64,000 bases of DNA. Source: Patescibacteria group bacterium. Lineage in GTDB: Bacteria; Patescibacteriota; Minisyncoccia; Phycocordibacterales; UBA918. The notes under the pieces are model-generated. The model was not told the DNA's origin. It did no database searches and was given only the letters and a program-made list of their open reading frames with translations. The translations under genes and the position numbers were made by a program. How positions within the stretch are numbered: position 1 is the first letter of the stretch; the number at the start of each line of letters is the position of its first letter. The stretch lies in assembly GCA_019752815.1 (NCBI GenBank), contig JAIELQ010000005.1:49625-113624 (forward strand). The letters are read 5' to 3'. Positions 1 through 64,000 of the stretch are shown here, piece by piece.

Positions 1-1
1 C

Positions 2-460
2 TGGGTTGGGTTGCTTCCGGGAGTAACTTCAATTGGGCTCTACGAGGTGCATGATGGAGCAGAACACTTTACTCCACTCCTGTATCCAGCAGCGACGGAT
101 CTCAATATCACTATTGGATTTGCCATTGCAGCAGTAGTGGCTATTCAGCTAGCTGGGGTACTAGCACTAGGGTTATTCAAATATGCCGGTAAGTTCATTA
201 ACTTTCACTCACCGATTGGTTTTGCGGTTGGTATTATTGAGTTAATTTCTGAACTAGCCCGTTTAATCTCGTTCTCATTCCGATTATTTGGGAATATTTT
301 TGCCGGAAAAGTTCTTTTGTTAGTAGTATTGTTTTTTGTTCCGTATGTTGTTCCAGTGCCACTTATATTTTTTGAGGTGTTTGTTGGTTTTATTCAAGCC
401 TTTGTGTTTGCCATCCTGACACTCTTCTTCATTAAGTTGGCGATGGAAGCCCCGCACTAG
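2..460 (+). CDS. atpB: F0F1 ATP synthase subunit a (C-terminal part; 5' end lies outside the window)
   Basis: Reading frame is open to the window edge. Multi-pass membrane protein with the a-subunit motif ARLISFSFRLFGNIFAG (conserved Arg). Followed by atpE and atpF. Confidence 0.85.
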   Translation, partial: WVGLLPGVTSIGLYEVHDGAEHFTPLLYPAATDLNITIGFAIAAVVAIQLAGVLALGLFKYAGKFINFHSPIGFAVGIIELISELARLISFSFRLFGNIFAGKVLLLVVLFFVPYVVPVPLIFFEVFVGFIQAFVFAILTLFFIKLAMEAPH

Positions 461-557
461 TGAATAATCACGAGTCTCGTAACTGCAGAGTATGTAGTGG
501 ACGAGTCTCGTACTTGTTTGGTAACGGGTACAGTATTATAAAAATAAAATAAATATT

Positions 558-821
558 ATGTCAGAATTAGAAATTGCAAAACAAATTGCTGAACTTGATT
601 TAGAGTCTATGAAAGCGCTTGCGATGGCGATTGCGGTTGCTATCGGAGTATTTGGTCCGGCTATTGGTATCGGTATGTTGGTATCAAAGGCACTTGAAGC
701 TATCGGACGCAACCCAGAAGCAGCACCAAAGATTCAAGCTACAATGATTATCGGTGTGGCTTTCGTTGAAGCGCTGGCGATTTTTGCGGTAGTGGTTGCG
801 TTCGTAATCAAATTCGCTTAA
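558..821 (+). CDS. atpE: ATP synthase subunit c
   Basis: 87-aa two-helix hairpin proteolipid rich in Gly and Ala, with the motif IIGVAFVEALAIFA carrying the conserved carboxylate. Position is within the atp operon. Confidence 0.9.
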   Translation: MSELEIAKQIAELDLESMKALAMAIAVAIGVFGPAIGIGMLVSKALEAIGRNPEAAPKIQATMIIGVAFVEALAIFAVVVAFVIKFA

Positions 822-845
822 TTTCCGCGAAATTGGCTAATTACA

Positions 846-925
846 GCGTTGTGCTGAGGTAAAATATTTTCTCACCGTATAAAAATACGGCTCGCAAAAT
901 TTTCCTTGCACGCCTTGTACTTCAT
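846..925 (+). repeat. Structured intergenic repeat, copy 1 (about 85 nt, family of 6)
   Basis: Shares GCGTTG..GGTAAAA..internal hairpin CCGTAT/ATACGG..TTTTCCTTGCACGCCTTGTA with copies at 6294, 29755, 30962, 41985 and 54781. Begins 25 nt after the atpE stop. Confidence 0.7.
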
Positions 926-1153
926 ACAATTTAGCGAAAATTACTCACACTGTGTTTGTTTAACATAAACTTTAGCGTAAAGTTTAAAGTTTAAAACACA
1001 CTCTGTTTATTAGTTAAGCTCATTGCAAGATTGTCTAAGATTCGCGAAGTACAAAAGAAATAATTCGACACGTACTACTGTACGGAGAGAATAATTTCTT
1101 GCAGTACGACAAAGAAGATTGGATGATATTGCGATAAGCGCTCTCTCAGCACT

Positions 1154-1603
1154 ATGGAAGATATTATTAAAGCTTTCGGAATCGACGGTCGTCTGATCCT
1201 CATTCAAATTGTAAACTTCGCCATTTTGATGGTGGCGTTGGTGTATTTTTTGTACAACCCAATCTTGAACATGCTTAAAGCGCGTGAAGAAAAGATTGTG
1301 CAGGGGATCAAAGACGCCGAAGCAGCTGCTGCTGCCAAAGCCTCTGCGGATGCCGAGAAAAAAGTAATTTTGACTGATGCACACACCGAGGCTGCAGCAG
1401 TTAATGCTCGTGCTAAATCAGCGGCCGATGCGACTGCAAGCGACATTGTTGCCAAAGCTCAAACTGATGCCGCTGCTGTTATGGCAGACGCTGCGCTGAA
1501 GGCGCAGCAACTAAAGCTCCAGGCTGAACGAGATAGTCAAGCGGAAATTGCCAAAACAGCTATACTCGCTGCTGAAAAAATTCTCACCCAAAAGAACGCG
1601 TAA
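1154..1603 (+). CDS. atpF: ATP synthase subunit b
   Basis: One N-terminal TM helix followed by a long Ala/Lys/Glu-rich helical stalk. Operon position is between atpE and atpH. Confidence 0.8.
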   Translation: MEDIIKAFGIDGRLILIQIVNFAILMVALVYFLYNPILNMLKAREEKIVQGIKDAEAAAAAKASADAEKKVILTDAHTEAAAVNARAKSAADATASDIVAKAQTDAAAVMADAALKAQQLKLQAERDSQAEIAKTAILAAEKILTQKNA

Positions 1604-1609
1604 TAAACT

Positions 1610-1993
1610 ATGAAAGACACCTACGTACACGCACTGTTGGAACTCATTCAATCTGGGCAACCGATTGATACTGTTTTGATGAATCTGACAAAGGTGTTGG
1701 CGTCACGTGGGCACAGTAAACTGCACGGATCAATTCTAAATGACTTGATGCATGCCTTAGAGTTGGCACAGGAGAATAGCTTACCAAAAGTCACGGTAGC
1801 AAAAGAAGGAAGTGTGAGTGAAGCTGAAATAAAAGCAGCACTTGTAAAGCTTTCCGTACCACATGATGAGTACAAAGTTACCTATAATCCTAACATTATT
1901 GGAGGACTGATTGCCACGTACCAGAGTAAACAATTAGATCAAAGTTACCAAACCAAGTTACGAGAGTTATATCAATCCATTATCACCACTTAA
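1610..1993 (+). CDS. atpH: ATP synthase subunit delta (OSCP), short form
   Basis: 127-aa helical protein directly upstream of atpA. Call is by synteny only; the match to delta subunits is weak but recognisable. Confidence 0.65.
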   Translation: MKDTYVHALLELIQSGQPIDTVLMNLTKVLASRGHSKLHGSILNDLMHALELAQENSLPKVTVAKEGSVSEAEIKAALVKLSVPHDEYKVTYNPNIIGGLIATYQSKQLDQSYQTKLRELYQSIITT

Positions 1994-2007
1994 TTATCAT
2001 AACCATT

Positions 2008-3573
2008 ATGAGCACCACAATTATCGACCGCATTAAAAAAGAAATCGCTGCCTTGGATGTAACGGCCACCCCCAAAGAGGTTGGGGTAGTGACTGCTGTA
2101 TCAGACGGTATCATTGAAATCTCTGGACTGACTTCTGCCCGAATGATGGAAATGGTGGTGTTTGGTGTGGGCGAAGGCGCAACGCTGGAAACTGCACTCA
2201 AACAAACGACTGTTCTCTATGGTCTCGTGTTGAACCTCGAAGAGGATGTGGTGAAGGTGGTGGTACTTGGTGAAAGTGCGGGCATCCGTGAAGGGATGAC
2301 TGTGTTCCGCACCAACACGCTCCTGTCTGTTCCCGTTGGTGACGGGATTGTGGGTCGAGTGGTGAATGCCCTTGGTGAAATGATTGATGGTAAAGGGGCA
2401 ATCACAACTGATAAAAACATGCCGATTGAACGCGTGGCGTACGGAGTAATGGATCGTTCATCGGTAAACGAACCAATCCACACGGGGATTAAGGCTATCG
2501 ACTCAATGATTCCAATTGGACGTGGGCAGCGTGAGCTCATCATTGGTGACCGCGGAACTGGTAAAACTACCATTGCCATTGATACTATCATCAACCAAAA
2601 GTACGAACCGGCCGCCAAGCGACCAATTTGTATTTATGTAGCGATTGGTCAAAAGCGTTCAAAAACTGCCAACATCATGGCTCAGCTTGAAAAAGCGGGC
2701 GCAATGGAGTACACCACCATCATCGCAACATCAGCGTCTGAAGCATCACCACTACTATTCCTCGCACCATTTACGGGAATGGCGATTGGTGAATACTTCA
2801 TGCAACAAGGGAAAGACGTTTTGATTATTCTCGATGACCTTAGTAAGCACGCCGTGGCCTACCGTCAAATGTCACTGTTGCTTAGGCGTCCACCAGGACG
2901 TGAAGCGTACCCAGGAGACATCTTTTACCTCCACTCACGTCTGCTCGAACGTTCAGCAAAATTGTCTGCTGAATTAGGTGGCGGCTCAATCACCGCGTTG
3001 CCGATTATCGAAACCCAAGAGGGTGACGTGTCGGCGTACATTCCAACGAACGTTATTTCTATTACCGACGGTCAGATTTTCCTCGAAACTGATTTGTTTA
3101 ACAAAGGCATCCGCCCAGCGCTTAACGTTGGTATTTCCGTATCACGTGTAGGTAGTAGTGCACAAACTAAAGCCATGAAGGCCGTAGCCGGAAAGATTCG
3201 TCTTGAGCTCGCACAGTTCCGAGAACTCGAAGCTTTTATGCAATTTGCCTCTGATCTCGATGCAGACACCAAAGCTCGTATCGATAGTGGTCGCAAATAT
3301 GTGGAGATGCTCAAGCAAACACAAAACAACCCAATGCCGTTCTACAAACAAGTAGTGTCTATTTATGGAGCGAACACTGGATTGTTTGATGGGGCTGATC
3401 CAAAAAATGTCCGTGCTATTGAAGATGCGTACCAGGCATTTATTGAACGAGACCGAAAAGCAACACTCGATGCAGTAGAAAGTACCCGAGCATTGTCTGA
3501 TGAACTCAAAGCCGACCTCGATAAATCAATTGTAGATTTCAAAGAAGCGAATAGTAACCTCTACACAGCGTAA
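2008..3573 (+). CDS. atpA: ATP synthase F1 alpha subunit
   Basis: Walker A GDRGTGKT and the alpha-subunit signatures QRELIIGDRGTGKT and ILDDLSKHAVAYRQMSLLLRRPPGREAYPGDIFYLHSRLLER. Confidence 0.97.
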   Translation: MSTTIIDRIKKEIAALDVTATPKEVGVVTAVSDGIIEISGLTSARMMEMVVFGVGEGATLETALKQTTVLYGLVLNLEEDVVKVVVLGESAGIREGMTVFRTNTLLSVPVGDGIVGRVVNALGEMIDGKGAITTDKNMPIERVAYGVMDRSSVNEPIHTGIKAIDSMIPIGRGQRELIIGDRGTGKTTIAIDTIINQKYEPAAKRPICIYVAIGQKRSKTANIMAQLEKAGAMEYTTIIATSASEASPLLFLAPFTGMAIGEYFMQQGKDVLIILDDLSKHAVAYRQMSLLLRRPPGREAYPGDIFYLHSRLLERSAKLSAELGGGSITALPIIETQEGDVSAYIPTNVISITDGQIFLETDLFNKGIRPALNVGISVSRVGSSAQTKAMKAVAGKIRLELAQFRELEAFMQFASDLDADTKARIDSGRKYVEMLKQTQNNPMPFYKQVVSIYGANTGLFDGADPKNVRAIEDAYQAFIERDRKATLDAVESTRALSDELKADLDKSIVDFKEANSNLYTA

Positions 3574-3585
3574 CCAAATACATTT

Positions 3586-4494
3586 GTGGCACTCAAACAA
3601 ATTAAAAACAAAATAATCTCCACCAAGAAAACCGGTAAAGTTACCAAGGCGATGGAAGCAGTGTCGGCGGTAAAAATGCGCAAGTCACAAGCACGGGCTT
3701 TTGATAGTCGTCCGTACGTGCATGCAGCGATGCGGATTTTGTCACGTCTGTCACAATCGGGAGATATAACTACACACTCACTTGCGCAAAAGCGCGATGC
3801 TGGAAAGAAACTGGTAGTGATGGTAACGAGTGATAAAGGGCTCGCCGGAAGTGTGAACAGTGCCATCATTAAAACTGTTGAGACAATGCTCCGTAACGGA
3901 GAAGAGTTTGATGTGATGACCATTGGTCGTAAAGCCACTGAGTTTGCGGGACGAGCTAACCTCACTGTTTTAGGTCAATTCACGAACGTGAGTGATGATG
4001 TAACGGTCGCTGATGTCTACAATATGGCCGAGGTAGTGCTTGATGCCTACAAAAAAGCCGAAACATATTCCAAGGTTGAAGTAGTGTACCAAAACTTCAT
4101 TTCTACTTTTGAACAGGAACCAACGAAGCGTCAGATTCTCCCACTTGATCCAGCTGAAATTCACTACATCATGCAGGGTATCAAACCAAAAGTTGGGAAG
4201 TTCAGTGAGTCTGTGGTTGCGGCTGATACGGTCATCAATTACGAAATTGAGCCAAATGCAGCAGCAGTGCTTGATGTTCTGATTCCACAATTGGTGCAAA
4301 TCATGCTCTTCCACGCTCTACTTGAGAGTAAGGCGAGTGAACACAGTGCCCGTATGGTAGCGATGAAGAACGCCACTGATAAGAGTAAGGAAGTAACTAA
4401 GTCTCTCACCCTTAAATACAACAAAGCCCGTCAGGCAGCGATTACTGCTGAGGTAGCTGAGATAACCGGTGGTATGGAAGCAATGAAAAAATAA
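3586..4494 (+). CDS. atpG: ATP synthase F1 gamma subunit
   Basis: GTG start. N-terminal IKNKIISTKKTGKVTKAMEAVSAVKMRK and C-terminal ITAEVAEITGGMEAMKK are typical of gamma. Confidence 0.9.
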   Translation: MALKQIKNKIISTKKTGKVTKAMEAVSAVKMRKSQARAFDSRPYVHAAMRILSRLSQSGDITTHSLAQKRDAGKKLVVMVTSDKGLAGSVNSAIIKTVETMLRNGEEFDVMTIGRKATEFAGRANLTVLGQFTNVSDDVTVADVYNMAEVVLDAYKKAETYSKVEVVYQNFISTFEQEPTKRQILPLDPAEIHYIMQGIKPKVGKFSESVVAADTVINYEIEPNAAAVLDVLIPQLVQIMLFHALLESKASEHSARMVAMKNATDKSKEVTKSLTLKYNKARQAAITAEVAEITGGMEAMKK

Positions 4495-4495
4495 T

Positions 4496-4825
4496 ATGGA
4501 ATCAAATCGCCAAGAAAAATTTCAGAATTCAATTCGTAATGAATCACAGATTCAGCTACTTTTTACTAAGGCCATCAATCAAAGTGTTGATTTGTTTTCT
4601 GTAGATTTGCAAAAAAATGAGCTAGAGCAATTAACTGCCTTGGCAGCAGAAGAACATACAACACCCTTTGGTAAAGTTGCTGAAATGAGAAGGCTCGCTC
4701 GTGAGTCGGACAGAGCAGCATTTAAAGGAGTTATTAGTAATATACTTCTTACTATTTCTGAAAATCTGACTGATGCAGAACGAAATCAGTTCGCTGGTAC
4801 AAGCACAAGTTTGCTTGACATCTAG
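4496..4825 (+). CDS. Hypothetical protein inserted between atpG and atpD
   Basis: 109-aa ORF. Its start overlaps the atpG stop, and it sits inside an otherwise canonical operon. No recognisable domain. Confidence 0.5.
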   Translation: MESNRQEKFQNSIRNESQIQLLFTKAINQSVDLFSVDLQKNELEQLTALAAEEHTTPFGKVAEMRRLARESDRAAFKGVISNILLTISENLTDAERNQFAGTSTSLLDI

Positions 4826-4887
4826 TAGTTCTTAGTAGTTAGAGCCTCAGGGGCTTTCACTACTCAGTGGTACTGAGTCATTATTAA

Positions 4888-6270
<1,383 letters not shown>

Positions 6271-6293
6271 AAGCGATAGCAGGCAACCTACTG

Positions 6294-6375
6294 CGTTGCG
6301 CTGCGGTAAAATAAGTTTCAACGTACAATAAAGTACGTCTCAAATTATTTTCCTTGCGCGCCTTGTATCTTACCT
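6294..6375 (+). repeat. Structured intergenic repeat, copy 2
   Basis: GCGTTGCGCTGCGGTAAAA..hairpin ACGTAC/GTACGT..TTTTCCTTGCGCGCCTTGTA. Begins 24 nt after the atpD stop. Confidence 0.7.
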
Positions 6376-6418
6376 ACTCTAGCTCCTCCTGATAATCTGA
6401 TATAAATTACTAAGAATT

Positions 6419-6568
6419 ATGCAAAAAATTATCAATTTTGTTAAAAAATTTGCAGTCAGTATTGTTGTCATGATTTGTGTGGCAATTCTGGCGTTCATAT
6501 ACACGTGGGGAGGTATGCTTGAAGTTTGGTTTCCAACTGGAACAACATTAATTCCACCTCAAAATTAA
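6419..6568 (+). CDS. Possible small membrane protein (49 aa, MQKIINFVKKFAVSIVVMICVAILAFIYTWGG...)
   Basis: Absent from the ORF track because it is under 60 aa. Hydrophobic single-TM peptide filling the atpD-atpC gap and ending 3 nt before atpC. Confidence 0.35.
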   Translation: MQKIINFVKKFAVSIVVMICVAILAFIYTWGGMLEVWFPTGTTLIPPQN

Positions 6569-6571
6569 AAC

Positions 6572-6814
6572 ATGAAACTACTTAAACTAACTATTTCAAA
6601 AGTAGACGCACCGGTCTTTGACGGGGATGTGGTTTCAGTGACGGTGCCCGGGACAGAAGGGGAGATGACTATTCTCGCTGACCACACCGCACTCATTTCA
6701 GTCCTAAAAGCGGGAGTAATCACCGTCGTATCAGAGGGTGGCAAAAAAGAATCATATGATTCGGTCGGTGGCACGCTCGAAATCAGCAATAATCACGCCA
6801 CTGTTTTGATTTAA
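6572..6814 (+). CDS. atpC: ATP synthase F1 epsilon subunit (beta-sandwich domain only, 80 aa)
   Basis: N-terminal MKLLKLTISKVDAPVFDGDVVSVTVPGTEGEMTILADH matches the epsilon beta-sandwich. Lacks the C-terminal helical hairpin. Terminal gene of the operon. Confidence 0.85.
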   Translation: MKLLKLTISKVDAPVFDGDVVSVTVPGTEGEMTILADHTALISVLKAGVITVVSEGGKKESYDSVGGTLEISNNHATVLI

Positions 6815-6878
6815 AACTCAGAATATCCTTTATTTGAGGGAGGCTTAGCCTCCCATGAATACAGAAAATTTTTACTAA

Positions 6879-6906
6879 AACCCTCCATAGTCATGGAGGG
6901 TTTTAG
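6879..6906 (+). terminator. Rho-independent terminator after atpC
   Basis: AACCCTCCAT-AGTC-ATGGAGGGTT stem followed by a T run. A second hairpin, GGGAGGC-TTA-GCCTCCC, lies just upstream. Confidence 0.7.
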
Positions 6907-6956
6907 TTTGAAATAAACTTCTACAGAAATACGTATTAATAAGATAAAATACATAT

Positions 6957-7625
6957 ATGGATAAAAATAAAATTGTCATGATAGCGGTGGGGGCAGGTAT
7001 TGTGGGATTGCTCGTTGGTATGGTAGTAAGTTCATTTCAACAGGATGGACGGGGTGGATACGGTCACGATATGATGCGTCATGGGGATGATAAGTGGGAC
7101 AAGATGGACAGACGTGGTGAATATGGTGATACCAAGGAACAGAGTGGCATGATGGGTATGGATCACTCTAATATGGACCATGGCATGATGATGGTCAGTA
7201 GTGAACGCGAGTTTATCATGGGTATGATTCCACATCATGAAGAAGCCATTGCAACCGCCAAGCAAGTGATTGAACGTGGCGGTAGTACATCAGAAATTAA
7301 AACACTTGCTGAAAATATAGTTAAAGCTCAAGAAGCCGAAGTGGCGCAGATGAAAGAGTGGTATAAAAATTGGTATGGTGAAGAGTATATTGCCGATGGA
7401 AAATATAAACCAATGATGCGACCGCTCGAATCATTGTCTGGTGCTGAATTAGATAAGGTGTTTTTGACCGATATGGTAATGCATCACCAAATGGCTATTA
7501 TGATGGCGATGAGCGTCGATGCCCATATTGAGCACGAGGAAATGAAGGCGCTTTCAACGAATATTAAAACTACCCAATCTGCCGAAATAGAAACAATGCA
7601 AAATCTCCTCAACAGTTTGAATTAA
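6957..7625 (+). CDS. DUF305-family protein with N-terminal TM helix and a Met/His-rich segment
   Basis: Paired DUF305-like motifs MIPHHEEAIATAK and MVMHHQMAIMMA. His/Met/Asp-rich stretch GGYGHDMMRHGDDKWDKMDRRGEYGDTKEQSGMMGMDHSNMDHGMMM resembles periplasmic copper-binding Met-rich motifs. Confidence 0.7.
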   Translation: MDKNKIVMIAVGAGIVGLLVGMVVSSFQQDGRGGYGHDMMRHGDDKWDKMDRRGEYGDTKEQSGMMGMDHSNMDHGMMMVSSEREFIMGMIPHHEEAIATAKQVIERGGSTSEIKTLAENIVKAQEAEVAQMKEWYKNWYGEEYIADGKYKPMMRPLESLSGAELDKVFLTDMVMHHQMAIMMAMSVDAHIEHEEMKALSTNIKTTQSAEIETMQNLLNSLN

Positions 7626-7654
7626 CTTTATTCTTTCAGGTCCTGACTAAAAAT

Positions 7655-7681
7655 CCTTTCAGTTAACCGAAAGGTTTTTTG
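7655..7681 (+). terminator. Rho-independent terminator
   Basis: CCTTTC-AGTTAACC-GAAAGG followed by TTTTTT. Confidence 0.7.
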
Positions 7682-8227
7682 GTTGCAATTATAAGATTAG
7701 ATAGTAGAGTATCACCCAGACACAGTTCAGGAGGCTGGCAGATGGTTCAAATCCCAAACCCATTCAAATTGATGGATGACTTGTTGTTGGATTATGTGTT
7801 CAACCCAATTACTTGGAAAATCGAGTATCGCTATGGCAAAAATGCGATGGATGTGAGGATTGTATTGAAGTATATTGGCATCGCAACCCTCATGCTGTTG
7901 TGTGTACTCGCTCAAGCGCACCTGCTGTTTATATTGTTGCTCGCTTTGTGGGTACTGCAGTCTTGGGTGGGAGATGATGCGGCTCGAGCCAGCTGGAAAA
8001 TAAACAACAAAACAGGGAAAAATATTTGGCGAATAAATGGTTTTTCTGTGAGAAGAATAAATGATTTGCTGATGCTGTACTGTGTAATTATGCCAAGCGG
8101 AGACTTTGTGTGGGATATTTTAGGAAATGCTGGTTGGTTGCTGGTGCTATCAATTCCTGGCTACCTCGACGCCACTGATGCACTGCCACCATATTACCGC
8201 GAGCTTAAAACAGCACCGCAGACGTGA
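7679..8227 (+). CDS. Hypothetical membrane protein
   Basis: 182-aa ORF with several hydrophobic helices. The likely start is the internal Met at 7742 (MVQIPNPF). No domain recognised. Confidence 0.45.
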   Translation: MVAIIRLDSRVSPRHSSGGWQMVQIPNPFKLMDDLLLDYVFNPITWKIEYRYGKNAMDVRIVLKYIGIATLMLLCVLAQAHLLFILLLALWVLQSWVGDDAARASWKINNKTGKNIWRINGFSVRRINDLLMLYCVIMPSGDFVWDILGNAGWLLVLSIPGYLDATDALPPYYRELKTAPQT

Positions 8228-8264
8228 AATCAAATCCCAAAGCTGGTAACGGCTTCGGGATATT

Positions 8265-9131
8265 TTATTTCTGACACCCTGGGCAATAGTGCGTGCCGCG
8301 GCCGGCACAGCGGATTTTTATAATCGTAGTTTTGCAACGGGGGCAGGGTGTGCCTTGTTTACCAAATACTTTGAGATATTGTGTGAAATTTCCAACATTA
8401 CCATCACTATCGACAAAATGTTGGAATGTTGTACCACCAACTTTGATTGATTCGTTCATGACGTCACCAGCGACTTTAGCCAGTAACTTCGCCTCTTTGT
8501 CCGTTAGTTTGTCTGCACGCCGGGTGGGGGCTATTTTAGCCCTCCAGAGTGCCTCGTCGACGTAGATGTTCCCTAATCCAGCTATGAATGATTGATTGAG
8601 CAAGACTGCTTTAATTGCTGTTTTACGTTTTTTGAGTGCATCGGTAAATTTAGGAATATCAAAATCAGCATGGATTGGTTCTGGTCCATATTTGCTTTTA
8701 ACGTGGTTGAGTTCAATATTGTCGACAATTTTAAGATACCCAAACAGTCGCATGTCGTTGAAATACAATGTGCCGGCATTGCCAAAATGAACCGCCAAGC
8801 GAGAATGTTTGTGGGGAAATCCGGAACCATCGCCCTCAGTCATCGAGTGTCCACCACCGATAATTGCACCTTTAGTGTCAACAAAGAAAAATTGCCCCGT
8901 CATTTTGAGGTGCCCTAGCATAAACACGTTAGGCTGATCGGCAAAACAGAAAATAAGTAGCTTACCAATCCGGTCTATATGATCAATTGTTTGTCCCGTA
9001 ACTTTTTTAGTAAATTTAGCATCACCGGCCGTAGTTTTAGGGTGATAGATAGTGACCCCTGTGATGGTTTTGCCACGTAGTTTATGGAGTAGTTGCAATC
9101 GGACAGTCTCGACTTCAGGGAGTTCAGGCAT
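8265..9131 (-). CDS. mutM: Formamidopyrimidine-DNA glycosylase / endonuclease VIII family (Fpg/Nei)
   Basis: Canonical N-terminus MPELPEVETVR (Pro2 and Glu3 catalytic). C-terminal zinc finger CPRCKTTIIKIRCAGRGTHYCPGCQ. Confidence 0.9.
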   Translation of the reverse strand: MPELPEVETVRLQLLHKLRGKTITGVTIYHPKTTAGDAKFTKKVTGQTIDHIDRIGKLLIFCFADQPNVFMLGHLKMTGQFFFVDTKGAIIGGGHSMTEGDGSGFPHKHSRLAVHFGNAGTLYFNDMRLFGYLKIVDNIELNHVKSKYGPEPIHADFDIPKFTDALKKRKTAIKAVLLNQSFIAGLGNIYVDEALWRAKIAPTRRADKLTDKEAKLLAKVAGDVMNESIKVGGTTFQHFVDSDGNVGNFTQYLKVFGKQGTPCPRCKTTIIKIRCAGRGTHYCPGCQK

Positions 9132-9265
9132 AGTGAGGTTATTTTACGCCATAATAGCGCAGGAGGCGAGTTATTCCGTATTGCAAAGCAGAGGCGCGGC
9201 AATTCACAGCTATCGAAGTGAATTGCCGCCCTCTGCTGACAATATGAGGCTGGTTCTTTAGGCTA

Positions 9266-9296
9266 AGAAAAAACCGGTCGTGAGACCGGTTTTTCT
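9266..9296. terminator. Bidirectional hairpin terminator
   Basis: AAACCGGTC-GTGA-GACCGGTTT with A and T runs on both sides. Confidence 0.65.
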
Positions 9297-9297
9297 G

Positions 9298-9414
9298 TTA
9301 GCCTTCGCAACTGACACAGACGGATTCGCTTGCCATATGTATCCGCGGTTTAGTAGGAGCACTACTCGCGACTTCTGGTAAGTCAAAATCAACGTTAAAT
9401 GTGTTATTTGCCAT
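9298..9414 (-). CDS. Small Cys-containing peptide (38 aa, MANNTFNVDFDLPEVASSAPTKPRIHMASESVCVSCEG)
   Basis: Absent from the ORF track. On the minus strand it is followed immediately by the hairpin terminator above. Lies upstream of mutM. Confidence 0.4.
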   Translation of the reverse strand: MANNTFNVDFDLPEVASSAPTKPRIHMASESVCVSCEG

Positions 9415-9534
9415 ATGATGTCATTTTAGCATGGTGCGAAAATGACCGGTTGTGACTGCCTGTGTATAGCGGGAGGCAAGTGACCATTTAAGCGTCTCTT
9501 GGAGACGAAAAAAATCATCCGTCAAGCACAGTGT

Positions 9535-9704
9535 CTCATCGAGTCAGTTTGAAGGTGATATAAATCCCAATAATCGCACCAATAGCATTTCCTAGGAGAG
9601 AGCTAAAGGAAAAAATACTGGCGCCCCATACAAGTGCGGGAATATACCCGCCAATCAAACCACCAAGAAACATTCCAAAATAAATAGTCTTCCGAGATTC
9701 CATG
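9535..9704 (-). CDS. GlsB/YeaQ/YmgE-family small membrane protein (56 aa)
   Basis: MESRKTIYFGMFLGGLIGGYIPALVWGASIFSFSSLLGNAIGAIIGIYITFKL. Gly-zipper two-helix peptide typical of the transglycosylase-associated protein family. The listed ORF 9603..10019 is in another frame and is spurious. Confidence 0.6.
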
Positions 9705-9837
9705 TCTCATAATACTAACATGGTCACTAATATAAAAACTCCCAGAGACTAAATCCCTAAGAGTTCTTGATAAGTGCCAGTAATTAACATTACAACACAT
9801 TTTTTTGAAGTAGGAGGCAGGACCTCCTACTTGATGG

Positions 9838-10257
9838 TTACGTACCGGCAGGGAGGGATTGGCAGGCAATGCCATCGCCGTCGCGATCAAGGCCGTGACG
9901 GTCAGGATTCTCGGCGGTGTTGCAGGTGTCGTAGACTTCTTGGGCTTCGGGCTGGGTTTTAAAGTTGCTGCAGTTATAGACATTCTCCTCGCAGGTTGCG
10001 CCATAGAGCGCTTTACCATTCTCGTCTCTTTGAATCATCGATTCAGATAGGGAGCCGGTCTCGACCAGCTTTCCTAAATCGACATCGGTATTCGTGGCTT
10101 CAAGTCCGAGCGCAATTAAAAGGACTGCACCAATACCAATCATAAATATCCGAGTTTTTTCAAAAAAGAACCCAATGATAACAACGAGTAGTAGTAATCC
10201 AATGATGATAATCAGTCGTGATTTTTTATTTTGGCGCCAATCTGCTACGTCTTTCAT
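9838..10257 (-). CDS. Membrane-anchored Excalibur calcium-binding domain protein
   Basis: N-terminal TM helix. C-terminal [10 protein letters not shown] matches the Excalibur motif (DxDxDGxxCE-like). Confidence 0.7.
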
Positions 10258-10328
10258 ATAACAAGTTATAAAACAAATAATACCCTAAGTGTAGGGTATT
10301 ATGTGTGAAAGTAAATATGCTGTCAGGG

Positions 10329-10682
10329 TTATTCCTGGCTGTGTAAACGGTCCGCTGCTTCTACGGTCGATACATTCTGGCTCATCAAAAGGAGGTTAAG
10401 AATTCCGTACGCTAACAACGCGTAGATAAATGCCGCCAATAAGGTAGTCCACTCAAAAATTGCTCCTGATTGGTAGCTGGTGCGAAATACTGACACAAAT
10501 GGGCTAACCAATACATTAGTAAGCGAATAAACAATATCTGTAAAGGTGGCAAGTGGGTTAGCTCCCAGTAACTTCATCACAAATCGTAGGGCGAGTAATA
10601 TTTCAATCGCACCAAAAATGAACCACACAATTTGTGTTCCAAAATATAATGGTTTAGTGCTTTTTGAGTTGTACGTAGACAT
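10329..10682 (-). CDS. YggT-family membrane protein
   Basis: 117-aa protein with two YGGT-like TM repeats (LALRFVMKLLGANP..., TLLAAFIYALLAYGILNLLLM). Confidence 0.6.
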   Translation of the reverse strand: MSTYNSKSTKPLYFGTQIVWFIFGAIEILLALRFVMKLLGANPLATFTDIVYSLTNVLVSPFVSVFRTSYQSGAIFEWTTLLAAFIYALLAYGILNLLLMSQNVSTVEAADRLHSQE

Positions 10683-10823
10683 AAATGAGAAATTTTTATT
10701 TGTAATATTTCTTTTTTATAGCCGTGCGAGGACAACTTTGATTGCAAATATCTCACAAAAGGGTACAGTTAATATGTTGATAGTTTTTGTTAACAAATTT
10801 ATTTCTTAATTTAAATTAATTGT

Positions 10824-11360
10824 ATGTTAACCAAAAAGGAAAAAATCCAATTACAAATCGTCATGACTAATGCTCATGCTGAGTTTGAGCAAGGTCTGTT
10901 GCGACATGCTCATTTTCGGGTGAGTGACAGTGGTCGGTGTGATGACTTGGTACAAGACACCTTTCTCAAAACCTGGGTGTACCTTATAAAGGCAGGCAAG
11001 ATATCTTCTATGAAACCTTTTCTGTATCACGTATTGAATTGCTTAATTATTGATGAGTACCGAAAAAAGAAAAGCGTATCACTTGATATATTGCTGGAAG
11101 CTGGATTTGAACCCGGATCGGATGATTTTGACAGAGTTGTAGACACTATTGATGGTAAGGCAGAGGTAGCTCTCATTATGACTCTGCCAGTAGCGTATCA
11201 AAAGATTATGAGTTTGCGCTACATAGATGACTTGTCACTCTCAGAGATTGCGCTGGAAACTGGTTTGACGAAAAATTTAGTAGCAGTAAAAACGCACCGT
11301 GGCATGGAAAAATTACGACAACTGTATGACGAGCGTTTTTCAAAAAAAGTTTTAGTGTAA
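10824..11360 (+). CDS. ECF-type RNA polymerase sigma-70 family factor
   Basis: Region 2 is VQDTFLKTWVYL. Region 4 HTH is LSLSEIALETGLTKNLVAVKTHRGMEKLRQ. Length is 178 aa. Confidence 0.8.
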   Translation: MLTKKEKIQLQIVMTNAHAEFEQGLLRHAHFRVSDSGRCDDLVQDTFLKTWVYLIKAGKISSMKPFLYHVLNCLIIDEYRKKKSVSLDILLEAGFEPGSDDFDRVVDTIDGKAEVALIMTLPVAYQKIMSLRYIDDLSLSEIALETGLTKNLVAVKTHRGMEKLRQLYDERFSKKVLV

Positions 11361-11438
11361 TAGAGGAGTGGGTTTCGCGGTAGTACGTAAGCTGACTGAA
11401 GTGTAATCAGTCAATCTACTAGTTTAATTAAAAAATCT

Positions 11439-11840
11439 ATGCAAAACATCATCGATACTGCGATAAGTAATCCGCAATTCTCTACTCTGGTAACGGCCAT
11501 TAAAGCAGCTGATTTAGTGGAAACACTCAGTGGTGCCGGACCGTTCACTGTTTTTGCTCCAACAAATGAAGCTTTCAAAAAGATAGCCCCAGATACGCTC
11601 ACTGCGGTACTAGCAGATAAGGATAAGTTAACCAATATTCTGACCTATCACGTTGTGTCAGGAAAAGTAATGTCAGCTGATGTGATGAAGCTCACAGAAG
11701 CAAAAACTGTACAGGGTACAATGTTGGCCATTGATGCAACTGACGGAGTAACTGTAAATACTGCAAAAGTAACCTCAGCTGACATTGAATGCACTAATGG
11801 TGTCATTCATGTGATTGATACGGTATTAATGCCGGCATAA
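11439..11840 (+). CDS. Fasciclin (FAS1) domain protein
   Basis: FTVFAPTNEAFKK and HVVSGKV..TNGVIHVIDTVLMP are classic FAS1 motifs. Confidence 0.85.
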   Translation: MQNIIDTAISNPQFSTLVTAIKAADLVETLSGAGPFTVFAPTNEAFKKIAPDTLTAVLADKDKLTNILTYHVVSGKVMSADVMKLTEAKTVQGTMLAIDATDGVTVNTAKVTSADIECTNGVIHVIDTVLMPA

Positions 11841-11857
11841 ATTGCATTGCATATTAC

Positions 11858-11884
11858 AAAAAACCGATTACCATCGGTTTTTTG
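11858..11884 (+). terminator. Rho-independent terminator
   Basis: AACCGAT-TACC-ATCGGTT followed by TTTTT. Confidence 0.7.
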
Positions 11885-11983
11885 TAATATTTAAGCAGTA
11901 GTGACGGCTTGATAGTGTAGAGGCAGATAACTCTCTAGGTACGTTATATGAATCTTATCCTTAATTAATTTTAATTAACTTAT

Positions 11984-12253
11984 ATGTTTACAAATACACT
12001 CTCAACCCAATTTACCCTGAAACTCGCAGTGGCTTCAACTATCGCTCTTAGTGGGTTTGTTGCTCTGACTGGTTTGGCTAATGCTGCAACGTACGCATAC
12101 GTAGATGCAGCTGGTGATGTAAAATCAGTGGTAGCAAACGACTGGAAAACAGCCATTGCCACCGCCCCAAATATTCATATCCATAGTGGCGTGATGTTGC
12201 TTACAACAGCAGCGGACTACACGATTGTGGGTGACTCAGTCTCAGGCTACTAA
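11984..12253 (+). CDS. Small secreted hypothetical protein
   Basis: Signal-peptide-like N-terminus ([21 protein letters not shown]). 89 aa. Confidence 0.45.
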
Positions 12254-12370
12254 ACCTCGTTGTGTGACCTACCAACTAAATGCACGGCATTTGGCTGGTA
12301 GAGAGTGACTGCGAGCGTGGGGGAGGTAAGTAGAGCAAGTTCTTTATTCTGAGTTAAAAATTGAACAATT

Positions 12371-13462
12371 ATGAAAAAAATTTCAACCGCCGCGCTGACA
12401 CTGGTGCTACCACTTTTGGCCTTGAGTGCGTTTTTAGTAGGCGTACCACAAACTGAGGCAGCCACAACTGATCCGGCCTGTACTCTCTATATCATCCATA
12501 ATAATCAAGTGAGCGAAACAAAATCACAGATTAACATCCAAGTAGCAAAAAACGATTTTGTGGGATTGATTTGGTATGGCATGAATGTCACGTCTGCAGT
12601 CGATACAGATGCTAAAACAGTGCCTACACTTGGTGCTCAAATAATTTTACCCACACGTGATAAGTCGTATTCGTATACCTTTAGCAATGGTGTAAAAAAT
12701 GTTACCTGTAACATTGATATTGAAGTAATTTCAGGGAGTGTATCAACAAAAAGTACTGCCAAATCAGATGAAAAATTTACCCTGACAGGAAAAGTTGAAG
12801 GAGCAACCAAAGCGGTTATAGCGTTTTATGCTCCCGGTGCTACCACACCGATTTATACTACAAAAGCAGTGACACTCAAGCGTGAAAAATTTAGTTTTAA
12901 AATGCCAAAAGCATTAGTTGATGATACGTATCATATCGTATTGCAAACCACTGATGCAAAGCCAATTGTGCTCGCCACGAGTACCATTACTGTTGGTAAG
13001 CCAAAGCCAGTGGCGCAAACGACCCTAGTAGTGCAAACAGTCCCATTACTATCGGGTGGGGTGGTCAAGGTAGGACGCGGGGTCGCCGTGGCGTACCTGC
13101 AAGTAATCAATGTTGGTACCACTCCAGCTCAATTAACGGACTTTACCTTTGGGCAAGTAGGAACTGCGCCGACTACAGCAATTGTAGGAGTGAGTATTAA
13201 TGATGAACTGGGATTAAGTAAGGGCTCAGTAGGGAATATGGTATCCGGGACACCGTTTACGGGGAATAAAGTAGTAATACCAGTGCCGGTAACCCTCGCT
13301 GCTAAAGAATCACGACTCTTTACGGTTCGGGCGGTGGTGGGTGCTAATGCTACTGCTAACATCGGCCAAACGATGTTGCTGTCGCTACAATCAATCACCG
13401 GTAACGCCAAAATTCAGAGTTCTCTTCCGGTAAACGGTGTGACGTGGACGATAGGGCAGTAA
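12371..13462 (+). CDS. Secreted hypothetical protein (363 aa)
   Basis: Signal peptide MKKISTAALTLVLPLLALSAFLVGVPQTEA. Thr/Val-rich beta-type sequence. No domain recognised. Confidence 0.55.
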   Translation: MKKISTAALTLVLPLLALSAFLVGVPQTEAATTDPACTLYIIHNNQVSETKSQINIQVAKNDFVGLIWYGMNVTSAVDTDAKTVPTLGAQIILPTRDKSYSYTFSNGVKNVTCNIDIEVISGSVSTKSTAKSDEKFTLTGKVEGATKAVIAFYAPGATTPIYTTKAVTLKREKFSFKMPKALVDDTYHIVLQTTDAKPIVLATSTITVGKPKPVAQTTLVVQTVPLLSGGVVKVGRGVAVAYLQVINVGTTPAQLTDFTFGQVGTAPTTAIVGVSINDELGLSKGSVGNMVSGTPFTGNKVVIPVPVTLAAKESRLFTVRAVVGANATANIGQTMLLSLQSITGNAKIQSSLPVNGVTWTIGQ

Positions 13463-13519
13463 TGTGTGATTTTTTACCTGAACAGGTTCAGAACACTTGG
13501 TTCAGGAATTTAGACAAGC

Positions 13520-13600
13520 AAATTGGTCACAAATTCAGAGAGCGTTGGATAGGAGTGGAATTTTGTATTTCTACCCAAGTCAGGTACTTCAGAACTCGAG
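13520..13600 (+). repeat. Direct repeat DR1 (about 80 nt); about 80 percent identical to DR2 at 15085..15170
   Basis: Shared core AAtTGGTCaCaAATTCAGAGAGcGTTGGATAGgAG...GGATTtT...TTCAGAACTcGAgT. Confidence 0.6.
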
Positions 13601-13606
13601 TGGATA

Positions 13607-13640
13607 AAAAGAAAGACCGCCCCCCAACGGTCTCTCAAAT
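13607..13640 (-). terminator. Terminator for the minus-strand gene 13684..14256
   Basis: On the minus strand: GAGACCGTTGGGGGGCGGTCTT hairpin then TTCTTTTT. Confidence 0.55.
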
Positions 13641-13683
13641 GAGATGGGTTGTGGCGATCATCTTACCTCCATTGTTTGCATTC

Positions 13684-14256
13684 CTAGCTTAAGCCTAAGT
13701 ACCGGACCGCCCGTTCGGGGTCTATCCTGTAGGGTGTTTCGTGACCCTCTAGGAAATGATGCTCGCGTATCAAGTGAGGATGTAGGTCTGAGAATATCAT
13801 TGCCCAGTCGTATTTCACCAACATCGTATAGTAGTCGAGTGGTATTGTTGAGTTTTGGACGAATCTCGTCTTCACTCCTTCAGGACAATCTTTATTGACT
13901 ACAAAGATCTGAGTGACCTTTAACGAAAGCCCGAAAGGTCCAGTAGTGCAAAAATCTCCCCAAGGACAAACGGGACTGTGTATGTAGTATTCCCGAAATA
14001 TCCGATTTCCACACACATGCTCATCATCGGTCTGGAATAGTCGTTCAATAGCACTGGCTAGTTCTTCATACGAAAGGTTGAGACGCTTTATAGTTTCTCG
14101 ATCCTTTTCAATCAACTGGTATAGATCTTCATTTGCGCCTAGGTAGCCAAAACGCAACTGTTCGTCAGGATGGTTTGGACGTAGTCTTTTCAATAACTCG
14201 TTTTTCGACGGTCGAGGCATTGAAAAGGGGAGTTCATTTTGTAAATTTCGTCCCAT
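13684..14256 (-). CDS. Hypothetical protein (cassette 1 cargo)
   Basis: ORF 13684..14334. Likely start is the ATGATG at 14256, preceded by GAGGAT. His/Cys-containing (CPWGDFCTTGPFG, HPHLIREHHFLEGHE). No domain recognised. Confidence 0.5.
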   Translation of the reverse strand: MGRNLQNELPFSMPRPSKNELLKRLRPNHPDEQLRFGYLGANEDLYQLIEKDRETIKRLNLSYEELASAIERLFQTDDEHVCGNRIFREYYIHSPVCPWGDFCTTGPFGLSLKVTQIFVVNKDCPEGVKTRFVQNSTIPLDYYTMLVKYDWAMIFSDLHPHLIREHHFLEGHETPYRIDPERAVRYLGLS

Positions 14257-14360
14257 CATTATCCTCGTTTTCAGGTACTGAAGCTTATCTGAGAAAAACT
14301 CTACACTAAATAATTTTGAAAGACAACAGTTCAAATTTTAGTTAACTTTTCTTTACAATA

Positions 14361-14383
14361 GCTCCCCAGGCAGGATTCGAAGC
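14361..14383 (+). repeat. Degenerate copy A of the tRNA-Asn 3' end (att-like)
   Basis: GCTCCCCAGGCAGGATTCGAAGC versus the tRNA 3' end GCTCCCCGGGCAGGATTCGAACC at 20410..20432. A roughly 60-nt imperfect palindrome follows (CTTTCGC...GCGAAAG). Confidence 0.65.
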
Positions 14384-14545
14384 TTACTTTCGCAAGTGAG
14401 TAAGGAATACAAAATTTACTTGGTTTTGAGTTACTAACTCAGCGAAAGAATATTTGCATACAGCTTCAGCACAGGTTGTCGCTCGCTTGTTTCTAAATCA
14501 ACAATATCACTGGATAAAATTAAGAAACTGCTTTCTGAGCTTACG

Positions 14546-14947
14546 TTACATAAACGCAGACAGTAGGAAGTACGCCACAATGGAGTTGATTACAAGACCA
14601 AGGACAAATGTAAAAGCAAAACTAAATGACCCCCTACTCATATGACTGCCAAGTTGTGACGTAAAGTAGAACAACATTCCTAACACCGAACAAACAATTA
14701 ATGCCTCTAGTTGAGAAATATCTATGATTGTGGCCTGCCAATAGTCACCCGCCATGTACTGTCTAGTTGTATATGCATTAGGACGACCATAGCCTAAAAA
14801 CACCCCTAACGTTGGATCTAATCGAATAAAAACAAAAAGTACAATGGCATATAAAAATGACCAAAAGAACCCGTTTTCTTTTTGTTTCGATATCCCTTTG
14901 AGTTGTTTATAAAAAAAGCAACAGATTACATAAGTAATTGCATGCAT
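14546..14947 (-). CDS. Hypothetical polytopic membrane protein (AT-rich gene)
   Basis: 133 aa with four hydrophobic helices. Local GC is clearly below the window average. Confidence 0.5.
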   Translation of the reverse strand: MHAITYVICCFFYKQLKGISKQKENGFFWSFLYAIVLFVFIRLDPTLGVFLGYGRPNAYTTRQYMAGDYWQATIIDISQLEALIVCSVLGMLFYFTSQLGSHMSRGSFSFAFTFVLGLVINSIVAYFLLSAFM

Positions 14948-15084
14948 ATTTAGGCACTATACGCTTCAAAGAAGAAGGGGTGTGGAGTCATAAGTTGATA
15001 TGTATATGCGTTCATATGTAAACAAAATGATTGCAATATTAATTATGTTAGCACGAATGGTTCGAACTCCGCCAAGGTACGTGG

Positions 15085-15170
15085 ATTTTGATAAGTAACT
15101 GGTCGCTAATTCAGAGAGAGTTGGATAGAAGCCGGATTATATTTGGTAATCATAGTTAAATATTTCAGAA
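15085..15170 (+). repeat. Direct repeat DR2 (partner of DR1)
   Basis: AACTGGTCGCTAATTCAGAGAGAGTTGGATAGAAGCCGGATTAT...TTCAGAACTAGAATTCAG. Confidence 0.6.
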
Positions 15171-15222
15171 CTAGAATTCAGTAAATGAAAAGGCCAGCAA
15201 AAAATCTGCTGGCCTCCAATGA

Positions 15223-15648
15223 TCAATCATTCAATGGTGCTGACACTGGTGTCCGGTATTCATACGCTAGGACATCAGCGGGCGGCTCTTCAATCGCCGT
15301 GTGGCGAATGAAGAGAACGCCATTCCGCAGCAGCATGTTCGGCCCTGCGCTACCTCGGTAGCGGCCAAACGAAACTGCAACAGCGCCGGCCTTTGCAAAT
15401 GCCTTGCACAGCTCGATCAGCAATCCTGTCGGCTTATTGTCTTCTGAGATATACTTTTCAATCTGACCATCCACATCGATGTGGGCCACACCGTGGTCTG
15501 AGCAATTCAACGCCTTGCTGTTATCACCCTTGAGGGTGATAGTGAGAAAAGGCTGTTTGAACGGCAACGGGTTGTCTGCATTTGCCGACATGTGCGGGTT
15601 ATACCGCGCCATAATCTTCTCCATAAAGTCACCTATCGCATTATCCAT
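15223..15648 (-). CDS. Hypothetical protein (GC-rich, cassette 2 cargo)
   Basis: 141-aa ORF. GC is roughly 58 percent versus about 45 percent in the window, suggesting foreign origin. No domain recognised. Confidence 0.5.
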   Translation of the reverse strand: MDNAIGDFMEKIMARYNPHMSANADNPLPFKQPFLTITLKGDNSKALNCSDHGVAHIDVDGQIEKYISEDNKPTGLLIELCKAFAKAGAVAVSFGRYRGSAGPNMLLRNGVLFIRHTAIEEPPADVLAYEYRTPVSAPLND

Positions 15649-15715
15649 CTGTCTTCTCCTTCTGTTTCTGAACCAAAAATACAGTAATACAAAATATAAA
15701 CCATGTCAATATAAA

Positions 15716-15738
15716 GCTCCCCGGGCAGGATTTGAAGC
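15716..15738 (+). repeat. Degenerate copy B of the tRNA-Asn 3' end (att-like)
   Basis: GCTCCCCGGGCAGGATTTGAAGC. Copies A and B share the GAAGCTT variant. Confidence 0.65.
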
Positions 15739-15767
15739 TTTTAGGTCCGTGTGTTTCTAAGTGGTGA

Positions 15768-18164
15768 TTACAATGCCCACTTCGGTCGACGGTAGTAGGT
15801 AAAGGCAAGTAACACACTAATAAATATCAAGGGTATAAGTAATCGCTGGCGAAAAGTATTGGTTACTGGGGTGTCTTGTGTGCCATCGTCAGCTTGGGCG
15901 ATATTGGTGCCGAGTATAGTTGGTAGACTATCAATAATAGTTTCAGTGGTGGTAGCTACTCCCAGCACAGTCGGGAGTGTGTCGTCAGTCAGAAAGCTAG
16001 CATTTGATTGCATCAAGAGTGGGTAGGTGAGGGCCGTGGGTAGATTAGTTGCACGGTAGAGAATTGTACCGTGGGCCAAATTCTGTCTCGACGCTACGTT
16101 ATTTTGCAGTAGGGTAGTATCGAGGGTGTAGGTGCCTGGATTAGCACCCCCCATAAAGGTAATCTCGTATAAAACGGTTATTTCCTCATAGGGCAGGAGA
16201 GTGCCAATGTCCCAGACCTCGGTTTGAATTATATTCCCAAGCTCGTCTCGTAAATTATCGGTGAGGCTTATGTTCATAAAGGTCTTGCTCGTTGGATTAT
16301 TGATGATGATGTGCTGCGGGGAGACTTCTCCTTGGTGTGTAATACTGCTGGTCGATAGACGATTAATTGTGATATTACTCAGATTAGTCATAGCGGGTGT
16401 ATCGGATAGATTTTTTAACACCGTATTTTTCTTGCTGGTATTAGAACCGCCACTACTAACTTTTTTACTGGCGTAAATTGTTCCGGTATCAGAATTGTCT
16501 TGTGTATTATTATCGTTTTCGTGTGAGGTTACATTAACGGTGTTAGTAATTTCTGTACCAGGGACCGTGTTACGAACTTTTGCTTGATATGATATTTGGC
16601 TTGATTCGCCTACTGCGAGTGGCTCGGGTAAGTTGAAGGAAATCGTTCCGTCACTTAGGGTTGTGTAGGTATGTGAGGAATCAATGATCGAGAGGTGTGC
16701 GGTATCAAAATCGTCACGAACGATGACGTTGTTGGCGATGGCGTCACCTTGATTGATGATGGTGTAGGTATAGGTAACTACGCTATCGTTTTTTATGGTT
16801 GCAGGAGTAGAAATCTCCTCACCAATCCAAAGGTCAGGTCGGCCAAAGGCGAGGTTGCCGGTAAAGTCGCCAAAGATATTAATTATAGCGAGTGTCCAAT
16901 TTCTTCCGATGACGGTGGCGTTAGCAACAGTGACCACATTGGCGCCAATCAATGCGTCACCGGTGGTAATCAGGGACGAATCTGCTCCGGTAATGGTATT
17001 TTGTCCACTGTTGGCAGTGAGGGTTGCATTGGTAGTGATAGCGGCGGTGTTGGTGGCGCTGACTGTACGTTGTGCCGCAGCAGTACTGCCCTGATTTGAG
17101 TTGGTGAGGTAGTATGAACCATCATCTCCTTTGATTACTTCTATCTCGGGAATTAATCCTTGAATTTCACCCAGCCAATCACCATGAACTTTGAGCATAA
17201 TAACCATTGAGTCACCACCAAGGAGGGCGCTGTTAATAGAATTAATAGTTTGAGTGACACTTTTGGCATTGCCGGTTAGGGTGGTAGTAACGTTACCGTC
17301 TACGGTGTTATTGCCAGTATTAGAATTAGACTCAATGTTGCTTGTTACTAAAGCTTGATTTTGAATATCGATATTGGTCGGAACGGTTGAGACCGCTGAG
17401 GTAAAAAAGTTATTTAGTCCAGGAAAAATAATATCACCCGTAACATCACGAAAGGCATTTACTGTGACTACCAAATAGTGTGAATCAATAAAGGTACTGT
17501 TAGCGATTGTGACGAGATTCAGGCCCGTAAATGCGTCGCCCGTTTCAATCAGAGCATTACCTAGATTTGTTTCCAGTTCGTTGTTCCCGGTAATCGATTC
17601 AAGGAAAATTGTATTATCGATTGTAGCGCCGTTTATTACGCCAACACTGACTGCGTCAGAAGATAAGCAGGTATGTAAATCGCAGGGGACGCTTGTGCTA
17701 CTTTGTGGACGGAAATCAAGCGCGTTAGTTTGGTTGTTGTGTAGCTGAGCAAAAATAATTTCACCTTGGGAATTAACAGAAGTGGTATTCACGACATTTA
17801 AAATATTAGCGGCAGCGAGCGCATCACCAGTAACGATACTGGTGGTAGTCGCTATGATTGCTGTTTCCGTGGTGGTTGCCTGTGCATCGCTTGTAGTAGC
17901 GGGGGTAGATTCGAGATCGCTCGTGGTAGCCACGCTTTCGCTACGCTCTTCGCTTGTCGTAGAAATCGGTTTTGTTACCTGAGGAGGGGTGTTAGTTACT
18001 ATATCCACAATGACGCTTGTTTCTGCTGGGTTTGTTTCTGTTTGTGACTGACCGGCTTCTGTATCTTCATCCGCATATACGGAGGTTGAAAATAGGGGAG
18101 TGCTGAGGAGAAGCATCAGGGCAGCAAATATTCCAGCGGCAAATTTTTTGATGTATGTTTTCAT
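15768..18164 (-). CDS. Large surface/adhesin-like protein (798 aa) with signal peptide and C-terminal TM anchor
   Basis: N-terminal signal peptide MKTYIKKFAAGIFAALMLLLSTPLFSTSVYA. Thr/Asn/Ser-rich beta-repeat body. C-terminal LLIPLIFISVLLAFTYYRRPKWAL is a hydrophobic anchor with a basic tail. Confidence 0.7.
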   Translation of the reverse strand: MKTYIKKFAAGIFAALMLLLSTPLFSTSVYADEDTEAGQSQTETNPAETSVIVDIVTNTPPQVTKPISTTSEERSESVATTSDLESTPATTSDAQATTTETAIIATTTSIVTGDALAAANILNVVNTTSVNSQGEIIFAQLHNNQTNALDFRPQSSTSVPCDLHTCLSSDAVSVGVINGATIDNTIFLESITGNNELETNLGNALIETGDAFTGLNLVTIANSTFIDSHYLVVTVNAFRDVTGDIIFPGLNNFFTSAVSTVPTNIDIQNQALVTSNIESNSNTGNNTVDGNVTTTLTGNAKSVTQTINSINSALLGGDSMVIMLKVHGDWLGEIQGLIPEIEVIKGDDGSYYLTNSNQGSTAAAQRTVSATNTAAITTNATLTANSGQNTITGADSSLITTGDALIGANVVTVANATVIGRNWTLAIINIFGDFTGNLAFGRPDLWIGEEISTPATIKNDSVVTYTYTIINQGDAIANNVIVRDDFDTAHLSIIDSSHTYTTLSDGTISFNLPEPLAVGESSQISYQAKVRNTVPGTEITNTVNVTSHENDNNTQDNSDTGTIYASKKVSSGGSNTSKKNTVLKNLSDTPAMTNLSNITINRLSTSSITHQGEVSPQHIIINNPTSKTFMNISLTDNLRDELGNIIQTEVWDIGTLLPYEEITVLYEITFMGGANPGTYTLDTTLLQNNVASRQNLAHGTILYRATNLPTALTYPLLMQSNASFLTDDTLPTVLGVATTTETIIDSLPTILGTNIAQADDGTQDTPVTNTFRQRLLIPLIFISVLLAFTYYRRPKWAL

Positions 18165-18263
18165 GAAAATATTTTGTAATGATAAATCCTGTCCTTAGAT
18201 ACCCTGACGAAGTAGCTTCGCAATGGTATCTAAAAACAGGGGGTCCTGTTTTTAGAGTAAACC

Positions 18264-19364
18264 TTAGTTACGGACGATTCGGGTCATGGTACGACCTGAG
18301 GTAGTCACAATAGTAGCCAGCGAGTCAGAGACACCGGTATTAACCGCGCCGCCATTTCCACCGTTACCACCAGTACCGCCGGTGCCAGCAGTTGAATCAT
18401 TTGATTCAGATCCACTACCACTTGTGTTACCTCCGTCACCACCACGCTCTGCCCGTGCACCACGAGAGGTATTGTCTCCGGTTTGGGCATTCACCGCGAC
18501 GGCGTTACCGACATTAGCTGTATTGGTGTTTGCTGCAGCAATGTCATCTTCGTCATCAACATGAGTGCGAGTGTATTCAATTGATAGGTTGTCGTATTCG
18601 ACAAGACTAATGTCTGAAGTAAGTGTTACATCATCAGAAATGGCGTTATTTGACGATGAATTTGATTCAGATGAATTGTCGTACTCACTCGCTGATTCTG
18701 ATTCAGTGTTGTTTGACTCTGATTCAGAGTTTGATGAACTAGATTCTGAATTAGAGCTTGAACTTTCGTCAGTGTCATCTGATGAATCACTATCAGATGA
18801 AGAGTCAGACGCTTCATTTTCAGAAGCTGATTCTGAGTTAGCTTCCTCACTTTCAGATTCACTTCCTGTTACAGAAGTACTTTCTGATTCTTGTTGTGAA
18901 GAGTTTTCATCGTAGTCTTGAACATATGATGTAGATTCATCATAGGTCATGCCAGTTTCAGATTGGTATGACAATGTTTCATCATAATTTTCGTCGTTTC
19001 CGTTATTGTCTTCGATAACGGTATCGGTAGTGTTAACATCATTGCGAATGTCAGCAGTGGCGATAGCATCACCGGTCGTGATGCTGCCACCATTTCCGCC
19101 ATTTCCACCATCGCCACCGTCGCCGGCAGTACTACTGCCGTCATTAGAACCGCTGACGTTACCACCTTCACCACCACGATTCGCCCGAGCGCCTCGAGAA
19201 GTGTTTCCACCAGTGTTGGCTCCAACTGTTACTTGGTTAGTAACCGTTGCTTCGTTGTCGTTAGTAACGGTTATTGCTCCAGCCAAAGCTGTTTGTCCAC
19301 CGACAGCCACCATACTTAATATGGCGAGTGTCGCAGTAGATTTTGCTAAAATGTTTGTTCTCAT
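18264..19364 (-). CDS. Secreted polyanionic low-complexity protein with an internal duplicated Gly/Asn domain
   Basis: Signal peptide. Two similar Gly/Asn-rich segments (..GGNTSRGARA.RGG.GGN.SGS..STAG.GG.GGNGGNGG..) flank an extremely Ser/Asp/Glu-rich stretch (SESESEEANSESASENEASDSSSDSDSSDDTDESSSSNSESSSS...). Confidence 0.6.
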   Translation of the reverse strand: MRTNILAKSTATLAILSMVAVGGQTALAGAITVTNDNEATVTNQVTVGANTGGNTSRGARANRGGEGGNVSGSNDGSSTAGDGGDGGNGGNGGSITTGDAIATADIRNDVNTTDTVIEDNNGNDENYDETLSYQSETGMTYDESTSYVQDYDENSSQQESESTSVTGSESESEEANSESASENEASDSSSDSDSSDDTDESSSSNSESSSSNSESESNNTESESASEYDNSSESNSSSNNAISDDVTLTSDISLVEYDNLSIEYTRTHVDDEDDIAAANTNTANVGNAVAVNAQTGDNTSRGARAERGGDGGNTSGSGSESNDSTAGTGGTGGNGGNGGAVNTGVSDSLATIVTTSGRTMTRIVRN

Positions 19365-19574
19365 AATGTGTAAGATTATTTATTAATTTGTCGAAGCAAA
19401 ATTGTTTGATATAAAAAAATAACAAATTACCTCCAGACAAAACTAATACCGCGGTGGTCAAATGTAGATTACAAACTGAGTTCAAAAGTTGCTCACTAGG
19501 CAACAGAAAAATAGATACGTCATTAATTTAAAAAAAATTACCACCCGAGTTTCATCGGGTGGTTTTGATAATAA

Positions 19575-20165
19575 TTACTCTGATTCTGTGATGTCTTGCA
19601 CAGATGGTGTTTTGAGTTTTATCTTTTGTTTAATTTCGTCACCTTTGGCAAACTGTATGTAAATTGTTTCGCTGGCGGCTCGTTTGCTTATGCCTTCAAT
19701 TGCGGTCGCTTCGTCGGGACTCGCCTCCATTGCTTCAACATTCAGTTCCCATTTTCGGCGCAGAAATTTCAACTTCCGTAACGTAATTAAACGCTCAATA
19801 AGGGTGACCACTTCTTTAGCACTACGTGGCACACTGATGCCTGCAGGCGTATTTCTCCAACCTAACGTGCCAGTTGCCCAGGTAACGGAACGTTGTTTGC
19901 CGTTGTCGGTGAGCGTTGTTTTATGAGTGCGTGCGTACTCTTTTAGAATGGTGAATTTTTCAGCAAACTCGTCTGACACTTTTGCTGCCTTTTGGTCAGC
20001 TACCACCACCAATACATTGATGGCTTGATTCAGTTCAACCTGCTGCTGCTCAAGTTTGAGCTTCAGTTTCTCTAGTTCTCCCAACAACTGGGCAGCTTCA
20101 GCATCGTTTGTCGGTATAGGGAAGGTATGTTTTTTGGCCACGATAGGCTCCTTTGAAATGAACAT
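19575..20165 (-). CDS. Phage Mu Gam-like host-nuclease inhibitor family protein
   Basis: N-terminal coiled coil (LLGELEKLKLKLEQQQVELNQAINVL) then the Gam-like core KTTLTDNGKQRSVTWATGTLGWRNTPAGISV..AKEVVTLIERL. Confidence 0.6.
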   Translation of the reverse strand: MFISKEPIVAKKHTFPIPTNDAEAAQLLGELEKLKLKLEQQQVELNQAINVLVVVADQKAAKVSDEFAEKFTILKEYARTHKTTLTDNGKQRSVTWATGTLGWRNTPAGISVPRSAKEVVTLIERLITLRKLKFLRRKWELNVEAMEASPDEATAIEGISKRAASETIYIQFAKGDEIKQKIKLKTPSVQDITESE

Positions 20166-20296
20166 TTCTTATATAAGGCCGATTGTGTTTTGAGATGATT
20201 GCAGGTTGTTTTCTTCTTGGGTAGGATTCGATTCCTACAGAATCTATGCAGCGTTTGGATATTTTGTGCGCAAGCTACAAAATATCTCAAAACGCT

Positions 20297-20398
20297 TTTC
20301 GAATCCTGACGCAAGGCACGTGTAGTGCCTTGCTCCCGGGGAGCGTGTGATCATAGGTACAGTAAAAGCCACAAGCTGATGCTTGTGGCTTTTACTGT
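20297..20398. repeat. Palindromic structure next to the tRNA-Asn 3' end
   Basis: Perfect 18-bp inverted repeat ACAGTAAAAGCCACAAGC-TGAT-GCTTGTGGCTTTTACTGT at 20361..20398. At 20297..20346 there is an inverted copy of the tRNA 3' motif (CGCTCCCCGGGAG...CAGGATTCGAA on the minus strand), split by the hairpin GCAAGGCAC-TACAC-GTGCCTTGC. Confidence 0.6.
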
Positions 20399-20410
20399 AT
20401 GATTACTACG

Positions 20411-20743
20411 CTCCCCGGGCAGGATTCGAACCTGCGACCAATCGATTACACGAATCTCCTAATTTCTTAGAGGGGTGGACTATATCATCACCGGTTGTAT
20501 TTCTACACGACGGTGCAAGGCGCTTCGAATGCATTTTTGCATCCTACTCCCGTAAGGGATAGTCTCTGAACCTTCAATTGGATTTCTCCAAAAGCTTGGC
20601 TGCTGATTGCCCACAGCACACGAATGTCTGTTTCGGGGTTCCAGCAATTCACCTTGTTTGCAATAACGATTTCTCGATAAGGCTGCTATTTTGAACTTTG
20701 TCCACTGTTACAGTCGACTGCTCTACCGCTGAGCTACCGAGGA
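20411..20743 (-). tRNA. tRNA-Asn(GUU) interrupted by a group I intron. Exon 1 is 20710..20743, the intron is 20449..20709, exon 2 is 20411..20448.
   Basis: Exons on the minus strand read UCCUCGG-UA-GCUC-AGCGGUA-GAGC-A-GUCGA-CUGU / UAA-UCGAU-UGGUC-GCAGG-UUCGAAU-CCUGC-CCGGGGA-G. The acceptor stem, D arm and discriminator G73 match bacterial tRNA-Asn (compare E. coli UCCUCUGUAGUUCAGUCGGUAGAAC...). The intervening 261 nt ends in G and carries the group I R element GUUCAGAGACUA, the S element AUAUAGUCC, and P/Q-like elements AAUUGCUGGAA and AAUCAGCAGCC. Confidence 0.8.
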
Positions 20744-20854
20744 GCGTAATAATCATGCGCACTTAATTCCCTAATGGGAAATAAGTGCCTGTATTGTACA
20801 GAAAAATAGGATTTATTCAACCGTGGGGGCGGGGAGGGGGTAAATGGGGTGAGG

Positions 20855-21322
20855 TTAATCGTTTTGGTCGTTTAACGTAACCGTTTTCATGACGGTGATA
20901 AAACCTTTGACATCAAGTGGTCCAGCACCTCTGAGCCATTTCCGGCTCTCTTTGCGGAGGATGGGTTCGATAGTGGTGACAAGTTCTGAACCGGCAGACG
21001 TGATAGTGGCCAAGCGTTCACGTTTGTCTGTTTTGCCGGCAGTGATGCTAACCAGGTTTCGATCCTGCAGGCGTTTGATGCGCAGGGTTATGAAGGGGGC
21101 CTCGACACCCAATTCTTCTGATAAAACACTCAGTTTCATTCCGGTACGTTTATCGTCATGCAAGAGCCCAATAATAGCCCAGTCGACACTGGTGAGGTCG
21201 TAGGGGGCGAGTACGGCATCGGTGTGGGATTTGAGTACCCGGTGGGTGCGAGCCACCAAAACGCCAATTTGGTACGTGGTAAGTGTGAGGTGTTTGACAA
21301 TTAACCGTTTGAGTAATGACAT
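20855..21322 (-). CDS. MarR-family transcriptional regulator
   Basis: 155 aa. Winged-HTH segment SVLSEELGVEAPFITLRIKRLQDRNLVSITAGKTDKRERL is typical of MarR. Confidence 0.8.
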   Translation of the reverse strand: MSLLKRLIVKHLTLTTYQIGVLVARTHRVLKSHTDAVLAPYDLTSVDWAIIGLLHDDKRTGMKLSVLSEELGVEAPFITLRIKRLQDRNLVSITAGKTDKRERLATITSAGSELVTTIEPILRKESRKWLRGAGPLDVKGFITVMKTVTLNDQND

Positions 21323-21494
21323 GTGACTAGCTTATGTGGTTATACAAAATTAGTAAAGAGGGATTGTAATGAAAGGAGTGAAGATACGGCATAAAGGCAG
21401 TTGCGCAAAATGTGGCCTTTGCGTACAATACTATAAATACTTAATCAAGTTAAGTATATTACCAACTGACCAAATTAAAAAACTTAAACTTCGT

Positions 21495-22148
21495 ATGAAC
21501 AACTATGTAATTGCAGCCATTATTGGGGTCATTATCATTGCGGGTATTGTATACGCATCACAAAATGATGAAGTGTCTATGCAAGAAAAAGTACAGATGG
21601 ACCAAGAGGCTAAAATGAAAATGGAAGCCGAAGCTCGGGAAAAAGCCGCTATGGAAGCTAATGCAAACATGGATGCAAAAACCAACACTGAAGCAGGGGT
21701 AATGGTTGGAGGAGCAATGATGTTACCAACACTCGACATTGTTGATAATGCAGCCAAAGCCAGTAATGTAACCACTGTAGTCACTGCAGTAAAAGCGGCT
21801 GGTTTGCTTGACACCCTTAAAGGTCCTGGACCATTCACTGTTTTTGCACCAACAAACGATGCGTTTGCTAAGTTACCAGCAGGAACAGTTGATTCGTTAC
21901 TAAAGGCCGATATGAAAGCTGACCTCACAAGTATCTTGACTTATCACGTGGTCGCGGGACGCTACACCGCTGCGGATCTAAAAGATGGTATGACACTAAA
22001 GACGGTAAATGGAGCTACACTTAAAGTAAGTAATGTTAACGGAGTCGTTAAAATTAATGGATCTTCAACTGTGCAAACAGCTGATGTGATTTCTAGTAAC
22101 GGAGTAACTCATGTTGTTGATACGGTTTTGATGCCACCAAAGATGTAA
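21495..22148 (+). CDS. Membrane-anchored fasciclin (FAS1) domain protein
   Basis: ORF 21369..22148. The likely start is the Met at 21495, followed by a TM helix (YVIAAIIGVIIIAGIVYA). FAS1 motifs FTVFAPTNDAFAKLP and HVVAGRY..TNGVTHVVDTVLMP. Confidence 0.85.
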   Translation: MNNYVIAAIIGVIIIAGIVYASQNDEVSMQEKVQMDQEAKMKMEAEAREKAAMEANANMDAKTNTEAGVMVGGAMMLPTLDIVDNAAKASNVTTVVTAVKAAGLLDTLKGPGPFTVFAPTNDAFAKLPAGTVDSLLKADMKADLTSILTYHVVAGRYTAADLKDGMTLKTVNGATLKVSNVNGVVKINGSSTVQTADVISSNGVTHVVDTVLMPPKM

Positions 22149-22167
22149 TCATAGCTAGAAGATCAGA

Positions 22168-22196
22168 AAAACGTCGACTGAGAAGTCGGCGTTTTT
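22168..22196 (+). terminator. Rho-independent terminator
   Basis: ACGTCGACT-GAGA-AGTCGGCGT followed by TTTTTCT. Confidence 0.65.
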
Positions 22197-22237
22197 CTGA
22201 TATACTTACCGTGTTATAGGCTAATTATCTTTTACAT

Positions 22238-22525
22238 ATGCTTAATCTCTATATCAAAACGGGTTGCCCCTACTGTCTGCGGGTGCTTGAAGCAAACGAA
22301 ACTATCAAAGCGCCGCTTGTGCTACGAAATATCTCTGAAAATCCTCAATTACGAGAGGAACTTATCGAGAAAGGAGGTAAGGCTCAAGCTCCGTATTTAG
22401 AAGATACTGATCGTGGTGTATCAATGTATGAGTCACTCGACATCATAGAGTATCTCAAAGTAAATTATGGTAATGGGGAGACGGTTGAAATAAAAACGGT
22501 GGGTAACGTGTGTCCAATAGACTAG
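22238..22525 (+). CDS. Glutaredoxin-like protein
   Basis: N-terminal LYIKTGCPYCLRVLE has the CPYC active site. 95 aa thioredoxin fold. Confidence 0.75.
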   Translation: MLNLYIKTGCPYCLRVLEANETIKAPLVLRNISENPQLREELIEKGGKAQAPYLEDTDRGVSMYESLDIIEYLKVNYGNGETVEIKTVGNVCPID

Positions 22526-22621
22526 AAGAGCGATACTTTTATAAGTGGTATACTATGAATATCAGTACGATAGTAAATGTCAGACAGGTTGCAGATGTAG
22601 TTATTAATATAAATCTACACA

Positions 22622-22987
22622 ATGTCATTCCCAAACATTTCATTCAAACACACTCAAACGGAAGTGAATTATAAATTGCAGGATTTAATAACTACCAAAT
22701 TACAGACACTCGAACGATACATTGGGGGTAAAAGTGATAATCGGTGTGAGGTAGAGTTTTCTAAAGTAGCTCCGCATCAAAGTGGCGATATTTATAAAGT
22801 AGAAGTAAATATCTGGAGTGATGGGGTACTGTACCGCGCGACTGACACAGCTAGCACCTTTGAAAATGCCATTGATGCGGTGCGCAGTGATCTAGACAGT
22901 GAGCTTAACCGCGCTCGAACCAAAAAAATGAACTTGTGGCGTAAAGGCGCACGCAAGATGAAAGAAATGATGCGATTTGGCCAGTAA
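22622..22987 (+). CDS. hpf: Ribosome hibernation promoting factor / RaiA (YfiA) family
   Basis: 121 aa. FKHTQTEVNYKLQDLITTKLQTLERYI...YKVEVNIWSDGVLYRATDTASTFENAIDAV has the beta-alpha-beta-beta-beta-alpha pattern of the sigma-54 modulation protein family. Confidence 0.8.
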   Translation: MSFPNISFKHTQTEVNYKLQDLITTKLQTLERYIGGKSDNRCEVEFSKVAPHQSGDIYKVEVNIWSDGVLYRATDTASTFENAIDAVRSDLDSELNRARTKKMNLWRKGARKMKEMMRFGQ

Positions 22988-23022
22988 GGAAAATTGAATA
23001 GTGAAAATTGAATATTGAAGAT

Positions 23023-23052
23023 AAAAAACAAGCGCATGGCGCTTGTTTTTTT
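23023..23052. terminator. Bidirectional terminator between hpf (+) and fmt (-)
   Basis: AAAAAACAAGCGC-ATG-GCGCTTGTTTTTTT. Confidence 0.75.
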
Positions 23053-23067
23053 ATGATTATCTTTAAA

Positions 23068-23946
23068 CTATTTGTTTTTGAAGTATTGATTCCAATCCAT
23101 TTCGTTTTTACCTTCGGGGATGATGCGGGTAATCATGAGTTTGCCAGTTGGGGTGAGGGTGGCTTGTTTGATTTTGATGCGTTTACCCTCATGGATGAAG
23201 AATGTTTCGGGCCAGCCATCAAAGGCACAGATTTTGCGGTACGTTGCGAGAGCCTCGTCGCCGGTGGGTAGCTTGGCAGGGTCGATTTTTAGCTCGGACA
23301 TGTCCTTGGTGATTTTGGTACAGAAGGTGGCCTGGGTGTCGTCTTGTGCTGTGGGCGTTAGGGTGCCTTTTTGTAGTTCAACCATCACGTGTACGAGCAA
23401 ATCGCCACTGATGAGTGCCATAGTGCGATCGAGTTCGGCTCCGGGGATTGGTTCGGGTAACATCACTGGTTGTTGATGCAAAATTGGTCCGTGATCTAAT
23501 TGTGCATCCATTTGCATGATGGTAACGCCGGCGGCCGAGAGGTTGGACAGGAGTGTACTACGAATTGGACTGGCACCGCGTAGTTTGGGAAGAAGTGATG
23601 GGTGGGCGTTAATCGTGCCGTACTTCGGTAGATTAATAAGCCAATCGGGCATAATTTTGCCATAGGCAAACACTACAAAAAAATCAAACGTTTCAGCTGT
23701 CAGCGGTCCTAGTTCCTCAGCATTTTTGAGTGTCGTTGGTTGAAAGACAGGAATGTTGCGTTCAGCTGCCCAAACTTTGGTTGGTGGGGGAGTAATGACT
23801 TGTTTGCGACCAACTGGAGCGTCTGGGTTGCAGACAATTAGTGCGGGCACAAAACCAAATGTCTCCATTTCGGTGAGGGCTGTGGAAGCTATTTCCGGTG
23901 TGCCAAAGAATGCAAAACGGGGATTGGGGTAGCTTGTTTTTTCCAT
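23068..23946 (-). CDS. fmt: Methionyl-tRNA formyltransferase
   Basis: N-terminal FFGTPEIASTALTEM..PALIVCNPDAPVGRKQ..TPPPTKVWAAERNIPVFQP. Also the formyltransferase motif INAHPSLLPKLRGASPI. Confidence 0.92.
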   Translation of the reverse strand: MEKTSYPNPRFAFFGTPEIASTALTEMETFGFVPALIVCNPDAPVGRKQVITPPPTKVWAAERNIPVFQPTTLKNAEELGPLTAETFDFFVVFAYGKIMPDWLINLPKYGTINAHPSLLPKLRGASPIRSTLLSNLSAAGVTIMQMDAQLDHGPILHQQPVMLPEPIPGAELDRTMALISGDLLVHVMVELQKGTLTPTAQDDTQATFCTKITKDMSELKIDPAKLPTGDEALATYRKICAFDGWPETFFIHEGKRIKIKQATLTPTGKLMITRIIPEGKNEMDWNQYFKNK

Positions 23947-23996
23947 AGATTCATCTACTATACCCGATAGAAACGTATCGGCAACAGGAGTTTGTC

Positions 23997-24209
23997 ATGT
24001 CTGCGAAAAGTTATGCAGAAAAAATTTCTCGGATGCAAAATCGTTCAAAATTTTTTACTACAAAAAATATAGCCTATTGGAACTTTGTTACAGTGTGGCA
24101 GGCTAAACTCTATTTTGAAGCGTGGGATGCATGGAAAAAAGGTGAAGGTAGAAAATGGTTTTTTATTGCGGTTGCACGCTGGCTTGAGGTACCAATCAGG
24201 TTTAAGTAG
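23997..24209 (+). CDS. Possible small Trp-rich protein encoded opposite the def-fmt pair
   Basis: 70-aa ORF (..WNFVTVWQAKLYFEAWDAWKKGEGRKWFFIAVARWLEVP..). A + strand hairpin (CCCGCACG-GCAA-CGTGCGGG, then T-rich) follows at 24240..24290. Confidence 0.3.
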   Translation: MSAKSYAEKISRMQNRSKFFTTKNIAYWNFVTVWQAKLYFEAWDAWKKGEGRKWFFIAVARWLEVPIRFK

Positions 24210-24275
24210 GTAACCAAAAAGCATCAGAATCTTACACATAACCCGCACGGCAACGTGCGGGCTTTCAATCTTTTT

Positions 24276-24824
24276 TTAAACAGCTTCTTTTTTATCTTCA
24301 CGTTTCAATTTCCTCTTTTTTCTATCCAATTCGTCTTTGTGCCAGACCTTTTCGGCTCGGTCAGTGAATAGTATCCCATCGAGATGGTCGTATTCGTGTT
24401 GGATAATTTGGGCGAGGAGTGAGCCGGCCCCGCGTTCGTACCATTTACCTGTTTCGTCCTGGGCGCGCAAAGTAACATTGGTTGAGCGACGAACTATGCC
24501 GTAGTACTCGGGAATCGATAGGCAGCCCTCACCGACTTCATGAGTTTTCTTAGAGAATTTCACAATTACAGGATTAATGGCGACAAGTGACGGTAGGGCA
24601 TCGCGGTCTTTGGATTGGTCCTCGATTAAAAAAATTCGCTTACTAATCCCAATTTGCGGTGCGGCAATCGCGACCGCGGTAAAGCCATCTACCTTATAGG
24701 TGTGGAGGGCGGTACGCATGTCTTTAAGAATTTTAGTGACTGTGCCATCAGAAAATTCCTCCGAAGTAATTTCTTCGGCGATAGCATGCAGAGCAGGGTG
24801 GTTTTCAGGGACTAATTTAGCCAT
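24276..24824 (-). CDS. def: Peptide deformylase
   Basis: Motifs GIGISAPQ-like (AAPQIGISKRIFLI), EGCLSIPEYYG and HEYDHLDG. Confidence 0.93.
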   Translation of the reverse strand: MAKLVPENHPALHAIAEEITSEEFSDGTVTKILKDMRTALHTYKVDGFTAVAIAAPQIGISKRIFLIEDQSKDRDALPSLVAINPVIVKFSKKTHEVGEGCLSIPEYYGIVRRSTNVTLRAQDETGKWYERGAGSLLAQIIQHEYDHLDGILFTDRAEKVWHKDELDRKKRKLKREDKKEAV

Positions 24825-24933
24825 ATGAATATTTGGCTACTATAGCCTAGATATGATGAAAAATAAATAGTCTTCATAACGAAGATGCCGCACGTTCGAT
24901 ATGAATCGATCGTGCGGCAAAGTTTTGGGTGGG

Positions 24934-25386
24934 TCACTCGTGTAAGGCGGATAAAATTTCCTGGGATTCCTCAGTAACCATGTAGTAGATAGTTCCGAGT
25001 AAGAGTGTATCGGCAATCATTTCTCGGTACGTCGCTTTATACTCGGAGCACGGTAGTGGACCTGAGATGCTCCCCAGGCAGTACTGCTCGTAGTTGTGCT
25101 CAATTCTGTTAAACATCGCTTGACCACGCTCGCGCATTTCATCAACGAGCTGCAACATATCATCAGCCTTATAGCGGAGCAGTGTTTGGTCGAACTCGCT
25201 CACTTCAGAAAGTGAACCATGTCCAGAGAGGGCAAAATTCAGTTCTTCAAGAAAAGATATAAGGTACTGTGCGTCTGTAACCAGTTGGTGTTGATACGCG
25301 GTGTACACCTCATCTCCAATTGTTTGGGCATGAGTTACATTTGCCGGCAGTGCCATCAATAGTGCGGCCAGTATTGTCTGACGCAT
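24934..25386 (-). CDS. Secreted hypothetical protein
   Basis: ORF 24934..25455. The likely start is the Met at 25386 (MRQTILAALLMALPANVTHAQT signal peptide). Confidence 0.5.
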   Translation of the reverse strand: MRQTILAALLMALPANVTHAQTIGDEVYTAYQHQLVTDAQYLISFLEELNFALSGHGSLSEVSEFDQTLLRYKADDMLQLVDEMRERGQAMFNRIEHNYEQYCLGSISGPLPCSEYKATYREMIADTLLLGTIYYMVTEESQEILSALHE

Positions 25387-25541
25387 GATTTCCCCCTGTT
25401 TGGTAAAGACCTCGTTACTAATTTGTATAGTATGTTTCTCTGCTTCAAACGTCAATTATTTATGGTGCGGATGTATGTACTTTATCTTATGTAAAAAATA
25501 TGCCGCGTAGTCCCTCGGAGGGAGTGCGCGGCAAATGTTGG

Positions 25542-25853
25542 TTACTCTTGGGGTGTGGGACACCCGTCTTCGGAACAGATAATGGTCGGTGGTTCCCCGT
25601 GGATAAGACGCACCAGGATATCGGCTTGGAGTGTGAAGTTTGCTCGCGCTTCATCACAGCCTTCTATCCTTATCCGCAGTAGTCTCTGTGCCTGTCCCGC
25701 ATCATCCAAATTGATGCACTTACCAAGGTAGTGCTCATAGGCCGAGCTGACTCGGTCACTCTGATTATTGATGCTTGCTCCAGCAGCGAAGGTCTCTTGA
25801 GCAATGGTCGGATGCGCCATTAGCATCAAGCATGCAGAGAGAACAGTTCTCAT
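25542..25853 (-). CDS. Small secreted Cys-containing hypothetical protein
   Basis: Signal peptide MRTVLSACLMLMAHPTIAQE. Four Cys. 103 aa. Confidence 0.5.
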   Translation of the reverse strand: MRTVLSACLMLMAHPTIAQETFAAGASINNQSDRVSSAYEHYLGKCINLDDAGQAQRLLRIRIEGCDEARANFTLQADILVRLIHGEPPTIICSEDGCPTPQE

Positions 25854-25923
25854 GACATTTCCTTTCGATGAGATGTTTGGTAGTGTACTGCAGTTTTCTC
25901 AAAAAGCAATTTTACAAATGCTT

Positions 25924-27819
25924 CTATACGATGCGGTCGGGGTTGATGGTTATGGCCACATACGGTGGCAAATGTCGCAACGTTTCGATCAGCTCTTTGG
26001 TGTCAGATCGGGGATCTAGTCGCAATAAACAATGTCGCAACTGTTCTTTTTGTTTGGAGTGAGGGTTGGTATAGAAGGCGCCTGAAACATTGTGAGCGGC
26101 AAACATTTTTTTGATTATAGTTTCGGTATCAGAGATGATTTGGGGGGCACCTTGCCACGAAAGGAAGATAAATTTTGCAAACGGTGGGTACTTGAGCATT
26201 TGGCGTAAATTAATTTCATCATCATGAAAACGATCTACTGCACCACGGCTGGCATACATGAGTAAGTCATCAGTTTCGCTGCGTGTTTGAATCATAACTT
26301 CACGTCCGGAGTGTTCCCGTAATTCGAGGATTAAACGAAACACCGTTTCATCTGCTCGCCATGAGGGAATAGCCCGTACCGCATCAAGCGACACAATTGC
26401 AGAAAGGGCGATATTTGACGGGAGGTACGGCATGACCATTTGGGTGGCGAGCAAAATTGCCCCTTTTTGTTTTTCAAAATCAGTTTTAATGACTGTGGCT
26501 TTTTTGTGAGTGGTGGCGGTGGTGTGGTCAAAAATACTAAGGGGAGTTTTAGGAAAAAGTTTGCGACACTCGTCTTCAACTTGTTGGATACCAATACCAC
26601 GTTCACGCAGACGCCATGAGCCACAGTTTTCGCAGACGTCCGCTGCGCGCACGCGCTTACCTGATGTGCTCGATACAAACCACCGTTCCTCCACATGTTC
26701 GGCATTTATGGTACGCAGGAGTGAATAGGGGGTTCCCGAATCAGGGCAACGAAATATAAACCCACAATCAACACAGGCAACAACTGGTGCTAAACCGCGC
26801 CTCGCGGCAAATAAAAATACGTTGTGACGACCTTCAAGTGTTGTTTCAATACGTTTAATCAACTCCGGTGAAAACAGCTGAAACGGCACATCGTTTTTTG
26901 GTTTGTCGGTTTGATTAACAATGGTGAGTTTGGCGGGTAGTTCCAGTCGTACCGGGTGCTCGCCATATGTTTGGTAGATGTCACTGCGTCGCTTGTGTTC
27001 ATCTTCAGTGGTCGTGAGGGTGTCACCGAGGATAATGCTGCGCTTAGAGACCGAGGCTAGTATTTTTAACACGATGCGGTGATCGAGGTTGGGGCGGGTG
27101 CGCATAATGTAGTGGGAGCTGGCCGCTTCTTCGACAATGATGGTGGTACTATCTGCTCGGTCGAGATAGGCGAAACTTGGCGTGGTGATGGTGAGGGTGG
27201 CTTGTGATAAGTCAGAAAACGCAGCGTAGGCAGCCTCGCGTTGCTTTTTAGTTTGGTGACTACTAAAACATATCACCCGTTCACTAATCCCACGTTCGAG
27301 TGCCTGGCGCATTTTTTCTACTGTGGTGCTCGTGGGTACCACGAGGAGTACCGAACCACGGTGTGCAAAGGCACTGCGAATAATGGTTTGGTAGCTAATG
27401 ATGCGGTCGGCTTCGCTTGCGCACAGTATTTGTGGCGTGCTGTCCTCGGTGGAGATGCTACTGCTGGTTGCTGGGTACGGGGAGAGTCCTGATCTAATGT
27501 CGGGGGGGAGTAAATTAAACAAAATGGCTCCGCGTTTGCTTGGGTTATCTTGGTACAGTTTTTCGACGGTCGCAAGGAGTGAAGGGGCAATGGTAACAAC
27601 GTCTTTTTGTTCTGGTAGTTTACGTAACGAGAAGGTCGCTGCTTTGAGGGCGGTTTTGGTGCTTGAGACGGCCTTGCCATCAATTACAATACCTTGAATA
27701 GTCTTGCCACGTACTGGAATCGCAATAATTGAACCAACGGGGTAATTTGTAGCAGAAAAGTATGACAGTGACTCAATTTGAATACCACGGACCAGCGGAA
27801 TGACTTCGATGACGAACAT
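25924..27819 (-). CDS. priA: Primosomal protein N' (PriA helicase), short form
   Basis: Helicase core with an atypical Walker A region. Cys-rich zinc-binding insertion CVDCGFIFRCPDSGTPYSLL...CENCGS. C-terminal helicase domain. 631 aa. Confidence 0.8.
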   Translation of the reverse strand: MFVIEVIPLVRGIQIESLSYFSATNYPVGSIIAIPVRGKTIQGIVIDGKAVSSTKTALKAATFSLRKLPEQKDVVTIAPSLLATVEKLYQDNPSKRGAILFNLLPPDIRSGLSPYPATSSSISTEDSTPQILCASEADRIISYQTIIRSAFAHRGSVLLVVPTSTTVEKMRQALERGISERVICFSSHQTKKQREAAYAAFSDLSQATLTITTPSFAYLDRADSTTIIVEEAASSHYIMRTRPNLDHRIVLKILASVSKRSIILGDTLTTTEDEHKRRSDIYQTYGEHPVRLELPAKLTIVNQTDKPKNDVPFQLFSPELIKRIETTLEGRHNVFLFAARRGLAPVVACVDCGFIFRCPDSGTPYSLLRTINAEHVEERWFVSSTSGKRVRAADVCENCGSWRLRERGIGIQQVEDECRKLFPKTPLSIFDHTTATTHKKATVIKTDFEKQKGAILLATQMVMPYLPSNIALSAIVSLDAVRAIPSWRADETVFRLILELREHSGREVMIQTRSETDDLLMYASRGAVDRFHDDEINLRQMLKYPPFAKFIFLSWQGAPQIISDTETIIKKMFAAHNVSGAFYTNPHSKQKEQLRHCLLRLDPRSDTKELIETLRHLPPYVAITINPDRIV

Positions 27820-28182
27820 TTAGGTAGTATAGCAAATCAAAGAGGGAATAGAGAATATGGAATATTGAAGATAAAATAGTCATTTGCATATTGGAAACAA
27901 GTGGTATAATTAAATCATGTTAGAACCTCATGACATTCAAAAATTGATGGAAGTCCTTGCAACGAAAGAGGATATTCGTGACGTTAAAGAGAACTTAGGG
28001 TCAGTCGAAGATATTTTGAGTAATCTCGTAACGGCAACTGATCGCTTTGGTAAGTAGAACTGAAATGCTAAATCAGGAATATCTGGTGTTAAAAGATCGT
28101 GATAGTCGGTATGAACGGTGGTTTTTACAAATTGCAGAAAAAGTTGGCGTTACATTAACTCCTTAATATATTGCTAAATAAC

Positions 28183-28216
28183 AAAAAAGTCCTCACAAAT
28201 TGTGAGGACTTTTTTG
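28183..28216. terminator. Bidirectional terminator (murA on minus, small ORFs on plus)
   Basis: AAAAAAGTCCTCACAAATTGTGAGGACTTTTTTG. Confidence 0.75.
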
Positions 28217-28225
28217 TTGAAGTTA

Positions 28226-29725
28226 TTAAAACTCATCGAGATATTTAATGTCTGCACCGAGACTGGCTAATCGTGCAACGAGGTTTTCATAACCGCGGTT
28301 GATACTGTAGATATTACGCAGGACCGAGCGGCCGGATGCGCCCAACATCGCAATCAAGAGAATCGTAGCGGGACGCAAGGCGGGCGGGCAGATGAGCTCA
28401 GCTGATTTTAGCTGTGTTGGTCCGGTGATGTAGATACGGTGAGGGTCGGCCAAAACGGTGTCAGCACCGAGTTTTTCGAGCTCGGTAAAATAAATGGCGC
28501 GTTTTTCATACATCCAATCGTGAATGAGGGTTTGACCAGCTGCCTGGGTCGCAATCACCGCGTAGAAGGGGAGGTTGTCGGCATTGAGTCCAGGGTAGGG
28601 CCTGGAGTGTACTTTTTCTGGTGAAGCGTGTAGTTTGCTTGGTTTGATTTTTAAATCTACCAGTTTGGTGTATTCATTGACTGCTAGGTATGGTTTTGAT
28701 GTGCTGTATTGCAGACCCATTTTTTCGAGTACCAACAGTTCAAGCTCAAGAAACTCAATTGGAGCTCGGGTAATAGTGATGGCAGAATTAGTAACAATTG
28801 CAGCTGCAATAAAAAACATACTGTCGGTTGGATCCTCGGCCAGGGTGTATTCAATATCGACATTGATAGTACGAACACCGGTAACGGTTAGTGTGGTGGT
28901 GCCGATACCTTCAATTTGCACCCCAAATAATTTTAAGAAGACACAGATTTCCTGCACCATGTAGTTGGCACTCGCATATTTGATGACCGTTGTGCCTTCG
29001 TTAAGTGCTGCTGCGAACAGGACATTTTCAGTCACGGTGTCCCCGGATTCGTAAAGAATAATTTCAGACGGTTTTTTAAGTACGGTTGCGACTCTGAATT
29101 CTTTTTCTGTGGTTTCTATACTGACACCATAGTGTTCAAGGGCGTAAAAATGAGGGCGAACGGTGCGACTGCCGAGTTTGCAACCGCCTGATTGCGGAAG
29201 TGCAAAACTCGGCATAGTGTGAATCAGTGCACCAATAAACATTACAATACTGCGGGTTTTGCGGGCAGCATCAACATCGATTTTTTTGAGATCAAATTTT
29301 TTGGGTGGGGTGATCGTAATGGTACTGCCGCTCCAAACAATATGCATGCCGATACTCTGTAGCACCTCGATAATGCGGTGCACTTCCTCGATACGAGGCA
29401 TTCTGTGGAGGGTGGTGACGCCGCGGTTTAATAGTGACGCACATAGAAGTCCCACTGCACCATTTTTACTGGTATTAGTTTCAATGGTGCCAGATAGCTT
29501 CTTGTTCCCATTGATTTCGACATTAACGGTCCCAGGTGAGAGGGTGATGAGATTTTTACCGAGTGCGGTCCCGATTTTTTTCAGCATCTCGGCACTGATG
29601 TTTTGGGTGCCTGATTCAAGACGAGCAATAGCGCTTTGTGTAGTTTTAAGTTTTTTAGCGAGTTGTGTTTGGGTGAGTCCGACTGACTCTCTCAAATCAG
29701 CAATTCTGTTTCCAATATTTTCCAT
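28226..29725 (-). CDS. murA: UDP-N-acetylglucosamine 1-carboxyvinyltransferase fused to an N-terminal XRE-type HTH domain
   Basis: Residues 1-60, IADLRESVGLTQTQLAKKLKTTQSAIARLESGTQNISAEMLKKIGTALG, form an HTH_XRE. The remaining roughly 430 aa has the MurA/EPSP fold (SKNGAVGLLCASLL and related motifs). 499 aa in total. Confidence 0.85.
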   Translation of the reverse strand: MENIGNRIADLRESVGLTQTQLAKKLKTTQSAIARLESGTQNISAEMLKKIGTALGKNLITLSPGTVNVEINGNKKLSGTIETNTSKNGAVGLLCASLLNRGVTTLHRMPRIEEVHRIIEVLQSIGMHIVWSGSTITITPPKKFDLKKIDVDAARKTRSIVMFIGALIHTMPSFALPQSGGCKLGSRTVRPHFYALEHYGVSIETTEKEFRVATVLKKPSEIILYESGDTVTENVLFAAALNEGTTVIKYASANYMVQEICVFLKLFGVQIEGIGTTTLTVTGVRTINVDIEYTLAEDPTDSMFFIAAAIVTNSAITITRAPIEFLELELLVLEKMGLQYSTSKPYLAVNEYTKLVDLKIKPSKLHASPEKVHSRPYPGLNADNLPFYAVIATQAAGQTLIHDWMYEKRAIYFTELEKLGADTVLADPHRIYITGPTQLKSAELICPPALRPATILLIAMLGASGRSVLRNIYSINRGYENLVARLASLGADIKYLDEF

Positions 29726-29754
29726 ATATTTAATAGTAAAAACGACGCACTTCA

Positions 29755-29838
29755 GCGTTGGTCTACGGTAAAACTTTTCTCACCATACCAGTACGTATGG
29801 CTCGCAAAGTTTTCCTTGCCCGCCTTGAATTGCATTCG
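29755..29838 (+). repeat. Structured intergenic repeat, copy 3
   Basis: GCGTTGGTCTACGGTAAAA..hairpin CCATAC/GTATGG..TTTTCCTTGCCCGCCTTGAA. Confidence 0.7.
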
Positions 29839-29932
29839 TTTATAACTATCAAATAATATAGCATATCTGCTATATACATGTCATTTTCTAATTGGTGGAA
29901 AAGTGCTGAAGGTGGTACACTAGGGGCCTTAT

Positions 29933-30946
29933 ATGTTCGACAGATTTACTCCTAAAATTGGTATCGACCTCGGGACGACGAGTGTCTTAGTGTTTGTGCC
30001 TGGACAGGGAATTGTACTCAATGAGCCGTCGGTAGTAGCGGTAGGTGAAAACAATACGGTCCTCGCCGTGGGAGCAGAAGCCAAACAAATGATTGGACGA
30101 ACACCGGACACTATTCGGGCGTACCGGCCGATGAAAGATGGAGTAATTGCTGATTATCGCGTGACTGAGGCAATGTTACGATACTTTTTGCAAAAGGCAC
30201 TGAGCAAATACAATATTTTTAAACCTGATGTGATGGTATCGGTACCAGCGGGAGTAACCTCAACCGAACGGCGCGCAGTGGTAGAAGCCACGATTAAAGC
30301 GGGTGCGCGTAATGCCTACGTAGTAAAAGAACCAATTCTCGCTGCTATTGGGGCGGGGGTTCCGATCTATGAACCCCAAGGACACATGATTGTTGATATT
30401 GGTGGTGGAACGATTGACGTGGCAGTGATTTCTCTCGGTGGGATTGTAGCTGCAAACTCAGTCAAATGTGCCGGTAACCGCATTGATGCTGCTATCATTA
30501 ATTTTGTTAAAAAGACACGGAATTTATCGATTGGTGAAAAAACGGCTGAAGAAGTAAAAATCAAAGTAGGTTCAGCTCTGCCCCTTGAAGAAGAGTTGGT
30601 GATGGAACTCAAAGGTCGCGATGTCTTTACCGGATTGCCACGGACAACGGAGATTAAAACTAATGAAGTGGTGCGAGCAATTGCTGTTGAACTGCGTGAA
30701 ATGGTTAAAGCCATTAAAGATGTATTCCAGGATACGCCCCCAGAATTAGCATCAGATATTATTGATGGAGGGATTATTATGACCGGAGGAACTTCACAGT
30801 TACGAAATTTTCCAGAGTTAGTTAAACGACGGACGGGAGTGAAAGCACAGCTCGCAGATCAGGCGTTGTTTTGTGTGGTTAAGGGGACGGGTGTGGCACT
30901 GGAGCACCTCACCACTTACAAGCGTGCCATTTTAACAAAACGCTAA
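29933..30946 (+). CDS. mreB: Rod shape-determining protein MreB (paralog 1)
   Basis: IGIDLGTTSVLVFV..LNEPSVVA. Actin/Hsp70 fold motifs DIGGGTIDVAVISLGGIV and IIMTGGTSQL. Confidence 0.92.
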   Translation: MFDRFTPKIGIDLGTTSVLVFVPGQGIVLNEPSVVAVGENNTVLAVGAEAKQMIGRTPDTIRAYRPMKDGVIADYRVTEAMLRYFLQKALSKYNIFKPDVMVSVPAGVTSTERRAVVEATIKAGARNAYVVKEPILAAIGAGVPIYEPQGHMIVDIGGGTIDVAVISLGGIVAANSVKCAGNRIDAAIINFVKKTRNLSIGEKTAEEVKIKVGSALPLEEELVMELKGRDVFTGLPRTTEIKTNEVVRAIAVELREMVKAIKDVFQDTPPELASDIIDGGIIMTGGTSQLRNFPELVKRRTGVKAQLADQALFCVVKGTGVALEHLTTYKRAILTKR

Positions 30947-30961
30947 ATTTGAGTGATTACT

Positions 30962-31040
30962 TTGTTGTGCTCGAAATTGTTTCGGTCAACGTATAAACAT
31001 ACGTCTCTCTCAAAAATTTCAACCACGCCTCGTACTCATC
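30962..31040 (+). repeat. Structured intergenic repeat, copy 6 (more diverged)
   Basis: TTGTTGTGCTCG..TCAACGTATAAACATACGTCTC..CAACCACGCCTCGTACT. Begins 16 nt after the mreB stop. Confidence 0.6.
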
Positions 31041-31257
31041 TCACATTAAGTATTTTGTGACGAAGCGGTAATTTGGCGCATCTGCTTTGTTGCTCTTCAA
31101 AAAATTGTTTTCAATGTGCAAGAAGCACACCTCAAACAATTTTTTTTCGTGCGCCGCGCATCTATCGCCAAATAACCACTTCTTTTGAATATTGACATAA
31201 CGTATTTTAATGTTATTGTGTAGCAAGTTTTTAACTGGCTACTAAAGGGAGAAAGCC

Positions 31258-31827
31258 ATGAAGTTCATCAAGATCCTTCTCACCATCTGTGCTCTCAACA
31301 TCGGTGGTGGTATGGCCACTGCACAAGAACAGTCGTATTGTGATCAGTACTTCTACGGTATCATCGACCAAGATACGGTCGGAATGTTCATCGACAAAGT
31401 TCTCCTCGATGAATGTGATGCTGGTTCACAATTGCGAGTCTTTATCAGTTCCGCTGGCGGTGATCCGCAAGCTGCAATGGGTCTCTACGACTGGCTCCAG
31501 CTACTTGAGGCGGATACTGTAGCCATGGGCGATGTAGCTTCCGCAGCGGTACCGCTCTTTCTGGCAGGTAAGGTCCGTACGGCGCTGCCGAATGCGAGGT
31601 TTTTGATACATCCAGGATACACGTTTGTTCAAGAAAAAATGACTGATCGAGATTTTGCAGAACTCAAAGAGAGGGATGCTTGGGACGATGAGATGTACAA
31701 TCGCATCATCGCTGAACGTACCGGTTTGGAGCGAAGCAAAGTAGATAAAATGGTCGATCCCTTCACCGTGTTTGGAGTAGATGAAGCAAAAGAATGGGGG
31801 TTCATTACTCAAGCGTCGCTTAACTGA
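31258..31827 (+). CDS. Secreted ClpP/S14-like serine peptidase homolog
   Basis: Signal peptide MKFIKILLTICALNIGGGMATA. ClpP-like core ISSAGGDPQAAMGLYDWLQ..VAMGDVASAAVPLFLAGKVRTALPNARFLIHP. Confidence 0.6.
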   Translation: MKFIKILLTICALNIGGGMATAQEQSYCDQYFYGIIDQDTVGMFIDKVLLDECDAGSQLRVFISSAGGDPQAAMGLYDWLQLLEADTVAMGDVASAAVPLFLAGKVRTALPNARFLIHPGYTFVQEKMTDRDFAELKERDAWDDEMYNRIIAERTGLERSKVDKMVDPFTVFGVDEAKEWGFITQASLN

Positions 31828-31972
31828 AAAGAGCTTAGCTCAACTTCGGTTGGGCGGCTTTTTTATTTTGTTTCACCGCATTCATGATTGAGCTGTGTAG
31901 AGGGTGGGGTGAGTACGTGAGCTGATGCGGTACACTATAGATATACTATATGTACGTTGTTTGTTCTTAAGT

Positions 31973-33085
31973 ATGTTTGAGCGGTCATCAAAACAATTCT
32001 CTAGTCCAGAAGAGGAAGTGCAGTACTTGCGCGAGCGTATTGCGGTGCGTGAACGTGAGCTCTTGGGTAGAACAACCGAGGTAGATCATGCTGATTACGA
32101 AACGATTGCGAAACAGGAACTTTATGAGTATGGGATGTTTACGCCTAAAGTGATTTTAAATCCTGACCATGCGTTTGATGATCACGACTTGGCGTCGCAC
32201 ACTGAATTAATCGTAACGAGTCATGATCCTGCGACAGAAATCGTGACTGTTGCCTTTGAAAAGGGAATTCGCAATGCCTTGACACTACTCGAAAATGTTG
32301 AGAGTCCATACGTGATTGATGAGGTGCATCGTCAGCTCATTGAGTACATCAAACAAGGAAGGACAACTCAGGATTTAAAAGAAGGAGTACCACCGTGGGC
32401 CATTATGCATATGTCACTATTTGAAGTGACGTTGCCAGAACTCAAAGGGGCAAATGACAAAGAGTATCAACTGGCGGATTTGGTTGGCATGATGGAACAG
32501 TTATTTGCCGGAATGCGCAGTATTGCTCATAAAGATCCTCGTAATACCATGGTATTTGAAATTGCAGTCGCAGACAGTAGTGAGGATATTGTGTTTTATA
32601 CTGCAGTACCAAGCGAATTTGTGACGTTGTTTGAAAAGCAAACCCTGTCACTTTTTCCACGTGCAGTAATTGTTGAACAACTTCACGACTACAATATTTT
32701 TGTACCAGAAGGTACTAGTGTGGTGGCTGATGTGACTCTCAAGAAACACCCGATCTATCCAATTCGTAGTCACGCAGAGTTCACAACGGATCCACTTAAC
32801 GTTATTCTTAATGCGTTTTCTAAAATTGAACATGATGGTAGTGGTGCTGCCATGCAGTTTATTATTCGGTACCCGAAAACTGACTACCGAAAAAATTATT
32901 CAGAAATTCTTAAAAAAGTACAAAAGGGGACTAAACCAAAAGAAGCAATTGCGCGCAGTACGTTTAGTGGAGAGCTTACTGCTTCGGTATCCGAATTATT
33001 TTTTACTAAACCAAAAAAGAAGGTGAATTCGAACCGGCCAAAGAAGTCGATCAAGAAGCGGTTGAGCTGTTTAATAAAAAACTAA
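31973..33085 (+). CDS. Hypothetical protein (370 aa, Lys-rich C-terminus)
   Basis: ORF 31925..33085. The likely start is the Met at 31973. No domain recognised. Immediately upstream of the P-loop ATPase. Confidence 0.5.
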   Translation: MFERSSKQFSSPEEEVQYLRERIAVRERELLGRTTEVDHADYETIAKQELYEYGMFTPKVILNPDHAFDDHDLASHTELIVTSHDPATEIVTVAFEKGIRNALTLLENVESPYVIDEVHRQLIEYIKQGRTTQDLKEGVPPWAIMHMSLFEVTLPELKGANDKEYQLADLVGMMEQLFAGMRSIAHKDPRNTMVFEIAVADSSEDIVFYTAVPSEFVTLFEKQTLSLFPRAVIVEQLHDYNIFVPEGTSVVADVTLKKHPIYPIRSHAEFTTDPLNVILNAFSKIEHDGSGAAMQFIIRYPKTDYRKNYSEILKKVQKGTKPKEAIARSTFSGELTASVSELFFTKPKKKVNSNRPKKSIKKRLSCLIKN

Positions 33086-33156
33086 ATTCACAAATTGTTG
33101 AGACTAATATTCGGATTATAGTCTCGGCCAAACTACCACACCGAGCGAGTCAAATC

Positions 33157-34740
33157 ATGTCGGAATTGGCAGCTACACTTCATCAATTTGCAACCGTTGA
33201 TAGTAATCAGTTTGTGATCAATGAGCGTAAGGGTAGTGTATTGCGCGCAGTCGAAAAAAGTTTTTCATTCAGAGAGTTTAATCCAAAAACGAGCGTCCCG
33301 CTGTCACTTACAGAATTATCAACCATTATGCACTTTACCGGCAATGGTATTACATCCTCGCCACAATATAAGCAGTCTGGAGCGATGACTGCAGCAGCGC
33401 CTACTGATACACCTACAGAAGGTACACTTTTGGGAGTCAATAAACACCGTAACACCGAAAAGGAGATTTATATGACTGAGCGTGATCGCATGCGACATTT
33501 TTACGTGATTGGTCAAACGGGTACTGGTAAATCAGTATTGCTTAAAAATGTCATCATTCAAGATATTTTAAATGGTGACGGTGTTTGTATGATAGACCCG
33601 CATGGAACCGACATCGTAGACGTACTAGGCTCAATTCCACCAGAGCGTGAAAAGGATGTAATTTACTTTGATCCATCGGATCTAGAGAATCCAATTGGGC
33701 TTAACATGCTGGAGTTTGATGAACAAAAACCAGAGCAGAAAACATTTGTGGTTAATGAATTATTTTCAATTTTCCAAAAATTGTATGGAGGAAATCCAGA
33801 ATCAATGGGGCCAATGTTTGAACAGTATTTTCGTAACGCAACGTTGCTCGTGATGGAAGATCCAGATTCAGGGAATACCCTAATGGATATTTCACGGGTA
33901 ATGGCTGACGCCAAGTATCGGCGGATGAAATTAGAGAAAGCTAAAAATCCGGTCGTGGTACAGTTTTGGCGTGAGATTGCGACTAAAGCCGGTGGTGAAG
34001 CTTCACTCGAAAACATAGTGCCCTATATCGTATCAAAATTCGACGTGTTTACCGCCAACGACTACATGCGTCCAATTATTGGTCAGCAAAAATCGGCTTT
34101 CAACTTTAGACAGATTATGGATGAGAAGAAAATCTTACTTGTGAATCTTTCTAAAGGCCGTTTGGGTGAAATTAATGCCAATCTTATTGGTATGATTATT
34201 GTAGGTAAAATCTTGATGGCAGCATTGTCTCGAGTAGATAATGAAGCGATGGACTTTCCACCGTTCTATTTGCATATTGATGAGTTCCAAAACGTATCAA
34301 CTCCATCAATTGCTTCAATTTTGTCAGAAGCTCGAAAGTATAAATTGAGTCTCACTATGGCTCATCAATTTATTGCGCAACTTGATCAAGATATTAAAGA
34401 TGCGGTATTTGGTAACGTGGGCTCAGTCGCAGCATTTCGAATTGGATCTGAAGATGCTCATTTTTTGGAGAGTCAGTTTGCTCCTGTATTTAGTGCAAAC
34501 GACCTAATGAATGTGCCAAATTGGAACGCTATGATACGGATGTTAGCTAATGGTACTCCAACAAAACCATTTAGTATTGGTACCATGCCACCTTTTAAAG
34601 CGGATATTACCAGAGTGGCAGAACTAAAAGCTATGTCCGCGAAAAGGTACGGACGTCCACGCGCCGAAGTTGAGGCTGAAATCGCTGCCCGCTATGCCAA
34701 GGAGCCTGTTTCGCTCCCCCCGCTAAGTGCTATGATATAG
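33157..34740 (+). CDS. FtsK/HerA/TraG(VirD4)-superfamily P-loop ATPase (soluble, 527 aa)
   Basis: Walker A HFYVIGQTGTGKSVLLKN. Walker B FYLHIDEFQN. Downstream ARKYKLSLTMAHQFIAQLD resembles the RKYG..L.TQ motif of HerA/TraG/VirB4-type ATPases. No TM helices. Confidence 0.65.
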   Translation: MSELAATLHQFATVDSNQFVINERKGSVLRAVEKSFSFREFNPKTSVPLSLTELSTIMHFTGNGITSSPQYKQSGAMTAAAPTDTPTEGTLLGVNKHRNTEKEIYMTERDRMRHFYVIGQTGTGKSVLLKNVIIQDILNGDGVCMIDPHGTDIVDVLGSIPPEREKDVIYFDPSDLENPIGLNMLEFDEQKPEQKTFVVNELFSIFQKLYGGNPESMGPMFEQYFRNATLLVMEDPDSGNTLMDISRVMADAKYRRMKLEKAKNPVVVQFWREIATKAGGEASLENIVPYIVSKFDVFTANDYMRPIIGQQKSAFNFRQIMDEKKILLVNLSKGRLGEINANLIGMIIVGKILMAALSRVDNEAMDFPPFYLHIDEFQNVSTPSIASILSEARKYKLSLTMAHQFIAQLDQDIKDAVFGNVGSVAAFRIGSEDAHFLESQFAPVFSANDLMNVPNWNAMIRMLANGTPTKPFSIGTMPPFKADITRVAELKAMSAKRYGRPRAEVEAEIAARYAKEPVSLPPLSAMI

Positions 34741-34745
34741 GTACT

Positions 34746-37502
34746 ATGAAAGAGGGCTATCCATCAAATAAATTGGATGTGGCGTATCGAGGCGACTTCG
34801 AAGACCCTGCGCGGACTGCTTTTTCTAATGCACAGTTGCCGCCCCAAAGAGTGACACTCGAAGATTTTGCAAAATATCCGTTTGGTCCTTCTGAGATAAC
34901 TTCAAAAAGTGATTACGTAAAACATGTGCTCACCTGGTTTTCAAAAGCACTCATCGATGCTGGATATAAACCCAATGAAGTTGATAATCTCATTCGTAAA
35001 TCATTAGATACTATTGATTTTAATAGACCGGAAGCGATGTACGTAGCTGATATCAATCGTATTATTCAAAATTTTTATAAGGCAGCTCCTGGTAAAAATA
35101 GTTCGACTGAGGCAACTGAGGTTCCAGCTCCAGTTGCTGCTGGGCAAGCTGAGATTATTGAGACTTCTGTTCAGTCAACACCAACACCAATAACGCCTGT
35201 TGTACCGCAACAGAGTGAAACGCACATTTCTCCTTTTGCACAAAAAGTTGAACCGTTTCGGTCGGCAGATGATGGTGTGCCCAAAGAGGTCACAATTAAT
35301 ACTAGAACTCCAGATCTGAGTTCGGTTTCGAGTGTAGAAATACAACAAGAAGAAGAAACTCTGCCACTCGCTACAGAATTTGATGATCGAGCGCAAGAAT
35401 ATGCCGAATACGGTAATCGTTCAATAAAAATAACACCTTCTTTCCCTGAAGCTACTAACGTGACAGCGGTTAAAAAAGATAATTTCGAAAATCCTCCTCA
35501 GGTGACTCGTAATGAACAGTTAGCTTCGACACCGCTCATTCTAACCCCTGAAATGCGGGTTGTTGATCCGAATGAACCAATTGTGCTTGAGACAGTGAGT
35601 GCTGATGACGAGGTCGCGTTGGAGAAGCGGAATGTTGGTTTAGAATATCAAAGCAAGCTTGATGCGCTCAACACACAAGCGTTTAATCATGAAGCGTACA
35701 TAGAATTTGTGTTTGATGTGCACACGGGTCTTAGACATGAATATGATGGAGTAATCAATTCAGCGCGAAATAACCTAAAGCGATTTGATGGCTTTTATGC
35801 ACCGTCCACAATTGAAAAACAAGCACTGCAATTATTATCAAGTCTCCAAGGTCAGTACGCCAAGATGCAGAATGTACAATCTGATTACGGTCTTATTCGA
35901 GGCGCACTGACTGAGAAATTAAGTGAGAGTCCTACCGACGCAATCGAAGCCGAAATTAAGTCTTTGTCACAGAGTTATCTTGATGCTACACAAAAACTTT
36001 TTGCAAACATTAGCAAGCTTGAAGGTTTGATAGAAGAAGTGAAACAAGAAGAAAAACCGTCAGTAGCAGAAGTGTATCGGGCACAATTTGAAAAACTGCA
36101 GACTGAAGGTAATCAGGTGTTGCGGTCACTATCAGCCAGTCACCCCTTGTATGAGCGGCTAAAGACAGCTGTAGAAGTTGATTTACAAAAAATTATTGCA
36201 CAAGCGTCTGTTGAAAATGGGGGAGATAAAGCGGTACTTGAAAACTCCTCGAACTTTATAGCGAGAAGGGATCAAATTAAAGAGCTGATTTCATTTATCA
36301 AAAAAGAACAAGAGTATCAAGATTTCTTTGCGCGTGCTCGGGCGCGGGTGCAAAAACTTGAATCACAATTTGAAATAATTCCGACGGGAGATAAAGGAAT
36401 GCAGGTAAAAACAATCCTTGCAGAAAATATTGTAAAAATTAAACAGGCTCTTAGTGGAACTGATTCACAAACCGCCACCGTAGGCGTGCTTGAGAACTTG
36501 AATCAACAAAAAAGCATTATTGAGATGTTACTTCGTGATTCAGAAGAGTCAATTTCGTCATTACCGCAGAGTGAGACTGTCGTACAACAAGAAGTGGGGT
36601 CAAGGGTGTTAACTGATGCTGAGTTGATTGCCGTTGTTGAAAAAACTCCGCTTGTTGAAAATATGGCAGAAGTGCAGGATCGCTATCAGATGCAGCGGGC
36701 AGAGATTGAAAAATATCTAACGTACCAACGTGAGCAACAGAGCAGGGAACGTTTCTCTGGACCCGTGTATGAAAAAGCAAAACGACTAGCAGGCATGCTA
36801 CATTTGGGTACGATTGGTAAAGCGGCTGCGGTACTTTTGACGCTCGCTGGACCAGCTGGTGTCTCGAGTCAAAAATCAGACCTGAATATTCTTGGTGATC
36901 TCAACATGTCAGCAGGTGTGTTAGCGCAACCGGATTTTGATTACGCCGCTATTTCAGAATTTCTCCGGACGGCTGAGGGATTTAGGGTGATTTCTGAAAC
37001 AGTAGCACCGGCAGTGTCAACTGTTGCTCCAGAGTTACCAAAAGTACCAGTGTCAGTAGAGACTGTGCCCGGTGTGATTTTGCCAGACATGGTCAGTCGT
37101 TCAAATGACGAAACCCAGGATATGCCATCAGAAATCTTTAGTGATTTAGCTGATGAGGTACCAAAAGACAAGGGTATTGAATTTGCAAGTCCAAATAAAT
37201 CTAATGTTCCAGAAGCTTTACGTAAGCCATACAAAATAAATTTTGGTGATAAATTCTGGGATATTAATGAGGGAAAAACGCTCGCTGGTAAATTGCCGGT
37301 CATGTCACAAATAAATCCTTCCTTAAAACAAGCACTCATAGACCGTATGCGCGATAAAATTAATAATGACAGAGCACTCAGAGACGCTATTGGCGGGTTT
37401 GGTAAAAATGCTGATCAGCTCCGTACCGGAGAATTAATGAATCTCGACAAACTTAATGAACTGGGGGTGAGTGTAGCCGCTGACTACAGTTATCTAAAAT
37501 AA
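34746..37502 (+). CDS. Giant hypothetical coiled-coil protein (918 aa)
   Basis: Long predicted helical or coiled-coil regions with one internal hydrophobic segment (AAAVLLTLAGPAGV). No enzymatic motif recognised. Start is 6 nt after the ATPase stop. Confidence 0.55.
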   Translation: MKEGYPSNKLDVAYRGDFEDPARTAFSNAQLPPQRVTLEDFAKYPFGPSEITSKSDYVKHVLTWFSKALIDAGYKPNEVDNLIRKSLDTIDFNRPEAMYVADINRIIQNFYKAAPGKNSSTEATEVPAPVAAGQAEIIETSVQSTPTPITPVVPQQSETHISPFAQKVEPFRSADDGVPKEVTINTRTPDLSSVSSVEIQQEEETLPLATEFDDRAQEYAEYGNRSIKITPSFPEATNVTAVKKDNFENPPQVTRNEQLASTPLILTPEMRVVDPNEPIVLETVSADDEVALEKRNVGLEYQSKLDALNTQAFNHEAYIEFVFDVHTGLRHEYDGVINSARNNLKRFDGFYAPSTIEKQALQLLSSLQGQYAKMQNVQSDYGLIRGALTEKLSESPTDAIEAEIKSLSQSYLDATQKLFANISKLEGLIEEVKQEEKPSVAEVYRAQFEKLQTEGNQVLRSLSASHPLYERLKTAVEVDLQKIIAQASVENGGDKAVLENSSNFIARRDQIKELISFIKKEQEYQDFFARARARVQKLESQFEIIPTGDKGMQVKTILAENIVKIKQALSGTDSQTATVGVLENLNQQKSIIEMLLRDSEESISSLPQSETVVQQEVGSRVLTDAELIAVVEKTPLVENMAEVQDRYQMQRAEIEKYLTYQREQQSRERFSGPVYEKAKRLAGMLHLGTIGKAAAVLLTLAGPAGVSSQKSDLNILGDLNMSAGVLAQPDFDYAAISEFLRTAEGFRVISETVAPAVSTVAPELPKVPVSVETVPGVILPDMVSRSNDETQDMPSEIFSDLADEVPKDKGIEFASPNKSNVPEALRKPYKINFGDKFWDINEGKTLAGKLPVMSQINPSLKQALIDRMRDKINNDRALRDAIGGFGKNADQLRTGELMNLDKLNELGVSVAADYSYLK

Positions 37503-37507
37503 ACACT

Positions 37508-37801
37508 ATGATCACTTCACAACACATTCAAGCGGCGCAAACTAAATTAGGTCTCGATACGCTATCACCGTCAGACGCGGAAGCAATTTTAAATAGATTT
37601 GGCTACGATATTGTGGTGGCCACGATGACTGAGTTCATGACGTCTCTGGGGGAATGGGAGCAGAATTCATTTGAAAGTTGGATTGAAGCACATCAAGCTG
37701 AACCAGACATGCTCGAACAATTGATGTTGCTCTATCCACAATTTGGAAAAATCCTCACGGAAGAAATTTTAAAATTAAAAAACGCACACGAAGTAGTGTA
37801 G
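37508..37801 (+). CDS. Small helical hypothetical protein (97 aa)
   Basis: Starts 6 nt after the giant ORF. Acidic helical protein. Confidence 0.5.
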   Translation: MITSQHIQAAQTKLGLDTLSPSDAEAILNRFGYDIVVATMTEFMTSLGEWEQNSFESWIEAHQAEPDMLEQLMLLYPQFGKILTEEILKLKNAHEVV

Positions 37802-37867
37802 TTTTGTAAAGTAATACACAGAAGCGTAGGTGCATATACTTTTGTCTCGTAACGACAGTGGTATGAT

Positions 37868-39631
37868 ATGCGTATGACAGCTGATGCTCGTTCTTTGGGG
37901 GTAACCGTACCTGAACAGTTTGACTTCGATTCTCAAGCGGGAATTTTGTTTGTGTTACGTGCTATTAGAGCAGCAGATTTAAGTGGTGCCGATAAAAACA
38001 GTCTTAAAGATTTAGTCTTTCTCTACAATACAGGTGGAAAAGATGAATCGGTAAAGAAAAAATTAGCTGATACTCTGAGTGTACATGGAGTTACTCCGGC
38101 TACAGTTTTACTCGAGGTGCCCAAGCAGGCTGCAGTTCCGAGAGAAGAAGCGAAACCATTAACTACTCCTGGTTTTATGGGTGGACGATTGACACCAGTA
38201 TTTCATCCACCAGTCGTAGCAACTCCTGCCGCCCCAATACCGGTTACAGCACCAGCACCTGTGTCAGTTGTACAAGTTCCTCAAGTTGATGTTCCGGTGA
38301 TACAAATTAAACCCGAAACCCAACCAAACGTTGTAGTACCTAAAGTAGAAAAAGTTACTCCTGTTGCACCAGTAGCTCCGCCAGTTCGACCAATAGTACC
38401 AGTGCCACAGCCGGTAACTCCAGTGCCAAACGTGACGCCTGAAGCAGTCAATATCGAGGTTAAAAAAGATATCCCAACACCTGTTCAGACTCCGGTTGAG
38501 GTGGCGCCTGCCTACGTCGCGAGTCGTATGGAGCGTATCCGAGTTATTAAATCTGATGTTAACGCTCGAGTAGGTAATCCGGTGAATCTTGTAGATGTCG
38601 ACAATGCGCTTGGTCGCGAATATATGAGCGCGCTGCTGGAAGCAATGAAGCTGCTCAGTAGTGCCAGTGAACAAGAGTCAACTATTGCGATGAACCGATT
38701 AGAGACAGTATACGCCCAGGTGCTGTTACTGCTTGATGCCCAGCAAAAAACCGAATCCGCTGTTGTGTCACCCGTTACGCCCCCGGCACCAGTGATGCCA
38801 GTTGTTCCAGTTACTCCCGTGCCACCAGTACTGCCGGTGGTGCCAGTTGTACCTGTAGCCCAGCCAGCAGCTCAAACACCAATGCCTGAGGTCGTAGCAC
38901 CGGTTTCAATTCCTGTGGTGTCGAGTCCGGTTGTGCCGTCTCCGGTGGTAGTACCACAGCCAGTTTTACCATCGATTGTCGAGCCCGCACTTGATGTGAT
39001 TGTTCGCAGTAAAGTATCTGATAAACCGACTACACCACCGGTAGTGAGCAATTGGGAAACGGCTGCTCATGCTCCAGTCGATATGGTTTCAAGTGTGGGG
39101 GCTACAGTCACACCGCCTGATGTAGTAATGGTAAACCGTATGAGTACTCCACCAGCGGAACCATTGCGTCCGGTAGTGTCACCAGTAGCACAGGTGTACC
39201 AGCCGGAAGTTACTCCGTCTGTAGGTGAAGTACAGCCACTGCGAGCCATCACCGAATTACCAACTGCTGACGAGGTGAGTGCGGTAGAAGCTATGAGTAG
39301 TAATCCTCTGTACACCAAAGATATTGATGCCGGTTTGGATCAATTGCTCAGTGAGTGGGCAATCTTCAAAAAAAGTGGTTTGTTTGGAACGGGACCGAAA
39401 GGGCGTGAACATCCGCTCTATATCAAAATATCACCGATGCAAGTTCCACTTATCCTCTCTGGTCGTTTTGAAGGTTCGACCCAGGAAATTAAACAAAGTA
39501 TTACTGATTACATGAATGGTTGGCGGTATGAACAGGGAATTGTGTACGAACCAAACGAAACGTTTGATCAGTATCTCAGACGCGTTATCAGGCATATCTT
39601 AGATTTGCAGAAAACAAAACGTCGTTCATAA
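37868..39631 (+). CDS. Pro/Val-rich repetitive protein with a conserved C-terminal globular domain (587 aa)
   Basis: Central PV-rich repeats (PVTPVPNVTPEAV, PVMPVVPVTPVPPVLPVVPVVPVAQP). C-terminal domain ..LYTKDIDAGLDQLLSEWAIFKKSGLFGTGPKGREHPLYIKI.. Confidence 0.55.
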   Translation: MRMTADARSLGVTVPEQFDFDSQAGILFVLRAIRAADLSGADKNSLKDLVFLYNTGGKDESVKKKLADTLSVHGVTPATVLLEVPKQAAVPREEAKPLTTPGFMGGRLTPVFHPPVVATPAAPIPVTAPAPVSVVQVPQVDVPVIQIKPETQPNVVVPKVEKVTPVAPVAPPVRPIVPVPQPVTPVPNVTPEAVNIEVKKDIPTPVQTPVEVAPAYVASRMERIRVIKSDVNARVGNPVNLVDVDNALGREYMSALLEAMKLLSSASEQESTIAMNRLETVYAQVLLLLDAQQKTESAVVSPVTPPAPVMPVVPVTPVPPVLPVVPVVPVAQPAAQTPMPEVVAPVSIPVVSSPVVPSPVVVPQPVLPSIVEPALDVIVRSKVSDKPTTPPVVSNWETAAHAPVDMVSSVGATVTPPDVVMVNRMSTPPAEPLRPVVSPVAQVYQPEVTPSVGEVQPLRAITELPTADEVSAVEAMSSNPLYTKDIDAGLDQLLSEWAIFKKSGLFGTGPKGREHPLYIKISPMQVPLILSGRFEGSTQEIKQSITDYMNGWRYEQGIVYEPNETFDQYLRRVIRHILDLQKTKRRS

Positions 39632-39639
39632 TAGACAGC

Positions 39640-40257
39640 ATGCACAACCACCATGCTGTTTTATTATTGAGTGACTCTTATGCCCAAAGTGGTTATGCGC
39701 CTACTTCAGACAAGGAAAAAATAGAGATTGAAATCAATACCTTTGATACGTTAGCTATTTCTGATGTACGCAAGATTATTCAATCGGCCTTTGTAAAACC
39801 GCTTGCAGCTGAGGTAAAAATTGTGGTCATTGAAGCCAAGGGGATAGCTCGCGAAGCACAACAGGCACTTTTGAAAATATTTGAAGAACCACCGCTCACC
39901 ACAAAGTTTATTTTGGTGCTGCCGGGTATAGAGGGGTTGCTCCCAACGGTACTCTCGCGTGTCAGTGTGCCATTTGGGTATTCGCTGGCGGCGCGAACTA
40001 CCAATCCTTTTTTTACGATTTTTCAATCAAGTTCCTATGCTGGCCGACTTGAGTGTATTGCCAGAATTACCAAAGATAAAGATAGTGATCAAATTGAGCT
40101 ATTACGCTCGGGAGTACTGTGGCTTTTGTCACAAACACCACTACCTCCGCATGCAGCACAGTTAGCATATTGCGTAGATACTATGAATGTACGTGGCGCC
40201 TCAAAAAAAATGTTGCTTGAAGAAATTGCTTTGCTTTTGCCTGTACAGGTTAACTAG
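39640..40257 (+). CDS. holB: DNA polymerase III delta-prime-like subunit (truncated, 205 aa)
   Basis: IEAKGIAREAQQALLKIFEEPP matches the NALLKtLEEPP motif of clamp-loader delta-prime. Lacks the N-terminal Walker region. Confidence 0.6.
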   Translation: MHNHHAVLLLSDSYAQSGYAPTSDKEKIEIEINTFDTLAISDVRKIIQSAFVKPLAAEVKIVVIEAKGIAREAQQALLKIFEEPPLTTKFILVLPGIEGLLPTVLSRVSVPFGYSLAARTTNPFFTIFQSSSYAGRLECIARITKDKDSDQIELLRSGVLWLLSQTPLPPHAAQLAYCVDTMNVRGASKKMLLEEIALLLPVQVN

Positions 40258-40307
40258 TGCTATACTCTGTTAAATAGTGGGATAATTAATATAATGAGTA
40301 AGAAATT

Positions 40308-40850
40308 ATGGATAACGGATACGAAAAAAGACTAAAAGAGGTAATCGAATTTTTACAAAAAGAATTTGTGGCAATTAGGACCGGACAAGCGACTCCGGCG
40401 CTCTTGGATAGTGTAAAGGTAGAAAGTTATGGCACGTATATGCCCATCCAGCAAATAGGTTCAATTGGCGTTGAAGATGCGCGCACCCTCCGTATTTCTA
40501 CCTGGGACACAACGCAGATTCCAGCCATTGAACGAGCAATTCGCGATTCGGATTTAGGGGTTTCTGTCTCTTCTGATTCAGCTGGCCTGCGAGTTATTTT
40601 CCCTGATTTAACCGCCGAACGTAGGACTCAGATTATAAAGATAGCTAAAAGTAAACTCGAAGACGCACGTGTGTCAGTTCGGGCCGTGCGTGATGACGCC
40701 ATGAAGGAGATTGAAACTGCCCTTAAAGCTGGAGATATTAGTGAAGACGAAAAACATACCAAGCGTGAACAAGTACAGAAAAATGTAGATCTCACCAACC
40801 GTACCTTAGAAGCTGTGTTTGAGAAGAAGGAAGAGGAAATTTCCCACTAG
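40308..40850 (+). CDS. frr: Ribosome recycling factor
   Basis: 180 aa. FVAIRTGQATPALLDSVKVESYG...IPAIERAIRDSDLG is typical of Frr. Confidence 0.92.
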   Translation: MDNGYEKRLKEVIEFLQKEFVAIRTGQATPALLDSVKVESYGTYMPIQQIGSIGVEDARTLRISTWDTTQIPAIERAIRDSDLGVSVSSDSAGLRVIFPDLTAERRTQIIKIAKSKLEDARVSVRAVRDDAMKEIETALKAGDISEDEKHTKREQVQKNVDLTNRTLEAVFEKKEEEISH

Positions 40851-40870
40851 CCTTATTTGATATTTATATT

Positions 40871-41956
40871 ATGACTACTGTTCTCATTTTTTTAGCCGTA
40901 CTATTCGTACTTATTCTGGTACATGAGTGGGGTCATTTTATTGTGGCAAAGCTCACCCGGATGCGGGTTGATGAATTTGCCATTGGGTTTCCACCGCGAT
41001 TGTTCTCTCGTAAATATGGTGAAACTGAATACAGTTTAAATGCTTTGCCACTCGGTGGATATGTACGTATTTATGGTGAAGATCCAACAGCGGTTGAGGG
41101 TGAGGTTGCTGATAAAAGTCGAGCCTTTGGATCGCGACCAAAATGGGCCCAGGCCCTGGTATTGCTCGCTGGGGTGACCATGAACTGGATTTTTGCTTGG
41201 TTTTTGCTGGTAGTTATTATGTTAGTGGGTGTCCCAACCCAGATTACAGAAAAGGACGCAACCGACAATTCGGTAATATATATCGAAAGTGTGCTCGAGG
41301 GTTCTCCGGCAGATACCGTATTACCGCCACAATCAAAACTTATCAGGGTAGAAAGTGGTGACTCTGTGCTCAATCCAATTCTGCCGTCTACCTTTAGTGA
41401 GTTTGTGGCGAGTCGTGCGGGAGAAACAATTGATATAACGTATCAGGATGTGAATGGTGCAGAAAATACCGTGTCAGTTATTCCGCAGACCGGTGTTATA
41501 GAATCTTCACCAGAACGGGCAGCGCTTGGTGTTTCAATGTCATTAGTTGAAACTGTACAAAAACCGCTTGGTACGGCGATTGTGGATGCTGGTATACAAA
41601 CCTGGACGATGACAAAAACTATTGTGGTTGGATTTGGAAAATTAATCACTGGCCAAGTCAGTTTAAATCAAATTTCTGGCCCGGTAGGTATTGCTGGTTA
41701 TGTGGGTGATGCAGCAGCTGTTGGGGTAACAACACTGTTGTACCTTACTGCGTTTATTTCGGTAAACTTGGCTGTGATTAATTTATTACCAATTCCAGCA
41801 CTAGATGGTGGACGACTAGTATTTGTGGCCATTGAAGCGGTAACTCGTCGACCAATTCCGCCAGTGTGGGCGTCGCGAGTTAACTTGGTTGGGTTTGCGG
41901 CACTGATGTTACTTATGTTGCTAGCAACCATTAGCGATATATCCAAGTTATTTTAG
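40871..41956 (+). CDS. rseP: RIP zinc metalloprotease RseP (site-2 protease)
   Basis: HEWGHFIVAKL (HExxH) in TM1. PDZ-containing middle. LNLLPIPALDGG near the C-terminus. Confidence 0.9.
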   Translation: MTTVLIFLAVLFVLILVHEWGHFIVAKLTRMRVDEFAIGFPPRLFSRKYGETEYSLNALPLGGYVRIYGEDPTAVEGEVADKSRAFGSRPKWAQALVLLAGVTMNWIFAWFLLVVIMLVGVPTQITEKDATDNSVIYIESVLEGSPADTVLPPQSKLIRVESGDSVLNPILPSTFSEFVASRAGETIDITYQDVNGAENTVSVIPQTGVIESSPERAALGVSMSLVETVQKPLGTAIVDAGIQTWTMTKTIVVGFGKLITGQVSLNQISGPVGIAGYVGDAAAVGVTTLLYLTAFISVNLAVINLLPIPALDGGRLVFVAIEAVTRRPIPPVWASRVNLVGFAALMLLMLLATISDISKLF

Positions 41957-41984
41957 AGAAGACATCCATAAACGACACACTTCT

Positions 41985-42068
41985 TCGTTGCTGCTGCGGT
42001 ACATTTTCTTCCACCGTACAAGAAGTACGTTTCCAGAAAATGTCCTTGCGCGCCTCGAATTGTACTCG
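41985..42068 (+). repeat. Structured intergenic repeat, copy 4
   Basis: TCGTTGCTGCTGCGGTACATTTTC..hairpin CGTAC/GTACG..ATGTCCTTGCGCGCCTCGAA. Begins 29 nt after the rseP stop. Confidence 0.7.
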
Positions 42069-42237
42069 TTTCTGAATGTCTAATTGAGCATTTGCGTTTA
42101 AAACAATAAAAGGTCGCTTTGCGGCCTTTTATTGTTTTGTGCTACACTTTGAATTATGAAGATTTTTAACTCTCGCCATCTGCCCGTGGGGTAATCTCAC
42201 TACTTAATGCTGTTTTTACTATTTAAAAAAAATTAAT

Positions 42238-43494
42238 ATGCGACAATCACACCTATTCACAAAAACTCGAAAAGAAGCGCCAGCAGACGAAGTGGCTAAA
42301 AATGCCCAACTTTTAATCCGTGCTGGGTACGTTTATAAAAACATGGCTGGTGCCTATACTTTTTTGCCGTTAGGTTTAAAAGTGATTGCAAAAATTAACC
42401 AAATTATCCGTGAAGAAATGGATGCGATTGGGGGGCAAGAGCTTACAATGCCAGCATTACAGGATACTCAATTGTGGGAGAAGTCTGGTCGCTGGTCAGA
42501 TGACGTAGTCGATGTGTGGTTCAAATCAGAGTTAAAAGCCGGAGGGGTAGTTGGTTTTGGCTGGACACATGAAGAAGTGATAACAGACCTGATGCGCCAG
42601 TTTATTTCGTCCTACAAAGATTTACCAAAATTTCCGTACCAAATTCAAAAAAAGTTTCGTAATGAAATGCGCGCCAAAAGTGGCATTATGCGTACTCGTG
42701 AGTTTGATATGAAAGACATGTACTCATTTTGTGCTAGTCAAGAACAGCACGATGCATTTTATGCAGCTGCAGCTGAAGCCTACAAAAGGGTATTTGAACG
42801 GTTAGGTATAGGAGCAGAAACGTTTCAAACATTTGCATCAGGCGGGGCGTTCTGTAAATTCAGTCATGAGTTTCAAACACTGGCTGAAGCCGGAGAGGAT
42901 ATTGTATATGTGAACGAAGCAAAAGGTATAGCCGTAAACGAAGAAGTGCTTGAAGAAGCTGATTTAAGTGAGCTCGGTGTGACACGCGAAGAATTAGAAA
43001 AACGCAGTAGTATTGAAGTAGGAAATATCTTTTCACTTGGTACTAAGTTTTCTGAAGCGCTTGATTTGACGTTTACTGATGAAAACGGGGATCAAAAACC
43101 AGTCATTATGGGTAGTTACGGTATTGGCCCGGCTCGTTCAATGGGAACAATTGTTGATTTGCTATCAGACGAAAAAGGAATTGTGTGGCCGGAATCAGTG
43201 GCGCCGTTTAAAGTGCACTTAGTAGCACTTAATACTGATGACTCAGAAGTAAAAGACTTTGCCGAAGGTGTTTATGCGTCATTCAAAGATAGAGGTGTCG
43301 AAGTGTTATTTGATGATCGGGATGCGCGGGCTGGAGAAAAATTTGCCGACAGTGATTTATTGGGGATGCCGTACCGCGTGGTCGTGAGTAAAAAACTGAA
43401 AGAATCAGGACAATTTGAAGTAGTGACCCGCAAAACTGGGGAAGTACGGCTACTGTCCGAAGAGGAGTTGTTTGCTGATCTAGTGGGTGAATAA
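42238..43494 (+). CDS. proS: Prolyl-tRNA synthetase, short form lacking the editing insertion domain
   Basis: Class II aaRS motifs. The N-terminus MRQSHLFTKTRKEAPADEVAKNAQLLIRAGY is bacterial-type ProS, but the protein is only 418 aa. Confidence 0.85.
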   Translation: MRQSHLFTKTRKEAPADEVAKNAQLLIRAGYVYKNMAGAYTFLPLGLKVIAKINQIIREEMDAIGGQELTMPALQDTQLWEKSGRWSDDVVDVWFKSELKAGGVVGFGWTHEEVITDLMRQFISSYKDLPKFPYQIQKKFRNEMRAKSGIMRTREFDMKDMYSFCASQEQHDAFYAAAAEAYKRVFERLGIGAETFQTFASGGAFCKFSHEFQTLAEAGEDIVYVNEAKGIAVNEEVLEEADLSELGVTREELEKRSSIEVGNIFSLGTKFSEALDLTFTDENGDQKPVIMGSYGIGPARSMGTIVDLLSDEKGIVWPESVAPFKVHLVALNTDDSEVKDFAEGVYASFKDRGVEVLFDDRDARAGEKFADSDLLGMPYRVVVSKKLKESGQFEVVTRKTGEVRLLSEEELFADLVGE

Positions 43495-43520
43495 TTGATT
43501 TTAGTTATAACTAATGTAAC

Positions 43521-43546
43521 AAAAACAGCGATTAATCGCTGTTTTT
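43521..43546 (+). terminator. Rho-independent terminator after proS
   Basis: AAAAACAGCGATTAATCGCTGTTTTT. Confidence 0.75.
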
Positions 43547-43743
43547 TGTTTAGTTATTAAAGTAAACAGAATTATTGACCCTGTTTCAATAATCGAAAAG
43601 TACAAGGCGGCAAGGAGTAAGTGAAGAATCCGTACCTTATGTACGGTGACTGAACTTGCGACGCAGTCAACACAGTAATTTTTGATTATTGGGACAGGCG
43701 CTATTTTGGAGATAAATCTTTTTCATAGTAGAATAGGGGACTT

Positions 43744-44820
43744 ATGAGCTTATTCGGTCGCACATTTTCCAAACTGCTTAATTCTGTATCGACAGACATT
43801 GGGATTGATTTGGGTACCGCCAATACATTAATGTATGTGAAAGGTAAAGGAATCATTCTAAACGAACCAACTATTGTTGCTATCAACAAAAAAACGGGAC
43901 AACTCGTGGCAGTGGGTAATGAAGCGAGGGCGATGCAGGGGCGAACACCGACGCACATTGAAGTTGTGCGACCACTTGTTGATGGAGTAATTTCAGACTT
44001 TGAAGTGACAGAGGAAATGCTCGGCTACTTAATTGCTAAAGTTCGCAATGAGATGCGTACGTTGATTGCACCACGGGTGTTAGTAGGCGTGCCGTCAGGT
44101 ATTACTAATGTGGAAATGCGGGCAGCACGTGATGCGGCTCGTAATGCGGGAGCACGCGAAGTATTTTTGATTGAAGAACCAATGGCGGCAGCCATAGGCG
44201 CTAAGTTACCAATTGGTAAAGCAGTTGGTAGTATGATTATTGATATTGGAGGCGGCACTACTGATATTGCCGTCATTTCACTCAATGGAATTGTAGTAGC
44301 AAAAAATTTGCGCGTAGCTGGCGATCATTTAAGTGCGTCCATTTCAACGTATATTCGTGACCAATTTAAAGTGTATGTCGGTGAAAAAACAGCTGAAGAT
44401 GTGAAAATTGCCTTAGCTGCCGTTGAGCACAAAGATGGCGCCAAAGAACATGTTATCCGCGGTCGAGATGTAATGACGGGTTTGCCGCGTGAAGTAGTCA
44501 TCACCGATAGTGATGTCCGAGATGCAATTGCGCCTCAGGTAGATAGTATTGTTGAGGCGGTACGAACGGTGCTTGAAAAAACTCCTCCCGAAGTGCTGGC
44601 AGATATCATGCAACGGGGAATTCATCTCTCAGGCGGCGGCGCACTTATTCCTGGCCTGCAGTCACTTTTGGAAGAGGTACTTGAAGTGCCAGTAATCGTC
44701 GTTCCTGATCCGTTGCGTGCAGTAATTCGTGGAGCTGGTATTGTGATTGAGAACTTAGAATTTTATGAAGAAATCCTTATTGATAAAGAAGGCGAACTCT
44801 CGCCACATCTCTCTAACTAG
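43744..44820 (+). CDS. mreB: Rod shape-determining protein MreB (paralog 2)
   Basis: IGIDLGTANTLMYV..LNEPTIVA, DIGGGTTDIAVISLNGIV and IHLSGGGALI. Confidence 0.92.
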   Translation: MSLFGRTFSKLLNSVSTDIGIDLGTANTLMYVKGKGIILNEPTIVAINKKTGQLVAVGNEARAMQGRTPTHIEVVRPLVDGVISDFEVTEEMLGYLIAKVRNEMRTLIAPRVLVGVPSGITNVEMRAARDAARNAGAREVFLIEEPMAAAIGAKLPIGKAVGSMIIDIGGGTTDIAVISLNGIVVAKNLRVAGDHLSASISTYIRDQFKVYVGEKTAEDVKIALAAVEHKDGAKEHVIRGRDVMTGLPREVVITDSDVRDAIAPQVDSIVEAVRTVLEKTPPEVLADIMQRGIHLSGGGALIPGLQSLLEEVLEVPVIVVPDPLRAVIRGAGIVIENLEFYEEILIDKEGELSPHLSN

Positions 44821-45736
44821 AAAAGTTGGATTTGGAATTATCGCATTACTTATTTGTTTGGTTTTGTATTTTGTTGTACCAAAAGTAGTTACTGCCGTTG
44901 TGGCTGTTGTCTGGTATCCCTTTGATGCGGTCAGAGTGTGGGTTGCTGAATCAGGTAGTTCATTGCCACAGTATATTCGTGAACGAAAAGTATTAGTTGA
45001 CGAACTAGAAGCCTTGAAAATTAAAGTGGCCACCGAGCAGGGGACTGAAAACACCATTAAAAAATTGCAGATTGAAAATGATGAGTTGCGTGAACTTGCC
45101 GGCGCAGTGCCTGAGGCTCGGGTCCTCGCTCGAGTGATTGGTCGACCGGGAACATTACCGTACGATATTGTGATGCTCGATAGAGGTAGAACTCACGGTA
45201 TCATCGAAAACGCACCTGTGTTTTTAGGGGCAGATCAAGTGATTGGATTTGTCTCCAAGGTGAATGAAAAAACATCCTTCGTCACACTCGTGACTACTCC
45301 GGGATTTAGTTCATCGGCCTACGTGATTGGTCCAAATATTTATACCTTTGCCGAAGGTATGGGCAGTGGTATTTTACGTGTTCGGGTACCGCAAGGAATC
45401 ATGCTGCGGACGGGCGACATGGTGTTGTTGCCCGCAATCGATTCAGGTATCTACGGTGTAATTTCGTATATCGAAACATCGTCCACCCAGCCAGAACAGT
45501 ACGGTTTTGTAACTACAAATATTCCAACCCAGAGTCTCTACTATGTTTCGGTGGGTAAAGAGGGGATAGTCCCACATTCGTTTGCTGAAGCAGAGTCGCT
45601 CGTTGATACTACTCGCGAGTCTTTATTCACTGTCGATGTGCCACTGGATGTGCTGGTCACTCCGGAAACAAGTACGTCAACAGCGACAACTTCGACTTCT
45701 ACGGTGTCAAATGCGACCTCAACCTTACCACAATAA
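44765..45736 (+). CDS. mreC: Rod shape-determining protein MreC
   Basis: N-terminal TM helix, coiled coil (LEALKIKVATEQGTENTIKKLQIENDELRE), then a beta-domain. The real start is probably downstream of 44820, because the listed ORF overlaps mreB by 56 nt. Confidence 0.75.
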   Translation: MKKSLLIKKANSRHISLTRKVGFGIIALLICLVLYFVVPKVVTAVVAVVWYPFDAVRVWVAESGSSLPQYIRERKVLVDELEALKIKVATEQGTENTIKKLQIENDELRELAGAVPEARVLARVIGRPGTLPYDIVMLDRGRTHGIIENAPVFLGADQVIGFVSKVNEKTSFVTLVTTPGFSSSAYVIGPNIYTFAEGMGSGILRVRVPQGIMLRTGDMVLLPAIDSGIYGVISYIETSSTQPEQYGFVTTNIPTQSLYYVSVGKEGIVPHSFAEAESLVDTTRESLFTVDVPLDVLVTPETSTSTATTSTSTVSNATSTLPQ

Positions 45737-46008
45737 TGATCATGACAAATCGTTCTGTATTAATTCGGATCGTGACATTTCTGACACTGTGTATAGTGTG
45801 GTATTTTGATAGTGTGATAATTGCAGTACCGTTGTCAGTTTGGTATCTCTATAATTTTCGTGCGTATGAACTTGTGCTGCTCGGGCTATTTATCGATGCG
45901 TACTTCTTATCTTCTCTAGGTCTTCCATACTACACCCTCAGTTTTTTGGCGGCCGTTATTTTTATGGAGTTGCTTAAACCAAGTCTACGTAACCGAGATA
46001 TCATATGA
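45736..46008 (+). CDS. mreD: MreD-like small membrane protein
   Basis: 90-aa polytopic membrane protein between mreC and pbp2, with start and stop overlaps on both sides. Confidence 0.55.
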   Translation: MIMTNRSVLIRIVTFLTLCIVWYFDSVIIAVPLSVWYLYNFRAYELVLLGLFIDAYFLSSLGLPYYTLSFLAAVIFMELLKPSLRNRDII

Positions 46009-47711
46009 AATTTCGCTCCAATAAAAAAAAGTTTGTTGAATTAGACGAGATTTTGCTCGATGCTTCTAATTTACCGTCATTTAATACGGGTCGAATGGAG
46101 GGGCGACGGGAATTGCCGATTCGGGCCCTCAATGTCTATTTGGTGGGCATTTGTTTTACTATTATAGCAATAGCCTTTTTTGGAAAAATTTTTCAGCTGC
46201 AAGTGGTCGAAGGGGCCCGGTTTAGGACCATAAGTGATAACAACAGTGTAAACACGAACGTAATCATTGCCGAACGTGGGGTGGTATTTGATAGGCGGGG
46301 CGAACCACTCATTTGGAACGAACACGATTTTTCTAATCAGTATGATTTCCCTGTTCGTGCCTATACTGATCGGTTAGGAATTGGACAACTTATTGGCTAT
46401 GTTAGTTACCCGCAACGAGATAATAAAGGTATTTACTATCGCACTGAATATATTGGTCGTACCGGTGTTGAGAGTGCATTCGAGAGTGAGCTCCATGGTG
46501 TCAATGGTGAAAAAATTATTGAACAAGATGCCTTAGGGGCTGTTGTGGGAGAGCACGCACTGGCAGCACCTGTTGATGGTCGAGAAGTCACGTTGTCAGT
46601 GGATGCAGCACTATCTGAAGCGATGTATCAAATTATTTCAACCAGTAGTATCAGTGCAGGTTTCCGTAGTGGCGCTGGAGCTATTATGGATATTCATACC
46701 GGGGAAATTTTGGCGATGACAAGTTATCCATCTTATGATCCCGAAGTAATGGCAGATGGAGACAATACTGAACTTATTTCGCAATATAACAATGATGACC
46801 GGCTGCCGTTTTTGAATAAGGTGGTGAGTGGGGTGTATACACCGGGCTCGATTGTAAAACCATTTGTCGCGTACGCAGCATTGTCTGAAAAAATAATTGA
46901 TCCTAATAAAACCATTGTCAGTAATGGTTCAATTGTAATACCGAACCCATATAATCCGAGTAATCCATCCCGGTTTAATGACTGGCGCGCTCATGGAGCG
47001 ATGACGATGCGCGAAGCGATAGCTTTCTCATCAAACGTATACTTCTACATTATTGGTGGAGGGTTCGGAGATCAGCCGGGGCTCGGGATTACAAAAATGA
47101 GTCAGTACTATAAATTGTTTGGTATGGGTACGACAACCGGCATTAATATTGCGCAGGAGCAAGCCGGAGTTGTACCAACACCAGAATGGAAAGCAACCAC
47201 CTTTGATGATGATTGGCGTTTGGGTGATACGTACTTTACCTCAATTGGGCAGTATGGTTTTCAAACTACGCCATTACAAATGTTACGAGCGTATGGGGCT
47301 CTCGCTTCAGGCGGAACGTTAATTACCCCGCACGTGATTAAGGGAGAGGTCGGAGCTTCAGTTGACCTAAATCTTAACCCGGCACACGTTCGCATCATTC
47401 ATGAGGGGATGCGCAAAACTGTAAACTTCCCTGGTGGAACAGCGCGTGGTCTCGAACGCTCGGATGTCGCGATTGCTGCTAAGTCTGGGACTGCGGAAAT
47501 TGGTGCCGGTAACGCGTACGTAAACTCGTGGGCTGCAGGCTTTTGGCCGTATGAAGATCCCAAGTACGCCTTCATTCTTATGATGGATAAGGCACCGCGA
47601 AGTAACGCCTTGGGGGCAACGCGTATCATGGGTGGAGTCTTTGATTGGATGGCCATCAATCGTCCTGAGTATATGGGACTGTCTACCTCGAGTCCTGAAA
47701 TTACTCGGTAA
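46005..47711 (+). CDS. mrdA: Penicillin-binding protein 2 (elongasome transpeptidase)
   Basis: N-terminal TM helix. SxxK (GSIVKP), SxN (SSNVYF) and KSG/KTG (KSGTAE). Confidence 0.88.
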   Translation: MKFRSNKKKFVELDEILLDASNLPSFNTGRMEGRRELPIRALNVYLVGICFTIIAIAFFGKIFQLQVVEGARFRTISDNNSVNTNVIIAERGVVFDRRGEPLIWNEHDFSNQYDFPVRAYTDRLGIGQLIGYVSYPQRDNKGIYYRTEYIGRTGVESAFESELHGVNGEKIIEQDALGAVVGEHALAAPVDGREVTLSVDAALSEAMYQIISTSSISAGFRSGAGAIMDIHTGEILAMTSYPSYDPEVMADGDNTELISQYNNDDRLPFLNKVVSGVYTPGSIVKPFVAYAALSEKIIDPNKTIVSNGSIVIPNPYNPSNPSRFNDWRAHGAMTMREAIAFSSNVYFYIIGGGFGDQPGLGITKMSQYYKLFGMGTTTGINIAQEQAGVVPTPEWKATTFDDDWRLGDTYFTSIGQYGFQTTPLQMLRAYGALASGGTLITPHVIKGEVGASVDLNLNPAHVRIIHEGMRKTVNFPGGTARGLERSDVAIAAKSGTAEIGAGNAYVNSWAAGFWPYEDPKYAFILMMDKAPRSNALGATRIMGGVFDWMAINRPEYMGLSTSSPEITR

Positions 47712-47783
47712 TACACCCCATAAATCACTTTGTGCACAGTTTGACCACAGCGATTAAGTGCGTATAATTGTGGTAAATTAATT

Positions 47784-48260
47784 TTGCATATGAATGATCA
47801 ACAATCCTATCTGACTGCTGAAAAGTTTGATGAGTTGAAGAAAGAGTTGGACCATTTAAAAACTGTTCGTCGCAAGGAAGTAGCTGAATCACTTGAGTAC
47901 GCACGTAGTCTCGGAGACCTCTCTGAAAACGCTGAGTACCAAGAAGCTCGCGATATGCAAGGAGCAATCGAAGAACGCATTGGTCACCTTGAAAAAGTTA
48001 TCAAAGAAGCAAAAATTGTTGCTCACGACAAAAAAGGTGACGTGATTGTACTCGGATCAACCGTGACAATCCAAAAAGATAAAGACAAAGACAGTCACAC
48101 CTACACCATCGTAGGAGCCGAAGAAGCCAACATCCACGAAAAGAAACTATCCTACCTCTCACCACTGGGTGAATCACTCATGGGGAAGATCAAGGGAGAT
48201 GAGTTCAGTTTTGAGACTCCGGCTGGGAAACAAAAGTACAAGGTCTTGAAAGTTGAGTAA
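47784..48260 (+). CDS. greA: Transcription elongation factor GreA
   Basis: LTAEKFDELKKELDHLKTVRRKEVAESLEYARSLGDLSENAEYQEARDMQ is the canonical GreA coiled coil with acidic tip residues. Confidence 0.92.
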   Translation: MHMNDQQSYLTAEKFDELKKELDHLKTVRRKEVAESLEYARSLGDLSENAEYQEARDMQGAIEERIGHLEKVIKEAKIVAHDKKGDVIVLGSTVTIQKDKDKDSHTYTIVGAEEANIHEKKLSYLSPLGESLMGKIKGDEFSFETPAGKQKYKVLKVE

Positions 48261-48264
48261 AATA

Positions 48265-48525
48265 GGGAGGGAAATCCAAAATCCATCATCTGCGTTGTTG
48301 GTTGGCAAAAAATTTTGTTCAAGGTGAGAAAGTCTGGGAGACTTTCCCAAGAGGTTGCCAGCTAGTTTGAAAAACTAGCGACAACCTGAACAGCTTCTGT
48401 AAGAAGCAGAAAGCACACCTCACAATATTTTTCACCACCCGCCTAGCAGCTGAAAGAATTTTGAACTTCCATCGACCATTTAGGTGTTTACAAAACCGAC
48501 CGCTCACGCGGTCGGTTTTTGTTAT
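48265..48525 (+). ncRNA. Candidate structured non-coding RNA (unclassified) between greA and lysS
   Basis: About 260 nt without a credible ORF. Stable hairpins (GGTTGCCAGCTAGTTT-GAAA-AACTAGCGACAACC, and CTTC-TGTAA-GAAG). Ends in the terminator CCGACCGC-TCAC-GCGGTCGG followed by TTTTTGTT at 48496..48522. Confidence 0.35.
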
Positions 48526-48583
48526 TGCTTTTGATTTCTAATCATGATAGTTTTCTGTTAGTTCTCCAGCAAAAGGAAAGACT

Positions 48584-48775
48584 ATGCTCAGATTGATCAG
48601 AAAAGTCCGGCGAGTGATTTTCCGAAATGTAATCAAAAAGTACTATAAGTATGGATTTACTCATGCTGCCGGGGTGCGAGGAAAAAAACCTTCCTCGTTC
48701 AATCACCGCTCGCTGGAACAGGCATTCCGGCGAGGAGTAAAAGAGGTAAAAAGACAACATCAACGTATGATGTAG
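48584..48775 (+). CDS. Possible small highly basic protein (63 aa)
   Basis: ORF MLRLIRKVRRVIFRNVIKKYYKYGF..., preceded by AAAGGAAAG. Arg/Lys-rich. Confidence 0.3.
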   Translation: MLRLIRKVRRVIFRNVIKKYYKYGFTHAAGVRGKKPSSFNHRSLEQAFRRGVKEVKRQHQRMM

Positions 48776-48846
48776 AAAATGTGACCGGCTCCAACGGGGC
48801 CGGCATTTACTTTGCCAAACGTACATTTAAACGCTAATATATTCAA

Positions 48847-50349
48847 ATGTCTACACACGATGATTTAATGAACGAACGCCGAAAAAAGCGCGACGCCCTA
48901 CAGGCGGCCGGGATGAACCCGTATACCGCGACGGCCAAAGCCACTCATACTAATGGGGCAGTTTTACAGAATTTTAACGAGCTCGTGGCTTCGGCCGAAT
49001 CCGTAACTCTCACTGGCCGGGTGATGGCATTGCGTCTCCATGGGGCCTTAGCGTTTGCTGACATTTTTGATGGTACTGCTCGAGTGCAAGCTATGTTCAC
49101 GAAGGAAAATGTCGGGGAGGAGCTGTTTGATTTATTTGTCGCTACTATTGATGCCGGGGACTTCATTGAAGTTACCGGGACAGCATTTATTACCAAGCGC
49201 GAAACCCAAGCTATCCAAGTTGCGACCTGGCGAGTTTTAACCAAGTCACTGGCACCAATGCCAACTGAACACTTTGGTATCAAAGATGAAGACATGCGCT
49301 ACCGCAAGCGATACCTCGACTTACTACTCGACGATGAAGCGCGTGCGCTGTTTATACAAAAAGCCAAGTTCTGGGAAGTCACGCGACGATTTATGGTTGA
49401 TCATGGTTTTCTCGAGGTAGAAACACCAACCATTGAAGTTACAACCGGTGGTGCTGAAGCTCGTCCATTTAAAACGTATCACAACGATTTTGATATGCCG
49501 GTGTTTATGCGTATCTGTATCGGAGAACTGTGGCAGAAGCGTTTGATGGCGGCTGGTTACCCAAAAACATTTGAAATTGGTCGCGCCTATCGCAATGAAG
49601 GAACGAGTCCGGAACACCTCCAAGAATTCACTAACTGCGAGTTCTATTGGGCGTATGCTGACTATCGTGACGGGATGACGTTTGTGCGTGATTTGTATCG
49701 GGCGATTGCCACCGAGGTGTTTGGTACCACCAAATTCACTATGCGTGATCATACGTTTGATTTGGCTGATGACTGGGTGGAGATTGATTATACGGAAACC
49801 ATCAGAGAAAAAACTGGCATTGATATTCATACAGCCACCGAAGCCGAGATGGAAACTAAATTGCGCGAACTGGGTGTTAAGTACGACGGTAACAATCGGG
49901 AACGATTAACAGATACACTTTGGAAATATTGTCGTAAACAAATTACTGGTCCAGCGTTCTTGATTAACCATCCAACACTAGTAGCACCGCTGGCGAAAAA
50001 GCGACCAGGTACAGATACAGTTGAAATGTTCCAGCCAATTATCGCTGGTAGTGAAGTAGGTCGTGGCTATAGTGAACTAAACGACCCCGATGATCAGCGC
50101 GCCCGATTCGAAGTACAAAAGAAACTGCTTGATGCGGGTGATGACGAGGCTATGATGGCCGATTGGGAATTTGTGGAGATGCTCGAACACGGCATGCCAC
50201 CAACCTGCGGGTTTGGATTTGGCGAACGTTTGTTTGCGTTCTTGGCAGGGAAGCCACTACGTGAAGTACAGCTATTTCCACTGATGAAACCAAAAAATGA
50301 GGCTGATAAAGATTCTGCACAGTCAGATTGTGTAGCGTGTGAAGGGTAG
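48847..50349 (+). CDS. lysS: Lysyl-tRNA synthetase, class II
   Basis: N-terminal OB domain. Class II motifs FLEVETPTIEV, FEIGRAYRNEG and the C-terminal GFGFGERL. Confidence 0.95.
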   Translation: MSTHDDLMNERRKKRDALQAAGMNPYTATAKATHTNGAVLQNFNELVASAESVTLTGRVMALRLHGALAFADIFDGTARVQAMFTKENVGEELFDLFVATIDAGDFIEVTGTAFITKRETQAIQVATWRVLTKSLAPMPTEHFGIKDEDMRYRKRYLDLLLDDEARALFIQKAKFWEVTRRFMVDHGFLEVETPTIEVTTGGAEARPFKTYHNDFDMPVFMRICIGELWQKRLMAAGYPKTFEIGRAYRNEGTSPEHLQEFTNCEFYWAYADYRDGMTFVRDLYRAIATEVFGTTKFTMRDHTFDLADDWVEIDYTETIREKTGIDIHTATEAEMETKLRELGVKYDGNNRERLTDTLWKYCRKQITGPAFLINHPTLVAPLAKKRPGTDTVEMFQPIIAGSEVGRGYSELNDPDDQRARFEVQKKLLDAGDDEAMMADWEFVEMLEHGMPPTCGFGFGERLFAFLAGKPLREVQLFPLMKPKNEADKDSAQSDCVACEG

Positions 50350-50363
50350 AAGTGAGTATGTTC

Positions 50364-50400
50364 GAAAAAAGCGCAAGGATTTACATCCTTGCGCTTTTTA
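50364..50400. terminator. Bidirectional terminator
   Basis: AAAAAAGCGCAAGGAT-TTAC-ATCCTTGCGCTTTTT. Confidence 0.75.
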
Positions 50401-50406
50401 GCTGCA

Positions 50407-51066
50407 TCAGTCACCACTGAACCAGCCGAGACGTCGACCTTCCTGTTCGCTAACCGCTTCCTTGACCTGGACTTCTTCCCGTACTAGCTGTAGGTGTGAG
50501 GGTAAAGATTTTGCAATGGCATCAAGAGCTTCATTAAGGGTGGTGAAATAGGAAGCGTTGTATTGCTGGCACCCCGTCTCATATGAGAAGGAACCGTCAC
50601 CGATATTTTTTATTTTACGCACTGGCCCATGTTCAACCACTCGATTTTCGTGTTGATTTACACTATACAGTAAAGTGCCAAGTGGATGATACTCAGGGAG
50701 AGGTTCAAACTTAGCAGCTTTAGCCATAAGGCACGCTATAACTGCATCAATGTTGAAATACTCTCGTATAAGGTCGTTCAACTGAACATCTTCGCGCCGA
50801 GTAATTGTGTCGTCAGCCATCCTCAGAGCGATTTTTTGCAGTGCATAAGCAACGGCGATACGTATGTTTTCGTTGCTTGCTAGCCAGACGTTTTTGTTAT
50901 CTCCACCTTGAAAAACTGTCAATCCAGCGATGACTGGTCCGTCGAGTTTTTCCTCGTCTTCGAATCGTAGAGAATTGATACTTATGACACTTAGTGTGTG
51001 ATTGCTATTGCAAACCACCACTGGTGTCCCGAGTAGCGGTGCAGTAGCAAGGGAAGTGAATTTCAT
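50407..51066 (-). CDS. Ntn-hydrolase, proteasome beta / HslV-like protein (possibly Anbu-type)
   Basis: Aligns by eye to HslV. GTPVVVCNSNHTLSVI corresponds to TTIVSVRRNGHVVIAG. VIAG is conserved. GDGSFSYETGCQ corresponds to GSGGPYAQAAA. No adjacent ATPase. Confidence 0.45.
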   Translation of the reverse strand: MKFTSLATAPLLGTPVVVCNSNHTLSVISINSLRFEDEEKLDGPVIAGLTVFQGGDNKNVWLASNENIRIAVAYALQKIALRMADDTITRREDVQLNDLIREYFNIDAVIACLMAKAAKFEPLPEYHPLGTLLYSVNQHENRVVEHGPVRKIKNIGDGSFSYETGCQQYNASYFTTLNEALDAIAKSLPSHLQLVREEVQVKEAVSEQEGRRLGWFSGD

Positions 51067-51360
51067 TTCCTATCTCCAGGTTTGAACTAATATCGTCTGG
51101 TTGCATAGTAGCAAAATATATTCAATTTACAATGAACGTGAATTTAAGTCGTTTTTTCAATATTGTAAGAGTTATCCACTTGAAACGTGTGCAAAAGTGC
51201 TAGGCAGTGGGATGAAGTGGTGTATAGTGTATGTGTGGTGGGAGATAGTGGTATACGAGACCGAAAGGTACCGTATGCAGGAGGGAGGTACTCTCTAAAC
51301 CTACTGGAATCACTCCACTGATTGCGGTTGGTTTAGAGGGTACCTTCAAACTATTAAGAT

Positions 51361-51795
51361 ATGTTAATTGGCGAATACAAGCACACGTTGGACCCTAAGA
51401 AAAGGCTGTCACTGCCGTCTAAATGGCGGGGTGAACTTGGGGCATCGCTTGTCGTCACACGCGGTCTTGATAATTGTCTCTTTGTATATCCGCTCCAGGA
51501 GTGGCAGAAAATCACCGACAAAATTGGTGAACTGCCACTTGGGACAGCGGACACCAGAAGTTTCAACCGATTCTTCTTATCAGGAGCAGTAGAGGTGGAG
51601 GTAGATTCAGTTGGACGTATTCTCGTGCCAGATTTTTTAAAGGAGTTTGCCAAACTCGACTCAAAGGTAGTCTTGGCTGGTATCCATAACCGAATAGAAA
51701 TTTGGGATGAGAACAAGTGGACAGAGTACAAAGCACAAATTGAACTCGAAGCAGATTCCCTCGCGGAGAAGCTTGGAACAATCGGTGTCCTCTAA
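51361..51795 (+). CDS. mraZ: Transcriptional regulator MraZ
   Basis: MLIGEYKHTLDPKKRLSLPSKWRGELG...LVVTRGLDNCLFVYP. The duplicated MraZ fold begins the dcw cluster. Confidence 0.92.
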   Translation: MLIGEYKHTLDPKKRLSLPSKWRGELGASLVVTRGLDNCLFVYPLQEWQKITDKIGELPLGTADTRSFNRFFLSGAVEVEVDSVGRILVPDFLKEFAKLDSKVVLAGIHNRIEIWDENKWTEYKAQIELEADSLAEKLGTIGVL

Positions 51796-51819
51796 GTCAC
51801 CCAACCACTCTCTATATTT

Positions 51820-52707
51820 ATGAAGCATATTTCAGTCTTGCCCCAAGAAGCAGTCGATGCACTCGCGCTTACAAAAGATGCGATTGTCGTTGATGCTACC
51901 TTGGGTGCTGGCGGACATGCACGATTGATTTTGTCAGAGCTAGGTCATAAAGGCACCTACATCGGGTTTGATGCAGATAGTACTGCCATCGAAGCTCTGC
52001 AAGATTTAAAAAAAGCCAAAGCCACGGTGCACCTGGTGCATAGCAACTTTGTGAATATTCAATCGGAATTGCAAAAGCTTCATATTGAGAGCGTAGACGC
52101 GATACTCGCTGACCTTGGTTGGCGTACAGATCAGTTTACGGATGGGGGAAAGGGGTTCTCGTTCACTTCAGATGATAGTTTGTTCATGACCTATGGTGAC
52201 CCGAGTCAGTATGCATTTACGGCCGGTGACATAGTAAATGGATGGGATGCAGATGATATCGCAAACGTCTTGTTTGGGTACGGTGAAGAACGATACTCAC
52301 GGCAAATTGCTAAAGCAATAGTCGAGTACCGTAAAAAAAATACCATCAAGACCGCTGCTGAATTGGCAGAAATAATCTTTACCTCAGTACCGATGTCGTA
52401 CCGGCATGGACGAATTCATCCCGCCACCAAATCCTTCCAAGGTTTGCGCATTGCGGTTAATGATGAATTCAAAGTTCTCGAAGATTTTTTAGCACATGCA
52501 TGGCAGTGTCTCTCGCCTAACGGGCGACTCGCCATCATCTCGTTCCATAGTCTTGAAGATCGAATTGTAAAACATACCTTTCGAAACTTAGTACAAGCTC
52601 AGTCTGGTGTCCTCATAACCAAACGACCAATTGTAGCAAGTAGTGAAGAACTAAAAGCTAATCCGCGCGCCCGCAGTGCCAAATTACGAATTATTCAGAA
52701 AATTTAG
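51820..52707 (+). CDS. rsmH: 16S rRNA (cytosine1402-N4)-methyltransferase RsmH (MraW)
   Basis: HISVLPQEAVDAL...VDATLGAGGHA SAM-binding motif and the ADLGWRTDQ..GFSF motif. Confidence 0.92.
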   Translation: MKHISVLPQEAVDALALTKDAIVVDATLGAGGHARLILSELGHKGTYIGFDADSTAIEALQDLKKAKATVHLVHSNFVNIQSELQKLHIESVDAILADLGWRTDQFTDGGKGFSFTSDDSLFMTYGDPSQYAFTAGDIVNGWDADDIANVLFGYGEERYSRQIAKAIVEYRKKNTIKTAAELAEIIFTSVPMSYRHGRIHPATKSFQGLRIAVNDEFKVLEDFLAHAWQCLSPNGRLAIISFHSLEDRIVKHTFRNLVQAQSGVLITKRPIVASSEELKANPRARSAKLRIIQKI

Positions 52708-52713
52708 TCGCCT

Positions 52714-53034
52714 ATGAAAACCATCGTCGCCATTATTAAACAACCAAGTTACGGATTCTATTTCAACGTTGGAATTATACTCTTCTTTGCCTTGGTTTTT
52801 TTGTATATGTATTTTCTGTCGATGTCGGTAGTGCACGTGGTGTTGCGCAAAGAAGTCATCCAAAAGGTAGGAACCGTTGAGTCAGATATTGCCATGCTCG
52901 AAGCCTCGTATATTGATGCGCAACATAAAGTTAGTAACAAAATTGCAGCCTTAGAAAACTTTACTGAAACCGAAGCCAAGATTTTTGTCAGCCGAACGGA
53001 ATCAACCTTGGTATTGTCTGACACAGCACGGTAA
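52714..53034 (+). CDS. ftsL: FtsL-like cell division membrane protein
   Basis: 106-aa single-TM protein between rsmH and ftsI. Call is by synteny. Confidence 0.55.
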   Translation: MKTIVAIIKQPSYGFYFNVGIILFFALVFLYMYFLSMSVVHVVLRKEVIQKVGTVESDIAMLEASYIDAQHKVSNKIAALENFTETEAKIFVSRTESTLVLSDTAR

Positions 53035-53038
53035 AACT

Positions 53039-54754
53039 ATGCGGAAAACAACCAATCTCCGTATTCGAATAATTTCCGCCTTCATTTTTTTTATTGGTTT
53101 TTTGTTAATTGTTCGCTTGTATCAAATTCAAATTCAGCAAGCCAGTGCCTATCAAGAAAAAGCTGAGCGTCAGTACGTACACACCGCTAAAGATGTGTAC
53201 AATCGTGGCAGTATTTATTTTACAACTAAAGACGGTGAAAAGGTGTCAGCCGCCTCAATCACCTCGGGCTATTTGCTCGCGGTTAATCCATCTCTGATTA
53301 CAAATCCAGACGAGGTCTATGAGAAACTAAGTCTCTTTACCACCCTTTCACGCGAAGAGTTTGTTGAAAAAGCTACTCTGCCAAACCGCACCTACGTAGA
53401 GATTGAGCCAAAACTAGATGAAGAAACGTATAAAAAGATTTCTGAATTGGATGTAAAAGGCGTGATGTTATACCGCAATCAGTGGCGCTATTATCCTGGA
53501 GATGCTGTATCAGCCCGTACGATTGGGTTTGTTGGATTTGGCAGTGATGATGGGCAGTTGCGGGGTAAGTACGGACTTGAGCGCTACTATGACGAAACAT
53601 TGTATCGCGATAACACCATTTTATCGGTAAACTTTTTTGCGGAGATTTTTTCGAACCTGGGTAGTTTAGTATTTGAAGATGAGACTAAAAAGAGCGGTAG
53701 TGTGGTCACGACTATTGAGCCGACTGTAGCCCGTATGCTCGATCGTATTTTGCAGGAAACCCAAGAGCAATACCAGAGTAAGCTAAGCGGCGGAATTATT
53801 ATGGATCCAAAAACCGGAGCAATATACGCAATGAATGCGATACCTACGTTTGACTTAAATTCTCGTGGTACTACGTCAATTGAACAATTTGAAAATCCGT
53901 TAGTGGAGGATGTATACGAAATGGGTTCAATCATTAAGGCACTTACGATCGCTGCGGGACTCGATAGTAAAGTTATCACACCTGAATCAACCTACTACGA
54001 TGCAGGTTTTCTTGAACTTAACTCAAAAACAATTAAAAACTTTGACGGCAAGGGTCGCGGTACGGTATCTATGCAGGAAGTAATTAATCAGTCCCTTAAC
54101 ACTGGAGTGTCACACATTGTGAAGTTAATGGGTAAGGACAAATTTCGAACGTATTTCGAAGGCCTCAAATTAGGTAGTGAAACCGGCATTGATTTACCGA
54201 GCGAGGCGCAGGGTTTGATGCAGAACTTGAAGTCTCCGCGCGACGTAGAATATGCGACCGCATCGTTTGGACAGGGGATTGCGATGACGCCGGTTGCGAC
54301 CGCGCGAGCACTCGCTACCTTGGGTAACGGTGGACATTTGGTTACACCCCATATTGTAAAAGAAATTGAATATGATGACGGTACGAAAAAAGAAGTCGCC
54401 TACCCAAATGGTGCACAGGTATTTACACCTGAAACTAGTGAGACTGTCTCACGAATGTTGACCAATGTAGTAGATGATGCCTTGCGTGGTGGTAAAGTCG
54501 CTTTGCCTCATCACAGCATTGCTGCCAAAACGGGTACCGCTCAAATGGCTAATCCTAATGGAGGAGGGTATTACGAGGATCGCTACCTCCACTCTTTCTT
54601 TGGATATTTTCCATCGTATGATCCAAAATTTATTGTGTTCCTATATACGGTAGACCCGCGTGGAGTGCAGTATGCGTCAGAAACATTGACTGAGCCATTT
54701 ATGGATATTACAAAGTTTCTCATCAATTACTATTCCATCCCCCCAGACCGATGA
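53039..54754 (+). CDS. ftsI: Penicillin-binding protein, FtsI/PBP3-like transpeptidase
   Basis: ORF 52985..54754. The likely start is the Met at 53039 (MRKTTNLRIRIISAFIFFIGF TM helix). SxxK (GSIIKALT), SxN (SLNTG) and KTG (KTGTAQ). Confidence 0.88.
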   Translation: MRKTTNLRIRIISAFIFFIGFLLIVRLYQIQIQQASAYQEKAERQYVHTAKDVYNRGSIYFTTKDGEKVSAASITSGYLLAVNPSLITNPDEVYEKLSLFTTLSREEFVEKATLPNRTYVEIEPKLDEETYKKISELDVKGVMLYRNQWRYYPGDAVSARTIGFVGFGSDDGQLRGKYGLERYYDETLYRDNTILSVNFFAEIFSNLGSLVFEDETKKSGSVVTTIEPTVARMLDRILQETQEQYQSKLSGGIIMDPKTGAIYAMNAIPTFDLNSRGTTSIEQFENPLVEDVYEMGSIIKALTIAAGLDSKVITPESTYYDAGFLELNSKTIKNFDGKGRGTVSMQEVINQSLNTGVSHIVKLMGKDKFRTYFEGLKLGSETGIDLPSEAQGLMQNLKSPRDVEYATASFGQGIAMTPVATARALATLGNGGHLVTPHIVKEIEYDDGTKKEVAYPNGAQVFTPETSETVSRMLTNVVDDALRGGKVALPHHSIAAKTGTAQMANPNGGGYYEDRYLHSFFGYFPSYDPKFIVFLYTVDPRGVQYASETLTEPFMDITKFLINYYSIPPDR

Positions 54755-54780
54755 TTTGCGCTTGATCACACGCATCTGCT

Positions 54781-54865
54781 GCGTTGTTGCGGGTAATTTT
54801 TTCAGTCAACGTACATTTAGGTACGCCTCCCGAAAAAATTACCCGCACGCCTTGCATCTGCATGC
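54781..54865 (+). repeat. Structured intergenic repeat, copy 5
   Basis: GCGTTGTTGCGGGTAATTTTTT..hairpin CGTAC/GTACG..AAAAAATTACCCGCACGCCTTGCA. The outer stem is a perfect 15-bp pairing. Confidence 0.7.
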
Positions 54866-55028
54866 GCTGAAACACAAATCATGAATTTAAGAGGATTTGG
54901 TTATATCAATAAAGCTAAATAGATTCATAAGTTGTGTCTTTGCGAGGAGTTCACGACGAAGCAATCCACGTCTTCATAAAAGATGTTAGAATATCTACAT
55001 TAAGTTTATATAAACAAACCTATTCGAC

Positions 55029-56318
55029 ATGAAAAACGTGCTTAAAAAAGTGGTGGTGGCGGTGCTGACGTTTGAGGCAAAGGTGCTACTAAAACGTACT
55101 AAGCCGACGATTATTGCGATTACAGGAAGTGTGGGGAAGACGTCGACCAAGGATGCTATTTTTACCGTTCTCAAAAACCATAAAAAAACGCGCAAGAGTC
55201 AAAAAAGTTTTAACTCTGAAATCGGGGTGCCACTCTCAATTCTCGGACTACCAAATGGTTGGGATAATCCGTTCACGTGGTTTAAAAATTTCTTTGATGG
55301 TTTTATAATTGCGTTCTTTAGTCGTAACTATCCCGAGGTGCTGGTACTTGAATGTGGTGTTGATCGGCCGGGCGACATGGCGAATCTCACAAAATGGATG
55401 AAGCCAGATATTGTGGTGATGACGAGGTTGCCCGACGTGCCCGCGCACGTGGAATATTTTGTGACGCCCGAAGCGGTGGTGGCCGAGAAAATGGAGCTTT
55501 TAAAGGCCTTAAAACCCGATGGAGTATTTGTGTACAATCACGATGATATGAAGCTCCAGGAGGCTGTAGCGGGCGTCAGACAACAAGCTATCGGCTTTGC
55601 CCGGTATCTCCCAACTCATTACATGGCGTCGGCTGATGCCATTGTGTACCATAACGACGAACCGGTCGGTTCAACCTTTACATTGACCCATCTTGACGAG
55701 AAAACCCCAATCAAGGTCATGGGTTCAATTGGTATGCAAAATGCCTATGTGGTAGCGGCTGCAGCCGCGGTAGCAGCGCAATTTGATATTAGTCTTGAGT
55801 CGGTGGCTACCGCGATGCTTGAACACACGGCACCATCAGGGCGCATGCGCATGATACCGGGGATCAAGGGGACACTCATTATTGACGATACTTATAACTC
55901 CTCACCAGTGGCCGCTGAAGCAGCACTTACGTCACTATCTGAGATTCGTGGGGCTAAGCGTAAAATTGCTATTTTGGGTGATATGCTTGAGCTGGGGCAA
56001 TTTTCATCACGGGCTCATGAAAAACTAGGGGAGCAAGTACCAAAATGCGCTGATGTGTTATTTACTGTTGGTGTCCGGGCACGAAAAATTGCCGAGACTG
56101 CCGTTGAGTTTGGGATGCATGAAAAATTTGTGTTTCAGTATGACGATGCGATTCGTGCTGGTAGGGAACTACAAAACTTTATCCAGCCTGGTGATGTCAT
56201 TTTAATAAAAGCCTCCCAAGGGATTCGAGCCGAAAAAATTGTCGAAGAAATAATGGCCCATCCTGAACAAGCTGCTACGCTCCTGGTGCGGCAGGATTCA
56301 TCCTGGAAAACAAGATAA
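55029..56318 (+). CDS. murF: Mur ligase family protein, most likely MurF
   Basis: P-loop IIAITGSVGKTSTKDAI. Mur ligase middle and C-terminal domains. 429 aa. Position is after ftsI. Confidence 0.75.
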   Translation: MKNVLKKVVVAVLTFEAKVLLKRTKPTIIAITGSVGKTSTKDAIFTVLKNHKKTRKSQKSFNSEIGVPLSILGLPNGWDNPFTWFKNFFDGFIIAFFSRNYPEVLVLECGVDRPGDMANLTKWMKPDIVVMTRLPDVPAHVEYFVTPEAVVAEKMELLKALKPDGVFVYNHDDMKLQEAVAGVRQQAIGFARYLPTHYMASADAIVYHNDEPVGSTFTLTHLDEKTPIKVMGSIGMQNAYVVAAAAAVAAQFDISLESVATAMLEHTAPSGRMRMIPGIKGTLIIDDTYNSSPVAAEAALTSLSEIRGAKRKIAILGDMLELGQFSSRAHEKLGEQVPKCADVLFTVGVRARKIAETAVEFGMHEKFVFQYDDAIRAGRELQNFIQPGDVILIKASQGIRAEKIVEEIMAHPEQAATLLVRQDSSWKTR

Positions 56319-56406
56319 AATATTTCCAAAATTTCGACAATAAACTTCAAAAAACTAGGTTTTATATACCTAGTTTTTTCGTTAAAATATGATATAATGT
56401 AATTAT

Positions 56407-57282
56407 ATGAATAAATATATAGTTTCATTAATGGTTGTACCGGCACTATTTTTGGCTCTTGCGACACCCGCACTAGCCAATAGTCAGGTGAAATATTATC
56501 AAACTAACTACCAAACGAACTCAAGTTCACAACAGCAACAAATTGCACAGCTCTATGCATTAATCGCTCAGTTACAAGCTCAACTCGCAGCACTACAAAT
56601 CTACAATCCAGGGTACCCCACATACAATAACGGTAGTTACCAAAATTCAAACGAGATTACTCGCGTTACGACTGGCACTGTTGAAGGTGATGGGGATGAT
56701 GCGGTTCGGATGGAAGGCTCAGTAACTTTTAGACGAGATTCTGAAGCCCGTGTCTGGTTCGAATACGGCACTAGCAATAAACTGTCATACAGTACTCAGT
56801 CAATCGAGATTGATGGAGACAGTGGTGATACTGAAGATTTCGAAATTACGGCCACTGATTTAGATGACAATGATGTCTACTACTACCGTGCAGTAGCTGA
56901 AGATGACGATGGACGTTATGTCGAAGGAGTAGTGCGATCATTCCGTTTTGACGGCCGAAATGACGATGACGATGATGACGACGATTATTACGATGATGAC
57001 TCTGATGATGGTGATTGGTCTCTTGAAGTAGAAGATGATTATTACGAAACTGGTGATACAATCCGTGTTGATTACGAGGTAGAAGATGAAGACGACAATA
57101 ACTGGATTGGTCTCTACGAAGTGGGTGACAGTGACTCAAACTACGTTTCATTCAAGTACGTACGAGATGAAGAAGGGTATGTAACATTCCGGATTAACCG
57201 AGAAGGTGAATACGAATTCCGCCTCTTTGACGAAGATAATGATGAACAAGCTACCAGTGACGAATTTGAAGTTGAGGATTAA
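56407..57282 (+). CDS. Secreted acidic protein with a Gln-rich coiled coil
   Basis: Signal peptide MNKYIVSLMVVPALFLALATPALA. QQQQIAQLYALIAQLQAQLAALQ. Long Asp/Glu-rich C-terminal half. Confidence 0.55.
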   Translation: MNKYIVSLMVVPALFLALATPALANSQVKYYQTNYQTNSSSQQQQIAQLYALIAQLQAQLAALQIYNPGYPTYNNGSYQNSNEITRVTTGTVEGDGDDAVRMEGSVTFRRDSEARVWFEYGTSNKLSYSTQSIEIDGDSGDTEDFEITATDLDDNDVYYYRAVAEDDDGRYVEGVVRSFRFDGRNDDDDDDDDYYDDDSDDGDWSLEVEDDYYETGDTIRVDYEVEDEDDNNWIGLYEVGDSDSNYVSFKYVRDEEGYVTFRINREGEYEFRLFDEDNDEQATSDEFEVED

Positions 57283-57302
57283 TCACTACTTCACACCACT
57301 AA

Positions 57303-57328
57303 AAAAGCGGGCACAGGCTCGCTTTTTT
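57303..57328 (+). terminator. Rho-independent terminator (+ gene)
   Basis: AAGCGGGCACAGGCTCGCTTTTTT. Confidence 0.7.
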
Positions 57329-57344
57329 AGTTGGTAACGTAAAA

Positions 57345-57372
57345 GGTCCTGTTGCTTGCGCAACAGGACCTG
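57345..57372 (-). terminator. Rho-independent terminator (minus gene 57608..58669)
   Basis: Perfect palindrome GGTCCTGTTGC-TTGC-GCAACAGGACC with TTTTAC on the minus strand. Confidence 0.7.
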
Positions 57373-57607
57373 CTCGTCTTGTCCTCTTTTTCCTACCGTA
57401 CATGAAGCTCATTGTGAGCCCTTCCCAGGTAGTTTTTAATCCTTCACATGAAAGGACCAGAGTTACGTTACGGACTGAGCTTTGTCCGGGATTGTTCTAC
57501 CGCAGAAGGGTTCAGGAGCATCGGCAGAACTCATAGCTTTTACCATAGCTGTCGGATGTGCTCCTTCGTACTGCCAATAAAGTATCATTATTTTAAAAAA
57601 TGTCAAG

Positions 57608-58669
57608 TTACAGTGGCAGCGCAAAATGTACCACGACGTAGACTTTGCCATTCTCGACACTCACTCCAACTCCTTGATGGGTAAACGTAGGGGATAGAAT
57701 GTTTTTGCGGTGACCGGCACTCTTTTGCCACTGGGTCATAAAGAAGTTGGCGACATATTCGGCAGTTGGTCGGTCGTCGTATTCCATCATGGCGAGATTC
57801 TCGCCCCATGAACTAGCTGCATATCCTGACTCATCAAACCGGCAGGTGAGATCACACCCATTTCTATCAATGTGGGCGAGGTAATTGCCAGAGAGTAACC
57901 GGCCACTGTATTTTTGAGCGCTCGCCGCTAAATCTGAATCTGATTGGTAGATTGGGAGCGACTCGCGCTGACGCAGTTTTTTAGTAGCCTCAGTAATAAG
58001 GGCGGTAACTTCCACCCCAAAGGCACTGTCAGTTTGGAGGGTGGTTGGTTGTGGGGTCGCTGCAAGTGGTACAGGGGTAGTTGGTTTTGTAACTTGTGCT
58101 CCCGCTACCGTTTGTTTGGGGATAGTTGTTTTAGAGATAGGTGACGTGGGGTTATCTTTAGTAATGCGTATCGTCGCAGTGTTTTCAGTTGCAGTTTCAA
58201 GCGTAACGGTATAGGCACCAATTGTTTGTGGCTCCATGCGGGATGTTCCGAGTGAGAGCTGGGATATTGTGTCGGTAAAATCACCACCGGTAAAAGTAAA
58301 TTGTGGTGACAGTTCACCGGCCCAAATACACTGCACGTCAGGTTTACACCGCGAATCGTTAATCGTGGTTAAGGTAACTACGAGGCCGTCAGGGTAGGTA
58401 ACTGTTTCTGCAAGAGTGAATGTGTGTGCAGTATCAAAATTAATTACGACCGTAGGGGATGGTTCTGCGGGAGTGTTCACTACGGGTACCGGTGGTGTAG
58501 GCGATGGTACGGTGCAGTCAGGCTGACCGACAGTACCACACGCAGGTGTGGTATAGGTGGTTAGTATCGTTGTAGCAGGCGTCGAGGAAGTAAAAAATAA
58601 CGTGGCGACCAAGCTGCCACTTATCAATCCCAGTAATAGGGCAGTAGTACAAATAATCGCCTTATGCAT
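57608..58669 (-). CDS. Secreted protein with a C-terminal CAP/SCP/PR-1 domain
   Basis: Signal peptide or TM helix. Thr/Pro-rich linker. C-terminal ..WQKSAGHRKNILSPTFTHQGVGV..GKVYVVVHFA matches the CAP-domain signature. Confidence 0.7.
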   Translation of the reverse strand: MHKAIICTTALLLGLISGSLVATLFFTSSTPATTILTTYTTPACGTVGQPDCTVPSPTPPVPVVNTPAEPSPTVVINFDTAHTFTLAETVTYPDGLVVTLTTINDSRCKPDVQCIWAGELSPQFTFTGGDFTDTISQLSLGTSRMEPQTIGAYTVTLETATENTATIRITKDNPTSPISKTTIPKQTVAGAQVTKPTTPVPLAATPQPTTLQTDSAFGVEVTALITEATKKLRQRESLPIYQSDSDLAASAQKYSGRLLSGNYLAHIDRNGCDLTCRFDESGYAASSWGENLAMMEYDDRPTAEYVANFFMTQWQKSAGHRKNILSPTFTHQGVGVSVENGKVYVVVHFALPL

Positions 58670-58763
58670 TCGTCTATTCTACCATTAATACGGATTAGGT
58701 ACTGGTATCGTCAATAGCAAAAACCCCTCCATAGGGGTTTTTTGTACATTTGCTAATGGGTAA

Positions 58764-59240
58764 TTACTCCAATACCTTGATGTAGAATCCGGCACTCCCA
58801 TAGAGGGTATAGGTACCGTCACTGTTGTCTTGGGCGTAGACCTCGACTGCTTTACCAATATAATTTTCTAAATCACCAAATCCCTCCACGCCAATGACAC
58901 TCCCAACTTCGGCTTGGTTAAATCCAAACAGGGTCGTGACTTTTTTTCCATCAACCTCAACAAAACACTCCCCGTCAGAGAAACATCTGGTATCTACCTT
59001 GGTCAGGGTACCGGTAAATGTATCAGCCTTAAGTTTGCCTGGGGTGGTTGTCACTGAAGTAACGGTGGTTGTCGAGTTAGTAGTAATAACGGCTCCGTTG
59101 TCAATTGTATCAGTTTCTTCAGTCATGGGGTCTTCGGTGGTCGCAGTGGTAGGGGCAGACATTTCTTTTGGTTTGCCAAGCAACACTATGAGTCCCAAGA
59201 CAACGATGATCAAAGCTCCTAAAATTAAAATGTTTTTCAT
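58764..59240 (-). CDS. Small membrane-anchored or secreted hypothetical protein
   Basis: N-terminal TM helix ILILGALIIVVLGLIVLL. Thr-rich. 158 aa. Confidence 0.5.
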   Translation of the reverse strand: MKNILILGALIIVVLGLIVLLGKPKEMSAPTTATTEDPMTEETDTIDNGAVITTNSTTTVTSVTTTPGKLKADTFTGTLTKVDTRCFSDGECFVEVDGKKVTTLFGFNQAEVGSVIGVEGFGDLENYIGKAVEVYAQDNSDGTYTLYGSAGFYIKVLE

Positions 59241-59324
59241 ACCCTTATATTATCCCACGGTTTGTATAACCTGACTACCAAAAACCGCATAGGAAAAGGC
59301 GCCACCGGTTGGGGCGCCTTTTAG

Positions 59325-59816
59325 TTATTGTTGCGCTGTGGCAATTTCAAGCCAGCGTTCATGACGATGACGATACAGACTATCTGCAATGCGGGCCACA
59401 ATACCCGTCGCCCAGCCAGCTTCAAGCAAAATGGTATCGGTGTACATGCAAAAATCGCAGCCTGGCACTGGTTCAATTTTCATCACGTGATGCCAGTACT
59501 CAACGACACCGCCCGACTCAACTGTTTCGATGAAGAGTTGATTATGATCAACTTTGATGACTTCGACTAGGTGCCTGCCTTCAGGCAGTAGTGACCACGG
59601 TAGCTTTAGGAACTTTGGTCTGATATCTACTTTGGTGCCTACTTCCCATTCTTCGGGGAGCTCTCCATGGTAGGTGACGAAACCTTTAGCAACATCACGC
59701 AACGTTTGGGTTTTTTTAAGCAGCTCCCACATGTCTACGGTCGCAAGTGGCAGCAAGCTGGAATAGTTGAGTTCAACTGAATGTTTTGTCGTGAGTTTTG
59801 TTGCAGAAGACAGCAT
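59325..59816 (-). CDS. SRPBCC (START/Bet v1-like) superfamily protein
   Basis: ORF 59325..59942. The likely start is the Met at 59816, preceded by GGAG. Beta-grip pattern similar to the polyketide_cyc2/COQ10-like fold. Confidence 0.5.
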   Translation of the reverse strand: MLSSATKLTTKHSVELNYSSLLPLATVDMWELLKKTQTLRDVAKGFVTYHGELPEEWEVGTKVDIRPKFLKLPWSLLPEGRHLVEVIKVDHNQLFIETVESGGVVEYWHHVMKIEPVPGCDFCMYTDTILLEAGWATGIVARIADSLYRHRHERWLEIATAQQ

Positions 59817-59952
59817 CGTTTTCTCCAGATCTTTGAACGGACTAACAATAAATATACAACAAATATTTAAAATGTAAATAGCGGGTAAATCTAAAGAAAG
59901 ACCCAGTTCCTTTATGCGATCAGAAAAATTGGTATGGTACACTCATACCAAT

Positions 59953-60660
59953 ATGAACAAGACAGTAACGATATTCACCGATGGTGCCGCCAAGGGTAAT
60001 CCCGGCCGAGGCGGGTATGGAGTAGTAATTTCAGATGGTGAGACCATAACTGAACTCGGTGGACACAAAGCTCGTACCACCAACAACGAAATGGAACTTA
60101 AAGCTGTCGTAGAGGCATTGACGTTCATGAGTGGAAAAACAAATGCAGCATCGATTTACACTGACTCAAAATATGTAGTTGAGGGAGCAACGGGTTGGAT
60201 ATTTGGGTGGATGAATAACGGTTGGCAGACCAAAGCCAAAACTGATGTTATAAACAAAGAATTGTGGCAGGATCTCGCAAAACTCCTAAAACAGGTAACA
60301 GTAGATTGGCACAAAGTCCCCGGTCACGTGGGTATCATTGGTAACGAACGAGCCGACGTGATTGCGTCAACTTTTGCCTCAGCGGGCACGTTCGAACTGT
60401 ATGCCGGTCCAAAAAGCACCTATGGCCACGCTATCGAAAACACACAGTATGATGAATCAAAAGCCAAAGACAGAAGTGACGCCCGCAAACGCTCTGCCCA
60501 AAAAGCCTACTCGTATGTCAGTGCCGTAGATGGGGTGGTAAAAATCCACCAAACCTGGGCCGAATGCGAAGCGAGGGTGAAGGGGAAGAGTGGTGTCCGG
60601 TTCAAGAAGTCTCTCGATGCCGGGAATGAGAGAGAAATTGTGAAGGAGTTTGGCGGGTAG
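59953..60660 (+). CDS. rnhA: Ribonuclease HI with a C-terminal RNA-DNA hybrid-binding domain
   Basis: VTIFTDGAAKGNPGRGGYGVVI, ..NNEMELKAV.. and HKVPGHVGIIGNERADVIAS carry the catalytic DEDD residues. The C-terminus KAYSYVSAVDGVVKIHQTWAECEARVKGKSGVRFKKSLDAGNE resembles a Cauli_VI/HBD domain. Confidence 0.85.
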   Translation: MNKTVTIFTDGAAKGNPGRGGYGVVISDGETITELGGHKARTTNNEMELKAVVEALTFMSGKTNAASIYTDSKYVVEGATGWIFGWMNNGWQTKAKTDVINKELWQDLAKLLKQVTVDWHKVPGHVGIIGNERADVIASTFASAGTFELYAGPKSTYGHAIENTQYDESKAKDRSDARKRSAQKAYSYVSAVDGVVKIHQTWAECEARVKGKSGVRFKKSLDAGNEREIVKEFGG

Positions 60661-60745
60661 ATGTATTGAAAAGAAAACCCGTCTACCATTTGTTGCTTGA
60701 AGTTGATTATCGTGTTATAATTTAGGTCGAATTGAAATGTAAGGA

Positions 60746-61072
60746 GTGGCCATGCCGAAACGAGATCGTATGCTCGGACCTGTGCAGATAGTATTGCTGC
60801 ACCTGATTGATACGAATGTGTCGAGATATGGTCAGGCACTTCGTGACAGTGTCGCTGTCTTATTTGGAGAGCACATCTCGGTTGCTCAAGTGTACATTGC
60901 TCTTAATAGGCTTCAAGAGCGTGGATTGGTTATTGAGGGAATGTCAGAACCGACTAAACGAAAAGGGCAACCAAGAAAAATGTACCTAATTTCTCCCGAG
61001 GGCGTAGAGGCCCTCGATGTGTATCGAAAAGTTGCAGCCCATATTTTGGCAGTTAATGAGTCAGCGCGCTAG
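60746..61072 (+). CDS. PadR-family transcriptional regulator
   Basis: 108 aa. ILLHLIDTNVSRYGQALRDSV..RKMYLISPEG winged HTH. Confidence 0.75.
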   Translation: MAMPKRDRMLGPVQIVLLHLIDTNVSRYGQALRDSVAVLFGEHISVAQVYIALNRLQERGLVIEGMSEPTKRKGQPRKMYLISPEGVEALDVYRKVAAHILAVNESAR

Positions 61073-61224
61073 CGCTGATTTTTTTATGCTCAAAGTTTAA
61101 TAAAATTAAAGCCTATTTGTGACCGTTGTGTCACATATACGGCGAACCCATACACAGTTGAGCTGGTTACTATTTTTTCACAACCAGTTTATACTATGCA
61201 CCTTATTACCTAATCTAATCGCCT

Positions 61225-61878
61225 ATGAAAAAACTCATCCTACTCACCAGTATTGCCGTGTTTATCCTAACTGGATTTTATCTGTTTGCTACTAGAAATA
61301 GTGAAGAGGTATCTTCACCAGATACTGAAATTACCTACTATGAAGACGGCACTCCAGTAGTCTATTGCGACGAAAATGGAAACCGCTACAACACAGTTGC
61401 CGAGGCAAAAGCCGCCGGTTTAACTGAGGCTCAATATGGCGCAACATACTGTCCTGAAAATACAGAACCCGTGAGTGCCGATTACGTCGGTATGACGGTA
61501 GTAGAAGCGCAAGCCAAAGCCGATGCAGATGGAGTTCCATTCAGAGTGGTGATAGAAGATGGACAGCCACAACCAATTACCAAAGATATTCGTGAAGGAC
61601 GGATTAATGCCACGGTCGCAAATGGAGTGGTTACTGAATACTCTGTAGAATCAATGACACCACCAGTTGAAGAAACAAATGTCCCTGCCAGTACTACTGT
61701 GAGTACCATCATCGGCATGACAACAGCCGAGGCCGAAGCCTACGCCACAACCCAAAACGTGCCCTTCCGAGTGGTAATGCGAGACGGTGAATCACTACCA
61801 GTCACCATGGATCTAAGACCAGGCAGAATCAACGCCGTGGTAGAAGCTGGATTGGTGGTTTCGTATACGATTGAGTAG
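61225..61878 (+). CDS. Secreted protein with two tandem peptidase-inhibitor-I78-like repeats
   Basis: Signal peptide or TM helix. Two repeats, VGMTVVEAQAKADADGVPFRVVIEDGQPQPITKDIREGRINATVANGVV and IGMTTAEAEAYATTQNVPFRVVMRDGESLPVTMDLRPGRINAVVEAGLVV. Confidence 0.6.
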   Translation: MKKLILLTSIAVFILTGFYLFATRNSEEVSSPDTEITYYEDGTPVVYCDENGNRYNTVAEAKAAGLTEAQYGATYCPENTEPVSADYVGMTVVEAQAKADADGVPFRVVIEDGQPQPITKDIREGRINATVANGVVTEYSVESMTPPVEETNVPASTTVSTIIGMTTAEAEAYATTQNVPFRVVMRDGESLPVTMDLRPGRINAVVEAGLVVSYTIE

Positions 61879-61987
61879 GGAGGGGTGGGTGGTTTGTGAC
61901 CCGCATCGTGATGAGGTAAAAAAATCATTACCTGGTAAGGCTTTTGTGGATTCTGAAAGTAAAACGTTCTTGCCCCTTCGTGATAGT

Positions 61988-62842
61988 CTATTTCTTGTAT
62001 CTATTTAGTAAGTATAGAATTTGATTAAGTTCTAGCCAAAGGTACACATACTCTTTCTCAGTAAATTTCTTTGGTTGACCCCCTTGCTCATGGTGAATAT
62101 TTGATACCACGTATCCGATGCGATTTTCAAAATCTGGGTGTTCACCATCAAAGAGAATGTTCGAGATTTGCTTCTTGTTACTTAGCTTAGGAAACGAACC
62201 ATCTTCCTTGGCGTAAAGTCTTTCGAGTGTATTTTCTACGATTCTCTTTAGCTTATCTAGAGATTGATTGTAAAAAAGATTCTTATTTGATTGACCATCA
62301 TGTCTGAAGGCTAAAAATTCTGCGACACACTCTTCGTAGCGTAATTTGTTAGCGCTATCGGTATCAAGGTCAGAAGTGTTTTGATTAATAACTTCAGCTG
62401 TTACAACATCAAGTTTTCTTTTAAATAATCTATCTTTATTGTCATAGTAAAAGTCTAGATCAAAAACCTCAGCATCGTTAGTGCTAATAACTAATTCAAT
62501 AAAATCTAAAAGTGTTTCGCTGAGTTTATTGTTTATGTTATCAAGTTCATATTGCTGTCGCTGAAAAAGATTTAATACTTCTGGAATTATTTCATTCAAA
62601 AATGAGACGAATCCCTCTTGGTCTTCCCTTAAAATATAAGAACTCTCCAAAAAACTGATCAATCCAAGATGATTGCGACTATATTCACTGTATCGATATT
62701 GCTTACCGATTTTTTCAGGTAGGATGTGAAGCAGAGTATTGTTTATGTATGCATTTTTTAGTACATGGTTTGCAGCGTCAAAAAATGTACTATAGCTATG
62801 TGAAAATTTTTTTAAATTTAAATTAGGAAATTTATTGTTCAT
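61988..62842 (-). CDS. Hypothetical protein (AT-rich orphan gene beside tRNA-Glu)
   Basis: ORF 61988..62890 overlaps the tRNA. The likely start is the Met at 62842 (MNNKFPNLNLKK). Asn/Lys/Tyr-rich, low GC. No domain recognised. Confidence 0.5.
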   Translation of the reverse strand: MNNKFPNLNLKKFSHSYSTFFDAANHVLKNAYINNTLLHILPEKIGKQYRYSEYSRNHLGLISFLESSYILREDQEGFVSFLNEIIPEVLNLFQRQQYELDNINNKLSETLLDFIELVISTNDAEVFDLDFYYDNKDRLFKRKLDVVTAEVINQNTSDLDTDSANKLRYEECVAEFLAFRHDGQSNKNLFYNQSLDKLKRIVENTLERLYAKEDGSFPKLSNKKQISNILFDGEHPDFENRIGYVVSNIHHEQGGQPKKFTEKEYVYLWLELNQILYLLNRYKK

Positions 62843-62871
62843 GATAATGCTCCTTGGTGTTTGAACCAACG

Positions 62872-62943
62872 CTCTCTTTTGTGACCTCACGGGGAATCGA
62901 ACCCCGATTGCAGGAATGAGAATCCTGCGTCCTAGCCGTTAGA
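62872..62943 (-). tRNA. tRNA-Glu(CUC)
   Basis: Minus strand reads GGCCUCA-UC-GUCU-AACGGCUAG-GAC-G-CAGGA-UUCUCAU-UCCUG-CAAU-CGGGG-UUCGAUU-CCCCG-UGAGGUC-A. D arm and acceptor are like bacterial tRNA-Glu. Anticodon CUC. Confidence 0.8.
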
Positions 62944-63166
62944 CGATGAGGCCGTCTGTTGTTTCTTCAATTGGGTGTCAGTATAGTAGCAAACTTATAT
63001 ATAAATTACCAAGTAAAAAGTCAGTATTTATATCTTAGTAGTAAGTGCCAGTCGTTATTGGTGTAGGGAAGTTACAATGTTGATTCATTGACAAAAATGA
63101 CAATAAATGCATAATTCCTCTTGGACTTTAGACGTTACTCCTCACTCAAACAAACGAGGAATATAG

Positions 63167-63643
63167 ATGAAACTGACAGCCAGCCAAGTTTGGGAGGTCG
63201 CTCTCGCAGATCCCAAGTTCGCCGCCAAAATTCCCGAGGGCAGCCCGCAACGCGATGTTATCCGTCCCTTTGTCGAAGGGTCGGTCGAGGTACTTGCTGA
63301 CCAACTTGAGACAGTTGTTTCATTGCAGACAATTGCCGATGCGAAGATGAAATTTCTCCGCTACTGTGTCGACAATGGTCTCGGCAAAGCCATGGGCGAC
63401 GCGACCGGTATGGGCGGGACAATGCTCGATGGGATGCTTGAGCAACTCATCGAAATGCTTGAACCCATTGTCGCAGACTCCATTACGTTTCTCGAAGAAA
63501 ATGGCGTGACCGAAGAGCAGGTGATGCTCAGTTCGCAGATGGGTTTGAATCCTGACAACCAAGAGAAGTGGCGCGCAGGAACGCTGACCATCGGTGAGCT
63601 GCTTTTGACGCAGCCTTCAGATATTCTGCTGACCGACAACTGA
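63167..63643 (+). CDS. Hypothetical protein (higher-GC segment)
   Basis: 158-aa acidic ORF followed by a strong terminator. GC is higher than the window average. Confidence 0.5.
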   Translation: MKLTASQVWEVALADPKFAAKIPEGSPQRDVIRPFVEGSVEVLADQLETVVSLQTIADAKMKFLRYCVDNGLGKAMGDATGMGGTMLDGMLEQLIEMLEPIVADSITFLEENGVTEEQVMLSSQMGLNPDNQEKWRAGTLTIGELLLTQPSDILLTDN

Positions 63644-63648
63644 CAATC

Positions 63649-63688
63649 GACTGCGCGCACCCAACGGGATGTGCGCAGTTTTTTTATG
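63649..63688 (+). terminator. Rho-independent terminator
   Basis: CTGCGCGCAC-CCAACGGGA-TGTGCGCAG followed by TTTTTTT. Confidence 0.75.
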
Positions 63689-63818
63689 TTTTAAATAACT
63701 TTGTTAAAACAAAAAGACGGTCCGGGGACCGCCTTTCTTTTTATTTCCCGCGGCCGATTCTGATCGGATTGCGGGTGATGGTGGACTGGGTTTGGTCACA
63801 GTGACGCATGGCGGCTTC

Positions 63819-64000
63819 TCAGTGGATGATGAATTCGCCTGTGACATTGCGCCACTCACCGGGGCGGATGAGTTTGCGGTGGGTGAACTCAACCGAGTGT
63901 AATGGACCGTCGATTTCACGTTGCCAGAACTCGATGAATCCAAAGAGCTTGGGGTAGTCAGGAGCTATATCGTACTGCTGCCAAATAAATTCACTCAGCA
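63819..64000 (-). CDS. Hypothetical protein, C-terminal fragment (5' end beyond the window)
   Basis: Open frame on the minus strand ending ...EFWQREIDGPLHSVEFTHRKLIRPGEWRNVTGEFIIH then a stop at 63819..63821. The minus-strand terminator at 63712..63745 follows. Confidence 0.45.
   Translation of the reverse strand, partial: LSEFIWQQYDIAPDYPKLFGFIEFWQREIDGPLHSVEFTHRKLIRPGEWRNVTGEFIIH

Follow-up and report, generated by a model that had tools for sequence, protein, structure and literature searches.

The question raised by this locus is what an extended palindrome is doing directly downstream of a tRNA-Asn gene in a member of the Patescibacteria, and whether it marks a site of recombination, a terminator or something else. 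CPR/Patescibacteria have tiny genomes with few recognisable mobile elements, and gene flow in them is poorly understood. In a preliminary description of the 64,000-nucleotide stretch of DNA analysed here (the window), the geometry of the palindrome was read as suggesting a recombinase recognition or attachment core, or an attC-like folded site. We think it probable that it is, rather, the boundary between the tRNA-Asn gene and a structured insertion unit of ~190 nt, standing at the head of an array of cassettes.

The palindrome borders an intron-bearing tRNA-Asn gene

The host gene is a real tRNA-Asn(GUU) carrying a group I intron and missed by ARAGORN; its joined exons differ by one base from the uninterrupted tRNA-Asn which ARAGORN calls in another locus (L001). 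Its parts are:

20793..20820, minus strand: promoter-like site of the tRNA, TTGAAT-16-TACAAT, the identical promoter sequence standing before the tRNA in L004, L013 and L024
20710..20743, minus strand: 5′ exon of tRNA-Asn(GUU) (positions 1-35), from a reading of the sequence; an identical exon occurs in uninterrupted genes
20449..20709, minus strand: group I intron between anticodon positions 35 and 36, its ends deduced from the exon sequences
20411..20448, minus strand: 3′ exon of tRNA-Asn, with discriminator G73 at 20411; its last 21-23 nt are the left arm of the palindrome

The intron matches Rfam family RF00028 (20456-20703, minus strand, 81.6 bits, E=1.6e-20). A group I intron at 35/36 of the Patescibacteria tRNA-Asn is already known (Nakagawa et al., bioRxiv 10.1101/2025.07.03.662931) and the window gene is exactly of the known type, with a ~260-nt intron at 35/36 that annotation tools overlook; the parts of that preprint covered here hold no mention of a downstream structured unit or cassette array. 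The structured unit described below is also present behind intron-less tRNA-Asn genes. Element and intron together explain the contig breaks and the missing tRNA-Asn annotation at this locus. The window pre-tRNA also has a 20-bp pairing between leader and trailer, which is missing from L026.

Beyond the tRNA, on the same strand, lies a perfect hairpin (T1), with arms at 20358-20376 and 20381-20399 that are 100% complementary around a 4-nt loop. It had been described as an 18-bp stem at 20361..20398, correctly as to its perfection and its loop, but the stem is 19 bp long (20358-20399). The inverted copy of the tRNA 3′ end reported next to it was found as two perfect blocks, one of 12 nt (20335-20346 against 20408-20419) and one of 11 nt (20298-20308 against 20420-20430), and the 26 nt between them contain a 9-bp hairpin, perfectly paired around a 5-nt loop (20311-20319/20325-20333). 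The impression of an extended imperfect inverted repeat was likewise borne out, 20290-20435 folding as one long hairpin with a side hairpin (as RNA at -96 kcal/mol, z=-15.3; as DNA at -63.9 kcal/mol, z=-15.5), and none of 200 shuffles folded equally well. The 22-nt tRNA-end motif has a chance expectation of 0.00 occurrences within the window. Dispersed short repeats were set aside as a source of the structure, the window holding no further exact or near copy of either the 9-bp or the 19-bp hairpin.

T1 resembles a terminator

20358..20399, minus strand: T1, a perfect 19-bp hairpin whose core is a 9-bp G+C-rich stem followed by UUUU, lengthened by an A-run/U-run and flanking pairs

It had been stated that no U tract follows this hairpin. 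A UUUU does in fact stand directly 3′ of the 9-bp core GCCACAAGC/GCUUGUGGC, although it is taken up in the extended stem; the core is followed by UUUUACUGU, with 4 U only, and because these pair with the upstream AAAA the terminator scan made no call here. T1 begins 11 nt past the tRNA-Asn discriminator base, and so directly downstream of a transcription unit, a position shared by ~20 loci; its positional homologue in L009 is called as a terminator on both strands, and a call was also made for the hairpin after the L016 module. Between the window and the L026 homologue there are four compensatory double changes, with the pairing retained. T1 is probably a bidirectional terminator-type hairpin that ends transcription of the tRNA, and a unit that brings T1 along would leave the tRNA with a terminator.

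The inverted copy is one strand of a structured element

T1 and an adjoining element of ~135 nt with five helices (the module) make up the ~190-nt unit. The parts of the module in the window are:

20212..20344, minus strand: the module (class I structured element), a complete copy with a decayed 3′ strand; covariance model R1 gives 108.5 bits, E ~1e-22, over model positions 1-135
20335..20346, minus strand: 5′ strand of helix P1, GCTCCCCGGG plus ACG, which is block 1 of the inverted copy
20311..20333, minus strand: hairpin H1, 9 bp, loop UACAC, which is the 9-bp hairpin already described
20298..20308, minus strand: 5′ strand of helix P2, CAGGATTCGAA, which is block 2 of the inverted copy
20250..20296, minus strand: stem A / hairpin B, a long hairpin with a bulged A
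20230..20244, minus strand: hairpin C, loop UGUAG (family consensus UGUAA)
20213..20226, minus strand: decayed 3′ strand of P2/P1, TCCTACCCAAGAAG in place of TCCTGCCCGGGGAG, with four G-to-A changes in 14 nt

The 5′ strand of the closing helix of the module is the “inverted copy” itself, and the 3′ strand of that helix repeats the tRNA end in direct orientation. The 5′ end of the module and its upstream flank also resemble the 5′ end of a tRNA and its leader. Promoter-like hexamers within the module, on either strand, reach at most 9/12 matches, which is the chance rate, and are inconsistent between loci.

We suggest that a three-hairpin core (H1, stem A/B and hairpin C) would be clamped by the closing helix P1+P2, and that in the tRNA-linked class the 3′ strand of this helix would reproduce the final ~15-23 nt of the tRNA in direct orientation, namely the end of the T-loop, the 3′ strands of the T-stem and of the acceptor stem, the discriminator and C74. 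The 5′ strand would then appear as an inverted copy of the tRNA end because the 3′ strand copies that end, and would be split at the point where H1 branches. This may account for the long hairpin of the window: with a mere ~60 nt between them, the 5′ strand could pair with the real tRNA end, which would be the only good partner left to it here, G-to-A changes having degraded the 3′ strand of the unit itself.

Unit boundaries fall at the end of the tRNA-like site

20409..20410, no strand assigned: unit junction ...GGGGAGC / T1; BLAST end-points fall at GAGC in L016, L017, L020, L023, L027 and L009
15715..15736, minus strand: near-copy, in direct orientation, of the 3′ end of the tRNA (2 mismatches); a TTGACA promoter and a 141-aa ORF come after it, and it bounds a variable 4.7-kb segment on the right
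14360..14381, minus strand: a further near-copy in direct orientation, again with 2 mismatches to the tRNA 3′ end and with a small hairpin ahead of it

The direct repeats of the tRNA 3′ end, at 20409-20430, 15715-15736 and 14360-14381, flank DNA which varies between relatives: the Gam-like, 366-aa and DUF11 genes of the window array are absent from all relatives. The genes for deformylase, FMT, HPF, Grx, fasciclin and MarR are syntenic, and the other side of the tRNA is conserved in ~12 loci. The array has the tRNA gene at its head, with MarR, fasciclin and glutaredoxin genes as upstream neighbours. A tRNA-end remnant precedes the conserved 141-aa cassette in both the window and L002, the junction being kept in L002. 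The structured unit heads a variable array, whose cassettes each end in a tRNA-end-like site; the protein-coding cassettes of the same arrays terminate in such sites (X sites) with no inverted copy.

In relatives, all sequence to the right of the junction (on the tRNA strand) moves as one unit. Identical T1-plus-module sequences stand behind three different left neighbours, a cassette of ~810 nt has GAGC at both of its boundaries, and units also occur in tandem arrays and as truncated copies, which in L013 and L024 adjoin a small HNH endonuclease; model R1 has two matches in the window and up to 5-6 per short locus. There is, in addition, a clean 210-nt presence/absence difference, with inverted-repeat ends, between L013 (where it is present) and the syntenic window. 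Identical units behind unrelated neighbours, together with this polymorphism, argue for insertion rather than local duplication. The 210-nt insertion is the one case compatible with a TA (or A) target duplication; the tRNA-linked copies are flanked by tRNA repeats of 15-23 nt rather than by a target duplication. The units are discrete and insertional, with boundaries lying exactly after the tRNA-like ...GAGC.

Had the region been a tRNA processing or terminator structure only, it should have been invariant among relatives and free of island junctions; the tRNA-end copies, the variable DNA and the exchange of units at ...GAGC contradict this. Neither an empty site for the tRNA-linked class nor an excised circle of the unit was seen among the loci compared, and no copies were found in viral, phage or plasmid sequences. 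Searches of viral contigs returned 0 matches for the exact module pattern and 0 for the X-site pattern, and the 7 matches to the interior pattern were all spurious (reverse-complement tRNAs or unrelated sequence).

The fold of the element is conserved in a family of loci

The ~190-nt unit lies behind tRNA-Asn at no fewer than 25 distinct Patescibacteria loci. The family as assembled comprises 5 genome loci and 21 metagenome loci, with 25 distinct module sequences from at least three CPR groups; the metagenome contigs are short, and the sequences are partly non-independent because several loci come from related samples. When the modules are aligned by hand (A1), 92.5% of cells pair, compared with 32-48% if the partners are slid, and compensatory double changes occur in 27/47 pairs (7/9 in H1 and 15/18 in stem A / hairpin B), with 0/500 shuffles reaching the observed values. 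RNAalifold independently recovers H1, A/B, C and P2, and in a wider alignment, fitted to the model, double changes occur in 42/47 pairs (9/10 in P1). The fold of the module is under selection. P1 and P2 are almost invariant in the Asn class, and so the backing for their pairing comes only from the Leu-type copy, the class II copies and L021.

The Leu-type version is linked to tRNA-Leu(CAA) and builds its helices from tRNA-Leu sequence; its units end ...CAGCACCA, as the tRNA does, with 19-nt spacers only between units, and its modules have no terminator ahead of them. Asn-type modules do have a terminator ahead, and no consistent promoter. Modules behind non-tRNA sites show 0 mismatches with their own 3′ end and 2-5 with the upstream sequence, and the L021 module pairs with itself and not with the adjacent variant tRNA. 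Standalone and class II copies close with helices unrelated to their flanks; one such copy lies far from the tRNA in the window:

48315..48425, plus strand: second, diverged copy of the core (class II), R1 46 bits, E ~2e-8 to 7e-8

In this copy the H1 loop is UGGGA, stem A/B is present and the loop of hairpin C is UGUAA. Its closing helix is unrelated to any tRNA, and the copy stands after a GreA-like gene (recognised by eye) and before a terminator-like hairpin. Elsewhere, class II copies upstream of tRNA-Asn are placed between the sole promoter-like site seen and the tRNA, and two standalone copies are antisense to adjoining genes.

A search of the window and 19 loci with Rfam 15 gave nothing at or above gathering threshold except the intron and true tRNAs, and a relaxed search of the module gave chance-level matches only (<= 23 bits). 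This is a widespread and apparently undescribed structured non-coding insertion unit of CPR/Patescibacteria. Several known kinds of RNA were considered and rejected. A tmRNA or permuted tRNA was suggested by GGAUUCGA, which recalls the tmRNA 5′ end, but ARAGORN and Rfam were negative, and the unit lacks a tag reading frame and is not long enough. A primer-binding site for mature tRNA does not fit, the complementarity ending at the genomic C74 and leaving CCA uncovered. Self-cleaving ribozymes, retron RNA, omega/HEARO RNA and bridge RNA were negative in Rfam, and no RT, TnpB/IscB or IS110 transposase was found in any locus.

Could the module instead be a stand-alone non-coding RNA gene derived from a tRNA, with its minihelix and three-hairpin core arising by tRNA duplication, its ends processed by RNase P, RNase Z and the CCA-adding enzyme, and its arrays formed by tandem duplication? 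The strong covariation with conserved loops and junction nucleotides, the tRNA-like 5′ end and leader, the tRNA-like ends and short spacers of the Leu-type units and the location of copies between a promoter-like site and tRNA-Asn would all be expected of such a gene. Against it, the Asn-type modules follow a terminator with no promoter of their own, many copies (that in the window included) are truncated or decayed, no tRNA, tmRNA, YrlA or other Rfam family matches, and identical units behind unrelated left neighbours, with the precise 210-nt polymorphism, speak of insertion. We consider this explanation unlikely.

A second possibility is that the element is a recombination site of folded single-stranded DNA, like attC or the attP(+) of CTX phage, in which the hairpin would recreate the duplex tRNA 3′ end, a host recombinase would exchange one strand, and the bulged H1 would mark which strand that is. 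Structure is indeed kept while stem sequence is free to change, the closing helix is the target sequence for both tRNA-Asn and tRNA-Leu, the junctions of the cassette arrays fall at its base and the lack of an adjacent recombinase is consistent with a host enzyme. The balance of mismatches is also near-symmetric, favouring neither RNA strand: outside P1, G.U : A.C is 26 : 15, a mild excess, and the P1/P2 mismatches would be wobbles on the opposite strand. Yet the ORF cassettes end in X sites with no inverted partner, class II closing helices are unrelated to their flanks, there is no integron integrase or attI and a Xer-type query was negative, and the viral, phage and plasmid collections yielded no single-stranded replicon with the element. 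On this evidence a folded DNA site is quite unlikely, and no observation points specifically to one of attC type.

The palindrome is not itself an attachment core

Neither the window nor any of the loci yielded a recombinase, transposase or reverse transcriptase. Pfam and PHROGs searches of all ORFs at 6957-23946 and of the L021 array revealed no integrase; a local phmmer screen of 424 ORFs with approximate recombinase queries produced one weak match only, to the Cre query (E=0.0013), and no match to the Xer-type query. The weak Cre-like match (L021, ORF 9-1358) is not a recombinase by Pfam or PDB. Because no such enzyme was found, the mechanism of mobility is read here from its footprints alone.

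The suggestion of an attachment core holds in so far as the tRNA-Asn 3′ end is a hot spot of recombination or insertion, as the tRNA-end copies and the variable segment indicate, but the palindrome is not an att core of recombinase-binding arms. If its arms were recombinase recognition sequences, as had been proposed, breakpoints should lie between them; units are exchanged exactly after ...GAGC, which is at the outer edge of the left arm (20410/20409); the inserted unit includes both the central hairpin and the right arm. In the conserved ~135-nt element the right arm forms one side of the closing helix, and it pairs with the module's own 3′ end where the neighbour does not match.

A classical attachment site, with the arms as inverted sites bound by an integrase of the tyrosine or serine type and the palindrome as the attL/attP core of a tRNA-Asn island, is therefore hard to maintain, and we hold it to be very unlikely. 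It would account for the direct tRNA-end repeats at 15715 and 14360 with a variable segment between them, and for the phage-type Mu Gam-like gene which adjoins the structure; moreover, the near-identical tRNA-Asn of L001 is the integration site of a P4-type prophage (its integrase recognised by eye). However, the window and 26 loci turned up no integrase, and neither the place of the junction, nor the self-pairing of the right arm behind non-matching sites, nor the ORF cassettes that lack an inverted copy, agrees with it. The internal hairpins, furthermore, covary freely in sequence, and therefore behave as parts of a folded strand and not as a protein operator.

The array also departs from an integron: IntI and attI are absent from its head, where the tRNA gene stands instead, and the closing helix GCTCCCCGGG/CCCGGGGAGC, with its junction after GAGC, does not correspond to R″/R′ boxes (RYYYAAC / GTTRRRY) with a G/TT crossover. 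The unit is short, non-coding, multi-copy and polymorphic for insertion, as MITEs are, but terminal inverted repeats are not shared across the family, the outer helices being different, and no parent transposase was found.

That the whole is an ordinary terminator with a local accident, a quasi-palindrome lengthened by template switching (an established route to perfected palindromes) in one genome, is extremely improbable, and is refuted as a full explanation by the recurrence of the hairpin-interrupted inverted copy in 25 different sequences, which come from many samples and represent three or more CPR groups, by the covariation of the architecture and by the existence of a Leu-specific version; the extended perfect stem and flanking pairs of T1, found only in the window/L026 sub-lineage, may nonetheless be a lineage-specific lengthening of this kind.

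Possible roles of the structured unit

Returning to the structured insertion unit, we propose that units and cassettes would enter and be shuffled by recombination at the tRNA-end-like site, the agent being perhaps an enzyme encoded elsewhere, or else short-homology recombination. As to what the selected fold does, we lean slightly towards its acting as RNA, in which an acceptor/T-arm-like minihelix would present the core, and give appreciably less weight to its acting as single-stranded DNA. This preference comes from several copies whose position predicts co-transcription with tRNAs or mRNAs: likely to be transcribed are the class II copies that follow a promoter-like site, the terminator-free Leu-type modules and the copy at 48315-48425. 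Speaking against RNA are the terminator and the lack of a consistent promoter ahead of the Asn-type modules, the two standalone copies antisense to adjoining genes, and the G.U and A.C counts given above.

More tentatively, and as a wider claim that we regard as unlikely on present evidence, these arrays could be an undescribed cassette system on the tRNA genes of CPR/Patescibacteria, in which small units are shuffled at a tRNA-3′-end-like site with no neighbouring integrase and the structured unit is the active recombination or processing module. The units would then be of two kinds, single genes that each carry a promoter and a terminator, and the non-coding ~190-nt unit; the closing helix would reproduce, in double-stranded form, the end of the target tRNA (Asn or Leu), and either the folded strand would mimic the target, in the manner of attC or CTX phage, or the product would be an RNA tagged with a tRNA minihelix. 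If true, integrase-free cassette arrays would be an unrecognised route of gene acquisition in these bacteria, and the module would be a new structured nucleic-acid family with clear covariation, absent from Rfam 15. Covariance model R1 can be used for mapping such hot spots in CPR genomes.

Comparison with known systems

The tycheposons of Prochlorococcus carry tandem cargo arrays at tRNA genes (bioRxiv 10.1101/2020.12.28.424599). The arrays reported here share with P4-type islands and tycheposons the variable DNA downstream of a tRNA, bounded by partial direct copies of its 3′ end, the succession of units that leaves an array of tRNA-end remnants, and the conserved opposite flank. They differ in that they have no integrase within or nearby; in that the units are tiny (190 nt to ~1-5 kb), often a single gene with its own promoter and terminator; in that the first unit is usually a non-coding structured element; and in that breakpoints lie at the extreme 3′ edge (...GAGC), not within the T loop or anticodon loop.

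With ERIC, Correia/NEMIS, RUP and BOX elements and MITEs, the structured units have in common that they are short, non-coding, multi-copy and intergenic, with paired ends and either orientation to genes, that they are polymorphic between related genomes and that they form stable hairpins if transcribed. In contrast to those repeats, the terminal inverted repeats vary between copies (tRNA-Asn end, tRNA-Leu end or unrelated) and it is the interior that is conserved, as three independently covarying hairpins with fixed loops; no partner transposase was found, and one case only suggests a TA target duplication.

Integron attC sites and the folded attP of CTX phage are similar in being imperfect palindromes at cassette boundaries with structure conserved above sequence, and by analogy the units might recombine as folded single strands that mimic a duplex target. 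The likeness to attC stops at IntI, attI and the R/L box consensus, none of which is present; the element is longer and branched, the protein-coding cassettes of the same arrays lack the palindrome and no single-stranded replicon was found.

Lastly, the tRNA-like domain of tmRNA, YrlA, the 3′ tRNA-like structures of viruses and mascRNA all offer parallels for an acceptor/T-arm-like coaxial helix, with a tRNA end as its 3′ strand and another domain in place of the rest. The module has no true T hairpin and no equivalent of the D arm or anticodon arm, its pairing continues beyond the discriminator as far as C74, no significant match came from ARAGORN or Rfam, and many copies lack the tRNA-like ends. 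By analogy with those RNAs, the copies that have such ends could recruit tRNA-end processing enzymes, and if the fold does work as RNA it would be a natural tRNA minihelix serving as the scaffold for another RNA domain.

The palindrome behind tRNA-Asn

The palindrome described from sequence behind tRNA-Asn is confirmed. The stem of 18 bp with a 4-nt loop in the preliminary description is real and slightly longer, a perfect 19 bp (20358-20376/20381-20399), and the inverted copy of the tRNA 3' end consists of two perfect blocks, 20335-20346 (against 20408-20419) and 20298-20308 (against 20420-20430), separated by 26 nt that hold the perfect 9-bp hairpin (20311-20319/20325-20333) seen to split the copy. 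Folding gives a single long hairpin with a side hairpin (z about -15 as RNA and as DNA), and 0.00 chance occurrences of the 22-nt tRNA-end motif are expected in the window. The statement that no U tract follows needs correction: UUUU is present after the 9-bp G+C-rich core of T1, the terminator-type hairpin, but is taken up by the extended stem.

The host gene, tRNA-Asn(GUU) (20411-20743, minus strand), has its anticodon loop split by a group I intron (Rfam RF00028, 81.6 bits; about 261 nt) between anticodon positions 35 and 36, which is why ARAGORN does not call it.

tRNA-Asn exons
20710-20743 and 20411-20448, minus strand: when joined, 1 base differs from an uninterrupted tRNA-Asn(GUU)

This host tRNA and intron are already described: the available part of a recent preprint gives 35/36 as an insertion site in Patescibacteria tRNA-Asn, and reports HNH homing endonucleases within some of these introns (10.1101/2025.07.03.662931). 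Among genomes, the intron/exon junction sequence was found only in Patescibacteria MAGs (Kaiserbacteria, Saccharibacteria and one unclassified), several of them syntenic with the window, so a Kaiserbacteria-like CPR bacterium is its most likely source. In the pre-tRNA, complementarity between 5' leader and 3' trailer (20399-20418 and 20737-20756) extends the acceptor stem to a 20-bp helix, a pairing not kept in locus L026; the leader and tRNA 5' end (ATGATTATTACGCTCCTCGG) also resemble the sequence before and at the module 5' end (ATGATCACACGCTCCCCGGG).

A family of tRNA-linked units

Two related loci, L003 and L005, have the same architecture downstream of the tRNA, and 21 further metagenome loci were brought in by scanning for the pattern of the split inverted copy, making 25 distinct sequences in all. 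The palindromic structure is not unique to the window, whose feature belongs to an apparently undescribed family: no Rfam family matches the unit at gathering or relaxed thresholds, and it is mentioned neither in the literature searched nor in the available part of the tRNA-Asn intron preprint (10.1101/2025.07.03.662931). The unit comprises T1 and a structured module, and is found behind both intron-containing and intron-less tRNA-Asn genes.

The unit, read on the tRNA strand
Start: tRNA ...TTCGAATCCTGCCCGGGGAGC, the junction, then the T1 hairpin with an A-run and a U-run
5' part after T1: GCTCCCCGGG-AG, hairpin H1, then CGT-CAGGATTCGAA-R
Middle: stem A enclosing hairpin B, RTACTG, then hairpin C (loop TGTAA)
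3' end: GAAAT-TCCTGCCCGGGGAGC, then the junction

Comparison across the family shows that the predicted module fold is under selection. In a hand-built alignment of 21 sequences, tested against a structure drawn by eye, standard pairs fill 92.5% of cells, a share that drops to 32-48% once the 3' partners are shifted by 1-3 columns; double-sided changes occur in 27 of the 47 pairs, and none of 500 shuffles reached the pairing values. RNAalifold independently recovers H1, stem A/B, hairpin C and P2 (the last extended by UUC/GAA), and nucleotides of the loops and junctions are conserved (UUCGAAR, RUACUG, UGUAA, GAAAU and a bulged A). P1 and P2, the closing helix, are almost invariant inside the Asn class. 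A covariance model of the module (R1) picked up diverged copies, with which double changes rise to 42 of 47 pairs (9 of 10 in P1), counts that are biased towards structure by the model-fitted alignment.

The closing helix replicates a tRNA end

The palindrome of the preliminary description is the module 5' strand paired with the real tRNA end across T1; the constant partner of that strand across the family is the module's own 3' end. Modules behind non-tRNA sites have 0 mismatches with their own end and 2-5 with the upstream sequence. In L021 the module still carries CTTCCCGGG/CCCGGGGAG although the tRNA-Asn beside it differs in its acceptor stem (3' end ...GGTCGCGGAGC). Behind tRNA-Leu(CAA) in L017, tandem modules have GTGCTGGAGGA and GGACTCGAA on the 5' side and TTCGAGTCCCTCCTCCAGCACCA on the 3' side, these ends being the tRNA-Leu 3' end and its complement.

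Leu-type modules
L017, 1-344, minus strand: near-identical tandem modules, closing helices including CCA, with a 19-nt spacer and no terminator hairpin

Own-end pairing, the L021 module and the tRNA-Leu copies together mean that the closing helix copies, as a duplex, the 3' end of the tRNA to which the unit belongs, and a long palindrome arises when a unit is placed beside that tRNA. Decay has altered the module's 3' strand in the window, turning TCCTGCCCGGGGAG into TCCTACCCAAGAAG by four G-to-A changes; in the fold predicted in context, the 5' strand accordingly has the tRNA as its partner. T1 has 17-19 bp in the sub-lineage of the window and L026, perfect pairing being kept via four compensatory changes; elsewhere it is a 7-10-bp hairpin, called a bidirectional terminator in the one locus scanned (L009).

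Discrete units and cassette arrays

Identical copies of T1 and module lie behind tRNA-Asn (L016, L025), behind the X site GGTTCGAACRTCCTYCACCCAGCGGAGC, a diverged tRNA-3'-end-like site at cassette boundaries (L017, L020), and behind a degenerate site (L023, L027), homology beginning exactly at GAGC in all six. A cassette of about 810 nt shared by L009 (1091-1899) and L020 (728-1535) has GAGC at both ends and different neighbours in the two loci. X sites number 2-5 per locus and are oriented as the tRNA, with a terminator-like hairpin upstream and a TTGACA promoter or another hairpin downstream. Modules are in tandem in L012, L013, L019 and L026, as in the Leu type of L017, and truncated in L013, L015, L024 and L026.

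Several further features were seen in these loci. A small ORF for an HNH endonuclease (MPRKETRTYTDRAEY...CQICGY...HH...CMNCH), which carries its own promoter-like GTGGTATACT (L024 7056-7402, minus; L013 just downstream of about 2186, minus), truncates the module's tRNA-like 3' end by its last few nucleotides (CCTGCC(CG), then the break). A second site type, GCAACACCAGGTTCGAACGTCGCACCACACTCATT, lies on the strand opposite the tRNA (L016 near 3386; L020 near 1595 and 2621; L023 near 1201; L007 near 2015 and 2518) and adjoins bidirectional terminators inside the arrays. Two contigs of one Kaiserbacteria MAG (L003 start, L006 end) share about 100 nt located precisely at the 3' exon of tRNA-Asn and T1, and the repeat therefore appears to be a breakpoint for assembly; the L014 contig end is Illumina adapter sequence (AGATCGGAAGAGC).

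On the minus strand of the window, the tRNA, T1 and module are followed by a Mu Gam-like ORF, a 366-aa low-complexity ORF and a DUF11 ORF.

Array features in the window
19575-20165, minus strand: Mu Gam-like ORF (Pfam 4.8e-17), directly after the module, of DNA-end-binding, host-nuclease-inhibitor type
15768-19364, minus strand: 798-aa DUF11-domain protein and 366-aa protein, part of the array cargo
15715-15736, minus strand: tRNA-end near-copy (2 mismatches), with a TTGACA promoter and a 141-aa ORF immediately downstream
14360-14381, minus strand: tRNA-end near-copy (2 mismatches), after two small ORFs that follow the 15715 copy

The Gam-like ORF (likely start GTG at 20143, preceded by AAGGAG) is the sole phage-like gene of this array. 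The 366-aa protein has a hydrophobic N-terminal segment and long Ser/Asp/Glu/Asn-rich low-complexity repeats, and both it and the DUF11 protein look like surface or secreted proteins. Homologues of these three genes are missing from every related locus; synteny extends over about twelve loci on the opposite side of the tRNA (deformylase, formyltransferase, HPF, glutaredoxin, fasciclin, MarR). Both tRNA-end copies share the frame AAGC|TTCRAATCCTGCCYGGGGAGC|T. The 141-aa ORF is 77% identical to an ORF that lies 1.7 kb downstream of tRNA-Asn in L002; before that ORF come an X-like site, a hairpin like T1, a decayed remnant of the tRNA end and the promoter also seen in the window.

Island breakpoints, which the preliminary description proposed looking for at the arms of the palindrome, do occur as junctions, but at the tRNA-end copies and not between the arms. 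The proposed attachment or recombinase site finds partial support, in that a hot spot and junctions exist; the palindrome is not an att core.

Class II copies

The window holds a second module copy, of the diverged, standalone class II.

Second module copy
48315-48425, plus strand: diverged copy (R1, 46 bits)

H1 (loop UGGGA), stem A/B and hairpin C (loop UGUAA) are all present in it, the CAGGATTCGAA segment is absent, and the closing helix bears no relation to any tRNA. The gene before it (stop at 48260) we take by eye to be GreA-like, and a terminator-like hairpin lies beyond it (about 48497-48520). Similar copies in L003, L004 and L013 each have a 15-26-bp outer helix of unrelated sequence. 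In L013, which is syntenic with the window, one class II unit is a clean insertion of about 210 nt at ...CCAATAGACT|AG... in the glutaredoxin-HPF intergenic region, with inverted-repeat ends and a site compatible with TA or A duplication.

Other class II copies separate tRNA-Asn from its promoter and follow a duplicate of the first 24 or so nucleotides of the tRNA (...GCGGTAGAG|TGAG...).

5' tRNA fragment with class II core
L024, 7993-8150, minus strand
L004, 491-640, minus strand
L006, 400-560, minus strand
L011, 1033-1180, minus strand
L013, 2801-2900, minus strand

Most are followed by a GTCGAC-NNNN-GTCGAC hairpin (L004, L006, L011/L019, L024; a variant in L013), which is similar to the anticodon stem. 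L006 apparently has two such units in tandem; the window has none between its tRNA-Asn promoter and tRNA.

Mechanism and likeness to known systems

The loci show a fold under selection with paired ends, discrete, polymorphic and shuffled units, junctions at a tRNA-end-like site and a variable array in the window. No recombinase, transposase or reverse transcriptase was found in the window or the loci, and no copy of the unit in viral, phage or plasmid sequences. Recombination is inferred at tRNA-end-like sites, through an enzyme encoded elsewhere or by way of short homology, and T1 would travel with the unit so that the tRNA keeps a terminator.

We lean somewhat towards a fold that acts as RNA. 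Transcription would run along the folding strand in the class II copies located between promoter and tRNA, in the Leu-type tandem units, which no terminator precedes, and in the copies placed in a leader (L003) or a 3' tail (window); in stem A/B, G.U outnumbers A.C by 21 to 9. However, Asn-type modules have a terminator before them and no consistent promoter, two copies are antisense to neighbouring genes, and the P1/P2 mismatches would be wobbles on the other strand. Action as folded single-stranded DNA seems rather unlikely, and explanations other than RNA or folded DNA are less likely still.

The array is similar to islands anchored at tRNA genes and to cargo arrays of the tycheposon type, but has no integrase, very small units and breakpoints at the extreme 3' edge. 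Likeness to tRNA-like RNAs is limited to the acceptor/T-arm-like closing helix. The unit is similar to MITE/ERIC-type structured repeats, but lacks their defining conserved terminal repeats. The unit shares with attC and CTX attP a structure conserved over sequence and mimicry of the target, but shows no features of integrons and is missing from ORF cassettes in the same arrays.

Follow-up and report, generated by a model that had tools for sequence, protein, structure and literature searches.

The window, by which we mean the whole 64-kb stretch of DNA analysed here, carries ordinary chromosomal genes (atpA, atpD, priA, murA, two PBP2-type genes, lysS, fmt and def) and, on its minus strand, a tRNA gene divided into two halves by 261 nt (Table 1). 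The 5' exon, which reads UCCUCGG-UA-GCUC-AGCGGUA-GAGC-A-GUCGA-CUGU, comprises the 5' strand of the acceptor stem (UCCUCGG), the D arm, the 5' strand of the anticodon stem (GUCGA) and the loop bases C32, U33, G34 and U35. The 3' exon, UAA-UCGAU-UGGUC-GCAGG-UUCGAAU-CCUGC-CCGGGGA-G, continues with U36, A37 and A38, the 3' strand of the anticodon stem (UCGAU), a 5-nt variable loop, the T arm, the 3' strand of the acceptor stem (CCGGGGA) and the discriminator G73; the next three bases are CGU, and the CCA end is not encoded. Because the D loop has seven nucleotides and lacks position 17, the 34th base of the 5' exon is standard position 35, which places the insertion between anticodon positions 35 and 36, as the first-pass annotation had numbered it.

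Reading the intervening sequence on the minus strand, we located GGTTCAGAGACTATC and GATGATATAGTCCAC inside it, with G as its final base; the same reading, over positions 20300–20850 of the window, places the motifs GGUUCAGAGACUAUC and GAUGAUAUAGUCCAC within these 261 nt. Default ARAGORN missed the gene, and with introns allowed it returned tRNA-Asn(gtt), 73 nt long with a 261-nt intron. Rfam gave two matches in the window, a tRNA-Glu at 62882–62953 and a group I intron (RF00028) at 20703–20456 on the minus strand, the latter with 81.6 bits against a gathering score of 50 (E = 3.4e-19) and covering model positions 1–253 of 253. Open reading frames overlapping the intron are all of 59 aa or less and spurious, and none is of note. 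The first-pass annotation had described two tRNA halves, 261 nt apart, enclosing a group I intron with an R element, an S element and a terminal G: every one of these elements lies at the coordinates it gave, ARAGORN drew the same boundaries, and the group I identity is borne out by the RF00028 match.

Both flanks hold candidate transcription signals. The sigma-70-like promoter candidate upstream is a pattern match only, from a consensus scan that returned two sites where 1.0 was expected. The palindrome downstream is flanked by A and U tracts and may possibly act as a bidirectional terminator, a function suggested by its sequence; a terminator scan did not call it because its U tract has only four U, and found nothing else either.

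Judged by AtpD, the host is a Patescibacteria bacterium of a Parcubacteria/Paceibacteria-like group: the best named homologs belong to Candidatus Kaiserbacteria, Paceibacterota and Parcubacteria (90–92% identity), and most of the loci with related introns likewise come from Patescibacteria MAGs. AtpD also has a 99% match on the 65.9-kb contig AADWTP_10001091 of JGI metagenome 3300002461 and on a contig from an activated-carbon metagenome, and the habitat of the host is probably drinking-water treatment.

Table 1. Features of the interrupted tRNA gene and its flanks, in window coordinates.
Feature	Position	Strand	Basis
Sigma-70-like promoter candidate, TTGAAT-16 nt-TACAAT, ~50 nt upstream of tRNA position 1	20793..20820	-	Consensus scan, 9/12
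tRNA-Asn 5' exon, positions 1–35, 34 nt	20710..20743	-	Sequence; ARAGORN with introns allowed
Group I intron, 261 nt; last base G 20449 = omega-G	20449..20709	-	RF00028; ARAGORN intron call; ORF check; MFE fold
P1 3' strand, internal guide sequence GCAG	20683..20686	-	Pairs with exon C32–U35 (20713–20710); U35 opposite G 20686
P2 hairpin UAUCGA/GAAA/UCGUUA, one U-U mismatch in window copy	20664..20679	-	6/6 pairs compensatory; 96.4% paired
P3 5' strand CAAGGUG, partner 20522–20516	20650..20656	-	4/7 pairs compensatory; 89% paired
P4-P5-P5a domain	20600..20647	-	P4 5/6 pairs compensatory, 94.4% paired; MFE fold gives P4, P5, P5a
P6/P6a: CC 20599–20598 with GG 20572–20571; inner hairpin UUGGA/GAAA/UCCAA	20571..20599	-	91.7% paired; MFE fold
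P7 5' strand GACUA, inside R element GGUUCAGAGACUA, partner 20482–20478	20560..20564	-	Invariant 42/42, 100% paired
P7.1 hairpin UCCC/UUAC/GGGA, between P7 5' and P3 3'	20548..20559	-	3/4 pairs compensatory; 97.7% paired in the 32 sequences having P7.1; MFE fold
P7.2 hairpin GGAUGCA/AAAA/UGCAUUC	20527..20544	-	7/7 pairs compensatory; 85.5% paired; MFE fold
P3 3' strand CGCCUUG	20516..20522	-	Covariation in 42 introns
P8/P8a hairpin CACCG ... UGUA GAAA UACA ... CGGUG	20489..20515	-	4/5 outer pairs compensatory; 88.9% paired; MFE fold
P7 3' strand UAGUC, inside S element GAUGAUAUAGUCC	20478..20482	-	RF00028; alignment
P9 hairpin UCUAA/GAAA/UUAGG	20458..20471	-	5/5 pairs compensatory; 83.1% paired
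tRNA-Asn 3' exon, positions 36–73, 38 nt	20411..20448	-	Sequence; ARAGORN with introns allowed
Perfect 18-bp palindrome ACAGUAAAAGCCACAAGC / AUCA / GCUUGUGGCUUUUACUGU, begins 13 nt after G73	20359..20398		Sequence reading by eye

Homologous genes with and without the intron

A scan of genomes, one per species, with the pattern GATATAGTC-N30-60-GGTTCGARTCC yielded at least 120 loci, mostly from Patescibacteria MAGs. A split tRNA-Asn gene of the same design is present in 67 of the at least 120 loci listed, and no intronless tRNA-Asn was found among them. Nineteen of the 67 listed homologs are 511–630 nt long and hold an ORF of about 100–135 aa in the loop of P1; these ORFs share a CxxC...CANCHREVH motif and give a weak match to Pfam HNH (19–20 bits against a cut-off of 21.4).

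Intronless counterparts came from a metagenome scan in which an uninterrupted gene had to share its D and T arms with the split gene and have CUGUUAA as its loop; at least 115 such genes were parsed. Among the matches listed, the U1-A72 pair occurs in 106 of 115 and G73 in all 115. Two of these intronless tRNA-Asn genes (L191 and L234) are identical to the joined exons of the window gene at 72 of 72 positions, the other top matches listed being 95–99% identical. The surroundings of both are collinear with the window, with fmt (~70% nucleotide identity), a glutaredoxin-like gene and the tRNA gene in the same orientations. Because identical intronless genes sit in a collinear neighbourhood, related lineages differ in the presence of the intron at this locus.

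These comparisons bear on whether the split gene could be a chimera of the assembly, or the chance meeting of two tRNA-like halves around an unrelated ribozyme. The window does come from a metagenome assembly, but at least 67 independent genomes have a gene built in the same way, another sample independently yielded a contig that is nearly identical (as compared over the atpD region only), and joining the halves gives a perfect cloverleaf that matches real genes exactly. We therefore regard the probability of such an artefact as negligible, and treat the locus as a genuine split gene.

Secondary structure of the intron

Helices were written out explicitly for the window copy and projected onto an alignment (A1) of 42 related endonuclease-free introns, made with MAFFT and not fitted to structure, with the P3/P7 pseudoknot held in a separate bracket type. 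The Rfam alignment was poor upstream of P3, with low posterior values and mismatches, and this part was left out when P1 and P2 were defined. Across the 42 introns, 89.9% of cells form standard pairs, as against 34–45% when the 3' partners are slid by 1–3 columns, a comparison in which the percentage paired is biased towards the unslid register by the derivation of the structure from one of the aligned sequences, whereas compensatory changes are not explained in this way. Such changes, on both sides of the pair, occur in 36 of 54 pairs, and the covariation score is 0.471, compared with 0.04–0.12 in the slid controls. Column shuffles gave 69.6% paired, and none of 500 reached the observed values.

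Support differs among the helices (Table 1). Within the P4-P5-P5a domain, P4 is formed by 20647–20642 with 20605–20600 and P5 by 20638–20636 with 20612–20610; the latter aligned poorly across the 42 introns and is 50% paired, so that its comparative support is weak. P7 and P1 are invariant and thus neutral as covariation evidence. For P1, the support comes from conservation and position: CUGU in the exon and GCAG(C) in the intron are invariant in 42 of 42 introns, and GCAG(C) stays just upstream of P2 while the intervening P1 loop can be as short as 5 nt or exceed 60 nt. When the window copy and its 67 homologs are taken together, GCAG falls within the first 140 nt in 60 of the 68 introns, and all eight exceptions are longer than 500 nt with an ORF in the P1 loop. 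The minimum free energy (MFE) fold of the intron alone recovered P2, P3, P4, P5, P5a, P6a, P7.1, P7.2 and P8/P8a (-72.3 kcal/mol, z = -2.55).

The first-pass annotation had named as checks a P3-P7 pseudoknot, guide pairing with the CUGU exon end and the position of omega-G, and the structure agrees with its reading in all three: the pseudoknot forms, with P3 covarying and P7 fully paired though invariant; GCAG pairs with CUGU, with a U35-G wobble, in 42 of 42; and omega-G is G 20449, the last base of the intron. Helices P7.1 and P7.2, between the P7 5' strand and the P3 3' strand, mark subgroup IA, and by them the predicted architecture of the window intron is of the IA type. An alternative P1 hairpin, in which the anticodon stem pairs with the first intron bases (GUCGACUGU/ACAGUGGAC), was rejected: it would put the splice site in a 3-nt loop, provides no U-G pair and is not conserved in the alignment.

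Some details of the window copy could be taken as signs of decay. Its P1 is short, at 4 bp, and A31 is mismatched with C beyond the guide; P2 contains a U-U mismatch; and P10 pairing, which not every group I intron needs, is not convincing, as there are just two possible pairs (UA/UA) and the alignment shows no complement conserved upstream of GCAG. The intron might on these grounds be a relic that no longer splices, leaving a disrupted tRNA pseudogene whose function is covered by another tRNA-Asn gene outside the window; with 64 kb of the genome in view, a further gene elsewhere would fit. The A31/C configuration is, however, found in 6 of the 60 homologs scored. The core helices are all intact, the R and S elements, the guide and omega-G are conserved, and the RF00028 score is high. 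The exons are likewise free of decay, being 100% identical to intact intronless genes, and a single genome seldom has both an intron-containing and an intronless copy for the same anticodon (Nakagawa et al., PMC13011429). We consider a decayed intron very unlikely, and an intact ribozyme the better account of the sequence.

Splice register and tRNA identity

An exhaustive in silico splice scan, in which all 5' ends in the range 20716–20705 were joined to all 3' starts in the range 20456–20443, left only two junctions with a 7-nt anticodon loop, a U before the 5' splice site and an intron ending in G: Asn(GUU) at 20710/20448 and Thr(UGU) at 20712/20450. Under the second, the gene would be a tRNA-Thr(UGU) with its intron two bases upstream, at 33/34, so that the 5' exon ends in U33 (20712), the intron spans 20711–20451 and the 3' exon begins UGUAA from 20450. 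ARAGORN picked this register for most homologs, and tFind often picks it too (PMC13011429, Table 1). The first-pass annotation, which favoured tRNA-Asn(GUU) split at 35/36, had kept a tRNA-Thr(UGU) reading in reserve; the second register is indeed real, and the choice between the two is settled for Asn by four results.

First, U35 stands opposite G in P1 in 42 of 42 aligned introns, whereas in the Thr register U33 would face A. Second, the intron ends in GUG in 50 of the 68 split genes (the window gene and at least 67 homologs) and in AUG, UUG, ACG, UCG or GAG in the others; because the Thr register needs GUG, it is chemically possible in those 50 and impossible in 18, whereas the Asn register works in all 68, a count that holds by construction since the homolog scan required CUGU...G|UAA. 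The omega-G count among homologs is also by construction, the scan having demanded G before UAA, and it is the bases preceding this G that vary. Third, the split genes have U1-A72 in 67 of 68 and G73 in 68 of 68, whereas uninterrupted tRNA-Thr(UGU) genes in the same loci begin GCC and end GGC followed by U73, that is, G1-C72 and U73; the window gene itself has U1-A72 and G73 in place of the G1-C72 pair and non-G discriminator of tRNA-Thr(UGU). Fourth, there are intronless genes whose sequence is exactly that of the Asn product; agreement with intronless tRNA-Asn genes is also how Nakagawa et al. (PMC13011429) tested intron boundaries. A homolog spliced in vitro and sequenced was, in addition, joined at 35/36 (PMC13011429). 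Taken together, these results make a tRNA-Thr(UGU) gene extremely improbable, and the predicted splice site is 35/36 (Asn), not 33/34 (Thr).

Overall similarity of the tRNA body was dropped as an argument for identity. In a BLAST comparison of the spliced tRNA with annotated E. coli genomes, the best body match was tRNA-Lys (89–91% over positions 4–67) and not tRNA-Asn, and body similarity is for that reason non-discriminating. The Asn assignment, as read from the sequence, rests instead on the anticodon, on U1-A72 and G73, and on the intronless counterparts.

We therefore propose, with high confidence, that the locus encodes a functional tRNA-Asn(GUU) of a Patescibacteria bacterium and that the group I ribozyme intron interrupting the gene is spliced out at 35/36; for the window copy, what we infer is catalysis, the signals for transcription and that the Asn system aminoacylates the tRNA. 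Transcription of the minus strand would give a precursor of about 333 nt, in which C32-U33-G34-U35 would pair with the guide GCAG to form P1, in which U35 and G make a wobble pair. The first attack, after U35, would come from an exogenous guanosine in the P7 pocket; the terminal G (20449) would then replace it there, and the freed 3'-OH of U35 would attack before U36. The exons would thereby be joined to form the anticodon loop CUGUUAA and the intron released. Since CCA is not encoded, it would be added enzymatically afterwards.

Relation to known tRNA introns

The first-pass annotation had considered tRNA-Asn an unusual host, and 35/36 an unusual site, beyond the Leu, fMet, Ile and Arg cases, a view that is out of date. 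With the tFind pipeline, Williams (bioRxiv 2020, 10.1101/2020.01.27.920355) extended the intron-bearing tRNA types from the four classical ones to 21, among them, according to the account in Nakagawa et al. (PMC13011429), 'Asn.4Ug', at times miscalled 'Thr.2Ug' by tFind. Mapped in 2020, tRNA-Asn introns were spliced in vitro in 2025–26: Nakagawa et al. (bioRxiv July 2025, 10.1101/2025.07.03.662931; mSystems 2026, PMC13011429) analysed 95 complete Patescibacteria genomes and reported group I introns at 35/36 in 15 tRNA-Asn(GUU) and 3 tRNA-Asp(GUC) genes. They found that ARAGORN and tFind often misplace the intron by two bases, calling Thr(UGU) 33/34. By in vitro splicing and RT-PCR sequencing they showed precise excision at 35/36 for the tRNA-Asn intron of GCA_016700035.1; a terminal G-to-C mutant of this precursor was blocked in exon ligation. 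With covariance models for the IA subgroups, 25 of 28 introns at 35/36 were classed as IA, 19 of the 28 being from Patescibacteria, and four long tRNA-Asn introns contain HNH genes (PMC13011429).

The window intron is an ordinary member of this class, which had already been described and validated by experiment. It has in common with the class the phylum, the tRNA, the insertion site, U35 and omega-G, the GCAGC guide, the helices between P7 and P3' (the IA subgroup of the paper), and the two-base Asn/Thr ambiguity; like the window intron, most members lack a homing endonuclease. The precursor of the validated GCA_016700035.1 member (PMC13011429, Table S3) is 70.4% identical to that of the window over 294 aligned columns, and the splice sites, the GCAGCC guide, P3, P4 and the R and S elements lie at corresponding positions in the two. 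They differ in the P1 loop (23 nt in the window, 5 nt in the validated member), in P7.1 and P7.2, which are separate hairpins in the window and align as one longer hairpin in the GCA_016700035.1 copy, and in P8, which is longer in the window. The HNH-carrying tRNA-Asn introns have the same site, guide and core as the window intron, with an ORF in the P1 loop in place of its 23-nt, ORF-free loop. The window locus also differs in its source, a lineage from drinking-water or activated-carbon metagenomes as opposed to the complete genomes surveyed in PMC13011429.

The classical bacterial tRNA introns lie in tRNA-Leu(UAA) at 34/35 (cyanobacteria and plastids), in tRNA-fMet at 33/34, and in tRNA-Arg(CCU) and tRNA-Ile(CAU) at 36/37 (Azoarcus and Agrobacterium). 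Like the window intron, they are small self-splicing group I ribozymes in the anticodon loop, mostly without an ORF, in which P1 is formed from loop bases, a U-G pair marks the 5' splice site and the last base is omega-G; unlike it, they belong to subgroup IC3, without P7.1/P7.2, and occupy other tRNAs, positions and phyla.

The presence or absence of the intron, seen against identical intronless alleles in collinear relatives, is noteworthy. Perhaps the endonuclease-free intron was recently gained or lost in this lineage, for instance with an HNH enzyme acting in trans or by reverse splicing, or perhaps it is kept as a guanosine-dependent gate on tRNA-Asn supply; we regard such explanations as speculative and unlikely. 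Gating of tRNA supply by guanosine-dependent splicing, in a genome with few regulators, is a speculation of Nakagawa et al. (PMC13011429).

A gene of this kind is missed by default tRNA finders, as it was by default ARAGORN, so that its genome would seem to be without tRNA-Asn, or else it would be miscalled as tRNA-Thr(UGU); either error skews completeness estimates and the inferred decoding capacity of Patescibacteria. The locus is a further case in which a very small genome keeps a self-splicing intron inside an essential RNA gene, a pattern that holds across the phylum and has already been pointed out in the literature.

Core types at the tRNA-Asn 35/36 site

Among the matches listed, a compact, divergent core was found in seven of the 42 aligned endonuclease-free introns that split tRNA-Asn at position 35/36 (L011, L017, L040, L047, L088, L090, and L100, loci from a pattern scan of one genome per species). 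The spacing between the group I core elements R and S is 27–43 nt in these seven introns, compared with 73 nt in the window's intron; P7.1/P7.2 is missing, GAGACUAGAUACC is directly continuous with P3', and the P3–P4 region reads GGGAUAxCGGUGAA. By blastn, the compact-core introns are nearer to tRNA-Asp, Tyr, Ser, and His introns of other Patescibacteria loci than to the window type. The tRNA-Asn 35/36 site is therefore shared by two core types. Patescibacteria tRNA introns have been described as IA in nearly all cases and IC in none (Nakagawa et al., mSystems 2026; PMC13011429).

P1-loop contents and host labels

Introns of 511–630 nt occur at L012, L039, and 17 other loci among the matches listed. 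These long introns carry an ORF of ~100–135 aa in the P1 loop, with the 5' splice site on one side and the internal guide GCAGC on the other. The ORF contains a CxxC...CANCHREVH motif and matches Pfam HNH at 19–20 bits, slightly below the cut-off; this weak match is consistent with the HNH assignment for long tRNA-Asn introns in PMC13011429. The P1 loop of the window's intron holds the small hairpin GGAC-AAA-GUUC, and several homologs (L023, L033, and L065) possess a GAAC...GUUC hairpin at the corresponding place. The first bases of the long introns, ahead of the ORF, are similar to the start of this hairpin (GAAC, GGAC). The hairpin may be a leftover of the endonuclease insert or the place where that insert lands.

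Among the matches listed, the split tRNA-Asn(GUU) 35/36 design is also present in MAGs whose records bear labels other than Patescibacteria: Omnitrophota (L013, L103), Elusimicrobia (L082, L084), and Planctomycetales (L038). These three labels fall outside the phyla given for position 35/36 in PMC13011429. The 'Gammaproteobacteria' labels of several TPA bins look unreliable.

The tRNA body and other genes of the window

By BLAST, positions 4–67 of the spliced tRNA-Asn match tRNA-Lys(UUU) genes of E. coli at 89–91% identity. Within the best eight hits listed, E. coli tRNA-Lys was the sole annotated feature at the matched positions and E. coli tRNA-Asn was absent; tRNA-Lys as the best body match is a caution against isotype calls from tRNA-body BLAST. 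Beginning 13 nt after the tRNA is a perfect 18-bp palindrome, ACAGUAAAAGCCACAAGC-AUCA-GCUUGUGGCUUUUACUGU. An A tract on one side and a U tract on the other give it the look of a bidirectional intrinsic terminator; it was not called by the consensus terminator scan.

Directly downstream of the tRNA region, two large low-complexity proteins are encoded, both probably surface proteins. The 798-aa protein is Thr/Ser/Asn-rich, with a signal-like N-terminal segment and a hydrophobic C-terminal segment; the 366-aa protein has Gly-rich repeats on both sides of a long acidic Ser/Asp/Glu/Asn-rich middle. The 499-aa MurA ORF bears an N-terminal XRE-type helix-turn-helix (residues 8–59; Pfam HTH_3, 52.5 bits) joined in-frame to the MurA body (residues 72–485), a domain pairing that is unusual for MurA. 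Finally, a 527-aa ORF matches TraD/VirD4-type coupling proteins weakly, along a short segment, and the two ORFs after it, of 918 aa and 587 aa, have no NCBIfam match; together these may form a secretion or DNA-uptake module.

Locations of features in the window and of intronless tRNA-Asn genes
Feature	Sequence	Positions	Strand
Low-complexity proteins (798 aa, 366 aa)	window	15768-19364	-
Palindrome	window	20359-20398	
Split tRNA-Asn	window	20411-20743	-
P1 loop (23 nt) with hairpin	window	20687-20709	-
MarR-like and fasciclin-domain-like genes	window	20855-22148	
MurA ORF	window	28226-29725	-
527-, 918-, and 587-aa ORFs	window	33157-39631	+
Intronless tRNA-Asn, L191	JACCDR011637016.1	~2060-2135	
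Intronless tRNA-Asn, L234	JACCDV011216743.1		

Intronless counterparts

The intronless tRNA-Asn genes of two metagenome loci, L191 and L234, are identical to the window's joined exons at 72 of 72 positions. Gene order at both loci is collinear with the window (fmt, a glutaredoxin-like gene, then the tRNA). In the window, grx and the tRNA are separated by MarR-like and fasciclin-domain-like genes (positions in the table), which both loci lack. The comparison of L191 and L234 with the window is one of intron presence and absence between fairly close relatives.

Follow-up and report, generated by a model that had tools for sequence, protein, structure and literature searches.

A helix-turn-helix-MurA fusion in Patescibacteria and its proposed autoregulatory operator

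Enzymes that also act as transcription factors (trigger enzymes) appear to include several proteins with a fused DNA-binding domain, such as BirA (biotin ligase/bio repressor), NadR (N-terminal HTH plus NMN adenylyltransferase), and PutA (RHH plus proline dehydrogenase). In these proteins, one polypeptide seems to combine an active pathway enzyme with a DNA-binding domain that targets the promoter of its own pathway genes, and DNA binding depends on ligands. MurA, which catalyzes the first committed step of peptidoglycan synthesis and is the fosfomycin target, appears to be regulated post-translationally (proteolysis, feedback inhibition) rather than by an enzyme-borne DNA-binding domain. No transcription-factor fusion of MurA was found in the literature that could be searched, which excluded most subscription journals. 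Here, we describe a MurA fused to a Cro/C1 (XRE) HTH, encoded in a 64-kb window (the whole stretch of DNA analyzed, 64,000 nt of contig JAIELQ010000005.1 from a Patescibacteria group bacterium). Comparison with about 160 related genomes indicated that the HTH binds a palindrome on the gene's own promoter, and thus that the enzyme most likely controls its own production. In contrast to BirA, NadR, and PutA, the enzyme is MurA, the DNA-binding domain is a Cro/C1 HTH, and the partner genes are mreB or murB.

The sequence-only reading of this locus, which had proposed a complete MurA fused in frame to an N-terminal XRE-family HTH, was confirmed. The gene is one uninterrupted frame, the N-terminal peptide on which that reading relied was present, and both domains passed profile searches (Table 1). 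A frameshift or sequencing artifact was excluded: all 120 best database hits (77–97% identity, from many independent assemblies) showed the same two-domain architecture, as did 77 of the 80 species-level genome loci, and the same uninterrupted architecture was found in hundreds of independent assemblies from NCBI, JGI, ENA, and Logan, including complete Nonomuraea genomes. Whereas the sequence-only reading had described MurA as normally a stand-alone enzyme, the fusion is not a rarity of this genome; it was found in at least 1,862 protein clusters across CPR/Patescibacteria and in cultured Nonomuraea. The 207-nt spacer between the fusion gene and the divergent mreB contained one of the four copies of a structured repeat, to which that reading had also drawn attention. 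However, this repeat is a genome-specific insertion into the 5′ leader and not part of the conserved regulatory architecture, because relatives at 95% identity lack it. Rfam has no family for it at the gathering threshold.

Table 1. Features of the fusion gene, the divergent spacer, and the neighboring genes (coordinates are those of the 64-kb window)
Coordinates	Strand	Feature	Basis
28183..28215	-	Terminator-like hairpin (AGTCCTCACA / TGTGAGGACT followed by a T-run) just after the murA stop codon	Read directly from the sequence; not reported by the consensus scan
28226..29725	-	HTH-MurA coding sequence (499 aa plus stop codon)	Single ORF; Pfam HTH_3 plus EPSP_synthase; NCBIfam MurA subfamily model NF006873, 307.3 bits (cut-off 297)
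28229..29521	-	MurA (UDP-GlcNAc enolpyruvyl transferase) domain, aa 69-499	PF00275 (EPSP_synthase) at aa 72-485, 150.5 bits
29165..29191	-	Loop SGGCKLGSR with the catalytic Cys182 (E. coli C115)	
29522..29548	-	Linker between HTH and MurA body, aa 60-68	AF2 pLDDT below 50 for aa 61-65
29549..29704	-	Cro/C1 (XRE) HTH domain, aa 8-59	PF01381 (HTH_3), 52.5 bits, E 4.9e-14 (cut-off 23); 55.4 bits for the isolated domain; AF2 predicts helices 4-14, 19-25, 30-37, and 45-55
29609..29644	-	Recognition helix TTQSAIARLESG, aa 28-39
29750..29845	+	Structured repeat between the operator/promoter and the murA start codon (5′ leader)	Consensus fold with 25 pairs, 11 with compensatory changes; spacer folds with z = -5.35; absent from relatives at 95% identity, whose spacer is 87 nt; no blastn match in about 165 related loci
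29855..29884	-	Promoter-like site of HTH-murA: -35 ATGACA, 18-nt spacer, extended -10 TGcTATATT; the -10 and TG lie inside the promoter-proximal half of the operator	Consensus scan, 10/12 matches with TG; same TGCTATA(A/C/T)T arrangement in aligned spacers of relatives
29858..29873	.	16-bp palindromic operator ATAGCATATCTGCTAT, proposed binding site of the HTH dimer	Conservation, co-variation, and loss with the HTH (see text)
29892..29921	+	Putative mreB1 promoter (TTGGTG, 18 nt, TACACT), back-to-back with the murA -35	Inferred from reading the spacer and from conservation of the GTGGAAAA...GTAC(A/T)CTA block in relatives' spacers; below the threshold of the consensus scan
29933..30946	+	mreB paralog 1, divergent partner sharing the operator-bearing spacer	PF06723, 425.6 bits; 40% identical to the second mreB
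43744..44820		Second mreB, preceding mreC

The equivalents of the catalytic and substrate-binding residues K22, N23, R91, C115, R120, D305, R371, and R397 were all present in the window protein, in 120/120 close homologs, and in 114/120 diverse homologs. The AF2 model (mean pLDDT 89.4, mostly above 90, but with low confidence over the Cys loop, aa 182-185) matched solved MurA structures, with the top 43 Foldseek PDB matches all being MurA (target-normalized TM 0.85–0.94). In the same model, the low confidence of the linker indicates that the HTH is tethered rather than docked. The domain was, however, only 24% identical to E. coli MurA in the MAFFT alignment, showed D369->A (as in the HTH-less relatives of the same subfamily) and changes at K160/S162-G164, so that its exact substrate is not proven. 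It scored below the cut-offs of the equivalog models TIGR01072 (298 vs. 392.7) and NF009470 (207.9 vs. 552). HTH-less orthologs kept the MurA domain at 75–77% identity with all catalytic residues, so the MurA part has an HTH-independent, presumably enzymatic, role. The closest natural solved relatives of the HTH were a lambda-repressor-like protein and the phage 434 repressor (E 2e-5). Its recognition helix is Q/T-rich (TTQSAIARLE), and the proposed target, a short palindrome with half-sites of about 6 bp over the promoter, is the usual arrangement for this family. In place of the usual small dimerization or sensor domain, the protein carries a 430-aa enzyme.

The palindrome (ATAGCA-N4-TGCTAT) was the only match in the 64-kb window, even when up to one mismatch was allowed. 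The exact ATAGC-N6-GCTAT pattern occurred once in 71/71 analyzable spacers of HTH-bearing orthologs, usually 9–30 nt before the ATG and overlapping TGcTATAnT, and 0 times elsewhere in 699,408 nt of related loci; no further targets were found within this DNA. In an independent metagenome sample, a perfect ATnnC-N6-GnnAT palindrome was found within 300 nt upstream in 50/72 HTH loci (about 62 allowing one mismatch), against a background expectation of 0.011 per window. A few HTH-bearing loci showed no recognizable palindrome (L100, L115 at -392 only, L121, L157, and L169). Related palindromes, including clade-specific variants (ATATCA.. and ATCTCA..), were observed upstream of fusions only 31–58% identical, and ATCTCATATGTGAGAT was identical in three GC-rich Nonomuraea species. 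Half-site bases co-varied with recognition-helix residues: TTQSA[IV]AR was paired with ATAGCA in 65/66, TSQSAVAR with ATATCA in 28/28, and TSQSS[IV]PR with ATCTCA in 8/8, although clades share both helix type and operator type by descent and these counts are not independent events. In addition, all eight relatives that lost the HTH (about five separate groups in an NJ tree) lacked the palindrome, with one of them (L082) keeping only the -10-proximal half. The divergent partner was mreB in 74 of 75 loci with at least 70% MurA identity (ortholog identity 79–98%) and murB in about 16 loci in the sister clade.

These results are best explained by a bifunctional trigger enzyme, a reading in which we have fairly high confidence. 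A catalytically competent MurA would carry a flexibly tethered HTH that, presumably as a dimer, recognizes the palindrome overlapping the extended -10 of its own promoter. Occupancy should block RNA polymerase, so that MurA concentration represses murA transcription, and it may also influence the back-to-back divergent promoter. DNA binding, dimerization, repression, and enzyme activity are inferred, and ligand gating is possible but unproven. Of the two functions suggested by the sequence-only reading, transcriptional control was strongly supported by comparative evidence, whereas generic nucleoid tethering was not supported, given the single specific site in the window and none outside the spacer in the related loci.

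The alternative explanations appear unlikely. The MurA-like domain could be only a ligand-sensing module of a one-component transcription factor, with a separate canonical MurA performing the catalysis elsewhere in the genome. This situation exists in a minority of distant fusions (the proteins P0132, P0133, P0140, P0143, P0145, P0237, and P0250), which have lost C115/R120/R91; three of them sit next to a stand-alone murA(-murB) with ddl/Mur ligase genes downstream. Proteins of the P0132, P0133, and P0140 type share the architecture and the operator family (ATATCA-N4-TGATAT / ATAACA..TGCTAT) at their own promoters. We consider this reading improbable for the window protein, which keeps every catalytic residue, and the strong conservation of the MurA domain in orthologs that lost the HTH makes no sense for a pure DNA-binding regulator. 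In sister clades, the intact fusion is paired with murB. No second murA was found by tblastn in the window, which is suggestive but not conclusive; the rest of the genome could not be scanned. As weak evidence, none of the 120 best canonical CPR MurA hits came from a contig or a named lineage bearing an intact fusion.

The conserved adjacency to mreB could also be explained if the HTH docked MurA onto MreB filaments, as the cytoplasmic domain of RodZ, an XRE-type HTH, apparently binds MreB. This is very unlikely as the main explanation: the RodZ-type profile PF13413 (HTH_25) scored 15.9 bits (cut-off 24.6) with partial coverage of aa 10-39, against 55.4 bits for HTH_3, no RodZ structure was matched even at E ≤ 1, and the HTH is followed by the soluble MurA domain rather than by a transmembrane or periplasmic part. 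Moreover, the fusion and its operator persist in clades with no mreB nearby, where the partner is murB, murA-murB, or an operon in Nonomuraea, and the operator evidence is specific to DNA recognition. It is similarly doubtful that the palindrome belongs to another regulator or is simply a promoter element, with the HTH being vestigial or tethering the nucleoid nonspecifically. Half of the palindrome doubles as an extended -10, so part of its conservation is promoter conservation, but the distal half-site is not explained by promoter function and yet was invariant in 71/71 loci. The loss of the palindrome in the HTH-less relatives, the tracking of recognition-helix residues by half-site bases, and the strong conservation of the HTH with 434-repressor-like DNA-contact positions also argue against this possibility.

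A more speculative possibility, which we regard as tentative, is that the MurA body acts as the sensor of a one-component regulator, its open/closed state, set by UDP-GlcNAc, PEP, or the feedback ligand UDP-MurNAc, gating HTH binding to the operator. CPR bacteria, which have very few regulators, would thereby tune transcription of murA and of the divergent mreB or murB directly to the cell-wall precursor pool. The family would also record a full evolutionary series: stand-alone enzyme, bifunctional enzyme-repressor, and catalytically dead MurA-derived transcription factor controlling murA-murB and ddl/mur ligase operons. A horizontally transferred copy in culturable Nonomuraea would make the system experimentally tractable.

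The operator and its clade-specific variants provide an immediately testable protein-DNA recognition code. The dead paralogs, which are pure regulators, show how an enzyme can become a transcription factor, and they also suggest that many database entries named UDP-N-acetylglucosamine 1-carboxyvinyltransferase are mis-annotated regulators. The fusion would be a minimal, self-contained transcriptional feedback loop on cell-wall precursor synthesis, and it appears to be the standard form of MurA in a large part of the CPR/Patescibacteria, organisms with tiny genomes whose gene regulation is largely unknown.

The minus-strand ORF encoding HTH-MurA formed one uninterrupted frame of 499 aa. Pfam placed an HTH_3 (Cro/C1, XRE) domain at aa 8-59 (52.5 bits, E 4.9e-14) and an EPSP_synthase domain at aa 72-485 (150.5 bits). 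The NCBIfam MurA subfamily model NF006873 was passed (307.3 vs. 297 bits), whereas the stricter equivalog model TIGR01072 was not (298 vs. 392.7). An mreB gene (mreB1; PF06723, 425.6 bits) was located divergently, 207 nt away, and a second mreB, 40% identical to the first, occupied the canonical position before mreC and a PBP2-like gene. Thus, the sequence-only reading, which described a MurA fused to an N-terminal XRE-family helix-turn-helix and divergent from mreB, was accurate. The mreB-mreC-PBP2 cluster and the start of a dcw cluster show that this small-genome organism has a full wall-elongation and division program with two MreB paralogs. A group I intron match was also found in the window (RF00028, 81.6 bits, full-length model), between a Mu Gam-like gene and a MarR-like gene; ARAGORN found no tRNA there, so its host gene is unidentified.

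Coordinates of the HTH-MurA gene, its control region and other features of the window, and of comparable features in related loci (L handles denote individual loci from other genomes).
Feature	Location	Position	Strand
HTH-MurA ORF	window	28226..29725	-
Palindrome ATAGCATATCTGCTAT	window	29858-29873	
Promoter-like site of murA, ATGACA-18-TATATT	window	29884..29855	-
murA -35	window	29879-29884	
Putative mreB1 promoter, TTGGTG-18-TACACT	window	29892-29921	facing mreB1
mreB1	window	29933..30946	
Second mreB	window	43744..44820	
mreB-mreC-PBP2 cluster and start of dcw cluster (mraW, FtsI-like PBP, Mur ligase)	window	43744-47711 and 51820-56318	+
Structured repeat, four copies (approximate limits)	window	840-935, 6288-6383, 29750-29845, 41980-42075	same orientation
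Group I intron match (RF00028)	window	20456-20703	-
631-aa protein	window	25924-27819	-
Type IV secretion-like genes	window	33157-37502	+
Type IV secretion-like genes	L001/L002	1959-4803	
HTH-MurA of Nonomuraea spp.	L005; L173; L174	8001-9530 (L005)	
Catalytically dead HTH-MurA-like proteins	L089; L090; L091	1624-4503 (L089); 1558-4530 (L091)	

The fusion was neither an artefact nor rare. All 120 best hits in a collection of 5.8 billion proteins (77-97% identity; NCBI, JGI, ENA, Logan) carried both domains, and those with names were Candidatus Kaiserbacteria, Paceibacteria or Nomurabacteria. Among GTDB contigs with one genome per species, 77 of the 80 best loci had the full fusion, the closest (95%) being from Patescibacteria and Kaiserbacteria MAGs. 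An exhaustive search of 50%-identity representatives found the fusion in several separate clusters down to approximately 31% identity, including one cluster of 246 members from cultured Nonomuraea (Actinomycetota) that was 53% identical over both domains. A profile search returned at least 1,862 clusters (E ≤ 1e-10). All of the top 120 had HTH plus EPSP_synthase and were approximately 500-515 aa long, and the names given included Liptonbacteria, Paceibacterota and Saccharimonadales. Databases call these proteins "UDP-N-acetylglucosamine 1-carboxyvinyltransferase" or "helix-turn-helix domain-containing protein," and full-text literature searches found no description of the architecture.

When the protein was aligned to E. 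coli MurA, the window protein was found to keep K22, N23, R91, the GGC115 loop (its Cys182), R120, D305, R371 and R397, whereas D369 was Ala, as in the closest HTH-less members of the same subfamily. The same eight-residue signature was intact in 120/120 close and 114/120 diverse fusions. An AlphaFold2 model built from an 80-sequence alignment (mean pLDDT 89.4, pTM 0.84) gave a confident MurA body, although confidence was low over the Cys loop (aa 182-185). The top 43 Foldseek matches in the PDB were all MurA (target-normalised TM 0.85-0.94), ahead of NikO and AroA. The domain was nevertheless divergent (24% identical to E. coli MurA in the MAFFT alignment).

The isolated N-terminus scored 55.4 bits on HTH_3, and its best natural solved relatives were a lambda-repressor-like protein and the phage 434 repressor (E 2e-5). 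The RodZ-type profile HTH_25 reached only 15.9 bits (cut-off 24.6), and no RodZ chain was matched at E ≤ 1. In the model, the HTH was a separate four-helix module (pLDDT 66-85) joined by a linker with pLDDT below 50 (aa 61-65), and it is therefore predicted to be tethered rather than packed on the enzyme.

When the mreB-murA spacers of relatives were aligned, most of them 70-130 nt long, we observed a 16-bp palindrome, ATAGC-N6-GCTAT, usually 9-30 nt before the murA ATG, with its promoter-proximal half forming an extended -10 (TGcTATAnT). The exact pattern occurred once in 71 of 71 analysable spacers of HTH-bearing orthologs and never elsewhere in 699,408 nt of flanking DNA. In the window it was the only match in 64 kb even with one mismatch allowed, and it overlapped the -10 and TG of the promoter-like site of murA.

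A similar motif was found across clades. The 58%-identity clade (L084-L088) had ATATCA-N4-TGATAT, as did loci encoding proteins only 31-40% identical (L008, L089, L090 and L092), whereas L091 had ATAACA..TGCTAT. Three GC-rich Nonomuraea species had an identical AT-rich ATCTCATATGTGAGAT just before the start codon, while the flanks differed. The Nonomuraea HTH-MurA kept its catalytic residues and sat between a formyltransferase/enoyl-CoA-hydratase fusion gene and a phage-type integrase, which is probably the result of horizontal transfer between CPR and actinomycetes and offers a tractable model. In an independent sample of 80 metagenomic loci, a perfect ATnnC-N6-GnnAT palindrome was located within 300 nt upstream in 50 of 72 HTH-bearing genes (approximately 62 if one mismatch is allowed), against a background expectation of 0.011 per window. 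Several of the remaining loci had imperfect sites, or sites displaced upstream by inserted elements.

Both the loss and the co-variation of the palindrome linked it to the fused HTH. Eight relatives lacked the HTH (L081-L083, with MurA domains 75-77% identical to the window protein, and L136, L150, L151, L167 and L170), and none of them had the palindrome; L082 kept only the half that doubles as the -10. In a neighbor-joining tree, which has no support values, these eight fell into approximately five separate groups nested among HTH-bearing sequences, which implies several independent losses. Across 158 HTH-bearing loci, 149 had the palindrome within 500 nt upstream. The recognition helix TTQSA[IV]AR was paired with ATAGCA (65 of 66 perfect sites), TSQSAVAR with ATATCA (28 of 28) and TSQSS[IV]PR with ATCTCA (8 of 8). 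These counts are inflated by shared descent, but the pattern is what direct base readout predicts.

In 74 of 75 loci with at least 70% MurA identity, the divergent neighbor was the mreB1 ortholog (79-98% identical, more conserved than MurA itself), and the one exception was cut at a contig end. The 631-aa protein, which had no Pfam match, was the conserved downstream neighbor in nearly all close relatives (45-85% identity); by reading of the sequence only, it contains CxxC...CxxC motifs reminiscent of PriA. Type IV secretion-like genes, encoding a TraG/VirD4-like coupling protein and a 918-aa protein, were close to mreB1 in the window, and the 914-920-aa gene in the corresponding position of the relatives L001/L002 carried DUF8128/DUF87 hits and was directly next to mreB1. 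In the sister clade, the divergent neighbor was murB in approximately 16 loci and mreB in approximately 20. In the window, the murA and mreB1 promoters appeared to be back-to-back, the conserved site facing mreB1 being inferred from reading the sequence. The palindrome was inside the murA promoter and 18 nt from the putative mreB1 -35. Thus, autoregulation of murA is the firm inference, and an effect on mreB1 is only possible.

The spacer also contained one of the four intergenic copies of a structured repeat of roughly 95 nt. The copies shared a 25-pair consensus fold in which 11 pairs showed compensatory changes, and no Rfam family was matched at gathering threshold. In this genome the element sits between the operator/promoter and the murA ATG, that is, in the 5′ leader. 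Relatives at 95% identity had an 87-nt spacer without it, and it had no blastn match in approximately 165 related loci. It is therefore a recent, genome-specific insertion, resembling a mobile or REP-like structured element, and not part of the conserved control region. Unrelated insertions occupied the same position in three sister-clade loci (L119, L120 and L159), where a GC-rich element (TATGAGTAGGT.TGGGCGCGC...) separated the operator from the start codon, so the murA 5′ leader seems to be a recurrent insertion target.

A minority of the fusions looked like pure regulators. The distant fusion proteins P0132, P0133, P0140, P0143, P0145, P0237 and P0250 have lost C115, R120 and R91, and the alignment was well anchored around the loop. 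P0132 and P0140 were divergent from a stand-alone murA-murB pair, and an EPSP_synthase gene was also present upstream of P0133. Mur ligase genes followed P0132, P0133 and P0140, and a ddl gene followed P0132. These proteins, annotated in databases as MurA, are likely MurA-derived transcription factors of the mur genes and probable mis-annotations. A search with that stand-alone MurA returned WWE3, Collierbacteria and other CPR proteins, and its only contig-length coincidences were with dead fusions (22,241; 34,766; 66,416) and none with intact-fusion contigs. This evidence is weak, but it fits the intact fusion being the housekeeping MurA in its lineages; no second murA was found within the window, the only part of this genome that was scanned.

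Overall, the fusion is widespread rather than unique and is already present in databases, though apparently undescribed, and the suggestion of the sequence-only reading that it couples cell-wall precursor synthesis to transcriptional control was supported. We consider it likely that the protein is an active MurA whose tethered Cro/C1 HTH binds, presumably as a dimer, to the palindrome over its own extended -10 and represses murA transcription. This model rests on the architecture, the integrity of the active site, the predicted fold, and the position, conservation, co-variation and co-loss of the operator, whereas binding, dimerisation, the sign of regulation and catalysis are inferred. Gating by UDP-GlcNAc, PEP or UDP-MurNAc is a purely inferred but attractive addition, because MurA may undergo large ligand-induced closure and bind UDP-MurNAc tightly (PDB entries of that complex were among the structural matches). 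The logic would be the same as that of trigger enzymes such as BirA, NadR and PutA, here built on MurA, and would give homeostatic control of the first committed step of wall synthesis.
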